64,000 nucleotides of DNA from assembly GCA_028826165.1 (NCBI GenBank), contig JAPDFW010000125.1, forward strand, positions 682,001 through 746,000, written 5' to 3'. Shown here one piece after another: positions 1 through 64,000 of the stretch (within the stretch, counting starts at the first letter, position 1; each line of letters starts with the position of its first letter). This stretch comes from Anaeramoeba ignava BMAN (lineage: Eukaryota > Protista > Anaeramoebae). Under the pieces are notes generated by a model that made no database searches, was not told the origin of the DNA, and saw only the letters and a program-made list of their open reading frames with translations. The position numbers were made by a program, and so were the translations under genes.

Positions 1-909
1 GAAATCAAATCATATTTATTTGAAAATGATGATAATATTCTTGATTTTTCTGTTGGATATATTCATACTTTGATTTTAACAACTAAAGGGAAATTAATTT
101 CATTTGGTGCTAATTATTTTGGTCAATTAGGAACTGGAGATACAAATTATCAATCAATTCCAATTAAAATTGAACTTCCTAAATTAAGATTTAATGAAAA
201 TATCTCTAATTATCATATTTATTGTGGAAATTCCAAATCATTTCTTTATTATTCTTCTCCTTCTTTTTCCAATCTTGAAGAAGATTTGATAAAATTATTT
301 AGAAGAAAAGAATTTTGTAATATCTCATTTAAAACCGAAAATGGAGAAATAATTGAAGCTCATAAATTAATATTAAAATATAGATTAAATCAAAATCAAA
401 ATGAAATTGAAAAACTTCAAGAAATTATTTCAAAAAAATCAATTAAAGAATCAAATCAAATATTTGAAATGATTTATTCAAACAATTCCAAAATAAATCA
501 AAAATTATATTCTGAAATTAAAGAAATTATAAATTCAAATGAAAAAATTGAAGAAACAATGAAAAGAATTTATTTAAATGAAAATGAAAATGAAAAAGAT
601 TTTATAATTGAAAGAAAAGAAAAACAATATAAATTTCCAAAATTAATATTAATAATGAGAAGTGAATTATATCGAGGAATGTTTTTATCTGTAACTGAAG
701 ATACTTCTAATAAAGTTACAGATTATAGTGAATTAAGTAATAAATCATTTCAAATATTTGAATATTGGATTTATTCAAATCAAATTAAAGAAGGAATTCA
801 AATTACACAAGAAATAATTGATGAAATTCAAATTGGAATTGATTATTTTCAATTAAATCAAACAAATCCAAATTTATTTGATTTATTAATTAACAAATTT
901 AATAATTAA
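1..909 (+). CDS. R1: RCC1-repeat + tandem BTB protein, 5'-truncated by window edge
   Basis: Frame open from base 1 (EIKSYLFENDDNILDFSVG...); last RCC1 blade FGANYFGQLG; BTB motifs FCNISF..AHKLIL and KDFII..KLILIMRSELYRGMF; ends LINKFNN*. Confidence 0.9.
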   Translation, partial: EIKSYLFENDDNILDFSVGYIHTLILTTKGKLISFGANYFGQLGTGDTNYQSIPIKIELPKLRFNENISNYHIYCGNSKSFLYYSSPSFSNLEEDLIKLFRRKEFCNISFKTENGEIIEAHKLILKYRLNQNQNEIEKLQEIISKKSIKESNQIFEMIYSNNSKINQKLYSEIKEIINSNEKIEETMKRIYLNENENEKDFIIERKEKQYKFPKLILIMRSELYRGMFLSVTEDTSNKVTDYSELSNKSFQIFEYWIYSNQIKEGIQITQEIIDEIQIGIDYFQLNQTNPNLFDLLINKFNN

Positions 910-1050
910 AATTAAAATTAAAATTAAAATTAAAATTAAAATTAAAATTAAAATTAAAATTCCAAAATTAAAATTAAAATTCCAAAATTCAAATTAAAAT
1001 TAAAATTAAAATTAAATTTAAAATTAAAATTAAAATTCCAAAATTAAAAT
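905..1050 (+). repeat. (TAAAAT)n hexamer satellite spacer
   Basis: Direct inspection; begins at the R1 stop codon. Confidence 0.9.
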
Positions 1051-1128
1051 TCAGAAGCACTAAAATCAAAAACCAAAAAGAAAAAAATTATTTTTTTTTT
1101 CATTTTTTTCATTTTTTTCTTTTCAAAA

Positions 1129-2955
1129 ATGAATGATTGTTTATTTTTTGGTGAAAATGAATATCCAAAACTTTTCAAGAATAAACCAAATTCAATAATA
1201 AAACCAATTCAATTTAAATTTGAAAATGAAAATGAAAATGAAAATGAAAATGAAAATGAAAATGAAAATGAAAATGAAAATGAAAATGAAAATGAAAATG
1301 AAAAGCAAATTAAACAAATTTCAACAAGTTATTTTTCAACAATTTTCCTTTTCAAAAATGGAAAAGCAATAGAATATTTAAGAGAAAATGATTCAAATCA
1401 AAATCCTAAAAAAATCCAAATTGAAGAAAATATTCAAAAAGTAACTGTTGGTGTTCGAAATGAAGCTATTTTAACAAAAGAAGGAAATGTATTTGCCAAA
1501 GGAAAAGATATTAATACAAAAAATCCAGATGAATTTATCAATATTTCATCATTAATTGAAGATACAAATGATAGAATAATTCAAGATATTGTTTCTGGAG
1601 CCAACTCAATTTATTTATTAACTTCAAATCAAAATGCTTACGGAATTGGTTCAAATAGTTTGTACCAACTTGGTTTAGATTCTAACACACTTGAAAAAAC
1701 AGAAAAACCAATTTTAATGATGAAAAATGTTTCTAAAATATTTTCAGGAAATTGTTCAAATCATGTTTTTCTTTTAAATTCAAATCAAGAATTATTTGGA
1801 TGTGGTTGGAATGAATATGGTAAAATTGCATTAGGAGAATCAAAAAAAGATGAAATCATCCAAAAATTAACCAAAATCCAAAATATTCCAAAAGGCAAAA
1901 TAATTGATATTCAATGTGGATATTCTCATTCAATAATGTTGATTGAAAATGAAAATGAAAATGAAAATCCAAAAAGAAAACTTTATTCATGTGGAGATAA
2001 TGAATATAATGGGTTTGGCAAAGATACTTATGAATTTACAGAAATCAAATCATCTTTATTTGAAAATGATGATAATATTCTTGATTTTTCTGTTGGATTT
2101 GATTATACTTTGATTTTAACATCTAATTCAAAATTAATAGGATTTGGTGCTAATTATTTTGGTCAATTAGGAACTGGAGATACAAATTATCAATCAATTC
2201 CAATTAAAATTGAACTTCCTAAATTAAGATTTAATGAAGAAATCTCTAATTATCATATTTATTGTGGAAATTCCAAATCATTTCTTTATTATTCTTCTCC
2301 TTCTTTTTCCAATCTTGAAGAAGATTTGATAAAATTATTTAGAAGAAAAGAATTTTGTAATATCTCATTTAAAACCGAAAATGGAGAAATAATTGAAGCT
2401 CATAAATTAATATTAAAATATAGATTAAATCAAAATCAAAATGAAATTGAAAAACTTCAAGAAATTATTTCAAAAAAATCAATTAAAGAATCAAATCAAA
2501 TATTTGAAATGATTTATTCAAACAATTCCAAAATAAATCAAAAATTATATTCTGAAATTAAAGAAATTATAAATTCAAATGAAAAACTTGAAGAAACAAT
2601 GAAAAGAATTTATTTAAATGAAAATGAAAATGAAAAAGATTTTATAATTGAAAGAAAAGAAAAACAATATAAATTTCCAAAATTAATATTAATAATGAGA
2701 AGTGAATTATATCGAGGAATGTTTTTATCTGTAAATGAAGATAAATCTAATAAAGTTACAGATTATAGTGAATTAAGTAATAAATCATTTCAAATATTTG
2801 AATATTGGATTTATTCAAATCAAATTAAAGAAGGAATTCAAATTACACAAGAAATAATTGAAGAAATTCAAATTGGAATTGATTATTTTCAATTAAATCA
2901 AACAAATCCAAATTTATTTGATTTATTAATTAACAAATTTAATAATCAAAATTAA
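1129..2955 (+). CDS. R2: RCC1-repeat + tandem BTB protein (608 aa), non-CaaX end
   Basis: RCC1 blade motifs (GSN..QLG, GCGWN..G, IQCG..HS, FSVG..TLIL, FGAN..GQLG); two BTB-like units; long (EN)n tract; ends FNNQN*. Confidence 0.92.
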   Translation: MNDCLFFGENEYPKLFKNKPNSIIKPIQFKFENENENENENENENENENENENENENEKQIKQISTSYFSTIFLFKNGKAIEYLRENDSNQNPKKIQIEENIQKVTVGVRNEAILTKEGNVFAKGKDINTKNPDEFINISSLIEDTNDRIIQDIVSGANSIYLLTSNQNAYGIGSNSLYQLGLDSNTLEKTEKPILMMKNVSKIFSGNCSNHVFLLNSNQELFGCGWNEYGKIALGESKKDEIIQKLTKIQNIPKGKIIDIQCGYSHSIMLIENENENENPKRKLYSCGDNEYNGFGKDTYEFTEIKSSLFENDDNILDFSVGFDYTLILTSNSKLIGFGANYFGQLGTGDTNYQSIPIKIELPKLRFNEEISNYHIYCGNSKSFLYYSSPSFSNLEEDLIKLFRRKEFCNISFKTENGEIIEAHKLILKYRLNQNQNEIEKLQEIISKKSIKESNQIFEMIYSNNSKINQKLYSEIKEIINSNEKLEETMKRIYLNENENEKDFIIERKEKQYKFPKLILIMRSELYRGMFLSVNEDKSNKVTDYSELSNKSFQIFEYWIYSNQIKEGIQITQEIIEEIQIGIDYFQLNQTNPNLFDLLINKFNNQN

Positions 2956-3235
2956 AATTAAAATTAAAATCAAAATTAAAATTAAAATCAAAATTAAAAT
3001 TAAAATTAAAATCAAAATTAAATTTAAAATTAAAATAAAAATTAAAATTAAAATTAAAATTAAAAATTAAAATTAAAATTAAAAATAAAATTAAAAATCA
3101 AAATTAAAATTAAAATTAAAATTAAAATTAATAATCAAAATTAAAATTAAAATTAAAATTAAAATTAAAATTAAAAATTAAATTTAAAATCAAAATTAAA
3201 ATTCATTTATGAAATTAAAATTCCAAAATTAAAAT
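2950..3235 (+). repeat. (TAAAAT/CAAAAT)n satellite spacer
   Basis: Direct inspection. Confidence 0.9.
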
Positions 3236-3323
3236 TCAGAAGCACTAAAATCAAAATCCAAAAAGAAAAAAATTATTTTTTTTTTCATTTTTTTTTTTCA
3301 TTTTTTAATTAAAAAAAAAGAAT

Positions 3324-5222
3324 ATGAATGAAATTTTATTTTTTGGTTCAAATCAATATCCAAAAATTTTCCAAAATGAAGAAGATAGAATAATAAAACC
3401 AACTCAATTCCAATTTTCAAATGAAATTGGAAATAAATATAAAATTAAACAAATTTCAACAAGTTATTTTTCAACAATTTTCCTTTTTGAAAATGGAATA
3501 GCAATAGAATATTTCAATGACGAATACAATCCAAATCAAAATGCTTCAATAATTGAAATTGAAAATATCCAAAAAGTAACTGTTGGTTTTGAGAATGAAG
3601 CTATTTTAACAATAGAAGGAAATGTATTTGCCAAAGGAGAAGATATTACTTCAAGAAATTCAAGACAATTTATCAATATTTCATCATTAATTGAAGATAC
3701 AAATGATAGAATAATTCAAGATATTGCTTCTGGATACAATTCAATTTACTTATTAACTTCAAATCAAAAAGTTTATGGAATTGGTTCAAATGGAAATGGT
3801 CAACTTGGTTTTGATTCTAAAACACTTGAAAAAACAGAAAAACCAATTTTAATGATGGAAAATGTTTCTAAAATATTTTCAGGAATTTCTTCAAGTTCTG
3901 TTTTTCTTTTAAATTCAAATCAAGAATTATTTTCATGTGGATTCAATTTTCATGGTCAACTTGGGTTAGGAAAAACAAGAAAACAAGCGAAAATCTATAA
4001 ATTATCAAAAGTTCTAAATATTCCAAAAGGCAAAATAATTGATATTCAATGTGGTGTTAATCATTCAATAATGTTGATTGAAAATGAAAATGAAAATGAA
4101 AGCCCAAAAAGAAAACTTTATTCATGTGGAAATTATCAATATAATGGACTTGGGAGATCTGAACAATATGTTTATGATTTTACAGAAATCAAATCATCTT
4201 TATTTGAAAATGATAATATTCTTGATTTTTCTGTTGGAACTGATCATACTTTGATTTTAACATTCAAGAATAAATTAATAGGATTTGGAAATAATTCTTC
4301 TGGTCAATTAGCAACTGAAAATACCATAAATGATCAATTAATTCCATTTCAAATTGAATTTCCTAAATTAAGATTTAATGAAGAAATCTCTAATTATCAT
4401 ATTTCTTGTGGTGCTTCAAAATCATTTCTTTATTATTCTCCTTTTTTTTCTGCTTTTTCCAATCTTGAAGAAGATTTGATAAAATTATTTAGAAGAAAAG
4501 AATTTTGCAATATTTCATTTAAAACAGAAAATGGAGAAATAATTGAAGCTCATAAATTAATATTGAAATATAGATTAAAACCAAATCAAATTAATCAACT
4601 TGAAGAAATTCTTTTACAAAAATCAATTAAAGAATCAAATCAAATATTTGAAATGATTTATTCAAACAGATCCAAAATAAATCCAAAATTATACTTAGAT
4701 ATTAAAGAAATTATTAATTCAAATGAAAAACTTGAAGAAACAATGAAAAGAATTTATTTAAATGAAAATGAAAAAGATTTTATAATTGAAAGAAAAGGAA
4801 AACAAATTAAATTTCCAAAATTAATATTAATAATGAGAAGTGAATTATATCGAGGAATGTTTTTATCTGTAAATGAAGATACTTCTAATCAAGTTACAGA
4901 TTCAAGTGGAATAAGTAATAAATCATTTCAAATATTTGAATATTGGATTTATTCAAATCAAATCAAAAAAGGAATTCAAATTACACAAGAAATTATAGGT
5001 GATATTGAAGGAGGAATTGATTATTTTCAATTAAATCAAACAAATCCAAATCTATTTGATTTATTAATGAAGGAATATAACATCCAAGAAAAAGAAAAAG
5101 AAAAAGAAAAAGAAAAAGAAAAAGAAAAAGAAAAAGAGCAAAATCAAAATCAAAATGAAAAAAGGAAAGAAAAAAAGAAAAAAAAAGAAAAAGAAAAAGG
5201 AAAGAAATGCTTTATTTTTTAA
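3324..5222 (+). CDS. R3: RCC1 + tandem BTB protein with (EK)n/polybasic tail and CaaX (CFIF)
   Basis: Same architecture as R2; C-terminus KEKKKKKEKEKGKKCFIF*. Confidence 0.92.
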   Translation: MNEILFFGSNQYPKIFQNEEDRIIKPTQFQFSNEIGNKYKIKQISTSYFSTIFLFENGIAIEYFNDEYNPNQNASIIEIENIQKVTVGFENEAILTIEGNVFAKGEDITSRNSRQFINISSLIEDTNDRIIQDIASGYNSIYLLTSNQKVYGIGSNGNGQLGFDSKTLEKTEKPILMMENVSKIFSGISSSSVFLLNSNQELFSCGFNFHGQLGLGKTRKQAKIYKLSKVLNIPKGKIIDIQCGVNHSIMLIENENENESPKRKLYSCGNYQYNGLGRSEQYVYDFTEIKSSLFENDNILDFSVGTDHTLILTFKNKLIGFGNNSSGQLATENTINDQLIPFQIEFPKLRFNEEISNYHISCGASKSFLYYSPFFSAFSNLEEDLIKLFRRKEFCNISFKTENGEIIEAHKLILKYRLKPNQINQLEEILLQKSIKESNQIFEMIYSNRSKINPKLYLDIKEIINSNEKLEETMKRIYLNENEKDFIIERKGKQIKFPKLILIMRSELYRGMFLSVNEDTSNQVTDSSGISNKSFQIFEYWIYSNQIKKGIQITQEIIGDIEGGIDYFQLNQTNPNLFDLLMKEYNIQEKEKEKEKEKEKEKEKEQNQNQNEKRKEKKKKKEKEKGKKCFIF

Positions 5223-5305
5223 ATTTAAATTTAATTGAAAAATTTGAGTTTCCAAAAATCATTTTTTCATTTTTTTTTTTCATTTTTTAATTAAAAAAAA
5301 AGAAT

Positions 5306-7150
5306 ATGAATGAAATTTTATTTTTTGGTCAAAATTCAAATCCACAACTTTTCAAAAATGAATACTTTGACATAAAAAAACCAACACAATTCCAATTTGA
5401 AAAAGAAAATGAAGATGAAAATGAAAAAAAAATTAAACAAATTTCATCAGGAAATTTTGGAACAATTTTCCTTTTTGAAAATGGAACAGCATTTGAATAT
5501 TATTCAAGATATTACGGTTCAAATCCAAAACAAAAAATTGAAATTGGAAATATACAAAAAGCATCTGTTGGCTATCAAAATCAAGCTGTGTTGACAAAAG
5601 AAGGAAATGTATTTGCCAAAGGAAAAGATATTAATCAAAATAATCCAAATCAATTTATCAATATTTCATCATTAATTGAAGATCCAAATGATAGAATAAT
5701 TGAAGATGTTGTTTGTGCAAATCGTGCAATTTACTTATTAACTTCAAATCAAAAAGTTTATGGATTTGGTTCAAATGATTTGGGTCAACTTAGTTTTGAT
5801 TATGAAACAAATGAAAAAACAGAAAAACCAAATTTAATGATGAAAGGAATTTCTAAAATATTTTCAGGAAATTATTCAAATCATGTTTTTCTTTTAAATT
5901 CAAATCAAGAATTATTTTCATGTGGATTCAATTATTATGGTCAACTTGGATTAGGAAAATCAAAAAAAGAAACACAAATCGATAAATTATCACAAGTTCA
6001 AAATATTCCAAAAGGCAAAATAATTGATATTCAATGTGGTGTTTCTTTTTCAGTAATGATGATTGAAAATGAAAATGAAAATCCAAAAAGAAAACTTTAT
6101 TCATGTGGAAATGCGGAATATAATGGACTGGGCATAAAGAAAGAAACTTATGAATTTACTGAAATCAAATGTCCTTTATTTGAAAATGATCATATTCTTG
6201 AATTTTCTGTTGGAAGTAACCACACTTTGATTTTAACTTCCAAAGGAAAATTGATATTATTTGGAAATAATGCTAATGGTCAATTAGGAGTTAGTGATGA
6301 AAAAACTCAAAAGATTCCAATTCAAATTGAACTTCCTAAATTGATATTTGACAAAGAAATCTCTAATTACCATATTTATTGCGGATATGACAATTCATTT
6401 CTTTATTATTCTCCTTTTTTTTCTGCTTTTTCCAATCTTGAAGAAGATTTGATAAAATTATTTAGAAGAAAAGAATTTTGCAATATTTCATTTAAAACAG
6501 AAAATGGAGAAATAATTGAAGCTCATAAATTAATATTGAAATATAGATTAAAACCAAATCAAATTAATCAACTTGAAGAAATTCTTTTACAAAAATCAAT
6601 TAAAGAATCAAATCAAATATTTGAGATGATTTATTCAAGCAGATCAAAGATAAATCCAAAATTATACTTAGATATTAAAGAAATTATAAATTCAAATGAA
6701 AAAATTGAAGAAACAATGAAAAGAATTTGTTACAATGAAAATGAAAATGAAAATGAAAAAGATTTTATAATTGAAAGAAACGGAAAACAAATTAAATTCC
6801 CAAAATTAATATTAATAATGAGAAGTGAATTGTATCGAGGAATGTTTTTATCTGTAAATGGAGATAAATCTAATCAAGTTACAGATTCAAGTGGAATAAG
6901 TGATGAAGCATTTGAAATATTAGAATATTGGATTTATTCAAATCAAATCAAAAAAGGAATTCAAATCACACAACAAATAATAGGTGATATTGAAAGAGGA
7001 ATTGATTATTTTCAATTAAATCAAACAAATCCAAATCTATTTGATTTATTAACGAAGGAATATAACATCCAAGAAAAAGAAAAAGAAAAGGAGAAAGAAA
7101 TTCCGATCGAACAAAAAAAAGAAAAAAAAAAGAAATGTTCAATTTTTTAA
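5306..7150 (+). CDS. R4: RCC1 + tandem BTB protein with CaaX (CSIF)
   Basis: Same architecture; BTB half closest to R3; ends KKEKKKKCSIF*. Confidence 0.92.
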   Translation: MNEILFFGQNSNPQLFKNEYFDIKKPTQFQFEKENEDENEKKIKQISSGNFGTIFLFENGTAFEYYSRYYGSNPKQKIEIGNIQKASVGYQNQAVLTKEGNVFAKGKDINQNNPNQFINISSLIEDPNDRIIEDVVCANRAIYLLTSNQKVYGFGSNDLGQLSFDYETNEKTEKPNLMMKGISKIFSGNYSNHVFLLNSNQELFSCGFNYYGQLGLGKSKKETQIDKLSQVQNIPKGKIIDIQCGVSFSVMMIENENENPKRKLYSCGNAEYNGLGIKKETYEFTEIKCPLFENDHILEFSVGSNHTLILTSKGKLILFGNNANGQLGVSDEKTQKIPIQIELPKLIFDKEISNYHIYCGYDNSFLYYSPFFSAFSNLEEDLIKLFRRKEFCNISFKTENGEIIEAHKLILKYRLKPNQINQLEEILLQKSIKESNQIFEMIYSSRSKINPKLYLDIKEIINSNEKIEETMKRICYNENENENEKDFIIERNGKQIKFPKLILIMRSELYRGMFLSVNGDKSNQVTDSSGISDEAFEILEYWIYSNQIKKGIQITQQIIGDIERGIDYFQLNQTNPNLFDLLTKEYNIQEKEKEKEKEIPIEQKKEKKKKCSIF

Positions 7151-7201
7151 TTTTCTCAAATTTATTTTTTTATTTTCATTTTTTTTCATTTTTAATAATT
7201 A

Positions 7202-9124
7202 ATGAATCCCAATCAAAATTTCATTTTATTTTTTGGTCAAAATGAATACCAAAAACTTTTAAAAAATGAATTAGAAGAAATAACAAAACCAATTCAATTT
7301 AAATTTGAAAATGAAAATGAAAATGAAAATGAAAAACAAATTAAAAAAGTTTCATCAAGTCAAAATTCAATAAATATTCTTTTTGAAAATGGAAAAGCAA
7401 TAGAATATTTAACTGAAAATGATTTAAATCAAAATCCTGAAAAAATCCAAATTGAAAATATTCAAAAACTTGTTAGTGGCCGAAGTATCAAAGCTATTTT
7501 AAAATCAGAAGGAAATGTATTAGCCAAAGGATACGATATTAATTCAAATAATCCAAATCAATTTATCAATATTTCATCACTAATTGAAGATACAAATGAT
7601 AGAATAATTCAAGATATTGTTTCTGGAGCTGATTCAATTTATTTATTAACTTCAAATCATAATGCTTATGGAATTGGTTTAAATGAAGATGGTCAACTTG
7701 GTTTTGATTCTAAAAGATCAGGGGAAAAAAAACCAATTTTAATGATGAAAAATGTTTCTAAGATATTTTCAGGAAGTTATTCAAAATCTGTTTTTATTTT
7801 AAATTCAAATCAAGAATTATTTGGATCAGGAAATAATTTTTCAGGAAAGCTTGGATTAGGAGAATCAAGAAAAAAAGAAACACAAATCAAAAAATTAACC
7901 AAAATCCAAAATATTCCAAAAGGCAAAATAATTGATATTCAATCTGGAGGTTTTCATTCAATAATGCTGATTGAAAAAGAAGATCAAAATCAAAATCCAA
8001 AAAGAAAACTTTATTCATGTGGGCATTCTAATTATAATGGCAAAGATGAAACTACTTGTGAATTTACTGAAATCAAATCATCTTTATTTGAAAATGATGA
8101 TAATATTCTTGATTTTTCTGTTGGATATTTTCATGTATTAATAATAACTTCCAAACCAAAATTAATTGGATTTGGAAGTAATTTTTATGGCCAATTAGGT
8201 CCTAAAGATACACCAACAGTTTTCAAAAAAACTCCAACTTTAATTGAACTTCCTGAATTAAGATTTAATGAAGATATTTTCAATTATCATGTTCTTTGTG
8301 GATATCAAAATTCATTTCTTTATTATTCTCCTCCTCTTTTTTCCAATCTTGAAGAAGATTTGATAAAATTATTTGGAAGAAAAGAATTTTGTGATATTTC
8401 ATTTAAAACCGAAAATGGAGAAATAATTGAAGCTCATAAATTAATATTGAAATATAGATTAAATCAAAATCAAAATCAAATTGAAAAACTTCAAGAAATT
8501 ATTTCAACAAAATCAATTAAAGAATCAAATCAAATATTTGAAATGATTTATTCAAACAATTCTAAAATAAATTCAAAATTATATTCTGAAATTAAAGAAA
8601 TTATAAATTCAAATGAAAAAATTGAAGAAACAATTAAAAGAATTTATTTAAATGAAAATGAAAATGAAAAAGATTTTATAATTGAAAGAAAAGAAAAACA
8701 ATATAAATTTCCAAAATTAATATTAATAATGAGAAGTGAATTATATCGAGGAATGTTTTTATCTGTAACAGAAGATAAATCAAATAAAGTTACAGATTAT
8801 AGTGAATTAAGTAATAAATCATTTCAAATATTTGAATATTGGATTTATTCAAATCAAATTAAAGAAGGAATTCAAATTACAAACGATATAATTGAGGAAA
8901 TTGAAATTGGAATTGATTATTTTCAATTAAATCAAACAAATCCAAATTTATTTGATTTATTAATTAGGAAATTTACTAAAGAAGGAAAGAAATTAAGAAG
9001 AAAGAAATATGAAGAAAGAAAATTAGAGAAAGAAAAAGAGAAAGAGAAAGAGAAAGAGAAAGAAAAAGAGAAAGAAAAAGAGAAAGAAAAAGAGAAGAAG
9101 AAAGAAAAATGTTTAATTTTTTAA
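7202..9124 (+). CDS. R5: RCC1 + tandem BTB protein with CaaX (CLIF)
   Basis: Same architecture; ends EKEKKKEKCLIF*. Confidence 0.92.
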   Translation: MNPNQNFILFFGQNEYQKLLKNELEEITKPIQFKFENENENENEKQIKKVSSSQNSINILFENGKAIEYLTENDLNQNPEKIQIENIQKLVSGRSIKAILKSEGNVLAKGYDINSNNPNQFINISSLIEDTNDRIIQDIVSGADSIYLLTSNHNAYGIGLNEDGQLGFDSKRSGEKKPILMMKNVSKIFSGSYSKSVFILNSNQELFGSGNNFSGKLGLGESRKKETQIKKLTKIQNIPKGKIIDIQSGGFHSIMLIEKEDQNQNPKRKLYSCGHSNYNGKDETTCEFTEIKSSLFENDDNILDFSVGYFHVLIITSKPKLIGFGSNFYGQLGPKDTPTVFKKTPTLIELPELRFNEDIFNYHVLCGYQNSFLYYSPPLFSNLEEDLIKLFGRKEFCDISFKTENGEIIEAHKLILKYRLNQNQNQIEKLQEIISTKSIKESNQIFEMIYSNNSKINSKLYSEIKEIINSNEKIEETIKRIYLNENENEKDFIIERKEKQYKFPKLILIMRSELYRGMFLSVTEDKSNKVTDYSELSNKSFQIFEYWIYSNQIKEGIQITNDIIEEIEIGIDYFQLNQTNPNLFDLLIRKFTKEGKKLRRKKYEERKLEKEKEKEKEKEKEKEKEKEKEKEKKKEKCLIF

Positions 9125-9163
9125 TTTTTTAAATTATTTTTTTCATTTTTTTCTTTTCAAAAA

Positions 9164-10918
9164 ATGAATGAAATTTTATTTTTTGGTTTTAATTATGAAT
9201 CAAAACTTTTTAAAAATGAATCAAATAAAATAACAAAACCAATTCAATTTAAATTTGAAAATGAAAATGAAAAACAAATTAAACAAATTGTTTCAGGAAA
9301 TTTTTCAACAATTTTCCTTTTTAAAAATGGAAAAGCAATAGAATATTTAAGAGAAAATAATTCAAATCAAAATCCTAAAAGAATCCAAATTGAAGAAAAT
9401 ATTCAAAAAGTAACTGTTGGTTCTCGAAATGAAGCTATTTTAACAATAGAAGGAAATGTATTTGCAAAAGGAAAAGATATTAATTCAAATAATCCAAAAG
9501 AATTTATCAATATTTCATCATTAATTGAAGATACAAATGATAGAACAATTCAAGATATTGTTTGCTCATATAATTCAATTTACTTATTAACTTCAAATCA
9601 AAATGCTTATGGAATTGGATCAAATAGTTTGTACCAACTTGGTTTTGATTCTAAAACACTTAATGAAACACAAAAACCAATTTTAATGATGAAAAATGTT
9701 TCTAAAATATTTTCAGGAAATTCTTCAACTCATGCTTTTCTTTTAAATTCAAATCAAGAATTATTTGGATGTGGATGGAATGAATATGGTAAAATTGCAT
9801 TAGGAGAATCAAGAAAAGATGAAATCATCCAAAAACTAACCCAAATCCAAAATATTCCAAAAGGTAAAATAATTGATATTCAATGTGGATTTACTCATTC
9901 AATAATGTTGATTGAAAATGAAAATGAAAATGAAAATCCAAAAAGAAAACTTTACTCATGTGGAGATTGGGAATATAACGGACTTGGTACAAATACTTAT
10001 GAATTTACTGAAATCAAATCATCTTTATTTGAAAATGATTATATTCTTGATTTTTCTGTTGGATTTGATTATACTTTGATTTTAACATCTAATTCAAAAT
10101 TAATAGGATTTGGAAATAATTCCTATGGCCAATTAGGAACTGGAGATATAAATAATCAATCAATTCCAATTCAAATTGAACTTCCTAAATTAAAATTTAA
10201 TGAAGAAATCTCTAATTATCATATTTCTTGTGGTGCTTCAAAATCATTTATTTATTATTCTCCTCTTTCTTTTTCCAATCTTGAAGAAGATTTGATAAAA
10301 TTATTTGAAAGAAAAGAATTTTGCAATATTTCATTTAAAACAGAAAATGGAGAAATAATTGAAGCTCATAAATTAATATTAAAATATAGATTAAATCAAA
10401 ATCAAAATCAAATTGAAAAACTTCAAGAAATTATTTCAACAAAATCAATTAAAGAATCAAATCAAATATTTGAAATGATTTATTCAAACAGAATTATAAA
10501 TCCAAAATTATATTCTGAAATTAAAGAAATTATAAATTCAAATGAAAAAATTGAAGAAACAATGAAAAGAATTTATTTAAATGAAAATGAAAAAGATTTT
10601 ATAATTGAAAGAAAAGAAAAACAATATAAATTCCCAAAATTAATATTAATAATGAGAAGTGAATTATATCGAGGAATGTTTTTATCTGTAACAGAAGATA
10701 AATCCAATAAAGTTACAGATTATAGTGAATTAAGTAATAAATCATTTCAAATATTTGAATATTGGATTTATTCAAATCAAATTAAAGATGAAATTCAAAT
10801 TACAAACGATATAATTGAAGAAATTGAAATTGGAATTGATTATTTTCAATTAAATCAAACAAATCCAAATTTATTTGATTTATTAATTAATAAATTTAAT
10901 AATCAAAATCAAAATTAA
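9164..10918 (+). CDS. R6: RCC1 + tandem BTB protein, non-CaaX
   Basis: Same architecture; ends FNNQNQN*. Confidence 0.92.
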   Translation: MNEILFFGFNYESKLFKNESNKITKPIQFKFENENEKQIKQIVSGNFSTIFLFKNGKAIEYLRENNSNQNPKRIQIEENIQKVTVGSRNEAILTIEGNVFAKGKDINSNNPKEFINISSLIEDTNDRTIQDIVCSYNSIYLLTSNQNAYGIGSNSLYQLGFDSKTLNETQKPILMMKNVSKIFSGNSSTHAFLLNSNQELFGCGWNEYGKIALGESRKDEIIQKLTQIQNIPKGKIIDIQCGFTHSIMLIENENENENPKRKLYSCGDWEYNGLGTNTYEFTEIKSSLFENDYILDFSVGFDYTLILTSNSKLIGFGNNSYGQLGTGDINNQSIPIQIELPKLKFNEEISNYHISCGASKSFIYYSPLSFSNLEEDLIKLFERKEFCNISFKTENGEIIEAHKLILKYRLNQNQNQIEKLQEIISTKSIKESNQIFEMIYSNRIINPKLYSEIKEIINSNEKIEETMKRIYLNENEKDFIIERKEKQYKFPKLILIMRSELYRGMFLSVTEDKSNKVTDYSELSNKSFQIFEYWIYSNQIKDEIQITNDIIEEIEIGIDYFQLNQTNPNLFDLLINKFNNQNQN

Positions 10919-11427
10919 AATTAAAATTAAAATCAAAATTAAAATCAAAATTAAAATTGAAATTAAAATTGAAATTAAAATTAAAATTAAAATTAAAATT
11001 AAAATCAAAATCAAAATCAAAATTAAAATCAAAATCAAAATTAAAATTAAAATCAAAATTAAAATTAAAATCAAAACCAAAATTAAAATTAAAATTAAAA
11101 TTAAAATTAAAATTAAAATTAAAATCAAAAATCAAAATTAAAATCAAAATTAAAATTAAAATTAAAATCAAAATTAAAATTAAAATTAAAATCAAAATTA
11201 AAATTAAAATTAAAATTAAAATTAAAATTAAAATTAAAATCAAAATCATAATTAAAATTAAAATTCATTTATGAAATTAAAATTAAAATTAAAATTAAAA
11301 TTAAAATCAAAATTAAAATTAAAATTAAAATTAAAATTAAAATCAAAATTAAAATTAAAATTAAAATCAAAATTAAAATTAAAATCAAAATTAAATTTAA
11401 AATTAAAATTAAAATTAAAATTAAAAT
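10915..11427 (+). repeat. (TAAAAT/CAAAAT)n satellite spacer
   Basis: Direct inspection; source of spurious poly-KL/IL/FN ORFs. Confidence 0.9.
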
Positions 11428-11464
11428 TCCAAAATCATTTTTTTCATTTTTTTTCATTTCAAAA

Positions 11465-13234
11465 ATGAATGAAATTTTATTTTTTGGTGCAAATCAATAT
11501 CCAAATCTTTTCAAAAATAAACCAAATGAAATAACAAAACCAATTCAATTTAAATTTGAAAATGAAAATGAAAATGAAAATGAAAAACAAATTAAAAAAG
11601 TTTCAACAGGAGAATATTCAATAATTTTCCTTTTTAAAAATGGAAAAGCAATAGAATATTTAAATAAAGAATATTCAAAACCAAATCCTGAAAAAATCCA
11701 AATTGAAAATATTCAAAAAATTTCTGTTGGAAAAAATGTTGAAGCTATTTTAACAAAAGAAGGAAATGCATTTGCAAAAGGAGAAAATATTAATTCAAAT
11801 AATCCAAATGAATTTATCAATATTTCATCATTAATTGAAGATACAAATGATAGAATAATTGAAGATATTGCTTCTGGATTAAATACAATTTACTTATTAA
11901 CTTCAAATCAAAATGCTTATGGAATTGGTTCAAATGAAGATGGTCAAATTGGTTCTGATTATGAAATACTTAAAGAAACAGAAAAACCAATTTTAATGAT
12001 GAAAAATGTTTCTAAGATATTTTCAGGAAGTTATTCAAAATCTGTTTTTCTTTTAAATTCAAATCAAGAATTATTTGGATCAGGAAATAATTTTTCAGGA
12101 GAACTTGGATTAGGAGAATCAAGAAAAAAAGAAACAAAAATCAAAAAATTAACCAAAATCCAAAATATTCCAAAAGGCAAAATAATTGATATTCAATCTG
12201 GAGGTTGGCATTCAATAATGTTGATTGAAAAAGAAGATCAAAATGAAAATCCAAAAAGAAAACTTTATTCATGTGGGCATTCTAATTATAATGGCAAAGA
12301 TGAAACTACTTATGAATTTACTGAAATCAAATCATCTTTATTTGAAAATGATGATAATATTATTGATTTTTCTGTTGGATATTTTCATACTTTGATTTTA
12401 ACTTCCAATTCAAAATTGATTGGATTTGGAAGTAATTATTTTGGCCAATTAGGTCCTAAAGATACACCAACAGTTTTCAAAAAAAAGCCAACTTTAATTG
12501 AATTTCCTGAATTAAGATTTAATGAAGATATTTTCAATTATCATGTTTATTGTGGAAATTCCAATTCATTTCTTTATTATTCTTCTCCTTCTTTTTCCAA
12601 TCTTGAAGAAGATTTGATAAAATTATTTAGAAGAAAAGAATTTTGCAATATTTCATTTAAAACAGAAAATGGAGAAATAATCAAAGCTCATAAATTAATA
12701 TTGAAATATAGATTAAATCAAAATCAAAATGAAATTGAAAATCTTCAAGAAATTATTTCAACAAAATCAATTAAAGAATCAAATCAAATATTTGAAATGA
12801 TTTATTCAAACAGAATAATAAATCCAAAATTATATTCTGAAATTAAAGAAATTATAAATTCAAATGAAAAAATTGAAGAAACAATGAAAAGAATTTATTT
12901 AAATGAAAATGAAAAAGATTTTATAATTGAAAGAAAAGAAAAACAATATAAATTTCCAAAATTAATATTAATAATGAGAAGTGAATTATATCGAGGAATG
13001 TTTTTATCTGTAACAGAAGATACTTCTAATAAAGTTACAGATTATAGTGAATTAAGTGATAAATCATTTCAAATATTTGAATATTGGATTTATTCAAATC
13101 AAATTAAAAATGAAATTCAAATTACAAACGATATAATTGAAGAAATTGAAATTGGAATTGATTATTTTCAATTAAATCAAACAAATCCAAATTTATTTGA
13201 TTTATTAATTAACAAATTTAATAATCAAAATTAA
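11465..13234 (+). CDS. R7: RCC1 + tandem BTB protein, non-CaaX
   Basis: Same architecture; ends FNNQN*. Confidence 0.92.
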   Translation: MNEILFFGANQYPNLFKNKPNEITKPIQFKFENENENENEKQIKKVSTGEYSIIFLFKNGKAIEYLNKEYSKPNPEKIQIENIQKISVGKNVEAILTKEGNAFAKGENINSNNPNEFINISSLIEDTNDRIIEDIASGLNTIYLLTSNQNAYGIGSNEDGQIGSDYEILKETEKPILMMKNVSKIFSGSYSKSVFLLNSNQELFGSGNNFSGELGLGESRKKETKIKKLTKIQNIPKGKIIDIQSGGWHSIMLIEKEDQNENPKRKLYSCGHSNYNGKDETTYEFTEIKSSLFENDDNIIDFSVGYFHTLILTSNSKLIGFGSNYFGQLGPKDTPTVFKKKPTLIEFPELRFNEDIFNYHVYCGNSNSFLYYSSPSFSNLEEDLIKLFRRKEFCNISFKTENGEIIKAHKLILKYRLNQNQNEIENLQEIISTKSIKESNQIFEMIYSNRIINPKLYSEIKEIINSNEKIEETMKRIYLNENEKDFIIERKEKQYKFPKLILIMRSELYRGMFLSVTEDTSNKVTDYSELSDKSFQIFEYWIYSNQIKNEIQITNDIIEEIEIGIDYFQLNQTNPNLFDLLINKFNNQN

Positions 13235-13409
13235 AATTAAAAATTAAAATCAAAATTAAAATCTAAAAATTAAAATTAAAATTAAAATTAAAATTAAAAT
13301 TAAAATTAAAATTAATATTAAAATTAAAATTAAAATTAAAATTAAAATTAAAACCAAAATTAAAATTAAAATTCCAAAATCATTTTTTTCATTTTTTTTC
13401 ATTTCAAAA

Positions 13410-15170
13410 ATGAATGAAATTTTATTTTTTGGTGCAAATAAATATCCAAAACTTTTTAAAAATGAACCAATAATAATAATAAAACCAATTCAATTTAAAT
13501 TTGAAAATGAAAATAAAAATGAAAATGAAAATGAAAAACAAATTAAACAAATTTCAACAGGAGATTTTTCAACGATTTTCCTTTTTGAAAATGGAAAAGC
13601 AATAGAATATTTAACTGGAAATGATTCAAATCCAAATCCTGAAAAAATCCAAATTGAAAATATTCAAAAAATTGTTAGTGGCCGAAGTATCAAATCTATT
13701 TTAACAAAAGAAGGAAATGTATTTGCCAAAGGAAAAGATATTAATCCAAATAATCCAAATCAATTTATCAATATTTCATCACTAATTGAAGATACAAATG
13801 ATAGAATAATTGAAGATATTGTTTCCGGATTAAATTCAATTTATTTATTAACTTCAAATCAAAATGCTTATGGAATTGGTTCAAATCAATTTGGTCAACT
13901 TGGTTTTGATTCTAAAACACTTAAAAAAACACAAAAACCAATTTTAATGATGAAAAATGTTTCTAAAATATTTTCAGGAAGTTATTCAAATCATGTTTTT
14001 CTTTTAAATTCAAATCAAGAATTATTTGGATGCGGAAATAATGAAGATGGCCAAGTTGGATTAGGAAAATCAAGAAAAGGAGAAACAAAAATCAAAAAAT
14101 TAACCCAAATCCAAAATATTCCAAAAGGTAAAATAATTGATATTCAATGTGGATTTTATCATTCAATAATGTTGATTGAAAATCAAAATGAAAATCCAAA
14201 AAGAAAACTTTATTCATGTGGATATTCTAATTATAATGGCAAAGATGAAACTATTTATGAATTTACTGAAATCAAATCATCTTTATTTGAAAATGATAAT
14301 ATTCTTGATTTTTCTGTTGGATATTTTCATACTTTGATTTTAACTTCTAATTCAAAATTGATTGGATTTGGAAGTAATTATTTTGGTCAATTAGGTCCTA
14401 AAGATACATCAACAGTTTTCAAAAAAAAGCCAACTTTAATTGAATTTCCTGAATTAAGATTTAATGAAGATATTTCCAATTATCATGTTTATTGTGGAAA
14501 TTCCAATTCATTTCTTTATTATTCTCCTTCTTTTTCCAATCTTGAAGAAGATTTGATTAAATTATTTAAAAGAAAAGAATTTTGCAATATTTCATTTAAA
14601 ACCGAAAATGGAGAAATAATCAAAGCTCATAAATTAATATTGAAATATAGATTAAATCAAAATGAAAATGAAATTGAAAAACTTCAAGAAATTATTTCAA
14701 AAAAATCAATTAAAGAATCAAATCAAATATTTGAAATGATTTATTCAAATAGAATAATAAATCCAAAATTATATTCTGAAATTAAAGAAATTATAAATTC
14801 AAATGAAAAAATTGAAGAAACAATGAAAAGAATTTATTTAAATGAAAATGAAAATGAAAAAGATTTTATAATTGAAAGAAAAGAAAAACAATATAAATTC
14901 CCTAAATTAATATTAATAATGAGAAGTGAATTATATCGAGGAATGTTTTTATCTGTAACAGAAGATAAATCTAATAAAGTTACAGATTATAGTGAATTAA
15001 GTAATAAATCATTTCAAATATTTGAATATTGGATTTATTCAAATCAAATTAAAGAAGGAATTCAAATTACAAACGATATAATTGAAGAACTTAAAATTGG
15101 AATTGATTATTTTCAATTAAATCAAACAAATCCAAATTTATTTGATTTATTAATTAACAAATTTAATTAA
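13410..15170 (+). CDS. R8: RCC1 + tandem BTB protein, non-CaaX
   Basis: Same architecture; ends LINKFN*. Confidence 0.92.
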   Translation: MNEILFFGANKYPKLFKNEPIIIIKPIQFKFENENKNENENEKQIKQISTGDFSTIFLFENGKAIEYLTGNDSNPNPEKIQIENIQKIVSGRSIKSILTKEGNVFAKGKDINPNNPNQFINISSLIEDTNDRIIEDIVSGLNSIYLLTSNQNAYGIGSNQFGQLGFDSKTLKKTQKPILMMKNVSKIFSGSYSNHVFLLNSNQELFGCGNNEDGQVGLGKSRKGETKIKKLTQIQNIPKGKIIDIQCGFYHSIMLIENQNENPKRKLYSCGYSNYNGKDETIYEFTEIKSSLFENDNILDFSVGYFHTLILTSNSKLIGFGSNYFGQLGPKDTSTVFKKKPTLIEFPELRFNEDISNYHVYCGNSNSFLYYSPSFSNLEEDLIKLFKRKEFCNISFKTENGEIIKAHKLILKYRLNQNENEIEKLQEIISKKSIKESNQIFEMIYSNRIINPKLYSEIKEIINSNEKIEETMKRIYLNENENEKDFIIERKEKQYKFPKLILIMRSELYRGMFLSVTEDKSNKVTDYSELSNKSFQIFEYWIYSNQIKEGIQITNDIIEELKIGIDYFQLNQTNPNLFDLLINKFN

Positions 15171-15234
15171 AATCAAAAATTTTTTTTTCATTTTTCATTT
15201 TTCATTTTTCATTTTTCATTTCAAAATTTAAAAA

Positions 15235-16173
15235 ATGTGGAACAAAAAAGAAAAAATAAAAGGTTTTTTATTTTGATTTTGATTTTGATTTTGATTTTTA
15301 TTTGATTTTGATTTTGATTTTGATTTTGATTTTGATTTTAATTTTAATTTTAATTTTTAATTTTAATTTATTTTAAAAGGAATTCCAACACTCATTCCAA
15401 CAAACTTACCAGAAAATATTCTTAAAGCATTAATACTTCGAATTCGATTTGAAGAAATTCAATATCGACTTAAAACAAAACAATTTGATGCAGAAAAAGT
15501 TCTTGAATCATTTGGATATTCAGAAAATGAAGTATCAAAAGAAAACAAACAAGAAAAAGCAACACAATTACTTTTTAAAGAAAGAGAAGAAATAATTGAA
15601 AAAATAAACGAAATGAAGCCAGAATTTACATTGCCAAAAGAAATGGAGTTGAGCAAACCGAAAATAAGAGCAAAAGTATATATTCCTCAATTAGAAAGAC
15701 CTGATATTAATTTTATGGGGTTATTAATTGGCCCAAGAGGAAAAACAATAAAGGAACTACAATTAAGTACAAACACTAAAATTTCAATTAAAGGAAGAGG
15801 AAGTGACAAGCATAATCAAGGTATTATCAATCCTTTTAGTGATGAAGAGGAAATGCATGCATTGATTATTGGCGATGATGAAGAATCAGTTGAAAAAGCA
15901 AAGGAATCAATCCAAAAAATTATCTCTTCTGAAGAAGATTCAATCAATCAAATCAAAACTAAACAACTTAGAGAACTTGCTAAAATTCAAGGAACTTTGA
16001 TTGAAAATCATCCCTTCAATAATTCTTTACAAAATCAAAATACTCAAAAGGAAGTCAATCAGGATGAAAATGTTCCTCAAGAATTTAGTAATGAATATGA
16101 TTCCTATCTCAAAGAAATTCAATCTGGTTTCGGTTTAAATCAAAATCAAAATCAAAATCAAAATCAAAATTAA
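15235..16173 (+). CDS. SF1: Splicing factor 1 / branchpoint-bridging protein homolog (KH-QUA2); exons 15235-15262 and 15380-16173
   Basis: GT..AG intron 15263-15379 joins MWNKKEKIKG to IPTLIPTNLP (SF1 helix-hairpin-like); KH motif KVYIP...INFMGLLIGPRGKTIKELQ...KISIKGRGS; QUA2 KQLRELAKIQGTL. Confidence 0.85.
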
Positions 16174-16186
16174 AAATTATTTTTTT

Positions 16187-19100
16187 TTAAATCATCTCAA
16201 AATATTCCCATTTTATAAATAAATCAATTATTGATTGTTCATTCAATTGATAATAATCTTTTAAATCTTTAAATTCTGAAATTTTTTCTTTTACGATTCT
16301 TTTTTCATTAAATTCATCATGATAAAGAAAATAAATTAATTCTTGGATTGTTTGAAATGATTTCCCTGAATAATCATGAACTTGATTAGATGAATCTTGA
16401 ACATTTAATTGAAACATTCCCTTAAATAATTCACTTCTCAATATTAAAATTAATTTATGAACTTTGATCTCCTTTTGTTTATCCAAAATTATTGTGAAAT
16501 CTTTTGATGATTCTTGTTGATATAATTGATGAAAATCTTTCAATATTCCTTTCCTTCCTTTTTTTTGATTGATCCAATCTGAATTAAATCCAAGATCTTT
16601 GAAAAATTGTTCTAAATCTTGTTGTTGTTTCAAAATATCTTCAAAAATCAAAGCTCCTTTTTCTTTATCCCTTTTCGTAAGCCTAAAATAATTCTTATTT
16701 TTATCAGATTTTGCTTCAATTATTTGCATTTTTTGAATTAAATATTCAAAATCAAGAAAACCTGTGTAAAGAAAATTTAAAGCATATTGAACAATTTCTT
16801 TTGATTTTGTTTGGCAAATATTAATGAATTTTTGAATCATTTTGGGATCATTGCCAAATCGTGTTGATAATATTAAGGAATGAACATGAAATTTTGAAAA
16901 GTCATTAGACTGAATTATTAAATCCGAGAAATCATCACTTGACTTCAGTAAATTTTGCAAATCTTCATTAAGCGAGTAAACTTGACGAAAAGTTGATAAA
17001 AAATTATGTTTTATGTGGATATCTTTCAAATCAAAAATATTTGGATCATTCATTAATAAAACTATTAAAACTAATTTATCTATTCTTCTTGGAATTTCAC
17101 ATGCCATTAAAAAAGGTGTTTTCTTTGAATGATTCTTTATGTTAATATCTGCTCCTTTGGAAATTAAATAGTCAATAATTTGAAATGACAGGAAATATTT
17201 CTGATAGAATACAAAATGGAGAGCAGTCTCTTCATCCTTGGTTCTTGCATTAATATCAACTCCTTTTTCAACAAGAAGCTTGATAATTGGGAGTGATTTG
17301 GAAAATTGACAAGCATAATGTAAAATAGTTTCATTTTTAATTGTTTTTTGATTAATATCAACATTTTTTGAAAGCAGATATTCGATAATTTCAATTGAAT
17401 TATTTTGATTTTTGCAAGCATAATGTAAAAATGTCTCATTCTCGTTTGTTTTTATGTTAAGATCAACTTTTTCAACAAGATATTGAATGAGTTTAAGTGA
17501 TTTGGAAAATTGACAAGCATAATGTAAAATAGTTTCATTTTTAATTGTTTTTTGATTAATATCAACATTTTTTGAAAGCAGATATTCGATAACTTCAATT
17601 GAATTATTTTGATTTTTGCAAGCATAATGTAAAATGGTTTCATCTTTATTTGTTTTTTCATGAATATTGACATCTTTTGAAATGATATATTTGATAAAAT
17701 CCATTGAATTATATTGACAAGCAAAATGCAATACTGATTCATTATCAGATGTTTTGGAATGAACACTAACACCTTGTGAAATCAAAAAATCAATAATTTC
17801 AATTTTTGGTTGCCTTGTTTCGCATAGAAAATGTAAAAGCGTTTGGTTGTTAGTTATTTTCACGTTAACATCTGCTCCTTTATCTACTAAATATCGGATA
17901 TCCTCAATCGGAAAATTATTTTGGCAAGCAAGATATAAAATTGTGAGATTGTTTTCCGTTGTTTCATTTATATTTGCTCCTTTTTCAATCAAATATTTCA
18001 CAACTTCAAATGATTGGTTGTAAAAAGAGTAGTGCAAAGGTGTTGATTGTATAATATCAAATAGATCGTAAATAAATGTCTTGGCATTCACATTAGCACC
18101 ATTCTCAACCAATAATTTGATAAGTTCAAATGAATCTTTTTTCTGACAAACGAAATGCAAAGCTGTTTCATTGTCGGTATTCTCAATATTTACATCGATC
18201 CCCTTTTCAATCAAGTATTTTATAACTTCGAATTGCTCTTTTGTTTTCTGTTTGCGACAAAGTATATGCAGTAGTGTTTCGTTTTGATTTGCTCTCGAAT
18301 TAATATCAACACCTTTTTCAACAAAATACTTAATAATTTCAAGTGGATTCTCTTCGTGGCAAGCATAATGTAAAATTGTTTCATTTTGATTCGTCTTTTG
18401 ATGGATATTTACACCTTTTTCAACAAGATATTGCATAACCTGAATTGATTTTTGTTGATTTCTACAAGCATAATGCAAAATTGTTTCATTACGATTGGTT
18501 TTTGAATTAATATCAGCTCCTTTCTCAATTATATATTTAATAATATCAAGTGAATTATATTCGCAAGCATAATGTAAAATTGTTTCATTATAACTTGTTT
18601 TTGCATTAATATCAACTCCTTTCTCAATTAAATACTTAATAACTTCAAGTGAATTACATTTGCAAGCATAATGTAAAATTGTTTCATTATAACTTGTTTT
18701 TGCATTAATATCAACTCCTTTTTCAATTAAATATTTAATAACTTCAGGTGAATTCGTTTCATTTTTACAAGCATAATGCAAAATTGTTTCATTTTGATGT
18801 GTTTTTGCATTAATATCAGCATCATGCTTAAGGAGAATGTTAATGAAATCAAATTTGTTATTTGCTTTCCAATGGCTCATCATATAATGCAACGGTGTTA
18901 TTCCTTGATTATCTCTTTCATTAATATCAACACCGTTTTCAATCAAAAAAGTAATTGTTTTCATTTCGAAATTTTTTTTTATCGCAATATGTAAAAGATT
19001 TTTTCCAAAATTATCAACCAAATTTGGGTTTATTCCTTTTGTTATCAAAAATTCGAGAACTTCAAAAGATATTCGTTCAATTTTTTCGAAATTGAATTTA

Positions 19101-19195
19101 ATTTTGTCTTTTTTTAGTAAATCAATTTCGGAAAAATTTTCAATATTTTTTAGATATTCAATATCATTTTTTTCAATAATCTCAAACAAATCCAT
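16187..19195 (-). CDS. A1: ankyrin-repeat + tandem BTB protein (1002 aa)
   Basis: Many NET.LHYAC...IKYL.EKG.DIN ankyrin repeats; BTB motifs FSDLII..FHVHSLILSTRF and KDFTII..VHKLILILRSELFKGMF. Confidence 0.92.
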   Translation of the reverse strand: MDLFEIIEKNDIEYLKNIENFSEIDLLKKDKIKFNFEKIERISFEVLEFLITKGINPNLVDNFGKNLLHIAIKKNFEMKTITFLIENGVDINERDNQGITPLHYMMSHWKANNKFDFINILLKHDADINAKTHQNETILHYACKNETNSPEVIKYLIEKGVDINAKTSYNETILHYACKCNSLEVIKYLIEKGVDINAKTSYNETILHYACEYNSLDIIKYIIEKGADINSKTNRNETILHYACRNQQKSIQVMQYLVEKGVNIHQKTNQNETILHYACHEENPLEIIKYFVEKGVDINSRANQNETLLHILCRKQKTKEQFEVIKYLIEKGIDVNIENTDNETALHFVCQKKDSFELIKLLVENGANVNAKTFIYDLFDIIQSTPLHYSFYNQSFEVVKYLIEKGANINETTENNLTILYLACQNNFPIEDIRYLVDKGADVNVKITNNQTLLHFLCETRQPKIEIIDFLISQGVSVHSKTSDNESVLHFACQYNSMDFIKYIISKDVNIHEKTNKDETILHYACKNQNNSIEVIEYLLSKNVDINQKTIKNETILHYACQFSKSLKLIQYLVEKVDLNIKTNENETFLHYACKNQNNSIEIIEYLLSKNVDINQKTIKNETILHYACQFSKSLPIIKLLVEKGVDINARTKDEETALHFVFYQKYFLSFQIIDYLISKGADINIKNHSKKTPFLMACEIPRRIDKLVLIVLLMNDPNIFDLKDIHIKHNFLSTFRQVYSLNEDLQNLLKSSDDFSDLIIQSNDFSKFHVHSLILSTRFGNDPKMIQKFINICQTKSKEIVQYALNFLYTGFLDFEYLIQKMQIIEAKSDKNKNYFRLTKRDKEKGALIFEDILKQQQDLEQFFKDLGFNSDWINQKKGRKGILKDFHQLYQQESSKDFTIILDKQKEIKVHKLILILRSELFKGMFQLNVQDSSNQVHDYSGKSFQTIQELIYFLYHDEFNEKRIVKEKISEFKDLKDYYQLNEQSIIDLFIKWEYFEMI

Positions 19196-19243
19196 TTTAT
19201 TTTGAAAAGAAAAAAATGAAAAATGAAAAAATTAATTTGATTT

Positions 19244-19317
19244 TAATTAATAAATCAAATAAATTTGGATTTGTTTGATTTAATTGAAAATAATCAATTT
19301 TTATTAATAATTTCTTT
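19244..19317 (-). pseudogene. Relic copy of the RCC1-BTB 3' end, downstream of the R9 stop
   Basis: Minus strand reads ...ATTGATTATTTTCAATTAAATCAAACAAATCCAAATTTATTTGATTTATTAATT (IDYFQLNQTNPNLFDLLI) immediately after CLIF*. Confidence 0.85.
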
Positions 19318-21084
19318 TTAGAAAATTAAACATTTTTCTTTCTTTTTTTGATTATTAAATTTGTTAATTAATAAATCAAATAAATTTGGATTTGTTTGAT
19401 TTAATTGAAAATAATCAATTGCTCTTACAATTTCATTAATGATTTCTTGTGTAATTTGAATTTCTTCTTTAATTTGATTTGAATAAATCCAATATTCAAA
19501 TATTTGAAATGATTTATTACTTAATTCACTATAATCTGTAACTTTATTAGATTTATCTTCAGTTACAGATAAAAACATTCCTCGATATAATTCACTTCTC
19601 ATTATTAATATTAATTTTGGAAATTTATATTGTTTTTCTTTTCTTTCAATTATAAAATCATTTTCATTTTCATTTAAATAAATTCTTTTAATTGTTTCTT
19701 CAATTTTTTCATTTGAATTTATAATTTCTTTAATTTCTGAATATAATTTTTGATTTATTATTCTGTTTGAATAAATCATTTCAAATATTTGATTTGATTC
19801 TTTAATTGATTTATTTGAAATAATTTCTTGAAGATTTTCAATTTGATTTTCATTTTGATTTAATCTATATTTCAATATTAATTTATGAGCTTCAATTCTT
19901 TCTTCATTTTCTGTTTTAAATGAAATATCACAAAATTCTTTTCTTCTAAATAATTTTATCAAATCTTCTTCAAGATTGGAAAAAGGAGGAGAATAATAAA
20001 GAAATGAATTGTAATTTCCACAATAAACATGATAATTGGAAATAGATTCATTAAATCTTAATTTAGGAAGTTCAATTTGGATTGGAATTAATTGCTTCTC
20101 TGTATCTCCAATTCCTAATTCACCAGAATCATTATTTCCAAATCCGATCAATTTCCCTTTTGTTGTTAAAATCAAAGTATGAAAAGATCCAACAGAAATA
20201 TCAAGAATATCATCATCATTTTCAAATAAAGATGATTTGATTTCAGTAAATTCATAAGTATCTTCTTTTTTGCCAAGTCCATTGAAAAGGTATCTTCCAC
20301 ATGAATAAAGTTTTCTTTTTGGATTTTCATTTTCATTTTCAATCAACATTATTGAATGACAATATCCACATTGAATATCAATTATTTTACCTTTTGGAAT
20401 ATTTTGGATTTTGGTTAATTTTTGGATTTTTGTTTCTTTTATTGATTCTCTTAATCCAAGTTGACTATATTGATTATTTCCGCATCCAAATAATTCTTGA
20501 TTTGAATTTAAAAGAAAAACATGATTTGAAGTATCTCCTGAAAATATTTTAGAAACATTTTTCATCATTAAAATTGGTTTTTCTGTTTTTTCAAGTGTTT
20601 TAGAATCAAAACCAAGTTGACCATATTCATTAGAACCAATTCCATAAGCATTTTGATTTGAAGTTAATAAGTAAATTGAACTATCTCCAGAAACAATATC
20701 TTGAATTATTCTATCATTTGTATCTTCAATTAATGATGAAATATTGATAAATTCTTTTGGATTATTTGGATTAATATAATATCCTTTGGCAAATACATTT
20801 CCTTCTATTGTTAAAATAGCTTCATTTTGATTACCAACAGTTACTTTTTGAATATTTTCTTCAATTTGGATTTTTTGTGGATTTCGTTTTGAAAATGGTA
20901 AATATTCTATTACTTTTCTATTTTCAAAAAGGAAAATTGTTGAAAAAAAACTTGATGAAATTTGTTTAATTTGTTTTTCATTTTCATTTTCAAATTTAAA
21001 TTGAATTGGTTTTTTTATTATATTTGGTTTGTTTTTGAAAATATTTAGATATTGATTATCACCAAAAAATATAATTTCATTCAT
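19318..21084 (-). CDS. R9: RCC1 + tandem BTB protein with CaaX (CLIF)
   Basis: Same architecture; ends NNQKKKEKCLIF*. Confidence 0.92.
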   Translation of the reverse strand: MNEIIFFGDNQYLNIFKNKPNIIKKPIQFKFENENEKQIKQISSSFFSTIFLFENRKVIEYLPFSKRNPQKIQIEENIQKVTVGNQNEAILTIEGNVFAKGYYINPNNPKEFINISSLIEDTNDRIIQDIVSGDSSIYLLTSNQNAYGIGSNEYGQLGFDSKTLEKTEKPILMMKNVSKIFSGDTSNHVFLLNSNQELFGCGNNQYSQLGLRESIKETKIQKLTKIQNIPKGKIIDIQCGYCHSIMLIENENENPKRKLYSCGRYLFNGLGKKEDTYEFTEIKSSLFENDDDILDISVGSFHTLILTTKGKLIGFGNNDSGELGIGDTEKQLIPIQIELPKLRFNESISNYHVYCGNYNSFLYYSPPFSNLEEDLIKLFRRKEFCDISFKTENEERIEAHKLILKYRLNQNENQIENLQEIISNKSIKESNQIFEMIYSNRIINQKLYSEIKEIINSNEKIEETIKRIYLNENENDFIIERKEKQYKFPKLILIMRSELYRGMFLSVTEDKSNKVTDYSELSNKSFQIFEYWIYSNQIKEEIQITQEIINEIVRAIDYFQLNQTNPNLFDLLINKFNNQKKKEKCLIF

Positions 21085-21126
21085 TTTTGAAAAGAAAAAA
21101 ATGAAAAATTAAAAATGAAAATAATT

Positions 21127-21223
21127 TTAATTTTGATTATTAAATTTGATAATTAATAAATCAAATAAATTTGGATTTGTTTGATTTAATTAAAAATAAT
21201 CAATTTTTATTAATAATTTCTTT
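21127..21223 (-). pseudogene. Relic copy of the non-CaaX RCC1-BTB 3' end, downstream of the R10 stop
   Basis: Minus strand encodes IDYF*LNQTNPNLFDLLIIKFNNQN* with an internal stop. Confidence 0.85.
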
Positions 21224-23041
21224 TTAGAAAATTAAACATTTTTCTTTCTTTTTTTGATTATTAAATTTGTTAATTAATAAATCAAATAAATTTGGATTTG
21301 TTTGATTTAATTGAAAATAATCAATTTTTATTTCAATTTCATTAATAATTTCTTTTGTAATTTGAATATCTTCTTTAATTTGATTTGAATAAATCCAATA
21401 TTCAAATATTTGAAATGATTTATTACTTAATTCACTATAATCTGTAACTTTATTAGATTTATCTTCAGTTACAGATAAAAACATTCCTCGATATAATTCA
21501 CTTCTCATTATTAATATTAATTTTGGAAATTTATATTGTTTTTCTTTTCTTTCAATAATAAAATCATTTTCATTTTCATTTTCATTTTCATTTAAATAAA
21601 TTCTTTTCATTGTTTCTTCTATTTTTTCATTTAAATTTATAATTTCTTTAATTTCATAATATAATTTTGGATTTATTATTTTATTTGAATAAATCATTTC
21701 AAATATTTGATTTGATTCTTTAATTGATTTTTTTGAAATAATTTCTTGAAGTTTTTCAATTTGGTTTTCATTTTCATTTTGATTTAATCTATATTTCAAT
21801 ATTAATTTATGAGCTTCGATTATTTCTCCATTTTCTGTTTTAAATGAAATATCACAAAATTCTTTTCTTTCAAATAATTTTATCAAATCTTCTTCAAGAT
21901 TGGAAAAAGGAGGAGAATAATAAAGAAATGAATTGTAATATCCACAATAAACATGATAATTGGAAATATTTTCATTAAATCTTAATTTAGGAAGTTCAAT
22001 TTGAATAGGAATTCTTTGATTTTTTGTATCTCCAATTCCTAACTCACCAGAATTATTATTCCCAAAACCTATCAATTTATTATTGGAAGTTAAAATCAAA
22101 TTATGAAAAGTTCCAACAGAAAAATCAAGAATATTATCATTATCATTTTCAAATAAAGATGATTTGATTTCAGTAAATTCATAAGTATCTTGATATTTGC
22201 CAAGTCCATTGAAAAAATATCTACCACATGAATAAAGTTTTCTTTTTGGATTTTCATTTTCATCTTCATTTTCATTTTCAATCAACATTATTGAATGACA
22301 ATATCCACATTGAATATCAATTATTTTACCTTTTGGAATATTTTGTATTTGAGTTAATTTTTGGATATATGTTTCTTCTTTTCTTGATTCTCCTAATCCA
22401 ACTTGACCAAATTCATTATTTCCACATCCAAATAATTCTTGATTTGAATTTAAAAGGAAAATACAAGTTGAAGAAAATCCTGAAAATATTTTAGAAACAT
22501 TTTTCATCATTAAAATTGGTTTTTCTGTTTTTGGAAGTGTTTCAGAATCAAAACCAAGTTGACCATATTCATTTGAACCAATTCCATAAACATTTTGATT
22601 TGAAGTTAATAAATAAATTGAACACCATGAACAAGCAATATCTTCAATTATTCTATCATTTGTATCTTCAATTAATGATGAAATATTGTTAAATTCTTTT
22701 GGATTTTTTGGATTAATATAATATCCTTTGGCAAATACATTTCCTTCTTTTGTTAAAATAGCTTCATTTCGAGAACCAACAGATACTTTTTGAATATTTT
22801 CTTCAATTTGGATTTTTCGGAGATTTCTATTTGGATTTGGATTTAAATATTCTATTGCTTTTCCATTTTCGAAAAGGAAAATTGTTGAAAATTCACCTGA
22901 TGAAATTTGTTTAATTTGTTTTTCATTTTCATTTTCATTTTCATTTTCAAATTTAAATTGAATTGGTTTTGTTATTTTTTGTGGTTTATTTTTGAAAAGT
23001 TTTGGGTATTGATTTGAACCAAAAAATAAACAATCATTCAT
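21224..23041 (-). CDS. R10: RCC1 + tandem BTB protein with CaaX (CLIF)
   Basis: Same architecture; tail identical to R9. Confidence 0.92.
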   Translation of the reverse strand: MNDCLFFGSNQYPKLFKNKPQKITKPIQFKFENENENENEKQIKQISSGEFSTIFLFENGKAIEYLNPNPNRNLRKIQIEENIQKVSVGSRNEAILTKEGNVFAKGYYINPKNPKEFNNISSLIEDTNDRIIEDIACSWCSIYLLTSNQNVYGIGSNEYGQLGFDSETLPKTEKPILMMKNVSKIFSGFSSTCIFLLNSNQELFGCGNNEFGQVGLGESRKEETYIQKLTQIQNIPKGKIIDIQCGYCHSIMLIENENEDENENPKRKLYSCGRYFFNGLGKYQDTYEFTEIKSSLFENDNDNILDFSVGTFHNLILTSNNKLIGFGNNNSGELGIGDTKNQRIPIQIELPKLRFNENISNYHVYCGYYNSFLYYSPPFSNLEEDLIKLFERKEFCDISFKTENGEIIEAHKLILKYRLNQNENENQIEKLQEIISKKSIKESNQIFEMIYSNKIINPKLYYEIKEIINLNEKIEETMKRIYLNENENENENDFIIERKEKQYKFPKLILIMRSELYRGMFLSVTEDKSNKVTDYSELSNKSFQIFEYWIYSNQIKEDIQITKEIINEIEIKIDYFQLNQTNPNLFDLLINKFNNQKKKEKCLIF

Positions 23042-23083
23042 TTTTGAAAAGAAAAAAATGAAAAATTAAAAATGAAAATAATT

Positions 23084-24871
23084 TTAATTTTGATTATTAA
23101 ATTTGTTAATTAATAAATCAAATAAATTTGGATTTGTTTGATTTAATTGAAAATAATCAATTCCAGTTTTAATTTCATTAATAATTTCTTTTGTAATTTG
23201 AATTCCTTCTTTAATTTGATTTGAATAAATCCAATATTCAAATATTTGAAATGATTTATTACTTAATTCACTATAATCTGTAACTTTATTTGATTTATCT
23301 TCTGTTACGGATAAAAACATTCCTCGATATAATTCACTTCTCATTATTAATATTAATTTAGGGAATTTATATTGTTTTTCTTTTCTTTCAATTATAAAAT
23401 CATTTTCATTTTCATTTAAATAAATTCTTTTAATTGTTTCTTCAATTTTTTCATTGGAATTTATAATTTCTTTAATTTCAGAATATAATATTTGATTTAT
23501 TATTTTATTTGAATAAATCATTTCAAATATTTGATTAGATTCTTTAATTGATTTTGTTGAAATAATTTCTTTAAGTTTTTTATATTGATTTTGATTTTGA
23601 TTTAATCTATATTTCAATATTAATTTATGAGCTTCAATTATTTCTCCATTTTCTGTTTTAAATGAAATATCACAAAATTCTTTTCTTTCAAATAATTTTA
23701 TCAAATCTTCTTCAAGATTGGAAAAAGAAGGAGAATAATAAAGAAATGAATTGTAATATCCACAAGAAATATGATAATTGGAAATATCTTCATTAAGTCT
23801 TAATTTAGGAAGTTCAATTTGAATAGGAATTCTTTGATATTTTGTATCTCCAGTTCCTAATTGACCATATCTATTACTTCCAAATCCAATTAATTTCCCT
23901 TTCATTGTTAAAATCAAATTATAGTTATCACCAACAGAAAAATCAAGAATATCATCATTTTCAAATAGAGATGATTTGATTTCAGTAAATTCATTTGTAT
24001 TTTCATTTTCATTTTCATTTTTCTCAAGTCCATTATATTGATAATATCCGCATGAATAAAGTTTTCTTTTTGGATTTTCATTTTCATTTTCAATCAACAT
24101 TATTGAATGATACCATCCACATTGAATATCAATTATTTTACCTTTTGGAATATTTTGGATTTGGGTTAATTTTTGGATTTGTGTTTCTTGTTTTCTTGAT
24201 TCTCCTAATCCAAGTTGGCTATCTCTATTATTACCACATCCAAATAATTCTTGATTTGAATTTAAAAGAAAAACATGATTTGAGGAATTTCCTGAAAATA
24301 TTTTAGAAACATTTTTCATCATTAAAATTGGTTTTTCTGTTTTTTTAAGTTTTTCAGAATCAAAACCAAGTTGACCATATTCATTTGAACCAATTCCATA
24401 AGCATTTTGATTTGAAGTTAACAAATAAATTGAATTAGCACCAGAAACAATATCTTGAATTATTCTATCATTTGTATCTTCAATTAATGATGAAATATTG
24501 ATAAATTCTTTTGGATTATCTGGATTAATATCTTCTCCTTTGGCAAATACATTTCCTTCTATTGTTAAAATAGCTTCATTTTGCCAACCAACAGTTACTT
24601 TTTGAATATTTTCAATTTGGATTTTTTGAAGGTGTGGATTTGAATAATGTGAATGTTCTATTGCTTTTCCATTTTCAAAAAGGAAAATTGTTCCAAAATA
24701 ACCTGATGAAATTTGTTTAATTTGTTTTTCATTTTCATTTTCATTTTCATTTTCATTTTCATTTTCATTTTCATTTTCAAATTTAAATTGAATTGGTTTT
24801 ATTATCTTATATGTTTTATTTTTGATAGAATTTGTAAATTGATTTGAACCAAAAAATAAACAATCATTCAT
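23084..24871 (-). CDS. R11: RCC1 + tandem BTB protein, non-CaaX
   Basis: Same architecture; ends FNNQN*. Confidence 0.92.
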   Translation of the reverse strand: MNDCLFFGSNQFTNSIKNKTYKIIKPIQFKFENENENENENENENENEKQIKQISSGYFGTIFLFENGKAIEHSHYSNPHLQKIQIENIQKVTVGWQNEAILTIEGNVFAKGEDINPDNPKEFINISSLIEDTNDRIIQDIVSGANSIYLLTSNQNAYGIGSNEYGQLGFDSEKLKKTEKPILMMKNVSKIFSGNSSNHVFLLNSNQELFGCGNNRDSQLGLGESRKQETQIQKLTQIQNIPKGKIIDIQCGWYHSIMLIENENENPKRKLYSCGYYQYNGLEKNENENENTNEFTEIKSSLFENDDILDFSVGDNYNLILTMKGKLIGFGSNRYGQLGTGDTKYQRIPIQIELPKLRLNEDISNYHISCGYYNSFLYYSPSFSNLEEDLIKLFERKEFCDISFKTENGEIIEAHKLILKYRLNQNQNQYKKLKEIISTKSIKESNQIFEMIYSNKIINQILYSEIKEIINSNEKIEETIKRIYLNENENDFIIERKEKQYKFPKLILIMRSELYRGMFLSVTEDKSNKVTDYSELSNKSFQIFEYWIYSNQIKEGIQITKEIINEIKTGIDYFQLNQTNPNLFDLLINKFNNQN

Positions 24872-24963
24872 TTTTGAAAAGAAAAAAAATGAAAAAAATG
24901 AAAAAAATGAAAAAAATGAAAAAAAAATTTGTTTTCATTTTTCAAAATTATTCAGAACAAAAA
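24872..24963. promoter_or_regulatory. 92-bp divergent promoter between R11 and A2, with TCATTTT motifs on both strands
   Basis: Tandem AAAAAAATG units (TCATTTTTT on -) and TTTTCATTTTTC on +. Confidence 0.55.
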
Positions 24964-27297
24964 ATGGGAACTTCACAATCAACAAAAAAAACATCAAAAA
25001 AAACAACGCAAAAGGAAATGGATATTTGGAAAGCAATCCAAGAAAACAATTTGAAATACTTAAACAAAATTGAAACAATTTCAGAATCAGAATTCCAAAA
25101 TGAAGAAAAATCTATTTTACAATTTGCAATAGAAAACAAAGTTTCTCCTAAAATTATTCAAATTTTGATCCAAAAAGGAATCGATCCAAATTCACCAGAT
25201 AAAATAAAAAGGAATTCTTTACATTTTGCCATAATGAATAATTCAGGAATTGATACTTTGGATGTTTTGATCCGAAACAACGTTTCAATAAATTCAAAAG
25301 ATAAAAAAAAGCAAACCATTTTAGATTATGCAATGATTCATTTAACCAAAAAAGAACAATTCCCAGTTATCAAATATCTTATTAGCAAAGGAAGTGAGAT
25401 CGATTCAAAAGATAAAAAAGGCAAAACACCTTTTCATTTTGCTTGTCAAAACAACTCAATTGAAGTGGTAAAATATCTTGTTGAAAAAGGAGCAGATATG
25501 AACGCAAAAACTAACAAAAATCACACAGCTTTGCATTTTGCTTGCCAAAACAATTCCTTAGAAGTTATTGAATATTTAATTTCAAAGGGGATCGATATCA
25601 ATGAAAAAACTCAAACTGAAGAAAAATACACAAGAAAAGAAAAAACAGCTTTTCATTATGCCTGCAAAAAAAACACTCTCGAAATTATCAAATATCTTGT
25701 TGAAAAAGGAGCAGATATTCATGCCAAAACAAATTTTAATGAAACAGGATTTCATTTTGCTTGTCAATATAATTCTTTTGAAGTTGCCAAGTATCTTGTT
25801 GGAAAAGGTGCTGATATTAATTTTCTAACAACTGGAAATGAAACAAGTCTACATTTTGCTTGTAGAAACCAAAACAAAAATCAATCACTCAAAATTATTC
25901 AGCATCTTGTTGAAAAAGGAATCGATATCAATGCAAAAACAAATGGAAATGGAACAGCATTGCATTTTGCTTGTGAACTCAACCAAGAAAATTCATTTCA
26001 AGTTATCAAATATCTCATTGAAAAAGGACTTGAAATCAACGACAAAAAAAATGGATATGATACTCCCTTGCATTTGGCATGCCAAAAGAATCAAATAATT
26101 GAAGTGATAAAATATCTTGTTGAAAAAGGAGCAGATATCAATGCAAAAACCAAAAATCACGAAATCCCTTTCCATTTTGCTTGTCAAAACAATTCATTAG
26201 AAATTATTCAATATTTCCTTTCAAAAGGGATCGATATCAATCAAAAAACAATTCAGGATAAAACAGGTTTACATTTAGCCTGTGAAAAAGATCCATCTTT
26301 TGAAGTCATTAAGTACTTGATCCAAAACGGAATTGAAGTCAACACAAAAACAAATCTTTATAAAAGTGCATTGCATATTGCTTGCCAAAAAAAGGTTCCA
26401 ATTATGATTACAAAATATCTTATTGAGCAAGGAATTGATATTAACCAAAAAACAATTTATCAAGAAACTCCGCTCGATTTATCAATTAAAAAATCAAATT
26501 TTGATGCAGCTAAATTGCTCTTAATGAACGATGCAAATGTTTTTGAGTTAAAAAAACCCGAGTCAAGGAATAAAATTATTGATTTGCTTCCTCAAGTTTA
26601 TTCTGTAAATGAGGACATGAAAAAATTACTTGATTCAAAAGAATTTACCGATTTTCAAATTGAATGCAATGATAGTTTCCAGATTCCTATTCACAAATTG
26701 ATTCTTTTGCTACGATTCGACAACAATGAACCTCTTTTCGAAAAATTTATTTATGTTTGCAAACAAAAATCAAAAGAAGATGTTGAACTTTCGGTTAATT
26801 TTCTTTACACTGGATTTCCTGATCTCAAACAATTTGAAAAACAAGAAAATTTAGATCTTCTAAAACAAAATCAACAAAAAGTTGAAGAATTTTTCAAAGA
26901 AATTGAATTAGATCCAAAATGGATCAATCAAAAAAAAGGAAGGAAAGGAATATTGAAAGATTTTCATCAATTATATCAACAAGAATCATCAAAAGATTTC
27001 ACAATAATTTTGGATAAACAAAAGGAGATCAAAGTTCATAAATTAATTTTAATATTGAGAAGTGAATTATTTAAGGGAATGTTTATCAAAGTTCAAGATT
27101 CATCTAATCAAGTTTCAGAAACTTCTCAAAAATCATTTGAAACAATCCAACAATTAATTTATTTTCTTTATCATGATGAATTTGATGAAACAAAGCAAAT
27201 CGACCAAAAAACAATTCAAGAAGTTATTGAATTAAAAGATTATTATCAATTAAATCAAAATTCAATTTTAGATTTAGCTTTCTTATCGAAATTTTGA
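24964..27297 (+). CDS. A2: ankyrin-repeat + tandem BTB protein with probable N-myristoylation start (MGTSQS)
   Basis: ORF-track start 24844 overlaps R11; the first ATG after the TCATTT motif is 24964; ankyrin repeats; BTB motifs FTDFQIEC..IHKLILLLRF and KDFTII..VHKLIL. Confidence 0.9.
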   Translation: MGTSQSTKKTSKKTTQKEMDIWKAIQENNLKYLNKIETISESEFQNEEKSILQFAIENKVSPKIIQILIQKGIDPNSPDKIKRNSLHFAIMNNSGIDTLDVLIRNNVSINSKDKKKQTILDYAMIHLTKKEQFPVIKYLISKGSEIDSKDKKGKTPFHFACQNNSIEVVKYLVEKGADMNAKTNKNHTALHFACQNNSLEVIEYLISKGIDINEKTQTEEKYTRKEKTAFHYACKKNTLEIIKYLVEKGADIHAKTNFNETGFHFACQYNSFEVAKYLVGKGADINFLTTGNETSLHFACRNQNKNQSLKIIQHLVEKGIDINAKTNGNGTALHFACELNQENSFQVIKYLIEKGLEINDKKNGYDTPLHLACQKNQIIEVIKYLVEKGADINAKTKNHEIPFHFACQNNSLEIIQYFLSKGIDINQKTIQDKTGLHLACEKDPSFEVIKYLIQNGIEVNTKTNLYKSALHIACQKKVPIMITKYLIEQGIDINQKTIYQETPLDLSIKKSNFDAAKLLLMNDANVFELKKPESRNKIIDLLPQVYSVNEDMKKLLDSKEFTDFQIECNDSFQIPIHKLILLLRFDNNEPLFEKFIYVCKQKSKEDVELSVNFLYTGFPDLKQFEKQENLDLLKQNQQKVEEFFKEIELDPKWINQKKGRKGILKDFHQLYQQESSKDFTIILDKQKEIKVHKLILILRSELFKGMFIKVQDSSNQVSETSQKSFETIQQLIYFLYHDEFDETKQIDQKTIQEVIELKDYYQLNQNSILDLAFLSKF

Positions 27298-27344
27298 AAG
27301 AGTTTATTTTATTTTATTCTAAAAAAAAGGGAAATAAAAGAATT

Positions 27345-29162
27345 TTAAAACATCAAACATTCTTTCTGATCATTTCTATTTCTTTTCTTTTTCTTTCTTT
27401 TCTTTTTTTGAATTGGATTTTGATTTTGATTTTGATAATTAAATTTATTAGTTAATAAATCAAATAAATTTGGATTTGTTTGATTTAATTGAAAATAATC
27501 AATTCCTGTTTTAATTTCATCAATGATTTCTTGTGTAATTTGAATTTCATCTTTAATTTGATTTGAATAAATCCAATATTCAAATAATTGAAATGATTTA
27601 TTACTTAATTCACTATAATCTGTAACTTTATTAGAAGTATCATTTGTTACAGATAAAAACATTCCTCGATATAATTCACTTCTCATTATTAATATTAATT
27701 TAGGAAATTTATATTGTTTTTCTTTTCTTTCAATTATAAAATCTTTTTCATTTTCATTTAAATAAATTCTTTTCATTGTTTCTTCAATTTTTTCATTTGA
27801 ATTTATAATTTCTTTAATTTCAGAATATAATTTTTGATTTGTGTTTCTGTTTAAATAAATCATTTCAAATATTTGATTTGATTCTTTAATTGATTTTTTT
27901 GAAATAATTTCTTTAAGTTTTTCAATTTCATTTTCATAATCTTTTAATCTATGTTTCAATATTAATTTATGAGCTTCAATTATTTCTCCATTTTCTGTTT
28001 TAAATGAAATATCACAAAATTCTTTTCTTTCAAATAATTTTATCAAATCTTCTTCAAGATTGGAAAAAGGAGGAGAATAATAAAGAAATGAAGTGTTTTC
28101 ACCACAATAAATATGATAATTGGAAATATCTTTATTAAATAATAATTTAGGAAATTCAATTTGAATTGGAAAAACTTGAAAACCTTCTAGATTTCGACTT
28201 CCTAATTGGCCAAAAGGGTTATTTCCAAATCCAATTATTTTTCTTTTAGATGTTAAAATCAAAGTATGAGAAAATCCAACAGAAAATTCACGAATATCAT
28301 CATTTTCAAATAAGGGTGATTTGATTTCAGTAAATTCATTAGTATCCTGATCTTTGCCAAGTCCGTTATTATAAGAATTTCCACATGAATAAACTTTCCT
28401 TTTTAGATTTTCATTTTCAATCAACATTATTGAATGATAATAACCGCATTGAATATCAATTATTTTGCCTTTTGGAATATTTTGGATTTTGGTTAATTTT
28501 TGGATTTTTTTTCCTTTTCTTGATTCTCCTAATCCAAGTTGACTAACTTGATTATAGCCACATCCAAATAATTCTTGATTTGAATTTAAAAGAAAAACAA
28601 AAAGACAAGAATTTGATGAAAATATTTTAGAAACATTTTTCATCATTAAAATTGGTTTTTCTGTTTTTTCAAATTCATCAAAACCAAGTTGGCCATATTT
28701 ATTAGAACCAATTCCATAAGCATTTTGATTTGAAGTTAATAAGTAAATTGAATCAATTGAGCAAATAACATCTTGAACTATTCTATCATTTTTATCTTCA
28801 ATTAATGATGAAATATTGATAAATTTATTTGAATCATCTAGATTAATATTTCCTTTTGCAAATACATTTCCTTCTATTGTTAAAATAGCCACATTTCGAA
28901 ACCCAACAGTTACTTTTTGAATATTTTCAATTTGGATTTTTTCAATATTTTGATTTGGATATCTTAAATATTCTATTGCTTCTTTGTTTTCAAAAAGGAA
29001 AATTGTTCGTAAATAATTTGATGAAATTTGTTTAATTTGTTTTTCATTTTCATTTTCATTTTCATTTTCAAATTTAAATTGAATTGGTTTTGTTATCTTT
29101 TCTGTTTGATTTTTGATAAGTTTTGTAAATTGGTTTTGACCAAAAAATATAATTTCATTCAT
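27345..29162 (-). CDS. R12: RCC1 + tandem BTB protein with polybasic tail and CaaX (CLMF)
   Basis: Ends KKKRKKKKRNRNDQKECLMF*. Confidence 0.92.
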   Translation of the reverse strand: MNEIIFFGQNQFTKLIKNQTEKITKPIQFKFENENENENEKQIKQISSNYLRTIFLFENKEAIEYLRYPNQNIEKIQIENIQKVTVGFRNVAILTIEGNVFAKGNINLDDSNKFINISSLIEDKNDRIVQDVICSIDSIYLLTSNQNAYGIGSNKYGQLGFDEFEKTEKPILMMKNVSKIFSSNSCLFVFLLNSNQELFGCGYNQVSQLGLGESRKGKKIQKLTKIQNIPKGKIIDIQCGYYHSIMLIENENLKRKVYSCGNSYNNGLGKDQDTNEFTEIKSPLFENDDIREFSVGFSHTLILTSKRKIIGFGNNPFGQLGSRNLEGFQVFPIQIEFPKLLFNKDISNYHIYCGENTSFLYYSPPFSNLEEDLIKLFERKEFCDISFKTENGEIIEAHKLILKHRLKDYENEIEKLKEIISKKSIKESNQIFEMIYLNRNTNQKLYSEIKEIINSNEKIEETMKRIYLNENEKDFIIERKEKQYKFPKLILIMRSELYRGMFLSVTNDTSNKVTDYSELSNKSFQLFEYWIYSNQIKDEIQITQEIIDEIKTGIDYFQLNQTNPNLFDLLTNKFNYQNQNQNPIQKKKRKKKKRNRNDQKECLMF

Positions 29163-29364
29163 TTTTGAAAAGAAAAAAATGAAAAATGAAAAAAATGAAA
29201 AATGAATTTTAATTTTGATTTTAATTTTAATTTTAATTTTAATTTTAATTTTAATTTTAATTTTAATTTTGATTTTAATTTTAATTTTTATTTTGATTTT
29301 AATTTTGATTTTAATTTTGATTTTAATTTTAATTTTAATTTTAATTTTAATTTTAATTTTAATT

Positions 29365-31155
29365 TTAATTTTGTTTTTGAAATTTGTTAATTAATAAATC
29401 AAATAAATTTGGATTTGTTTGATTTAATTGAAAATAATCAATTCCTATTTTAATTTCATCAATTATTTCTTGTGTAATTTGAATTTCTTCTTTAATTTGA
29501 TTTGAATAAATCCAATATTCAAATATTTGAAATGATTTATCACTTAATTCACTATAATCTGTAACTTTATTAGATTTATCATCAGTTACAGATAAAAACA
29601 TTCCTCGATATAATTCACTTCTCATTATTAATATTAATTTAGGAAATTTAATTTTCTTTTCTTTTCTTTCAATTATAAAATCTTTTTCATTTTCATTTAA
29701 ATAAATTCTTTTCATTGTTTCTTCTATTTTTTCATTGGAATTTATAATTTCTTTAATTTCATAATATAATTTTTGATTTATTATTCTGTTTGAATAAATC
29801 ATTTCAAATATTTGATTTGATTCTTTAATTGATTTTTTTGAAATAATTTCTTTAAGTTTTTCAATTTCATTTTCATAATCTTTTAATCTATATTTCAATA
29901 TTAATTTATGAGCTTCAATTATTTCTCCATTTTCTGTTTTAAATGAAATATTGCAAAATTCTTTTCTTTCAAATAATTTTATCAAATCTTCTTCAAGATT
30001 GGAAAAAGAAGGAGAAGAATAATAAAGAAATGAAGTTAAATACCCACAATAAACATGATAATTGAAAATATCTTCATTAAATCTTAATTTAGGAAGTTCA
30101 ATTTGAATTGGAATTGGCTTATCTTCTGTATCTCCAGTTCCTAATTCACCCGAAAAATTACTTCCAAAACCGAACAATTTACCTTTGGAAGTTAAAATCA
30201 AAGTATGAGAATTTCCAACAGAAATTTCAAGAATATTATCATCATTTTCAAATAAAGATGATTTGATTTCAGTAAATTCTCGGATATGCTGATCTTTGCT
30301 AACACCATTAAACCCCGATCTTCCACATGAATAAAGTTTTCTTTTTGGATTTTGATTTTGATCTTCATATTCAATCAACATTATTGAATTATAGTCACCA
30401 CATTGAATATAAATTATTTTGCCTTTTGGAATATTTTGGATTTTGGTTAATTTACGGATTCTTATTTCTTCTTTTTCTGTTATTGATTCTCCTAATCCAA
30501 GTTGACCAAATTGATTATCACCACATCCAAATAATTCTTGATTTGAATTTAAAAGAAAAACATGATTTGAATTATTTCCTGAAAATATTTTAGAAACATT
30601 TTTCATCATTAAAATTGGTTTTTCAGCTTTTTGAAGTGTTTCATAATCAAAACCAAGTTGACCAAAACCATTTGCACCAATTCCATAAGCATTTTGATTT
30701 GAAGTTAATAAGTAACTTGAATAAACAGAGCAAGCAATATCTTCAATTATTCTATCATTTGTATCTTCAATTAATGATGAAATATTGATAAATTCATTTG
30801 GATTTTTTGGATTAATATTCATTCCTTTGGCAAATACAATCTTTTCTGATGTCAAAATAGCTTCATTATCTGCACCAAGATTTACTTTTTGAATATCTTC
30901 AATTTGGATTTTTTCAGTTTTATTGGAATATTCTGGTCGAAAAAAATCACCTAAAAATTTAATTGCTTTCCCATTTTCAAAAAGGAAAATTGTTGAAAAA
31001 GTGATTTGTGAAATTTGTTTAATTTGTTTTTCATTTTCATTTTCAAATTTAAATCTGGAATCAAATTTAAATTGTGTTGGTTTTGTTATTTTATCTGGTT
31101 CATTTTCAACAAAGTTTGGAACAGAGTTTTTACCAAAAAATAAAATTTCATTCAT
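29365..31155 (-). CDS. R13: RCC1 + tandem BTB protein, non-CaaX
   Basis: Same architecture; ends FQKQN*. Confidence 0.92.
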   Translation of the reverse strand: MNEILFFGKNSVPNFVENEPDKITKPTQFKFDSRFKFENENEKQIKQISQITFSTIFLFENGKAIKFLGDFFRPEYSNKTEKIQIEDIQKVNLGADNEAILTSEKIVFAKGMNINPKNPNEFINISSLIEDTNDRIIEDIACSVYSSYLLTSNQNAYGIGANGFGQLGFDYETLQKAEKPILMMKNVSKIFSGNNSNHVFLLNSNQELFGCGDNQFGQLGLGESITEKEEIRIRKLTKIQNIPKGKIIYIQCGDYNSIMLIEYEDQNQNPKRKLYSCGRSGFNGVSKDQHIREFTEIKSSLFENDDNILEISVGNSHTLILTSKGKLFGFGSNFSGELGTGDTEDKPIPIQIELPKLRFNEDIFNYHVYCGYLTSFLYYSSPSFSNLEEDLIKLFERKEFCNISFKTENGEIIEAHKLILKYRLKDYENEIEKLKEIISKKSIKESNQIFEMIYSNRIINQKLYYEIKEIINSNEKIEETMKRIYLNENEKDFIIERKEKKIKFPKLILIMRSELYRGMFLSVTDDKSNKVTDYSELSDKSFQIFEYWIYSNQIKEEIQITQEIIDEIKIGIDYFQLNQTNPNLFDLLINKFQKQN

Positions 31156-31194
31156 TTTTGAAAAGAAAAAAATGAAAAAAAATTTTTTGGATTT

Positions 31195-31692
31195 TTAATT
31201 TTGATTTTAATTTTAATTTTAATTTTAATTTTAATTTTAATTTTAATTTTAATTTTAATTTTAAATTTAAATTTTAATTTTAATTTTAATTTTAATTTTA
31301 ATTTTAATTTTAATTTTAATTTTAATTTTAATTTTAATTTTAATTTTAATTTTAATTTTAATTTTAATTTTAATTTTAATTTTGATTTAAATTTTAATTT
31401 TAATTTTGATTTTGATTTTAATTTTAATTTTAATTTTAATTTTAATTTTAATTTTAATTTTAATTTTAATTTTAATTTTAATTTTAATTTTAATTTTAAT
31501 TTCAATTTTATTTTTAATTTTAATTTTAATTTTGATTTTAATTTTAATTTTGATTTTAATTTGAATTTTGATTTTGAATTTTAATATTAATTTTAATTTT
31601 AATTTTAATTTTGATTTCAATTTTAATTTTAATTTTAATTTTGATTTTAATTTTGATTTTAATTTTAATTTTAATTTTAATTTTAATTTTAA
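31195..31692 (-). repeat. (TAAAAT)n satellite spacer on gene-sense strand
   Basis: (ATTTTA)n on +; similar spacers at ~29205-29368, 35385-35800, 37590-37980, 39810-39912, 41710-42045. Confidence 0.9.
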
Positions 31693-33455
31693 TTTTGTTT
31701 TTGAAATTTGTTAGTTAATAAATCAAATAAATTTGGATATGTTTGATTTAATTGAAAATAATCAATTCCTGTTTCGATTTCATCAATAATTTCTTGTGTA
31801 ATTTGAATTCCTTTTTTAATTTGATTTGAATAAATCCAATATTCAAATAATTGAAATGATTTATTACTTAATTCACTATAATCTGTAACTTTATTAGAAG
31901 TATCATTTGTTACAGATAAAAACATTCCTCGATATAATTCACTTCTCATTATTAATATTAATTTGGGAAATTTATATTGTTTTTCTTTTCTTTCAATTAT
32001 AAAATCTTTTTCATTTTCATTTAAATAAATTATTTTAATTGTTTCTTCAATTTTTTCATTTGAATTTATAATTTCTTTAATTTCTGAATATAATATTGGA
32101 TTTATATTGGAATTGTTTGAATAAATCATTTCAAATATTTGATTAGATTCTTTAATTGATTTTGTTGAAATAATTTCTTGAAGTTTTTCAATTTGATTTT
32201 GATTTTGATTTAATCTATATTTCAATATTAATTTATGAGCTTTGATTATTTCTCCATTTTCTGTTTTAAATGAAATATCACAAAATTCTTTTCTTCTAAA
32301 TAATTTTATCAAATCTTCTTCAAGATTGGAAAAAGAAAGAGGAGAATAATAAAGAAATGATTTTTGATATCCACAAGAAATATGATAATTGAAAATATTT
32401 TCATTAAATCTTAATTCAGGAAGTTCAATTTGAATTGGAACTGATTCATATTTTCTGTCTCCAGTTCCTAATTGACCAAACCAATTACTTCCAAATCCAA
32501 TCAATTTACCTTTGGAAGTTAAAATCAAATTATGCCCATCTCCAACAGAAAAATCAAGAATATTATCATCATTTTCAAATAAAGATGATTTGATTTCAGT
32601 AAATTCATAAATATCTTCATATTTTCCAAGTCCATTTAGCTGCCAATTTCCACATGAATAAAGTTTTCTTTTTGGATTTTGATTTTCATCTTCTTCTTCA
32701 ATCAATATTATTGAATGAGAATATGCACATTGAATATCAATTATTTTACCTTTTGGAATATTTTGGATTTTGGTTAATTTATTTATTATCTCTTTTTTTC
32801 TTTTCCCTAACCCCATTTGTCCAAATCTATTATTTCCTGATCCAAATAATTCTTGATTTGAATTTAAAAGAAAAATATAAGTTGAAGAATTTCCTGAAAA
32901 TATTTTAGAAACATTTTTCATCATTAAAATTGGTTTTTCTGCTTTTCGAATTGTTTTAGAATCAAAACCAAGTTGACATAAATTATTTGAACCAATTCCA
33001 TAAGCATTTTGATTTGAAGTTAATAAGTAGGTTGATTTAGCACCAGAAACAATATCTTGAATTATTCTATCATTTGTATCTTCAATTAATGATGAAATAT
33101 TGATAAATTCTTTTGGATTTTTTGGATTAATATTTTTTCCTTTTGCAAATACATTTCCTTCTTTTGTTAAAATAGCTTCGATTTGATAACCAACAGATAC
33201 TTTTTGAATATTTTCAATTTGGATTTTTTCAATATTTTGATTTGAATCATTTTTATTTAAATATTCTATTGCTTTTCCATTTTCAAAAAGGAAAAATGTT
33301 GAAAATTCACTTGATGAAATTTGTTTAATTTGTTTTTCATTTTCATTTTCATTTTCATTTTCAAATTTAAATTGAATTGGTTTTGTTATTTTATATAGTT
33401 CATTTTTAAAAAGTTTTGGTGATGTATTTGAACCAAAAAATAAACAATCATTCAT
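31689..33455 (-). CDS. R14: RCC1 + tandem BTB protein, non-CaaX
   Basis: Same architecture; ends FQKQN*. Confidence 0.92.
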   Translation of the reverse strand: MNDCLFFGSNTSPKLFKNELYKITKPIQFKFENENENENEKQIKQISSSEFSTFFLFENGKAIEYLNKNDSNQNIEKIQIENIQKVSVGYQIEAILTKEGNVFAKGKNINPKNPKEFINISSLIEDTNDRIIQDIVSGAKSTYLLTSNQNAYGIGSNNLCQLGFDSKTIRKAEKPILMMKNVSKIFSGNSSTYIFLLNSNQELFGSGNNRFGQMGLGKRKKEIINKLTKIQNIPKGKIIDIQCAYSHSIILIEEEDENQNPKRKLYSCGNWQLNGLGKYEDIYEFTEIKSSLFENDDNILDFSVGDGHNLILTSKGKLIGFGSNWFGQLGTGDRKYESVPIQIELPELRFNENIFNYHISCGYQKSFLYYSPLSFSNLEEDLIKLFRRKEFCDISFKTENGEIIKAHKLILKYRLNQNQNQIEKLQEIISTKSIKESNQIFEMIYSNNSNINPILYSEIKEIINSNEKIEETIKIIYLNENEKDFIIERKEKQYKFPKLILIMRSELYRGMFLSVTNDTSNKVTDYSELSNKSFQLFEYWIYSNQIKKGIQITQEIIDEIETGIDYFQLNQTYPNLFDLLTNKFQKQN

Positions 33456-33508
33456 TTTCTTTATTTAATTTTTTATTTTTTGAAAAGAAAAAAAATGAAA
33501 AATGAATT

Positions 33509-35347
33509 TTAAAAAATCAAACATTTTTCTTTTTCTTTTTCTTTCTCTTTAATTTCTTTTTCTTTCTCTTCCTCTTTGTATTTTCTTCCTTCTTTTGTAA
33601 ATTTGTTAATTAATAAATCAAATAAATTTGGATTTGTTTGATTTAATTGAAAATAATCAATTCCTGTTTCTAATTCATCAATAATTTCTTGTGTAATTTG
33701 AATTTCATCTTTAATTTGATTCGAATAAATCCAATATTCAAATATTTGGAATGATTTATTACTTAATTCACTATAATCTGTAACTTTATTAGAAGTATCA
33801 TTTGTAACAGATAAAAACATTCCTCGATATAATTCACTTCTCATTATTAATATTAATTTAGGGAATTTATATTGTTTTTCTTTTCTTTCAATTATAAAAT
33901 CATTTTCATTTTCATTTAAATAAATTCTTTTCATTGTTTCTTCAATTTTTTCATTGGAATTTATAATTTCTTTAATTTCAGAATATAATTTTGGATTTAT
34001 TATTCTGTTTGAATAAATCATTTCAAATATTTGATTTGATTCTTTAATTGATTTATTTGAAATAATTTCTTGAAGTTTTTCAATTTGATTTTGATTTTGA
34101 TTTAATCTATATTTCAATATTAATTTATGAGCTTCAATTATTTCTCCATTTTCGGTTTTAAATGAAATATCACAAAATTCTTTTCTTCTAAATAATTTTA
34201 TCAAATCTTCTTCAAGATTGGAAAAAGAAGGAGAATAATAAAAAAATGAATTGTGATTCCCACAAGAAATATGATAATTGAAAATATTTTCATTAAATCT
34301 TAATTTAGGAAGTTCAATTTGAATAGGAATTAATTGAATTTCTGTATCTCCAGTTCCTAATTGGCCAACCTCATTGTTCCCGAATCCTATAAATTTCCCT
34401 TTGGAAGTTAAAATCAAAGTATGCTGATTTCCAACAGAAAAATCAAGAATATTATCATCATTTTCAAATAAAGGTGATTTGATTTCAGTAAATTCATAAA
34501 TATTTTCATATTTTCCAAGCCCATTACATTGTAAATCTCCACATGAATAAAGTTTTCTTTTTAGATTTTCATTTTCATTTTCATTTTCAATCAACATTAT
34601 TGAATGTTCATATCCGCATTTAATATCAATTATTTTACCTTTTGGAATATTTTGTATTTTGGTTAATTTTTGGATTTGTGTTTCTTTTCTTGATTCTCCT
34701 AATCCAAGTTGCCCTTGATAATTATATCCGCATCCAAACAATTCTTGGTTTGAATTTAAAAGAAAAACAAAATTTGAAGAATTTCCTGAAAATATTTTAG
34801 AAACATTTTTCATCATTAAAATTGGTTTTTCTGCTTCTTCAAATATTTCAGAATCAAAACCAAGTTCACAATCAAAATTTGAGCCAATTCCATAAATATT
34901 TTGATTTGAAGTTAATAAATAAATTGTATTTGCGCCAGAAACAACATCTTCAATTACTCTATCATTTGTATCTTCAATTAATGATGAAATATTGATAAAT
35001 TCATTTGGATCTTTTGAATTAATATCTTTTCCTTTTGCAAATACATTTCCTTCTATTGTTAAAATAGCTTCATCTTGATAACCAACAGATACTTTTTGAA
35101 TATTTTCAATTTGGATTTTTTCAGGATTTTTATTTGAATCTCTCAAGTATTCTATTGCTTTTCCATTTTCAAAAAGGAAAATTGTTGAAAAAAAACCTGA
35201 TGAAATTTGTTTAATTTGTTTTTCATTTTCATTTTCATTTTCATTTTCATTTTCAAATTTAAATTGAATTGGTTTTATTATTTTATATAGTTCATTTTTT
35301 AAAAGAATTGGATATTTATTTAAACCAAAAAATAAAATTTCATTCAT
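33509..35347 (-). CDS. R15: RCC1 + tandem BTB protein with CaaX (CLIF)
   Basis: Ends [31 protein letters not shown]. Confidence 0.92.
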   Translation of the reverse strand: MNEILFFGLNKYPILLKNELYKIIKPIQFKFENENENENENEKQIKQISSGFFSTIFLFENGKAIEYLRDSNKNPEKIQIENIQKVSVGYQDEAILTIEGNVFAKGKDINSKDPNEFINISSLIEDTNDRVIEDVVSGANTIYLLTSNQNIYGIGSNFDCELGFDSEIFEEAEKPILMMKNVSKIFSGNSSNFVFLLNSNQELFGCGYNYQGQLGLGESRKETQIQKLTKIQNIPKGKIIDIKCGYEHSIMLIENENENENLKRKLYSCGDLQCNGLGKYENIYEFTEIKSPLFENDDNILDFSVGNQHTLILTSKGKFIGFGNNEVGQLGTGDTEIQLIPIQIELPKLRFNENIFNYHISCGNHNSFFYYSPSFSNLEEDLIKLFRRKEFCDISFKTENGEIIEAHKLILKYRLNQNQNQIEKLQEIISNKSIKESNQIFEMIYSNRIINPKLYSEIKEIINSNEKIEETMKRIYLNENENDFIIERKEKQYKFPKLILIMRSELYRGMFLSVTNDTSNKVTDYSELSNKSFQIFEYWIYSNQIKDEIQITQEIIDELETGIDYFQLNQTNPNLFDLLINKFTKEGRKYKEEEKEKEIKEKEKEKEKCLIF

Positions 35348-35797
35348 TTTTTGAAAAGAAAAAAAATGAAAAAAATGATTTTTGAATTTTGATTTTAAAT
35401 TTTAATTTTGATTTTAATTTTAATTTTGATTTTAATTTTAATTTTAATTTTGATTTTAATTTTAATTTTAATTTTGATTTTAATTTTAATTTTAATTTTA
35501 ATTTTAATTTTAATTTTAATTTTAATTTTAATTTTAATTTTAATTTTAATTTTAATTTTAATTTTAATTTTAATTTTAATTTTAATTTTAATTTTAATTT
35601 TAATTTTAATTTCAAATTTAATTTTAATTTTAATTTTAATTTTAATTTTAATTTTAATTTTAATTTTAATTTTAATTTTAATTTTAATTTTAATTTTAAT
35701 TTTAATTTTGATTTTGATTTTAATTTTAATTTTAATTTGAATTTTAATTTTGATTTTAATTTTAATTTTGAATTTGATTTTGATTTTAATTTTGATT

Positions 35798-37552
35798 TTA
35801 ATTTTGATTTTGATTATTAAATTTCTTAATTAATAAATCAAATAAATTTGGATTTGTTTGATTTAATTGAAAATAATCAATTCCAATTTGAATTTCATCA
35901 ATTATTTCTTCTGTAATTTGAATTTCTTCTTTAATTTGATTTGAATAAATCCAATATTCAAATATTTGAAATGATTTATTACTTAATTCACTATAATCTG
36001 TAACTTTATTAGAAGTATCATTTGTTACAGATAAAAACATTCCTCGATATAATTCACTTCTCATTATTAATATTAATTTAGGAAATTTATATTGTTTTTC
36101 TTTTCTTTCAATAATAAAATCATTTTCATTTTCATTTAAATAAATTCTTTTCATTGTTTCTTCAATTTTTTCATTTAAATTTATAATTTCTTTAATTTCT
36201 GAATATAATTTTGGATTTATTATTCTGTTTGAATAAATCATTTCAAATATTTGATTAGATTCTTTAATTGATTTTGTTGAAATAATTTCTTGAAGTTTTT
36301 CAATTTGATTTTCAATTTGATTTAATCTATATTTCAATATTAATTTATGAGCTGAAATTATTTCTCCATTTTCGGTTTTAAATGAAATATCACAAAATTC
36401 TTTTCTTTTAAATAGTTTTATCAAATCTTCTTCAAGATTGGAAAAAGAAGAAGGAGAATAATAAAGAAATGATTTTTGATATCCACAAGAAACATGATAA
36501 TTGGAAATATTTTCATTAAATCTTAATTTAGGAAGTTCAATTTGAATTGGAACTCTTTCAATTTCTGTGATTTTGATTCCTAATTCACCATAACTGTTAC
36601 TTCCAAATGCTATAAATTTACCTTTGGAAGTTAAAATCAAAGTATGAAAGCATCCAACAGAAAAATCAAGAATATTATCATCATTTTCAAATAAATATGA
36701 TTTGATTTCAGTAAAATCTCTTATAAATTTATCGTATCTAAGTCCATTATATACGTGATATCCACATGAATAAAGTTTTCTTTTTGGATTTTGATTTTCA
36801 TTTTCATCTTCAATCAACATTATTGAATGAGCAAGTCCGCATTTAATATCAATTATTTTACCTTTTGGAATATTTTGGATTTGGGTTAATTTTTGGATTG
36901 TTTCTTCTTTTCTTGATTCTCCTAATCCAAGTTGAGCATAAAAATTATATCCGCATCCAAATAATTCTTGATTTGAATTTAAAAGAAAAAACGATTGGGA
37001 AGAGTTTCCTGAAAATATTTTAGAAACATTTTTCATTATCAAAATTGGTTTTTCTGCTTCTTCAAGTGTTTTAGAATCAAAACCAAGTTGACAAGACCTA
37101 TTTGAACCAATTCCATAAGTATTTTGATTTGAAGTTAATAAGTAAATTGTATTATATCCAGAAACAATATCTTGAATTATTCTATCATTTTTATCTTCAA
37201 TTAATGATGAAATATTGATAAATTCTTTTGGATCTTTTGAATTAATGTTTTCTCCTTTGGCAAATACATTTCCTTCTTTTGTTAAAATAGCTTCATTATA
37301 ATAGCCAACAGTTACTTTTTGAATATTTTCAATTTGAATTTTTTCAGGATTTTGATCTGAATCTTCTAAATATTCTATTGCTTTTCCATTTTTAAAAAGG
37401 AAAATTGTTGAATAATTTCCTGATGAAATTTGTTTAATTTGTTTTTCATTTTCATTTTCAAATTTAAATTGAATTGGTTTTGTTATCTTATTTGATTCAT
37501 TTTTGATAATTTTTGGAAATTGATTTGAACCAAAAAATATAATTTCATTCAT
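35798..37552 (-). CDS. R16: RCC1 + tandem BTB protein, non-CaaX
   Basis: Same architecture; ends FNNQNQN*. Confidence 0.92.
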   Translation of the reverse strand: MNEIIFFGSNQFPKIIKNESNKITKPIQFKFENENEKQIKQISSGNYSTIFLFKNGKAIEYLEDSDQNPEKIQIENIQKVTVGYYNEAILTKEGNVFAKGENINSKDPKEFINISSLIEDKNDRIIQDIVSGYNTIYLLTSNQNTYGIGSNRSCQLGFDSKTLEEAEKPILIMKNVSKIFSGNSSQSFFLLNSNQELFGCGYNFYAQLGLGESRKEETIQKLTQIQNIPKGKIIDIKCGLAHSIMLIEDENENQNPKRKLYSCGYHVYNGLRYDKFIRDFTEIKSYLFENDDNILDFSVGCFHTLILTSKGKFIAFGSNSYGELGIKITEIERVPIQIELPKLRFNENISNYHVSCGYQKSFLYYSPSSFSNLEEDLIKLFKRKEFCDISFKTENGEIISAHKLILKYRLNQIENQIEKLQEIISTKSIKESNQIFEMIYSNRIINPKLYSEIKEIINLNEKIEETMKRIYLNENENDFIIERKEKQYKFPKLILIMRSELYRGMFLSVTNDTSNKVTDYSELSNKSFQIFEYWIYSNQIKEEIQITEEIIDEIQIGIDYFQLNQTNPNLFDLLIKKFNNQNQN

Positions 37553-37977
37553 TTTTGAAAAAGAAAAAAATGAAAAATGAAAAAATAAATTTTTAATTTT
37601 AATTTTAATTTTAATTTTAATTTTAATTTTGATTTTAATTTTAATTTTGATTTTAATTTTGATTTTAATTTTGATTTTAATTTTAATTTTAATTTTAATT
37701 TTAATTTTAATTTTAATTTTAATTTTAATTTTAATTTTAATTTTAATTTTAATTTTGATTTTAATTTTAATTTTGATTTTAATTTTAATTTTAATTTTGA
37801 TTTTAATTTTAATTTTGATTTTAATTTTAATTTTAATTTTAATTTTAATTTTAATTTTAATCTTAATTTTAATTTTAATTTTAATTTTAATTTTAATTTT
37901 GATTTTAATTTTAATTTTAAATTTTATTTTTAATTTTAATTTTAATTTTAATTTTAATTTTGATTTTAATTTTAATT

Positions 37978-39771
37978 TTAATTTTGATTATTAAATTTGT
38001 TAATTAATAAATCAAATAAATTTGGATTTGTTTGATTTAATTGAAAATAATCAATTCCAATTTCTATTTCATTAATAATTTCTTGTGTAATTTTAATCTC
38101 ATTTTTAATTTGATTTGAATAAATCCAATATTCAAATATTTGAAATGATTTATTACTTAATTCACTATAATCTGTAACTTTATTAGATTTATCTTCAGTT
38201 ACAGATAAAAACATTCCTCGATATAATTCACTTCTCATTATTAATATTAATTTTGGAAATTTATATTTCTTTTCTTTTCTTTCAATTATAAAATCTTTTT
38301 CATTTTCATTTTCATTTTCATTTAAATAAATTCTTTTAATTGTTTCTTCAATTTTTTCATTTGAATTTATAATTTCTTTAATTTCTGAATATAATTTTGG
38401 ATTTATTTTGGAATTGTTTGAATAAATCATTTCAAATATTTGATTTGATTCTTTAATTGATTTTGTTGAAATAATTTCTTGAAGTTTTTCAATTTGATTT
38501 TGATTTTGATTTTGATCTTTTAATCTATATTTCAATATTAATTTATGAGCTGAGATTATTTCTCCATTTTTGGTTTTAAATGAAATATCACAAAATTCTT
38601 TTCTTTTAAATAATTTTATCAAATCTTCTTCAAGATTGGAAAAAGAAGGAGAATAATAAAGAAATGAATTGTAATTTCCACAAGAAATATGATAATTGGA
38701 AATATTTTCATTAAATCTTAATTTAGGAAGTTTAATTTGAATTGGAGTTGGTTGATGATTTGTATCTCCAGTTCCTAATTGACCAAAATAATTACTTCCA
38801 AATCCTATTAATTTCCCCTTTTCTATTAAAATCAAAGTATGCTGATTTCCACAAGAAAAATCAAGAATATTATCATCATTTTCAAATAAAGATGATTTGA
38901 TTTCAGTAAATTCATAAGTATTTTCATCTTTTTTGCCAAGCCCATTATAATGATAATCTCCACATGAATAAAGTTTTCTTTTTGGATTTTGATTTTGATT
39001 TTCAATCATCATAACTGAGTGCCAGTATCCACATTGAATATCAACTATTTTACCTTTTGGAATATTTTGGAATTTGGTTAATTTATTTATTATTCCTTCT
39101 TTTCTTTTCCCTAACCCCATTTGGCTATCTCTATTATGTCCGCATCCAAATAATTCTTGATTTGAATTTAAAAGAAAAACAAAATTTGAAGAATTTCCTG
39201 AAAATATTTTAGAAACATTTTTCATCATTAAAATTGGTTTTTCTGCTTTTCGAATTGTTTTAGAATCAAAACCAAGTTGACAAGACCTATTTGAACCAAT
39301 TCCATAAGTATTTTGATTTGAAGTTAATAAATAAATTGAATTGTATCCAGAAACAATATCTTCAATTATTCTATCATTTGTATCTTCAATTAATGATGAA
39401 ATATTGATAAATTCTTTTGGATTATTTGGATTAATATATTTTCCTTTTGCAAATACATTTCCTTCTATTGTTAAAATAGCTTCGATTTGATAACCAACAG
39501 TTACTTTTTGAATATTTTCAATTTGGATTTTTTTAGGATTTTGTTTTGAATTTCTTAAATATTCTATTGCTTTTCCATTTTTAAAAAGGAAAATTGTTGA
39601 AAAATTTGAAGAAGAAATTTGTTTAATTTGTTTTTCATTTTCATTTTCATTTTCATTTTCATTTTCATTTTCAAATTTAAATTTAAATTGAATTGGTTTT
39701 GTTATTGAATTTGGTTCATTTTTGATAAGTTTTGGAAATTCATTTAAACCAAAAAATAAACAATCATTCAT
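37978..39771 (-). CDS. R17: RCC1 + tandem BTB protein, non-CaaX
   Basis: Same architecture; ends FNNQN*. Confidence 0.92.
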   Translation of the reverse strand: MNDCLFFGLNEFPKLIKNEPNSITKPIQFKFKFENENENENENENEKQIKQISSSNFSTIFLFKNGKAIEYLRNSKQNPKKIQIENIQKVTVGYQIEAILTIEGNVFAKGKYINPNNPKEFINISSLIEDTNDRIIEDIVSGYNSIYLLTSNQNTYGIGSNRSCQLGFDSKTIRKAEKPILMMKNVSKIFSGNSSNFVFLLNSNQELFGCGHNRDSQMGLGKRKEGIINKLTKFQNIPKGKIVDIQCGYWHSVMMIENQNQNPKRKLYSCGDYHYNGLGKKDENTYEFTEIKSSLFENDDNILDFSCGNQHTLILIEKGKLIGFGSNYFGQLGTGDTNHQPTPIQIKLPKLRFNENISNYHISCGNYNSFLYYSPSFSNLEEDLIKLFKRKEFCDISFKTKNGEIISAHKLILKYRLKDQNQNQNQIEKLQEIISTKSIKESNQIFEMIYSNNSKINPKLYSEIKEIINSNEKIEETIKRIYLNENENENEKDFIIERKEKKYKFPKLILIMRSELYRGMFLSVTEDKSNKVTDYSELSNKSFQIFEYWIYSNQIKNEIKITQEIINEIEIGIDYFQLNQTNPNLFDLLINKFNNQN

Positions 39772-39908
39772 TTTTGAAAAGAAAAAAAATGAAAAAATGA
39801 ATTTTTTGATTTTGATTTTAATTTTAATTTTAATTTTTGATTTTAATTTTAATTTTAATTTTAATTTTAATTTTAATTTTGATTTTAATTTTAATTTTAA
39901 TTTTAATT

Positions 39909-41669
39909 TTAATTTTGATTATTAAATTTGATAATTAATAAATCAAATAAATTTGGATTTGTTCGATTTAATTGAAAATAATCAATTCCAATTTCAATTT
40001 CTTCAATTATATCGTTTGTAATTTGAATTTCATTTTTAATTTGATTTGAATAAATCCAATATTCAAATATTTGAAATGATTTATTACTTAATTCACTATA
40101 ATCTGTAACTTTATTAGAAGTATCATTTGTAACAGATAAAAACATTCCACGATATAATTCACTTCTCATTATTAATATTAATTTAGGAAATTTATATTGT
40201 TTTTCTTTTCTTTCAATTATAAAATCATTTTCATTTTCATTTCCATAAATTCTTTTAATTGTTTCTTCAATTTTTTCATTTGAATTTATAATTTCTTTAA
40301 TTTCAGAATATAATTTTGGATTTATTTTTCTGTTTGAATAAATCATTTCAAATATTTGATTTGATTCTTTAATTGATTTTTTTGAAATAATTTCTTGAAG
40401 TTTTTCAATTTGATTTTGATTTTGATTCAATCTATATTTCAATATTAATTTATGAGCTTTAATTATTTCTCCATTTTCTGTTTTAAATGAAATATCACAA
40501 AATTCTTTTCTTTTAAATAGTTTTATCAAATCTTCTTCAAGATTGGAAAAAGAAGGAGGAGAATAATAAAGAAACGATTTATTATTTCCACAAAGAACAT
40601 GATAATTAGAAATATCTTCATTAAATCTTAATTTAGGAAGTTTAATTTGAATTGGAACTGATGGATTTTCTTTTGTGTCTCCAGTTCCTAATTGACCATA
40701 AGAATTATATCCAAATCCAATCAATTTTGAATTAGATGCTAAAATCAAAGTATGAGAATGACCAACAGAAAAATCAAGAATATAATCATCATTTTCAAAT
40801 AAAGATGATTTGATTTCAGTAAATTCATTAGTATCTTCATCTTTGCCAAGTCCATTATTTGGATATTCTCCACATGAATAAAGTTTTCTTTTTGGATTTT
40901 GATTTTCATTTTCATCTTCAATCAACATTATTGAATGATTAAATCCAGATTGAATATCAATTATTTTGCCTTTTGGAATATTTTGGATTTTGGTTAATTT
41001 TTGGATTTTTTCTTCTCTTCTTGATTTCCCTAATCCAATTTGGCCATGGTAATTATATCCGCATCCAAATAATTCTTGATTTGAATTTAAAACAAAAGCA
41101 CAATCAGAACAATTTCCTGAAAATATTTTAGAAACATTTTTCATCATTAAAATTGGTTTTTGTGTTTTTTTAAGTGTTTTAGAATCAAAACCAAGTTGAC
41201 CAAATTCATTTGAACAAATTCCATAAACATTTTGATTTGAAGTTAATAAGTAAATTGAACCAAATCCAGAAACAACATCTTCAATTATTCTATCATTTGT
41301 ATCTTCAATTAATGATGAAATATTGATAAATTCTTTTGGATTATTTGGATTAATTTCTTTTCCTTTTGCAAATACATTTCCTTCTTTTGTTAAAATAGCT
41401 TCATTTTGATAACCAACAGTTACTTTTTGAATATTTTCTTCAATTTGGATTTTTTCAGCATTTTGATTTGAATCGTTTTCATTTAAATATTCTATTGCTT
41501 TTCCATTTTCAAAAAGGAAAATTGTTGAAAAATAACTTGATGAAATTTGTTTAATTTGTTTTTCATTTTCATTTTCAAATTTAAATTGAATTGGTTTTGT
41601 TATTTCATCTGATTCATTTTTAATAAGTTTTGGATATTGATTTGAACCAAAAAATAAACAATCATTCAT
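39909..41669 (-). CDS. R18: RCC1 + tandem BTB protein, non-CaaX
   Basis: Start placed at MNDCLFFG (41669) by homology to paralogs; the upstream 31 aa in the ORF track are satellite/promoter. Confidence 0.9.
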   Translation of the reverse strand: MNDCLFFGSNQYPKLIKNESDEITKPIQFKFENENEKQIKQISSSYFSTIFLFENGKAIEYLNENDSNQNAEKIQIEENIQKVTVGYQNEAILTKEGNVFAKGKEINPNNPKEFINISSLIEDTNDRIIEDVVSGFGSIYLLTSNQNVYGICSNEFGQLGFDSKTLKKTQKPILMMKNVSKIFSGNCSDCAFVLNSNQELFGCGYNYHGQIGLGKSRREEKIQKLTKIQNIPKGKIIDIQSGFNHSIMLIEDENENQNPKRKLYSCGEYPNNGLGKDEDTNEFTEIKSSLFENDDYILDFSVGHSHTLILASNSKLIGFGYNSYGQLGTGDTKENPSVPIQIKLPKLRFNEDISNYHVLCGNNKSFLYYSPPSFSNLEEDLIKLFKRKEFCDISFKTENGEIIKAHKLILKYRLNQNQNQIEKLQEIISKKSIKESNQIFEMIYSNRKINPKLYSEIKEIINSNEKIEETIKRIYGNENENDFIIERKEKQYKFPKLILIMRSELYRGMFLSVTNDTSNKVTDYSELSNKSFQIFEYWIYSNQIKNEIQITNDIIEEIEIGIDYFQLNRTNPNLFDLLIIKFNNQN

Positions 41670-42039
41670 TTTAGAAAAGAAAAAAAATGAAAAAATGATT
41701 TTTGAAATTTGAATTTTAATTTTAATTTTAATTTTAATTTTAATTTTAATTTTAATTTTCATTTTAATTTTAATTTTAATTTTAATTTTAATTTTAATTT
41801 TAATTTTAATTTTGATTTTAATTTTAATTTTAATTTTAATTTTAATTTTAATTTTAATTTTAATTTTAATTTTAATTTTAATTATAATTTTGATTTTAAT
41901 TTTAATTTTGATTTTAATTTTAATTTTAATTTTAATTTTAATTTTAATTTTAATTTTTATTTTAATTTTAATTTTAATTTTAATTTTAATTTTAATTTTA
42001 ATTTTAATTTTAATTTTAATTTTAATTTTAATTTTAATT

Positions 42040-43863
42040 TTAATTTTGATTTTGAATATTAAATTTGTTAATTAATAAATCAAATAAATTTGGATTTGTT
42101 TGATTTAATTGGAAATAATCAATTCCAATTTGAATTTCATCAATAATTTCTTGTGTAATTTGAATTTCATCTTTAATTTTATTTGAATAAATCCAATATT
42201 CAAATATTTGAAATGATTTATTACTTAATTCACTATAATCTGTAACTTTATTTGATTTATCTTCAGTTACAGATAAAAACATTCCTCGATATAATTCACT
42301 TCTCATTATTAATATTAATTTAGGAAATTTATATTGTTTTTCTTTTCTTTCAATAATAAAATCTTTTTCATTTTCATTTTCATTTTCATTTCCATAAATT
42401 CTTTTCATTGTTTCTTCAATTTTTTCATTTGAATTTATAATTTCTTTAATTTCTGAATATAATTTTGGATTTATTATTTTATTTGAATAAATCATTTCAA
42501 ATATTTGATTTGATTCTTTAATTGATTTTTTTGAAATAATTTCTTGAAGTTTTTCAATTTGATTTTGATTTTGATTTTGATTTAATCTATATTTCAATAT
42601 TAATTTATGAGCTTTGATTATTTCTCCATTTTCTGTTTTAAATGAAATATCACAAAATTCTTTTCTTCTAAATAATTTTATCAAATCTTCTTCAAGATTG
42701 GAAAAAGAAGAAAAAGAATAATAAAGAAATGAACTTTTATATCCGCAATAAACATGATAATTGAAAGTATCTTCATTAAATCTTAATTCAAGAAATTCAA
42801 TTTGAATTGGAAATAATTGATGATTTGTATCTCCAGTTCCTAATTGACCAAATTCATTATTTCCAAATCCAAACAATTTACCTTTGGAAGTTAAAATCAA
42901 AGTATGTTCATTCCCAACAGAAAAATCAAGAATATTATCATTTTCATTTTCTTCAAATAAAGATGATTTGATTTCAGTAAATTCATAGGTATATTCATTT
43001 TTGCCAAGTCCATTATATCTATAATCTCCACATGAATAAAGTTTTCTTTTTGGATTTTGATCTTCATTTTCAATCATCATAACTGAGTGCCAGTATCCAC
43101 ATTGAATATCAATTATTTTACCTTTTGGAATATTTTGTATTTTGGTTAATTTATCGATATATGCATCTTCTTTTCTTGATTTTTCTAATCCAAGTTGACC
43201 CCAATAATTCCAACCACATCCAAATAATTCTTGATTTGAATTTAAAAGAAAAACACAAGTTGATTCATTTCCTGAAAATATTTTAGAAACATTTTTCATC
43301 ATTAAAATTGGTTTTTCTGTTTTTCGAATTGTTTTAGAATCAAAACCAAGTTGAGTAGAATAATTTGAACCAATTCCATAAGCATTTTGATTTGAAGTTA
43401 ATAAATAAATTGAACTGTATCCAGAAACAATATCTTGAATTGTTCTATCATTTATATCTTCAATTAATGATGAAATATTGATAAATTCTTTTGGATTATT
43501 TGAATTGATATCAATTCCTTTGGCAAATACATTTCCTTCTATTGTTAAGATAGCTTCATTTGCATAACCAACAGTTAATTTTTGAATATTTTCAATTTGG
43601 ATTTTTTCAGGATTTTGATTTGAATCATTTCCTTTTAAATATTCTATTGCTTTTCCATTTTTAAAAAGGAAAATTATTGAATATTCTCCTGTTGAAATTT
43701 GTTTAATTTGTTTTTCATTTTCATTTTCATTTTCATTTTCATTTTCATTTAAATTTTCATTTTCATTTTCAAATTTAAATTGAATTGGTTTTGTTATTGA
43801 ATCTGGTTCATTTTTGATAAGTTTTGGATATTTATTATAACCAAAAAATAAACAATCATTCAT
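42040..43863 (-). CDS. R19: RCC1 + tandem BTB protein, non-CaaX
   Basis: Start placed at MNDCLFFG (43863); ends FNIQNQN*. Confidence 0.9.
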   Translation of the reverse strand: MNDCLFFGYNKYPKLIKNEPDSITKPIQFKFENENENLNENENENENENEKQIKQISTGEYSIIFLFKNGKAIEYLKGNDSNQNPEKIQIENIQKLTVGYANEAILTIEGNVFAKGIDINSNNPKEFINISSLIEDINDRTIQDIVSGYSSIYLLTSNQNAYGIGSNYSTQLGFDSKTIRKTEKPILMMKNVSKIFSGNESTCVFLLNSNQELFGCGWNYWGQLGLEKSRKEDAYIDKLTKIQNIPKGKIIDIQCGYWHSVMMIENEDQNPKRKLYSCGDYRYNGLGKNEYTYEFTEIKSSLFEENENDNILDFSVGNEHTLILTSKGKLFGFGNNEFGQLGTGDTNHQLFPIQIEFLELRFNEDTFNYHVYCGYKSSFLYYSFSSFSNLEEDLIKLFRRKEFCDISFKTENGEIIKAHKLILKYRLNQNQNQNQIEKLQEIISKKSIKESNQIFEMIYSNKIINPKLYSEIKEIINSNEKIEETMKRIYGNENENENEKDFIIERKEKQYKFPKLILIMRSELYRGMFLSVTEDKSNKVTDYSELSNKSFQIFEYWIYSNKIKDEIQITQEIIDEIQIGIDYFQLNQTNPNLFDLLINKFNIQNQN

Positions 43864-43933
43864 TTTTGAAAAGAAAAAAAATGAAAAAAAAAAAGCAAAA
43901 AAAATTTTTTTCATTTTTTTTCTTTCAATTAAA
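43864..43933. promoter_or_regulatory. 70-bp quasi-palindromic bidirectional promoter
   Basis: AAAGAAAAAAAATGAAAAAAA ... TTTTTTTCATTTTTTTTCTTT between head-to-head ATGs. Confidence 0.6.
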
Positions 43934-46900
43934 ATGTTAGCGGTTAAAAGAGCATTAAAACAATTTCAACCAAAAATTCAAGAAGCAGCAAATCGAATCT
44001 CTTCATTAATTGGAAAAACACTTGAATTTTTCTTTGATTGGGATGAATTTATGAAATCATCAACAGTAAACAAAGAAGAAAAACCAAAAATCATTGAATT
44101 AGTTGTTGAACGATATATTCCAAACATTGAAGCTGCGTAAGAATAAATAATTCAAACATTTTTTTAAATTTTGAAAGCAAAAAAATTTTTTTTTATTTTT
44201 AACATTCTTATTCTCATTTACCATTATAATTATAATTATAATTATAAATGAATTTTAATTTTAAATTTAATTTTAATTATAATTATAATTTTAATTTTAA
44301 TTTTAATTTTAATTTTAATTTTAATTTTAATTTTAATTTTAATTTTAATTTTAATTTTAATTATAATTTTGAATTTTAATTTTAATTTTAATTTTAATTT
44401 TAATTTTAATTTTAATTTTAATTTTAATTTTAAATTATAATTTTAATTTTAATTTTAATTTTAAGTCAATTTTAATTTTAATTTTAATTTTAATTTTGAT
44501 TTTAAATTTAATTTTAATTTTAATTTTAAATTTAATTTTAATTTTAATTTTAAATTTAATTTTAATTTTAATTTTAATTTGATTTTGAATTTTAATTTTG
44601 ATTTTAATTTTAATTTTAATTTTAATTTTTGAATTTTAATTTTAAATTTTTAATTTTAATTTTAATTTTGATTTTAATTTTAATTTTAATTTTAATTTTA
44701 ATTTTAATTTTAATTTTAATTTTTAATTTTAATTTTAATTTTAATTTTAATTTTAATTTTTATTTTTTAAATTTTTAAATGATTTTTAATTTTGATTTTA
44801 ATTTTAATTTTTAATTTTAATTTTAATTTTTTAATTTTAAATTTTTTTAATTTTAATTTTTTAATTTTAATTTTAATTTTAATTTTATTTAATTTTTATT
44901 TTTAATTTTAATTTAATTTTAATTTTAATTATAATTTTTAATTTTATTTTTTTTAATTTAAATTTTGATTTTAATTTTATTTTAATTTTAATTTTTTTTT
45001 AATTTTAATTTTAATTTTAATTTTAATTTTATTAAATTTTGATTTTAATTTTAATTTTAATTTTAATTTTAAATTTTGATTTTAATTTTAATTTTAATTT
45101 TAATTTTAATTTTGATTTTAATTTTAATTTTAATTTTAATTTTAATTTTAATTTTAATTTTAATTTTAAATTTTAATTTTAATTTTAATTTTAATTTTAA
45201 TTTTAAATTATAATTTTAATTTTAATTAGAATTACAGAAATTGTTAAAGAAAAACCAGGACAAAAAGTGATGTCTGTTATTGAGAAAATTATTATTCGAA
45301 TTATCACAAATCAAACTGATGTAACTAATTTCTCGTTTACATTTGAAGATGAAGATACAACACTTGTTTTTAATGTTTTACCTGCTCAAATGTATTACAG
45401 TTCTTCTGGTTTAGTTACTCCTCTCAAAAAATTATTGGATAATGCTTATAATCTCAATGTTTGGGATAAACAATCTCAAGCTAAACCAATTATTGATGAA
45501 TTTAAAAAGAAATTTACTCAATTAATCGGGGTTGAAGAAGTTAAATTTAATATTAAATTGAATTTTAAAGAGTAATTTTCTCAAAATCAAATTAATTTAA
45601 AATTAAAATTCAAATCAAAATTAAATTTTAAAATTTAAATTAAAATTCAATTCAAAATCAAAATTAAAATCAAAATCAAAATCAAAATCAAAATTTAAAA
45701 TCAAATCAAAAACAAAATCAAAATCAAAATTTAAAATCAAAATCAAAAAAAATCAAATTTAAAATCAAATTTTAAAAATTAAAATAAAAATTAAAATTAA
45801 AATTAAAATCAAATTTAAAATTAAAATTAAAAATTAAAATTTAAAATTAAAATTCAAAATTAAAAATTAAAATTTAAAATTAAAATCAAATTTAAAATCA
45901 AATTAAAAATTAAAATCAAAATTTAAAATTAAAATTAAAATTAAAATTAAAATTACAAAAAATTAAAATCAAAATTAAAATTAAATTTAAAATCAAAATT
46001 AAAATTCAAAATCAAAATTAAAATTAAAATTAAAATTATAATTAAAATTAAAATTTAAAATCAAAATTAAAATTAAATTTAAAATTTAAAATCAAAATTA
46101 AAATTAAATTTAAAATTTAATTAAAATCAAATTCAATTCAAAATTAAAATTAGATTCCTTAAAAGTGAATCGGTTTCACAAGATGATAAAGGCAAAATCT
46201 TTGATTTAACAAAAGATCGATATTTACCAAACATTTATTCAGCTTTTCAAGAAATTTCACAAGATCTTATTGGAAAAAACATTTTCAAAAACATTTCCAA
46301 ACTTACAATCTTAATTCATGTTGATTCAACAACTCAATCCAATTTCTCATTCACTCTTGATGATCAATTAACAACTTTAGTTTTTCATATTCTTGCTAAA
46401 CAAATTTATTATTCTTCAAGTGGCTTAGCTAGACCTTTAAGAAAAATTTTAGATGATAATTATAACTTGAATATTCTTTTGGCTTTGGAAGAGAATAATA
46501 AAAAGATTACTCAATTTGCTGAACAATTTTCTAAACTTCCTGGTGTTGAAGACTCTTTTCAAATTTTCATGGATGTTCAACAGTATATTTTCAATATCAA
46601 TTTTAAATTTAAATATCAATTTAAATATCAATTTAAATATCAATATCAATATCAATTTAAATATCAATTTCAATTTAAATATCAATTTAAATATCAATTT
46701 AAATATAAATTTAAATATCAATTTTAATATCAATATTAATATCAATATCAATTTAAATATCAATTTAAATATCAATATCAATATCAATTTAGATATCAAT
46801 TTAAATATCAATTTAAATATCAATTTAAATATCAATTTAAATATCAAATTTAAATATCAAATTTAAATATCAATTTAAATATCAATATCAATATCAATTT

Positions 46901-49431
46901 CAATATCAATTTAAATATTAATTTCAATTTCAATATTAATTTCAATTTAAATATCAATTTAAATATCAATTTAAATTTCAAAATAAAAAATTCAAATAAA
47001 TTTAAAATAGATTTCTATTTTCACAAGATGTTTCACAAGATGATAAAGGAAAAATTTATTCTTTAGCAACGGATCGATATTTACCAAACATTTTAAAAGC
47101 ATATCAAACAATTTCCGAGACTGTTGCTGGACAAAAGATTCTATCATTAATTCCAAAACTTGTTCTTCGTGTTCACACTGAATCAAAAGATATTTCCAAT
47201 TTTTCTTTCAGTTTTGAAGATGATGATAAAACAATTGTTTTTCATATTCTTGCTAAGCAAATCTATTATTCTTCGAGTGGTTTGGAAAGATCTTTTAGAG
47301 CTATTCTTGATAATACTTATAATCTTAATATTTGGGAAAGTTCTTCAAAATATGAACCTATTATTAATGGTTTTTCTCAGAAATTTGCTGAATGTATTAA
47401 CAGTCAAAATCCTATTTCAATTAGACTTGAAATGAAAGCGTAATTACAAAATAAATATTAATTTTAATATCAAAATCAATTTCAAAATCAATTTCAAAAT
47501 CAATTTCAAAATCAATTTCAAAATCAATTTAAATATCAATTTCAATTTAAATATCAAATTAAATATCAATTTCAATTTAAATATCAATTTCAAAATCAAT
47601 TTTAATATCAAATTAAATATCAGTATCAAATTCAATTTTAATTTCAATTTAAATTTTAATATCAAATTCAATTTTAATTTTAATATCAAATTAAATATCA
47701 AATTCAATTTTAATATCAATATCAAATTCAATTTAAATATCAAATTCAATTTCAATTTTAATTTCAATTTTAAAATCAATTTTAATTTAAATATCAAATT
47801 CAATTTCAATATCAATTTCAATTCTAATATCAATATCAATTCAATTTAAATATCAATTTTAATATCAAATTCAATTTAAATATCAATTTCAATATCAAAT
47901 TCAATTTAAATATCAAATTCAATTTTAATATCAATTTTAATATCAATTTTAATATCAATTTCAATATCAATATCAATTTCAATTTAAATATCAATTTCAA
48001 AATCAATTTCAAAATCAATTTAAATATCAATTTTAATTTTAATATCAAATTAAATATCAATTTTAATATCAATTTAAATATCAATTTAAATATCAAATTA
48101 AATATCAAATTCAATATCAATTTAAATATCAATTTAAATATCAATTTTAATATCAATTTAAATATCAATTCAATTTAAATTTCAATATCAATCCAAATAT
48201 CAAATTTAATATCAATTTCAATTTAAATATCAAATTCAATATCAAATTTAATTTCAATTTCAATTTCAATTCCAAATTTAATATCAAATTCAAATTTCAA
48301 TTTAAATATAAATTTTAATTTTAATATAAAAATATAGATTCCTTAAATCTGAATCAGTTCCTCAAGATAATAAAGGAAAAGTTTTCCAACTTATTAGTGA
48401 AAGATTTTTACCAAATATTTACAAAGCTTATGAAACAATTGCTGTTAATGATATTTCTAAACAAGCACTTCAATTATTTCATGATATTTTAATAACATTT
48501 GTTCCAAAAGATGCTTCAAAATCAAATTTCTCATTTGAATATGATCCAGAAAATTCACTTTTAATCTTTAATATTGTTTTTGATCAAGTAAATTTTAATC
48601 AAATTTAAAATTCAAATTAAATCAAAAAAATTCAAATTAAAAATTTGAAAATTAAAAATTCAATTAAATCAAAAAAATTAAAATTAAAATTAAAAATTTG
48701 AAATTTAAAAATTCAATTAAATCAAAAAAATTCAAATTAAAAATTAAAAAATTTTCTTTTGTTTTTTTTTTGCTTTCTTCATTTTAGATCTTTTACTCAA
48801 GTTCAGGTTTAGAAAGACCACTTAGAACTCTTTTAAACCAAATCTTCTACTTGAATATCAAATTAGAAATTGAACAACTTCAACCAGCTCTTCAAGAAGC
48901 ATCTTTGAAAATCAGTCAAATCATTTCAAATCCATTTTATATCCTTGTTGAATACAATCAATTAATCGCTGATACAAGTGTGGATGTTGACCAAAAAGCT
49001 TCTGCAATCAAATTGGCAAGAGAACGTTATTTACCTAAAATTATTTCACCTGATTCTGGAATTCCTCATGTTTGTCGTGATTCAGATGGTATTGAAGCAA
49101 TGCAAATGTTCACAAAATTCATCATTACTTTCGATAAGAATGACCAAGTTTCAAATTTTCGTAAATATTTTAAAAAGAAAAATAAAAAATTCTCACTTTT
49201 TTTTTTGCCTGTTTTTTATTAATTTTATTTTTAATTTTTTTTATAGAAATTACAATGGATGAAAATGAAGGAATTTTATATTTCTGGGTTAAACCAAGTC
49301 AGGTAAATATTCAGTTAATTTTTAATTTAATTTTTAATTTAATTTTAAATTTTTAATTTTAATTTAATTTAATTTAGATTTTTTATTCTCCACCTTCAAA
49401 TATCGCAAATTTAATCGAGAAATTACTTTAA
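43934..49431 (+). CDS. Uncharacterised 711-aa protein of five tandem ~143-aa domains; exons 43934-44136, 45230-45571, 46154-46582, 47011-47439, 48338-48587, 48788-49160, 49247-49302, 49378-49431
   Basis: Seven GT..AG introns give one continuous 2136-nt frame; recurring motifs FL.S..V.QD.KGK, (D/E)R(Y/F)(L/I)P(N/K)I, NFSF, Q(I/M)(Y/F)YSSSGL. Confidence 0.85.
44240..45225 (+). repeat. Intronic (TTTTAA)n satellite
   Basis: Fills intron 1 of the 5-domain gene. Confidence 0.9.
45590..46150 (+). repeat. Intronic (AAAATT/AAAATC)n satellite
   Basis: Fills intron 2; reverse complement of the intron 1 satellite. Confidence 0.9.
46590..48330 (+). repeat. Intronic ~12-bp (AATATCAATTTA)n satellites in introns 3 (46583-47010) and 4 (47440-48337)
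   Basis: Direct inspection; exon 4 lies between them. Confidence 0.85.
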
Positions 49432-49603
49432 ATTACTTAATTAATTTTCATTTTTTTTTCAAATTTTCTTTTTAATTTTTCTTTTAATTTTTCATTTCAA
49501 AAAAAAAGCAAAGTTGGATAATCCAAATTAAAAGAGAAAATTTTCAAATTCCACTTTTTTTTTTCCATTTTTTTTTTATTACATATAAAACTTTTTTTTT
49601 TTT

Positions 49604-50782
49604 TTAAAGAAAATCATTCCCTAAAGAATTAGTGAAATATCGTTGAATTTCTTCTCTTGTTGCTCTTAATTGTGCCATATGAGAAATTTCTTGATCGATC
49701 CAAGGATTTTCAGAAAATGTCAAATATTCCAATGATTGGCATAAAGCAAGTTCGATTGGAAAAATTTGGATTTGATTATAAGAACAGTTGAAGAGTTTCA
49801 ATTTTTTCATTTGAAGGAATTGAAGAGGAAGATGAGTAATTCTGTTATTATCGATCCAAATTTTAGTACAATTTTCAAGTTGAGTAATTGAATCAACTTG
49901 GCTTAAGTGATTAAAAGAAAGATAAATTTTCTTAAGAAATTTCCATTGATGAATTTCTTTTGGAAATTGAGTTAATTCGTTATTGAACAGATTCAGCATT
50001 CTTAAGTTTTTGAATTGCAATAAAGAATCTATTGAAGAAAAACGATTGAAACTTAAATCAAGTTTGATTAATTTTGGATCATTATTCAAAACGGGGATTG
50101 AAGAGATTTGGTTATAAGATAATAGCAGGTATTCAAGTTGATCAATAAATTGAATTATTTCAGGAGAATCAAGACTGGAAATCAAATTGCTGTCCATGTT
50201 CAATTTTATCAGTTTGGGAAGCTTGAGAATTTCAGGTGGAATTGTGTTAAAATTGTTGAATCCAAGATTAAGTTCTTCTAATTCAACAAGTTCTGAAAAT
50301 TCCTTATCAAGATTTGCCAATCCAATTGTTTCTAAATGTAAAACCTTCAATTTTCTGCATTGTGAGACAATTTGCAAGTTGGAAAATAATTTGCAAGAAA
50401 TCAAACGAAAATCAGTCAAATTTTGGAACTTTTTCATGTTGGTTAATTCATTTCTTAAATTGAAAGTAAGAAACATTTGAGAAAAACGAAGTGATTGAAC
50501 AACTGGGCATTTTTTAGAAATCAAAGAGAGAATATCGTCTATTGACATTTTAGATGTTAGAGCTTTTGGCCAGTGCAAGATAAAGGATCTTAATTGTTTT
50601 GTTCTTGAAAATAATTTGGAAAGTTGAAATCGAGATATTTTTTGTTGATCTATAAATATTTCTCGCCATAATGATGCGTGAAATGAAGCTTCTTTCCATT
50701 TTTTGCAAACTTGTGCTGTTATACAAAGTTTACTTTTTGGAAGGAATGTGAAAATATAAATCAATAATTCAAAAAGTAACAT
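49604..50782 (-). CDS. F-box + leucine-rich-repeat protein (SCF substrate adaptor-like)
   Basis: N-terminal F-box ELLIYIFTFL....LC..AQVCKKW; LRRs LEELNLGFNNFNTIPPEI, LIKLDLSFNRF, LKLFNCSYNQI; LRR cap LTFSENPW. Confidence 0.88.
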   Translation of the reverse strand: MLLFELLIYIFTFLPKSKLCITAQVCKKWKEASFHASLWREIFIDQQKISRFQLSKLFSRTKQLRSFILHWPKALTSKMSIDDILSLISKKCPVVQSLRFSQMFLTFNLRNELTNMKKFQNLTDFRLISCKLFSNLQIVSQCRKLKVLHLETIGLANLDKEFSELVELEELNLGFNNFNTIPPEILKLPKLIKLNMDSNLISSLDSPEIIQFIDQLEYLLLSYNQISSIPVLNNDPKLIKLDLSFNRFSSIDSLLQFKNLRMLNLFNNELTQFPKEIHQWKFLKKIYLSFNHLSQVDSITQLENCTKIWIDNNRITHLPLQFLQMKKLKLFNCSYNQIQIFPIELALCQSLEYLTFSENPWIDQEISHMAQLRATREEIQRYFTNSLGNDFL

Positions 50783-50918
50783 TTTTTTCTTATGAAATGA
50801 AAAAAATAGATTTTAATTTAAAAATTGTTTTGTTTTTTCTAAAATGAATAAATGATGTAATTATTTGAATTTTTTGAGTTTTTGTTTTAAATCATTTTTT
50901 AAATATGAAATTAATTTG

Positions 50919-51398
50919 ATTTATAATTTAAATATAAATCAAATCTATTTTTATTAATAATAATTTTATAAATAAAAAATATTATTAATTTTATATTGTT
51001 TTTAAATATAATTTAAATAGATATTAATAATATAAAATTAATATATTTATAATTTAATTTCATTTTATAATTTAAATATAAATTAAATCTATTTTTATTA
51101 ATAATAATTTTATAAATAAAAAATATTATTAATTTTATATTATATTTTAAATATAATTTAAATAGATATTAATAATATAAAATTAATATATTTATAATTT
51201 AATTTCATTTTATAATTTAAATATAAATTAAATCTCATTTTTATTAATAATAATTTTATAAATAGAAAATATTAATTAATTTTATATTATTTTTAAATAT
51301 AATTTAAATAGATATTAATAATATAAAATTAATATATTTATAATTTAATTTCATTTTATAATTTAAATATAAATTAAATCTCATTTTATTAATAATAA
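50919..51398. repeat. ~145-146-bp tandem repeat, ~3.3 copies
   Basis: AATAGATATTAATAATATAAAATT recurs at 51016, 51161, 51307. Confidence 0.85.
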
Positions 51399-51559
51399 AT
51401 TTTTAAATGGAAAATTACTTTAACTAATTTTAACAATTTTTTCAATAAAATAAAACAAGAATTTGCACAAAAAAATAAACTATTCAATAAAAGAAGAAAA
51501 AAAATGAAAAAAAATTTTTTTAATTGATTTTCATTTTTTTTCATTTTTATTTTTTTAAT

Positions 51560-54500
51560 ATGTCAATTACTCAAGAAGATATTATTCAAATTAAACAAGA
51601 AATTGCAAAAATCCAAAAACAAGATCCTCAAATAGAAAAAGTAAAAAGATTTATAAATAAAAAATCAAAAAAATTTTCAATTAAAAATCATTTAAAATGG
51701 AAAAAAAATTTTTTTCAATTTTTTTCAATTAAAAAAAGAATGAAGAAAAAGTAATTGATATGATAAATAGATTAAATGAGATGAACATGAATTTAGATAT
51801 TTTAAAGAAAACGAAGATAGGATTTATAATAAACAAATTGCGTGGGAATACCAACCAAAAAGTTCAAACGGAAGCAAGAAAATTATTTACAAAATGGAGG
51901 AAGATTTATGAAAATTCCAAAAATAAAAACAACAAAAATTCGGAAACAAATTCACCTTCAATAAAGAAACAAACAAAAATTGTTTCCGATGGAATTAATC
52001 AAATTAATTCAACAGGAAATCCTCAAAGAAATCGATTCCAAAATCTTTTATGTGAAGATTTAAAAAAAATTGAAGCAAAAATTCAATTAAACAATCAATT
52101 AAACAATCAATTAAAAAATCAATTAAAAAATTCGACTGGTTTTCAAAAAACTGCTGAATTTCTTGCTGAAGAAATTGAAAATGGTATTCCCTTTTTCTCT
52201 GTTGTTTATTTAAAATCAAAATTCATTTATAAAATTAAAATTATTAAAATTCATTTATAAAATTAAAATTAAAATTAAAATTAAAATTAAAATTAAAATT
52301 AAAATCAAAATTCATTTATGAAATTAAAATTAAAATTAAAATTAAAATTAAAATTAAAATTAAAATTAAAATTAAAATTAAAATTAAAATCAAAATTAAA
52401 ATTAAAATTAAAATCAAAATTAAAATTAAAATTAAATTTAAAATTTAAAATTAAAATTAAAAATTAAAATTATTAAAATTAAAATTAAAATTAAAATTCA
52501 TTTAAAATTAAAATTAAAATTAAAATCAAAATTAAAATTAAAATTGAAATTAAAATTAAAATTAAAATTAAAATTCATTTATAAAATTAAAATTAAATTT
52601 TGAAATTAAAATTAATTTTGAAATTAAAATTAAAATTAAAATTAAAATTAAAAATTAAAATTAAAATTAAAATTAAAATTAAAATCGGATAAAAATTAAA
52701 ATTGAAAAATGATAGCATTATTCGAAATATATGGAGAAGTAAATGATAAATATAAAGAAAAATACCGGAAAATTGGGTTTATTTTAACAGAAAATAAATC
52801 TGTAAGAGAGGATATAAAAAGGAAAATATTTTCAGGAGAAATCACACCAAAAGAATTTTGTGAAATGAAAGATGAAGATTTTATGACAAGTGAAAAAAAA
52901 CAAGAAATTAAAGATTTAGAAAAACAAGCATTTGAAAGTGCAATGGCTCCTCAGCCAACTCAAGTTACTACTACTGAATTCCGTTGTGGAAGATGCGGTA
53001 AAAGGCAATGCAAAGTTTGGCAAAGACAAACAAGATCTGCTGATGAACCTGCTACTACTTATGTTCGTATGTGTTTATTTTTTAATCCAAAAAATAAATA
53101 TTATTTTGAAATAAATATTATTTAATCTAAATATTATTTAATCTAAATATTATTTTGAAATAAATATTATTTAATCTAAATATTATTTTGAAATAAATAT
53201 TATTTAATCTAAATATTATTTAATCTAAATATTATTTTGAAATAAATATTATTTAATCTAAATATTATTTAATCTAAATATTATTTAATCTAAATATTAT
53301 TTAATCCAAATATTATTTAATCTAAATATTATTTAATCTAAAAAATTATTTAATCTAAATATTATTTTAATCCAAAATATTTAATCTAAAATATTATTTT
53401 TAACTAAATATTATTTTTGAAATAAATATTATTTTGAAATAAATATTATTTAATCTAAATATTATTTTAAATCTAAATATTATTTAATCTAAATATTATT
53501 TAATCTAAATATTATTTAATCTAAATATTATTGAAATAAATATTATTTAATCTAAATATTATTTAATCTAAATATTATTTATTTAATCCAAATATTATTG
53601 AAATAAATATTATTTAATCTAAAAATTATTTAATCTAAATATTATTTAATCTAAATATTATTTAATCCAAATATTATTTAATCTAAATATTATTTAATCC
53701 AAATATTATTTAATCTAAATATTATTTTTGAAATAAATATTATTTAATCTAAATATTATTTAATCCAAATATTTTTAATCCAAAATAAATATTATTTAAT
53801 CTAAATATTATTATTTAATCTAAATATTATTTAATCCAAATATTTTTAATCCAAAATAAATATTATTTAATCTAAATATTATTTAATAATCTAAATATTA
53901 TTTAATCCTAAATATTATTTAATCTAAATATTATTTAATCTAAAAATTATTTAATCTAAATATTATTTAATCTAAATATTATTTAATCAAAATATTATTT
54001 AATCAAAATATTATTTAATCCAAAAAAATATTATTTAAAACTAAATATTATTTTTAATCTAAATATTATTATTTAATCTAAATATTATTTAATCCTAAAT
54101 ATTATTTAATCCAAATATTATTGAAATAAATATTATTTAATCCAAATATTATTTTGAAATAAATATTATTTAATCTATATTATTTAATCTAAATATTATT
54201 TTGAAATAAATATTATTTAATCTAAATATTATTGAAATAAATATTATTTAATCAAAATATTATTTAATCAAAATATTATTCTGAAATAAATATTATTTTA
54301 ATCTAAATATTATTATGAAAAATATTATTTAATCAAAATATTATTTTGAAATAAATATTATTTAATCTAAATATTATTTAATAATCCAAATATTATTTTG
54401 AAATAAATATTATTTAATCTAAATATTATTTAATCTAAATATTATTTTGAAATAAATATTAATTAATCTAAATATTATTTAATCTAAATATTATTTAATC

Positions 54501-54734
54501 TAAATATTATTTAATCTAAATATTATTTAATCTAAATATTATTTAAATTATTTAATTTATTTAAATTATTTAAATTATTTAAATTATTTAATCTAAAAAA
54601 TTATTTAATCTAAATATTATTTAATCTAAATATTATTTAATCTAAAAATTATTTAAATTATTTAAATTATTTATTGATTGATTTATTTTTTCTTGCTAGA
54701 ATGTACTAATTGCTTAAATATGTGGAAGTTTTGA
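51560..54734 (+). CDS. TFIIS: Transcription elongation factor S-II (303 aa); exons 51560-51640, 51739-52183, 52716-53066, 54700-54734
   Basis: Domain I LKKTKIGFIINKLR...ARKLFTKWR; domain II EEIENALF...KYKEKYR; Zn ribbon CGRC...QTRSADEPATTYVQCTNC..WKF, completed only after splicing. Confidence 0.93.
53095..54670 (+). repeat. Intronic ~16-bp (TAATCTAAATATTATT)n satellite
   Basis: Fills the 1633-nt TFIIS intron 3. Confidence 0.9.
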
Positions 54735-55055
54735 ATTTGGAAAAAGATTTGAAAAAGAGAAGAAAAAAGAAAAAAATAAAAGCAATTATAATAATTAAAG
54801 ATAGAAAAAAAAGAATAAATAAAAATAATAAAAAAATTTTTCCCTTTTTTTAATTTAAATTTTTTATTTTTTTTTTAATTAAATTTTTAATAAAAAAAAA
54901 GGAGAAAAAAAAATTTTTTCCTTTTTTAATTTAAATTTTTTTTTTTCATTTTTTTTCTTTTTTATTCTTTATTCTTTTTTATTCTTTATTATCATTTTCA
55001 ATTTGATTTTCATTTTCAATTTGATTTTCAATTTCAATTTGATTTAAATTTTGTA

Positions 55056-57878
55056 ATGGATCCAAATTCGCAATATCAAATGCCATTAGAAGAAACAACA
55101 AATGGATCTTTTTCATTAGAACAACAAACAAAACGACGAAAAACGCGAATAAAACAAGAAACAGAAACAACATTAACAAATTTATTTGCAGAAACAACAC
55201 AATCAATAAGATCTGAACAAGAAATTGAAGATCAACAAATAAGAACTAATGAAAATGAGAATGACAAAAAAACAAATGGAATTATAAATAGTGATCAAAT
55301 CAATGTCAATTTGGATAATAAAAATAATTTAAATTTGAGTAATGCTAATGCTAATTCAAATAATGTTAATGTTAATTCGAATAATGTTAATGTTAATTCG
55401 AATAATGCTAATGCCAATCCAAATAATGCTAATGCCAATCCAAATAATACTAACAATACATCCCAAATTGCAAATCATCATAATAATACTCATAACCAAA
55501 ATAGACAGAATTCCAATAATAATGATCAAGATGATACTGAATATTATTCAGATCCACCAACAAATGATCAAGAATCACCAAATATTAATACAGAAAATGA
55601 AAATACAAATAACACAACAAACACAAATAACGAACAATCAACACAACCAACACAACCAACACAACCAACACAACCAACACAGCAAATTATGCCAGGAATC
55701 CAACATATGTTTCAAAATTCTGCGCCTCAGCAACCCACACATGCGCAAAAAGAACAAAAAACAAATTCAAAATCACTAATTGAAGAATGTGTAGTTAAAG
55801 TAGTTCGAAATAATCAAAAACCACACAGTTATAAAATTTTAACGCAATTGAAAAAAGTGTTTTCGCAAAGACTTCCAAATATGGAACGGGAATACATTTC
55901 CAAAGTTTTATTTAACAAAAACCATCTCTCACTTGTTATTCTTCGAGCGGAGAAAGTAGTTGGTGGTACAACTTTCCGTCCTTTTAAAAAACAAGGATTT
56001 GTGGAGATTGTATTTGTTGCAATTTCAAGCAAATCGCAAGGAAAAGGATTTGGAAGAAGTTTAATGTCCCATCTTAAAAATTATTGCAAAAAAGAACTTA
56101 AAATTTTTGATTTACTAACTTATGCTGATAATCAAGCTATTATTTTTTTCCAAAAACAAGGATTTTCTAAAGAAATTAGAATCAAAGCTGAACATTGGAA
56201 AGGATATATTAAGGATTATGATAGAAGTACTTTAATGCATTGCAAAATTTATCCCAAAGTTGATTATTTAAAAATTGAAAAAATGGTTGATAAACAAAAG
56301 GATCATTTGAATCAATTGATTCAGAAAGTTGCTAGAAAACAAATTTTTTATCCTGGCTTGAATTTTGATAATGGAGTTGCTGAAATTCCTTTAGAAAAAA
56401 TACCTGGAATTGGTATGCAAATTATTTAAAAAATTAAATATAAAATTATTAATAAAATTAAATATAAAATTATTTATTAAATTAATTATAAAATTAAATA
56501 TAAAATTATTTATAAAATTATTTATTAAATTAATTATAAAATTAAATATAAAATTAAATATAAAATTATTTATAAAATTATTTATAAAATTATTTATTAA
56601 ATTATTTATTAAATTATTTATAAAATTATATATAAAATTAAATATAAAATTATTTATAAAATTATTTATTAAATTATTTATAAAATTAATTATAAAATTA
56701 ATTATAAAATTATTTATAAAATTAATTATAAAATTATTTATAAAATTATTTATAAAATTATATATAAAAATTATATATAAAATTAATTATAAAATTATTT
56801 ATTAAATTATATATAAAATTATTTATAAAATTAATTATTAAATTATATATAAAATTATTTATAAAATTATTTATAAAATTAATATAAAATTATTTATAAA
56901 ATTAAATATAAAATTAAATATAAAATTAAATATAAAATTAAATATAAAATTATTTATAAAATTATTTATTAAATTATTTATAAAATTAAATATAAAAATT
57001 AAATATAAAATTATTTATAAAATTATTTATAAAATTATTTATAAAATTAATTATAAAATTATTTATAAAATTATTTATAAAATTATTTATAAAATTAATT
57101 ATAAAATTATTTATAAAATTATTTATAAAATTAATTATAAAATTATTTATAAAATTAATTATAAAATTAATTATAAAATTATTTTATAAAATTAATTATA
57201 AAATTATTTATAAAATTAATTATAAAATTATTTATAAAATTAATTATAAAATTATTTATAAAATTATTTATAAAATTAAATATAAAATTAATTATAAAAT
57301 TATTTATAAAATTAAATATAAAATTAATTATAAAATTAATTATAAAATTAATTATAAAATTATTTATAAAATTAATTATAAAATTAATTATAAAATTATT
57401 TATAAAATTATTTATTAAATTATTTATAAAATTATTTTAATCTTTTTTATAAAATTTTTTACAAAATTATTTATAAAATTATTTTAATCTTTTTTATAAA
57501 ATTAAAAAAATAGATTCAAAATTAATTGCAAGAATAAAATTTGAATATAGCATAGATTTACCAACAAGATTAAGAGAAATTCTAGAATCATTAAAAAAAC
57601 ATGAAGCATCATGGCCATTTCTTGAACCAGTTGACAAATCACAAGTACCAGATTATTATGACGTTATAAAAAATCCAATTGATCTTTCAATAATTGAAAA
57701 AAAACTAAATAATTCAGAATATACAAGAAAATCCTTATTTTTTCAAGATATCGAGTTGATGTGCCAAAATTGCTTTAGATATAACGCTAAAGAAACTATT
57801 TTTTATAGTTGTGGTGACAAAATTTTAAAAGCATTCCATTCAAAAGTCAGATCAATGGAAAAAGCAATGTTGTTATAA
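55056..57878 (+). CDS. GCN5: Histone acetyltransferase GCN5 (573 aa); exons 55056-56412 and 57514-57878
   Basis: LPNMEREYI, GG.TFRPF..QGFVEIVFVAI, QGKGFG..LM.HLK, LTYADN.AI.FF.KQGF, GYIKDY; bromodomain WPFLEPVD..VPDYYDVIKNPIDL...NCFRYN in exon 2. Confidence 0.94.
56420..57505 (+). repeat. Intronic ~12-bp (ATAAAATTATTT)n satellite
   Basis: Fills the GCN5 intron. Confidence 0.9.
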
Positions 57879-58145
57879 AAAAAAAAGTTCGAAGAAAAAA
57901 AATTTTTTTTTTTCCCACTTTTTTTTTGCTTTTTTTTTTTACTTTTCCAAAATTTTTCTTTTTGACTTTTTTTTTTTATAATTTCCCAATTTTTTTTTTT
58001 TTGAAGGCGGATTGAATAAACATTTTTGATTTTTTTAAAAAATTTTTCAATAAAAAAAAAAATTTCATTTTTTTCTTTTTTTCTCATTTTTATCTTTTTT
58101 TAAATTTTTTTTTTGATTTATTCTTTTTGCTTTACAAAAAAAAAA

Positions 58146-61100
58146 ATGAAGAGATTATTATTTCGTTCAAAAAGTTTTAAAATGTGTTTGTATTATTTTA
58201 AAAAAGAAAAAGAAAAAGAAAAAGAAAAAGAAAAAAATTTTTTTCGTTAAAAAATTTTAAAATAAATTCAATTTGAAAATAAAAAATTAGCAAGTGAAAG
58301 AGTAAAACCTTTAACAAAATTGAAATTTCGCAACGCAACTCAACCTAATTTAGCAATTCATTTAGAAGATCTTACAAAAACTGAAAAAGACCAAATTCCT
58401 TTAATTTTAAAACAAATTGTTGAAAAAATTGAATCAAAATGTTAATTCAAAACTTTTTAAATTAAAAAGAAAATTTTTAAATTTATAAAATTTTTAATTG
58501 GATTTTCTTTATCAAATTAAATTAGATATTGATACAGAAGGTTTATTTAGAGTTTCAGGGTCTGCTTTATTAATTGAAAAACATCGACAAAATTTAAGTT
58601 TAAGTGAGAAATCAAAACAAAAAAAAAATAAATAAAAAAAATAAATTGATTAATTTTTTCCTAAATTTATTTAAAAGATGGGAAATTAAATCTTGAATCA
58701 ATTACAGATCCACATGTTTTGACAGGTTTATTAAAAGCTTTTTTAAGAGAACTTTCTGAACCATTAATTCCACCCAGTGAATTTCCAAAATGGAATAAAG
58801 CGAGTAAATTTCTTTTTAAATCAAAAACTTTAAATTAATATTTAAATTAATATTTAAATTGATATTTAAATTAATATTTAAATTAATATTTAAATTGATA
58901 TTTAAATTGATATTTAAATTGATATTTGAATTGATATTTAAATTGATTTTTTAAATTGATATTTAAATTGATATTAAAATTGATATTTAAATTAATATTT
59001 AAATTGATTTAATTGATATTTAATTTAATATTTAAATTAATATTTAAATTGATATTTAAATTGATTTTAAATTAATATTTAAATTGATATTTAAATTAAT
59101 ATTTAAATTGATATTTAAATTGATATTTAAATTAATATTTAAATTAATATTTAAATTGATATTTAAATTAATATTTAAATTAATATTTAAATTTAATATT
59201 TAAATTGATATTTAAATTGATATTTAAATTAATATTCAAATTAATATTTAAATTAATATTTAAATTAATATTTGAATTGATATTTAAATTAATATTTAAA
59301 TTGATATTTAAATTAATATTTAAATTAATATTTAAATTGATATTTGAATTGATATTTAAATTGATTTTTTAAATTGATATTTAAATTGATTTTAAATTGA
59401 TATTTAAATTGATATTTAAATTAATATTTAAATTAATATTTAAATTAATATTTAAATTAATATTTAAATTAATATTTAAATTAATATTTAAATTAATATT
59501 TAAATTAATATTTAAATTGATATTTGAATTGATATTTGAATTGATTTTTTAAATTGATATTTAAATTGATTTTAAATTGAATTTTAAATTTATTTAATGA
59601 CTTTATAGAAACATCTGAACAAATTCGTCAACTTCTTCAAGAAATTCCCAAAAATAATTTCGAAACATTGAAATATTTAATGAAATTTTTTAATACAATT
59701 GATAAACATTCAGATCAAAATAAAATGACAAGCGAAAATATTTCAAAGATATTTGGACCAAACATATTTCGACCTACTAACTCAACGAACATAATGGACT
59801 TGCGCTCACAACTATTTGCAGTTCCCAATTCAGTTTTGAATATGATGATCACAAATCACACCGAAATTTTTGAGCCAAAAAAAACTGAAGATCAAACATA
59901 CGAACTTGTATATGATTCAACATCATCGGATGGAGAACAATTTGGTGGGATACTTCTAAATAAAGAATCTCAAAAAATCCCCGAAATGAATGATATTTTG
60001 TTGTCAATTTGCACTCGAGTTAAAGGATTATCCTCTTTTAAACTTAAAAATTATTTCAATGATAACATGAAAATTAAAACAGCTCTACTTGACGAATTTA
60101 ATTCACCAATGGATTCTATTCCGCTTCATAAAGAACAAATTGCGGATTTCTTTTCCCAAAATGAAGAACAATTATCAGAAAAAAATCCCCATTTGGAAGA
60201 GCAAAATCTCAATAAAATCAATAAAATCAATAAAATCAATAAAACACAATTGCAAAAACTTGATGAAAAAATTCGTTCTCATATCACAATGTTGGTTCAT
60301 TATAAATTTGAATTTGAAAACAATATTTTTTCAAAAGAATTTCTTGATCTCGATTCAAAAAACACTCAACAAGAAAATTCACCAAAAAAGGAAGTAATTT
60401 CAGCGTTAGAATTCATCAATAAAGGTCGCAAAGAGTTTGAAGAAATGTGGAAAGATTACGAAAATCTTTCTGCTACAATTATTCAAAAAATATTTCGTGG
60501 TTATTTCAATTTTTCAAGGTTTAAAATGGCAAAATTTATTCGATCCAAAAAATTATTTCAAGTTTTGAATAAATTTGGAGAAAAAGAGGAACAAAAATAT
60601 CTTGATTTATATAAGATTTTCTGCTTATTTCCTTTATCACCTCCTGATTATAATTTTCAAGAATTTAAACTTGAAAATATTCTTATGAATAAGTCAGATG
60701 ATGAAGATGAAAAATCAAATGAAAAATCAAATGAAAAATCAAATGAAAAATCAAATGAAAATACAAATGAAAATATAAATGAAAATATAAATGAAAATAT
60801 AAATGAAAATAAAAATGAAAATACAAATGAAAATACAAACGAAAATAAAAACGAAAATACAAATGAAAATACAAATGAAAATACAAATGAAAATACAAAT
60901 GAAAAATTAAATGAAATTACAATTCAAAAATTAAAAAGAAATTTAAGTGAAAATTCAAATCAAAATCAAAATCAAAATGAAAATTCAAGTCGAAATTTAA
61001 ATAGAATTTCAAGTGAAAAATTACATCAAAGATCAAATAGAAAATTAATTCATATTAAATTTGAAGATGAAAATGAAAAGAAACAATCAAATGAAAAATT

Positions 61101-62586
61101 ACATCATAGATCAAATAGAAAATTAGTTCATATTAAATTTGAAGATGAAAATCAAAATGAAAATCAAATTCAAAATGAAAATAAAAATGAAAATGAAAAT
61201 GAAAATCAAAATGAAAATAAAAATGAAAATCAAATTCAAAATGGAAATCAAAATCAAAATCAAAATCAAAATCAAAATCAAAATCAAAATCAAAATCAAA
61301 ATGAAAATGAAAATGAAAATGAAAATCAAAATGAAAATCAAAATGAAAATCAAAATGAAAATCAAAATATAAATCAAAATGAAAATCAAAATTTAAATCA
61401 AAATGAAAATCAAAATCAAAATCAAAATGAAAATCAAAATGAAAATGAAAATGAAAATGAAAATCAAAATGAAAATCAAAATCAAAATGAAAATCAAAAT
61501 GAAAATATAAATCAAAATGAAAATCAAAATGAAAATGAAAATGAAAATGAAAATCAAAATGAAAATGAAAATCAAAATCAAAATCAAAATCAAAATGAAA
61601 ATAAAAATGAAAATGAAAATGAAAATCAAAATGAAAATGAAAATCAAAATCAAAATCAAAATCAAAATGAAAATCAAAATGAAAATCAAAATCAAAATGA
61701 AAATCAAAATGAAAATGAAAATGAAAATCAAAATGAAAATCAAAATCAAAATCAAAATGAAAATCAAAATGAAAATAATGAAAATCAAAATGAAAATGAA
61801 AATGGAAATAATGAAAATAATGAAAATAATGAAAATCAAAATCAAAATCAAAATCAAAATCAAAATCAAAAAAAACAATCATTTGCTCAAATCATTCAAT
61901 CTAGACTTGAAATGTATCGAACCAAACAAAAAAGAAATCCTTCTTTATCTAAAATGTCAGTTGCTGAACTTGTAATCGAAAAAGCTTGTATTAAACAAGA
62001 AATCCAACTTTTCGAATCTAAATTCAAAGAATTTTTTGGATTTACAACATCAACAATAACACAAACAAAACTAAAACCGATTTTGTCATTAAAAACAGAA
62101 GTGAATTTAATTCTTTATTTTCGTTTAAGAGATTTGCTTAACGAAAAATTTTTGCCTTCACCAATTCAAAAAAGTCAAAATTCATCACCAACATTAACAC
62201 CAAATAAACAGTTAAAAAATTTAGCTTTTAGTCCACTTTCTAGTGTTGAAAAACGATCTTCACGAACTCATTCTTCTTATATTGTTGAAGTGATCAAGTC
62301 AAAAAATCTACTTTCAACAACACGCAGGCAAAATCAAATTAAGTCCCGAATAGAAAAAATTCGGACAGTTCAAAAATCTTTTGTAAATAAATACCCAGAA
62401 TATTCCGACTTTGTTGAGTCTTATATTAATGAACAAAATGAACTTTTTTCTTCTGTTTCTGAAAATCTTTCTCAACTTGATTCAACCAAACCTAAAATTA
62501 CTCGTTCATTGCCTTCACGTAAAAGTTCTCGCAGAAAAACATTCACACTTGCAAGAAAGGAATTATTTTCAATTCTTGATAATTGA
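58146..62586 (+). CDS. RhoGAP with IQ motif, N/E/Q low-complexity tract and FAM13-like C-terminal segment; exons 58146-58173 (or -58185), 58291-58440, 58526-58603, 58678-58803, 59609-62586
   Basis: Spliced [21 protein letters not shown] (Arg finger), [41 protein letters not shown]; IQ motif [11 protein letters not shown]; first exon donor ambiguous. Confidence 0.85.
58830..59590 (+). repeat. Intronic 12-bp (ATATTTAAATT[A/G])n satellite
   Basis: Fills RhoGAP intron 4. Confidence 0.9.
60710..61870 (+). repeat. Coding low-complexity ([14 protein letters not shown])n tract built from AAAATN hexamers
   Basis: Within the RhoGAP ORF, frame maintained. Confidence 0.9.
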
Positions 62587-62723
62587 ATAATTTAAAGAAA
62601 AAGAAAGAAAAAATTAAAAGGAATTATTTTGTAATAAATAAAAAGAAAGAAAAAATTACTAAAAAATATTAAAAATTATTAAAATTTTTATATTTAAAAA
62701 GAATTAAAAAAATTTTTTTTTTC

Positions 62724-62956
62724 ATTTTTTCTTTTGCACAAAGAGGCACATCTTTATATATTTTGTGTGAAGATGTTTAAGCGTTGTGCTAAACACTAAA
62801 AATTCAAGCACCATCTTCGTAGGGTCTCTTAAATCCATTGACGATTATGATTTAAGGGTAGTGTGCTTGTATTTTTTGAAGGACCAGTCTGAAAGTTATT
62901 TTTATATTATTTTTATAATATGAATTTGTGATAACTTTCCGTAAAACCTTCGAAAA
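62724..62956 (+). ncRNA. Structured ncRNA candidate: three stem-loops and an Sm-site-like AUUUUUUG; U4 snRNA-like features
   Basis: Non-coding, GC-enriched island preceded by TTCATTTTTT; stems 62736-41/62784-89, 62748-60/62764-76, 62805-11/62863-69, 62826-35/62849-58, 62878-82/62947-51, 62891-99/62931-39; G-U pairs favour the + strand. Confidence 0.6.
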
Positions 62957-62959
62957 TTT

Positions 62960-63310
62960 TTTTAAATGAATTTTTAAATAAATTTTAAATAAATTTTTAA
63001 ATAAATTTCTAAATAAATTTATAAATAAATTTTAAATAAATTAATAAATAAGTTTATAAATAAATTTATAAATAAATAAATAAATTTTTAAATAAATTTA
63101 TAAATAATTTTCTAAATAAATTTGTAAATAAATTTTTAAATAAATTGTAAATAAATTTTTAAATAAATTTGTAAATAAATTTCTAAATAATTTGTAAATA
63201 AATTTCTAAATGAATTTCTAAATAAATTTATAAATTAATTTTTAAATTAATTTTTAAATAACTTTTTAAATAAATTTGTAAATAATTTATTAAATAAATT
63301 TTTAAATGGA
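62960..63310. repeat. ~12-bp (TAAATAAATTTN)n intergenic satellite
   Basis: Direct inspection. Confidence 0.85.
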
Positions 63311-63429
63311 TTTGAAATGAATTGTTCTTTTATTCGATTGCTTTAAATTTGAATTAAATTTGAATTAAATTTGAATTGAAAAAAAAAAGTTCTCTTTTCT
63401 GTTCTTATTTTTTTTTAAATTGGTTTGAT

Positions 63430-64000
63430 TTATTTCTTCTCATCAAAAACATCAATTCCCCAAAGATCCAAAGGACGAATAAATCTAAAATGTTTATCCA
63501 AATCAGAAATAGCTTTAAACTGTTCATCACTAAGTTTAAGATTAAGAGCATTAAAATTATCAAGTAAATGATTTTTAGAACTGCTTCTTGGGATAACAAT
63601 AACACCACGAATCATGTTCCATTTCAAAACAATTTGAGCAGGAGAAACATTAAGATCTTGAGCCATTTGAAGAATAACAGGATCTTTTAAAAGAACTGGA
63701 TCTTCAGGACGTTTTAAATGGGCGGTTCCCAACGGACTATAAGCAGTAATATTGATACCCTTTGATTTGCAATAAGAAACCAATTCATTCTGTGCAAGAT
63801 AAGGATGGTTCTCAATTTGGTTCATTGCCGGCTTGATTTTTGCCTGGTCAAAAATTTCCTCAATATGTTTTTCAGTGAAATTGGAAACTCCAATTGATTT
63901 GACAAGTCCTTGATCCACAAGTGATTCCATTGCCTTCCAAGTTTCAATCAAAGGAATGTCAACGGTTTTGATTGTTTTGTTGTCTTCTTCCATCGGAGCA
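63430..64000 (-). CDS. Aldo-keto reductase (AKR1-like), 5' part outside window
   Basis: ETWKAMESLVDQGLVKSIGVSNF, KPAMNQIENHPYLAQ, ITAYSPLG, SPAQIVLKW...VIPRS; frame open to the window edge. Confidence 0.93.
   Translation of the reverse strand, partial: APMEEDNKTIKTVDIPLIETWKAMESLVDQGLVKSIGVSNFTEKHIEEIFDQAKIKPAMNQIENHPYLAQNELVSYCKSKGINITAYSPLGTAHLKRPEDPVLLKDPVILQMAQDLNVSPAQIVLKWNMIRGVIVIPRSSSKNHLLDNFNALNLKLSDEQFKAISDLDKHFRFIRPLDLWGIDVFDEKK

Follow-up and report, generated by a model that had tools for sequence, protein, structure and literature searches.

An island of non-coding DNA in Anaeramoeba ignava is apparently a genuine RNA gene, and apparently an undescribed one. Judged from its sequence, the island RNA is probably an H/ACA-type snoRNA that binds rRNA. 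It is predicted to pair with two deeply conserved sites of the large-subunit (LSU) rRNA that are pseudouridines in yeast, one of them from a pocket whose two strands stand in inverted order.

The island and its surroundings

The island is flanked by a RhoGAP gene (+, stop at 62586) and by a gene for an aldo-keto reductase (-, stop at 63430); the nearest named relatives of the reductase are A. ignava proteins of 54-60% identity. GC content is 19.5% across the window, which is the whole 64,000-nt stretch of DNA analysed; excerpts of PMC11550330 give an A+T content of 80.65% for the A. ignava nuclear genome. Within the island GC rises to 0.305 (62700-62899), compared with 0.165-0.19 in two upstream windows that are partly coding, and downstream it falls to 0.04-0.07. 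No long open reading frame runs over the island, the longest ATG-started frames being 8 aa (+) and 38 aa (-). The sequence-only reading of this DNA had described a GC-enriched non-coding island between convergent genes, and GC counts, reading frames and gene stops all agree with that description. Nine GC-enriched stretches lie outside long ORFs in the window; the island is without ORF cover, and the other eight resemble pieces of protein genes by eye. Apart from low-complexity flanks, the window contains no further copy of the island, which is single-copy there, and a scan of the window for tRNA and tmRNA returned none.

Elsewhere in the window, at least 12 similar ORFs of ∼600 aa stand in tandem arrays at 1048-10915 (+), 19321-24934 (-) and 29368-43965 (-). 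The one that was scanned (33512-35401) encodes RCC1 repeats and a BTB domain, and array copies near 36500-37400 and 40600-41400 have no long ORF and appear frameshifted. Ankyrin-repeat and BTB proteins are interspersed among these RCC1-BTB arrays (16190-19231, -; 24838-27294, +). The window also holds a Splicing factor 1/BBP-like gene (15367-16170, +), a TFIIS gene (51733-53122, +) and a Gcn5-like gene (55056-57875, +) with a GNAT domain followed by a bromodomain, interrupted by an AT-only stretch at ∼56430-57470. The last exon of the RhoGAP gene (59668-62586, +) encodes a tract of ∼300 residues made up almost entirely of N/Q/E repeats.

At the 5′ edge of the island stands an initiator-like motif of a kind common to the window's protein genes, which agrees with the earlier claim that the RNA has an initiator of its own. 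Of the 17 long ORFs, many of them paralogues, 14 have TCATTT in the 45 nt before their first ATG; among random 45-nt windows it occurs in 612 of 5,000. A polymerase II start at 62724 is therefore a fair inference. Transcription from the A at 62724, a predicted and unmapped start, would give a 12-nt U-rich leader, and with a predicted 3′ end at ∼62959 the RNA would be ∼235 nt long. A TCATTTTTT(T)CTTTT-type motif directly 5′ of the start codons of 14 of the 17 long ORFs is a candidate initiator of the lineage.

Six of the ten sequencing runs listed contain the island stretch or part of it, and contigs were aligned for four of them. One 197-nt contig of the RNA-labelled sediment run X3 matches the island; it has no loose ends, both its termini lie inside the predicted gene, and the DNA run X2 continues to 62985. 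Run X4, flagged as probably DNA, yielded a single adapter-flanked 139-nt insert (62749-62887), and run X1 has island words in its index, with contigs on the upstream gene and none on the island. The X3 contig hints only weakly at a discrete RNA, and neither the strand nor the ends of such an RNA can be read from it. All island pieces from X3 and X4 are at least 99% identical, so they offer no usable variation. The upstream coding stretch 62000-62587 has no cover in X3 and X4, and X7, a DNA run from the sample of X4, contains 0.00 of the words. As the runs were picked for containing the island, these absences were not counted as evidence.

Three pocketed hairpins and their boxes

The features of the island are as follows. 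Stems and pockets are taken from the fold, and lines that give a motif alone are position checks: every motif named in the sequence-only reading was found at the place it had given.

62721..62735, +: initiator-like motif TTCATTTTTTCTTTT, from the TCATTT enrichment upstream of the window's ORFs
62721, +: motif TTCATTTTTT
62731-48, +: 18-mer, earlier proposed as a U6-pairing segment
62736..62789, +: hairpin 1, from fold and pair probabilities
62736-41/62784-89, +: hairpin 1, lower stem
62742-47 (AGAGGC) and 62777-83 (UUAAGCG), +: hairpin 1, pocket strands
62745..62941, no strand: stretch covered by the single 197-nt contig of RNA-labelled sediment run X3, at least 99% identical
62748-54/62770-76, +: hairpin 1, upper stem, fully paired
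62769, +: motif GAAGATG
62787, +: motif TGCTAA, 38 nt after the 18-mer
62793, +: motif ACACTA
62793..62798, +: H box ACACUA, 16 nt past the top of pocket 1
62805..62869, +: hairpin 2, with lower stem 62805-11/62863-69
62812, +: motif CATCTTC
62812-25 (CAUCUUCGUAGGGU) and 62859-62 (UAGU), +: hairpin 2, asymmetric pocket
62819, +: motif GTAGGGT
62826-35/62849-58, +: hairpin 2, upper stem, probability 0.88-0.92 for nine of ten pairs
62870..62878, +: U-rich linker, earlier read as an Sm-like site; hairpin 3 can be lengthened at its base by 62873-77
62871, +: Sm-like motif ATTTTTTG
62878..62951, +: hairpin 3, stem probabilities 0.99-1.0
62878-82/62947-51, +: hairpin 3, lower stem
62883, +: motif ACCAGTCT
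62883-90 (ACCAGUCU) and 62940-46 (CGUAAAA, plus C62947), +: hairpin 3, pocket strands
from 62891/62939, +: hairpin 3, long upper stem
62941, +: motif GTAAAAC
62954..62959, +: AAA at the position of an ACA box, then a U run; 14 nt past the top of pocket 3

Folding of the + strand yields -60.6 kcal/mol and a z-score of -4.88 (0 of 200 shuffles), that of the - strand a z-score of -3.22 (0 of 200 shuffles), and the lowest of 32 background windows reached -3.2 at 15 shuffles each. That background window, 8101-8333, lies within an RCC1-BTB-like ORF. Most helix pairs of the island have probabilities of 0.88-1.0, with two terminal pairs at 0.63 and 0.57. The ensemble is in line with three hairpins, each with a lower stem, an internal pocket and an upper stem, an anatomy of the H/ACA type; the pocket of hairpin 2 was defined from the ensemble-supported stems and not from the minimum-energy fold. 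The proposal of three hairpins with internal loops was thus upheld, and so was that of a T run after the island, where AAA and then UUU stand 3′ of hairpin 3. A further suggestion, that 62769-75 pairs with 62812-18 as a conformational switch, was not: the probability of this pairing is 0.00.

Among the ANANNA motifs of the island only ACACUA sits in a hinge; the other three are buried in the upper stem of hairpin 3, which is paired. In an H box, the hinge ANANNA and the top of the 5′ pocket are ∼14-16 nt apart, and for ACACUA this distance is 16 nt. Neither an H nor an ACA box was found 14-16 nt downstream of hairpin 2. No ACA follows hairpin 3, the only ACA triplets of the island being at 62738, 62748 and 62793, and we therefore class the RNA as working like the H/ACA family, not as a canonical member. 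AAA may act as a variant of ACA. Here it belongs to an A run able to pair with 62873-76. The 3′ pocket of yeast H/ACA RNAs is strongly ACA-dependent according to excerpts of PMC5778458.

Searched with Rfam, the whole window gave no match at the gathering score and, at E ≤ 10, only weak matches far below it (mir-785, mir-202, RUF2 and others). None of the snoRNA families matched the island, and the comparison with U4, U4atac and H/ACA models that the sequence-only reading had proposed gave no match even at E ≤ 10. A homologue scan of metagenome contigs with the three pocket motifs and two gaps returned seven matches, none of which (0/7) has the three-hairpin layout by eye; with no homologue found, there is no covariation. 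We found no paper joining 'Anaeramoeba' with 'snoRNA' or 'snRNA'.

Predicted pairing of the pockets with rRNA

To search for targets we used proxy rRNAs from eukaryotic rDNA contaminating prokaryotic assemblies, of which six LSU and five SSU sequences were aligned; all targets are thus judged on the rRNA of other eukaryotes and not on Anaeramoeba's own. Each pocket was scored against 634 conserved U columns in both orders, normal and inverted, allowing gaps of two or three bases, and the species median was taken. The scoring scheme was home-made, and the inverted geometry was included because the sequence-only reading had spotted it. As the LSU loci were retrieved through the U2975 motif, its presence in six of six follows from how they were chosen and says nothing of added conservation. 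Yeast numbering was anchored on the identity pattern of modified bases in the excerpted Table 1 of PMC5699541; the anchor fits at 8/8 in four of the six LSUs for 2975 and at 9/9 in three of five for 2260. Complete eukaryotic rDNA units were found within five prokaryotic genome records (L011, L017, L021, L035 and L043), two of them, L043 and L035, with group I introns. Some 380 stored stretches contain the LSU motif. In viral contigs a scan for the SSU motif gave none, and the LSU motif occurred there in two short fragments.

Hairpin 3 gave the strongest signal. Its top site is the LSU segment AGACAGGU[UA]GUUUUAC, found in inverted order only, with a score of 29 (next 14), or 32 with C62947. 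The fit comprises 7/8 and 7/7, that is 14 of 15 Watson-Crick pairs, around the U equal to yeast 2975, with one mismatch, opposite 62886, against all six proxy LSUs and arm energies of -6.2 and -4.3 kcal/mol on LSU 2967-2983. In normal order the best conserved site scores only 18.5 (reached in 601 of 3,000 shuffles), and on conserved SSU sites the inverted pocket reaches at most 14, against 29 on LSU (2-3-nt gaps, not distant motifs). For hairpin 2, the top site is the helix 69 (H69) sequence ACUA[UG]ACUCU... in normal order, with a score of 27 (next 17) and its U equal to yeast 2260. The 5′ strand makes 11 of 14 pairs, three of them G-U, with mismatches, and the 3′ strand only four (-0.5 kcal/mol). 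Shuffles reached this fit in 47 of 3,000 cases in normal order and 97 of 3,000 in either order. This normal-order fit to the H69 Ψ2260 site had been missed in the sequence-only reading. For hairpin 1 the unshifted pocket points to the SSU site equal to yeast U1185, with a score of 23 (next 15), which 202 of 3,000 shuffles reached and which is not significant alone; U1185 is absent from the excerpted yeast table. If the register is shifted, the first place goes to an LSU site close to yeast U819 (22) and the second to the U2258 site (20). SSU U1185, LSU ∼U819 and U2258 are thus candidates only, and the target of hairpin 1 is not secure.

Taken over shuffled strands in either geometry, the scores of hairpins 1, 2 and 3 were reached in 202, 97 and 3 of 3,000 cases, and with within-strand shuffles in 119, 61 and 0 of 2,000, jointly in 0 of 2,000; pockets on the minus strand score 13-24. 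The second of the earlier ideas, an H/ACA-like guide, is supported, most strongly by the inverted match of hairpin 3. It had placed three elements on a conserved LSU segment in a non-standard pocket order: ACCAGTCT and GTAAAAC proved to fit in that order (3/3,000 and 0/2,000), and GUAGGGU near the U2975 site stayed within chance, a 7-mer match arising in 1,801 of 20,000 shuffles. We also considered a nested fold with AAAC at 62791-94 as the 5′ strand of a normal-order U2975 pocket, and rejected it by eye for want of a closing stem at the junction.

Proposed mode of action, alternatives and known systems

On balance, we favour an independently transcribed H/ACA-type snoRNA of ∼235 nt that acts on the large-subunit pre-rRNA by an inverted clamp, working as follows. 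RNA polymerase II would transcribe the RNA from the initiator at 62724, and Cbf5-Nop10-Nhp2-Gar1 would load on hairpin 1 at the H box and on hairpin 3 at the AAA in the ACA position, making hairpin 1 a box-anchored guide. Hairpin 2 would pair in normal order round the H69 uridine (yeast 2260), as in snR191/U19; since no box accompanies it, it would serve as a weak guide or as an anchor, and that it actually modifies U2260 is doubtful. Hairpin 3 would pair with both flanks of the U2975 equivalent, and the two bases UA, at the bottom of the pocket, would stay unpaired. If the AAA anchors Cbf5, the target U would lie a pocket's length away from the active site, so the segment would be held and the U not converted. 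In guides, according to excerpts of PMC2664660 and PMC5778458, the antisense elements occupy the distal pocket, with the box ∼14 nt away from the U; those of snR30 occupy the proximal pocket, and no base is modified. Hairpin 3 would accordingly resemble snR30 on 18S rRNA in its action, clamping LSU 2967-2983 at the root of the peptidyl-transferase domain during early 60S folding. The proximal UA, together with the lack of a free apical-side box for reverse loading, makes a clamp the most likely working. We hold the chances about equal that the inverted pairing of hairpin 3 is real and used. The composite picture, a three-module snoRNA whose upside-down 3′ pocket clamps a deeply conserved pseudouridine site at the peptidyl-transferase root, joined to an H69 guide, is put forward tentatively. 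Under the upside-down reading, a permuted guide of the snR42 type may have become a 60S folding chaperone, or Cbf5 may be loaded in reverse.

The main rival, which we regard as unlikely, is an ordinary guide whose normal-order target lies outside the sequences scanned. It would be an H/ACA snoRNA or scaRNA whose hairpin 3 guides a U in a variable rRNA segment or an snRNA, the target reading UUUUAC(G)-UN-AGACUGGU, and the inverted match would be coincidental. Loop I of U5, which is U-rich, would presumably be a fitting partner for the 3′ strand of hairpin 3 too. In keeping with such a guide, the AAA lies at exactly the normal ruler distance of 14 nt past the top of pocket 3, and the scan covered the rRNA of other eukaryotes, not of Anaeramoeba. 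Nor did we find an inverted pocket on a contiguous target in excerpts of PMC11550330, PMC2664660, PMC5778458, PMC5499648, PMC5699541, PMC3228867, PMC6984369, PMC3542256, PMC4696412, PMC6466398, bioRxiv 2024.02.02.578723 and PMC13015370. However, the ordinary guide would have to reconcile a best conserved normal-order site of just 18.5, matched by 601 of 3,000 shuffles, with an inverted match that only 3 of 3,000 and 0 of 2,000 reach and that leaves exactly a conserved pseudouridine site unpaired. Were the inverted pocket instead an active, circularly permuted guide, Cbf5 would sit upside-down on hairpin 3, with the basal helix as its upper stem, and make Ψ at U2975. The strands do leave a two-base UA gap, as in a normal pocket, and the swap could have come from a trimmed tandem duplication of a snR42-type hairpin, but the apical side of the pocket offers no unpaired ACA or H box at a distance of 14-16 nt, and the ANANNA motifs there (62904, 62915 and 62918) are paired and at least 21 nt away; we hold this quite improbable. 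A structured RNA of another kind, not bound by Cbf5 and with or without rRNA pairing, is rather improbable: it would agree with the missing canonical ACA, the missing box after hairpin 2, three hairpins instead of two and the lack of an Rfam match, but not with stem-pocket-stem anatomy in three of three hairpins, an H box at 16 nt after hairpin 1 and a joint rRNA fit reached by 0 of 2,000 shuffles.

A divergent U4 snRNA, the lead idea of the sequence-only reading, would pair with U6 through 62731-48 and 62787-92 and bind Sm proteins at 62871-78. Its motifs are present, and 62731-43 is self-complementary (-2.0 kcal/mol). UGCUAA indeed follows at the 38-nt spacing, but TGCTAA occurs 13 times on the + strand of the window; likewise the Sm-like ATTTTTTG is in place, but with 26 copies on the + and 29 on the - strand, 55 in 80% AT DNA, it is uninformative, and the copy between hairpins 2 and 3 is partly paired with 62952-56. 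For the most part, the two segments meant to pair with U6 are paired to one another inside hairpin 1. As had been conceded, the 5′ stem-loop has no canonical kink-turn: its upper stem is paired throughout and has no opposing GA, and the 5′ arm 62748-60 contains no GA that could form the tandem G-A. With no U4 or U4atac match at E ≤ 10, and with rRNA complementarity explaining hairpins 2 and 3 better, a U4 is very improbable. Equally hard to credit is a palindromic DNA remnant without a functional RNA, its contigs deriving from DNA. Expression amounts to one contig from an RNA-labelled run and one insert from a run flagged as probably DNA, as such a remnant would allow; against it stand the single copy in the window, the better folding of the + strand, the initiator-like motif at the 5′ edge and the match of the pockets to conserved rRNA sites.

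Target searches for orphan H/ACA RNAs use the normal pocket order. If the inverted pairing of the H/ACA-type snoRNA favoured here is true, some orphans may have overlooked targets in inverted order, permutation can turn a guide into a clamp that does not modify, and the proximal-pairing mode is not unique to snR30. Hairpin 3 in wild-type and strand-swapped form would be a small construct for learning how Cbf5 orientation relates to RNA chaperoning at the peptidyl-transferase centre. The island RNA would also be an early description of a non-coding RNA for the Anaeramoeba lineage.

Set against known systems, the island RNA shares with U4 snRNA only the short motif resemblances of the earlier proposal, and differs by the absence of a kink-turn and of an Rfam match and by three long pocketed hairpins. 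Box H/ACA snoRNAs have two stem-pocket-stem hairpins where the island has three; their bipartite pairing, judged on the proxy rRNAs, is present in hairpin 2 (which has no box), marginal in hairpin 1 and inverted in hairpin 3. Yeast snR191 and human U19 (SNORA74) guide LSU Ψ2258 and Ψ2260. The likeness lies in the normal-order pocket of hairpin 2 for the U2260 equivalent and in the shifted register of hairpin 1, where the U2258 equivalent comes second (20), although that fit is poor, with three pairs on one side and one inner mismatch. Human U19 has three hairpins. In the island, by contrast, the middle hairpin carries the U2260 pocket, without a box at ruler distance, the 3′ hairpin aims at another site, and the Rfam family model gives no match at E ≤ 10. 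As in yeast snR42 and human ACA27 (SNORA27), the guides for LSU Ψ2975, both flanks of the same U are complemented with a two-base gap; the strands of the island, however, are in swapped order with the U at the bottom of the pocket, there is no normal-order Ψ2975 pocket, hairpin 3 has one mismatch against the six proxy LSUs, and AAA stands in place of ACA. Microsporidia keep U19/snR191 and ACA27/snR42, two of their four assignable H/ACA RNAs, according to excerpts of PMC5499648.

The processing snoRNA snR30/U17, as described in excerpts of PMC2664660, provides a precedent for proximal-loop pairing. Whereas snR30, whose m1/m2 motifs pair with 18S ES6, grips two distant 18S motifs joined by a stem-loop, the island RNA would bind one contiguous LSU segment round a known modification site; it has no Rfam match to this family, and the strands of hairpin 3 match LSU and not SSU in the pocket scan. 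In yeast snR37, excerpts of PMC13015370 describe an H/ACA RNA with extra helices, a guiding and a non-guiding module and a place in early pre-60S particles, so that guiding and scaffolding at the peptidyl-transferase centre are combined in one RNA. The 3′ hairpin of snR37 has no pocket and works through extra proteins (excerpts of PMC13015370), whereas that of the island RNA is open and complementary to rRNA.
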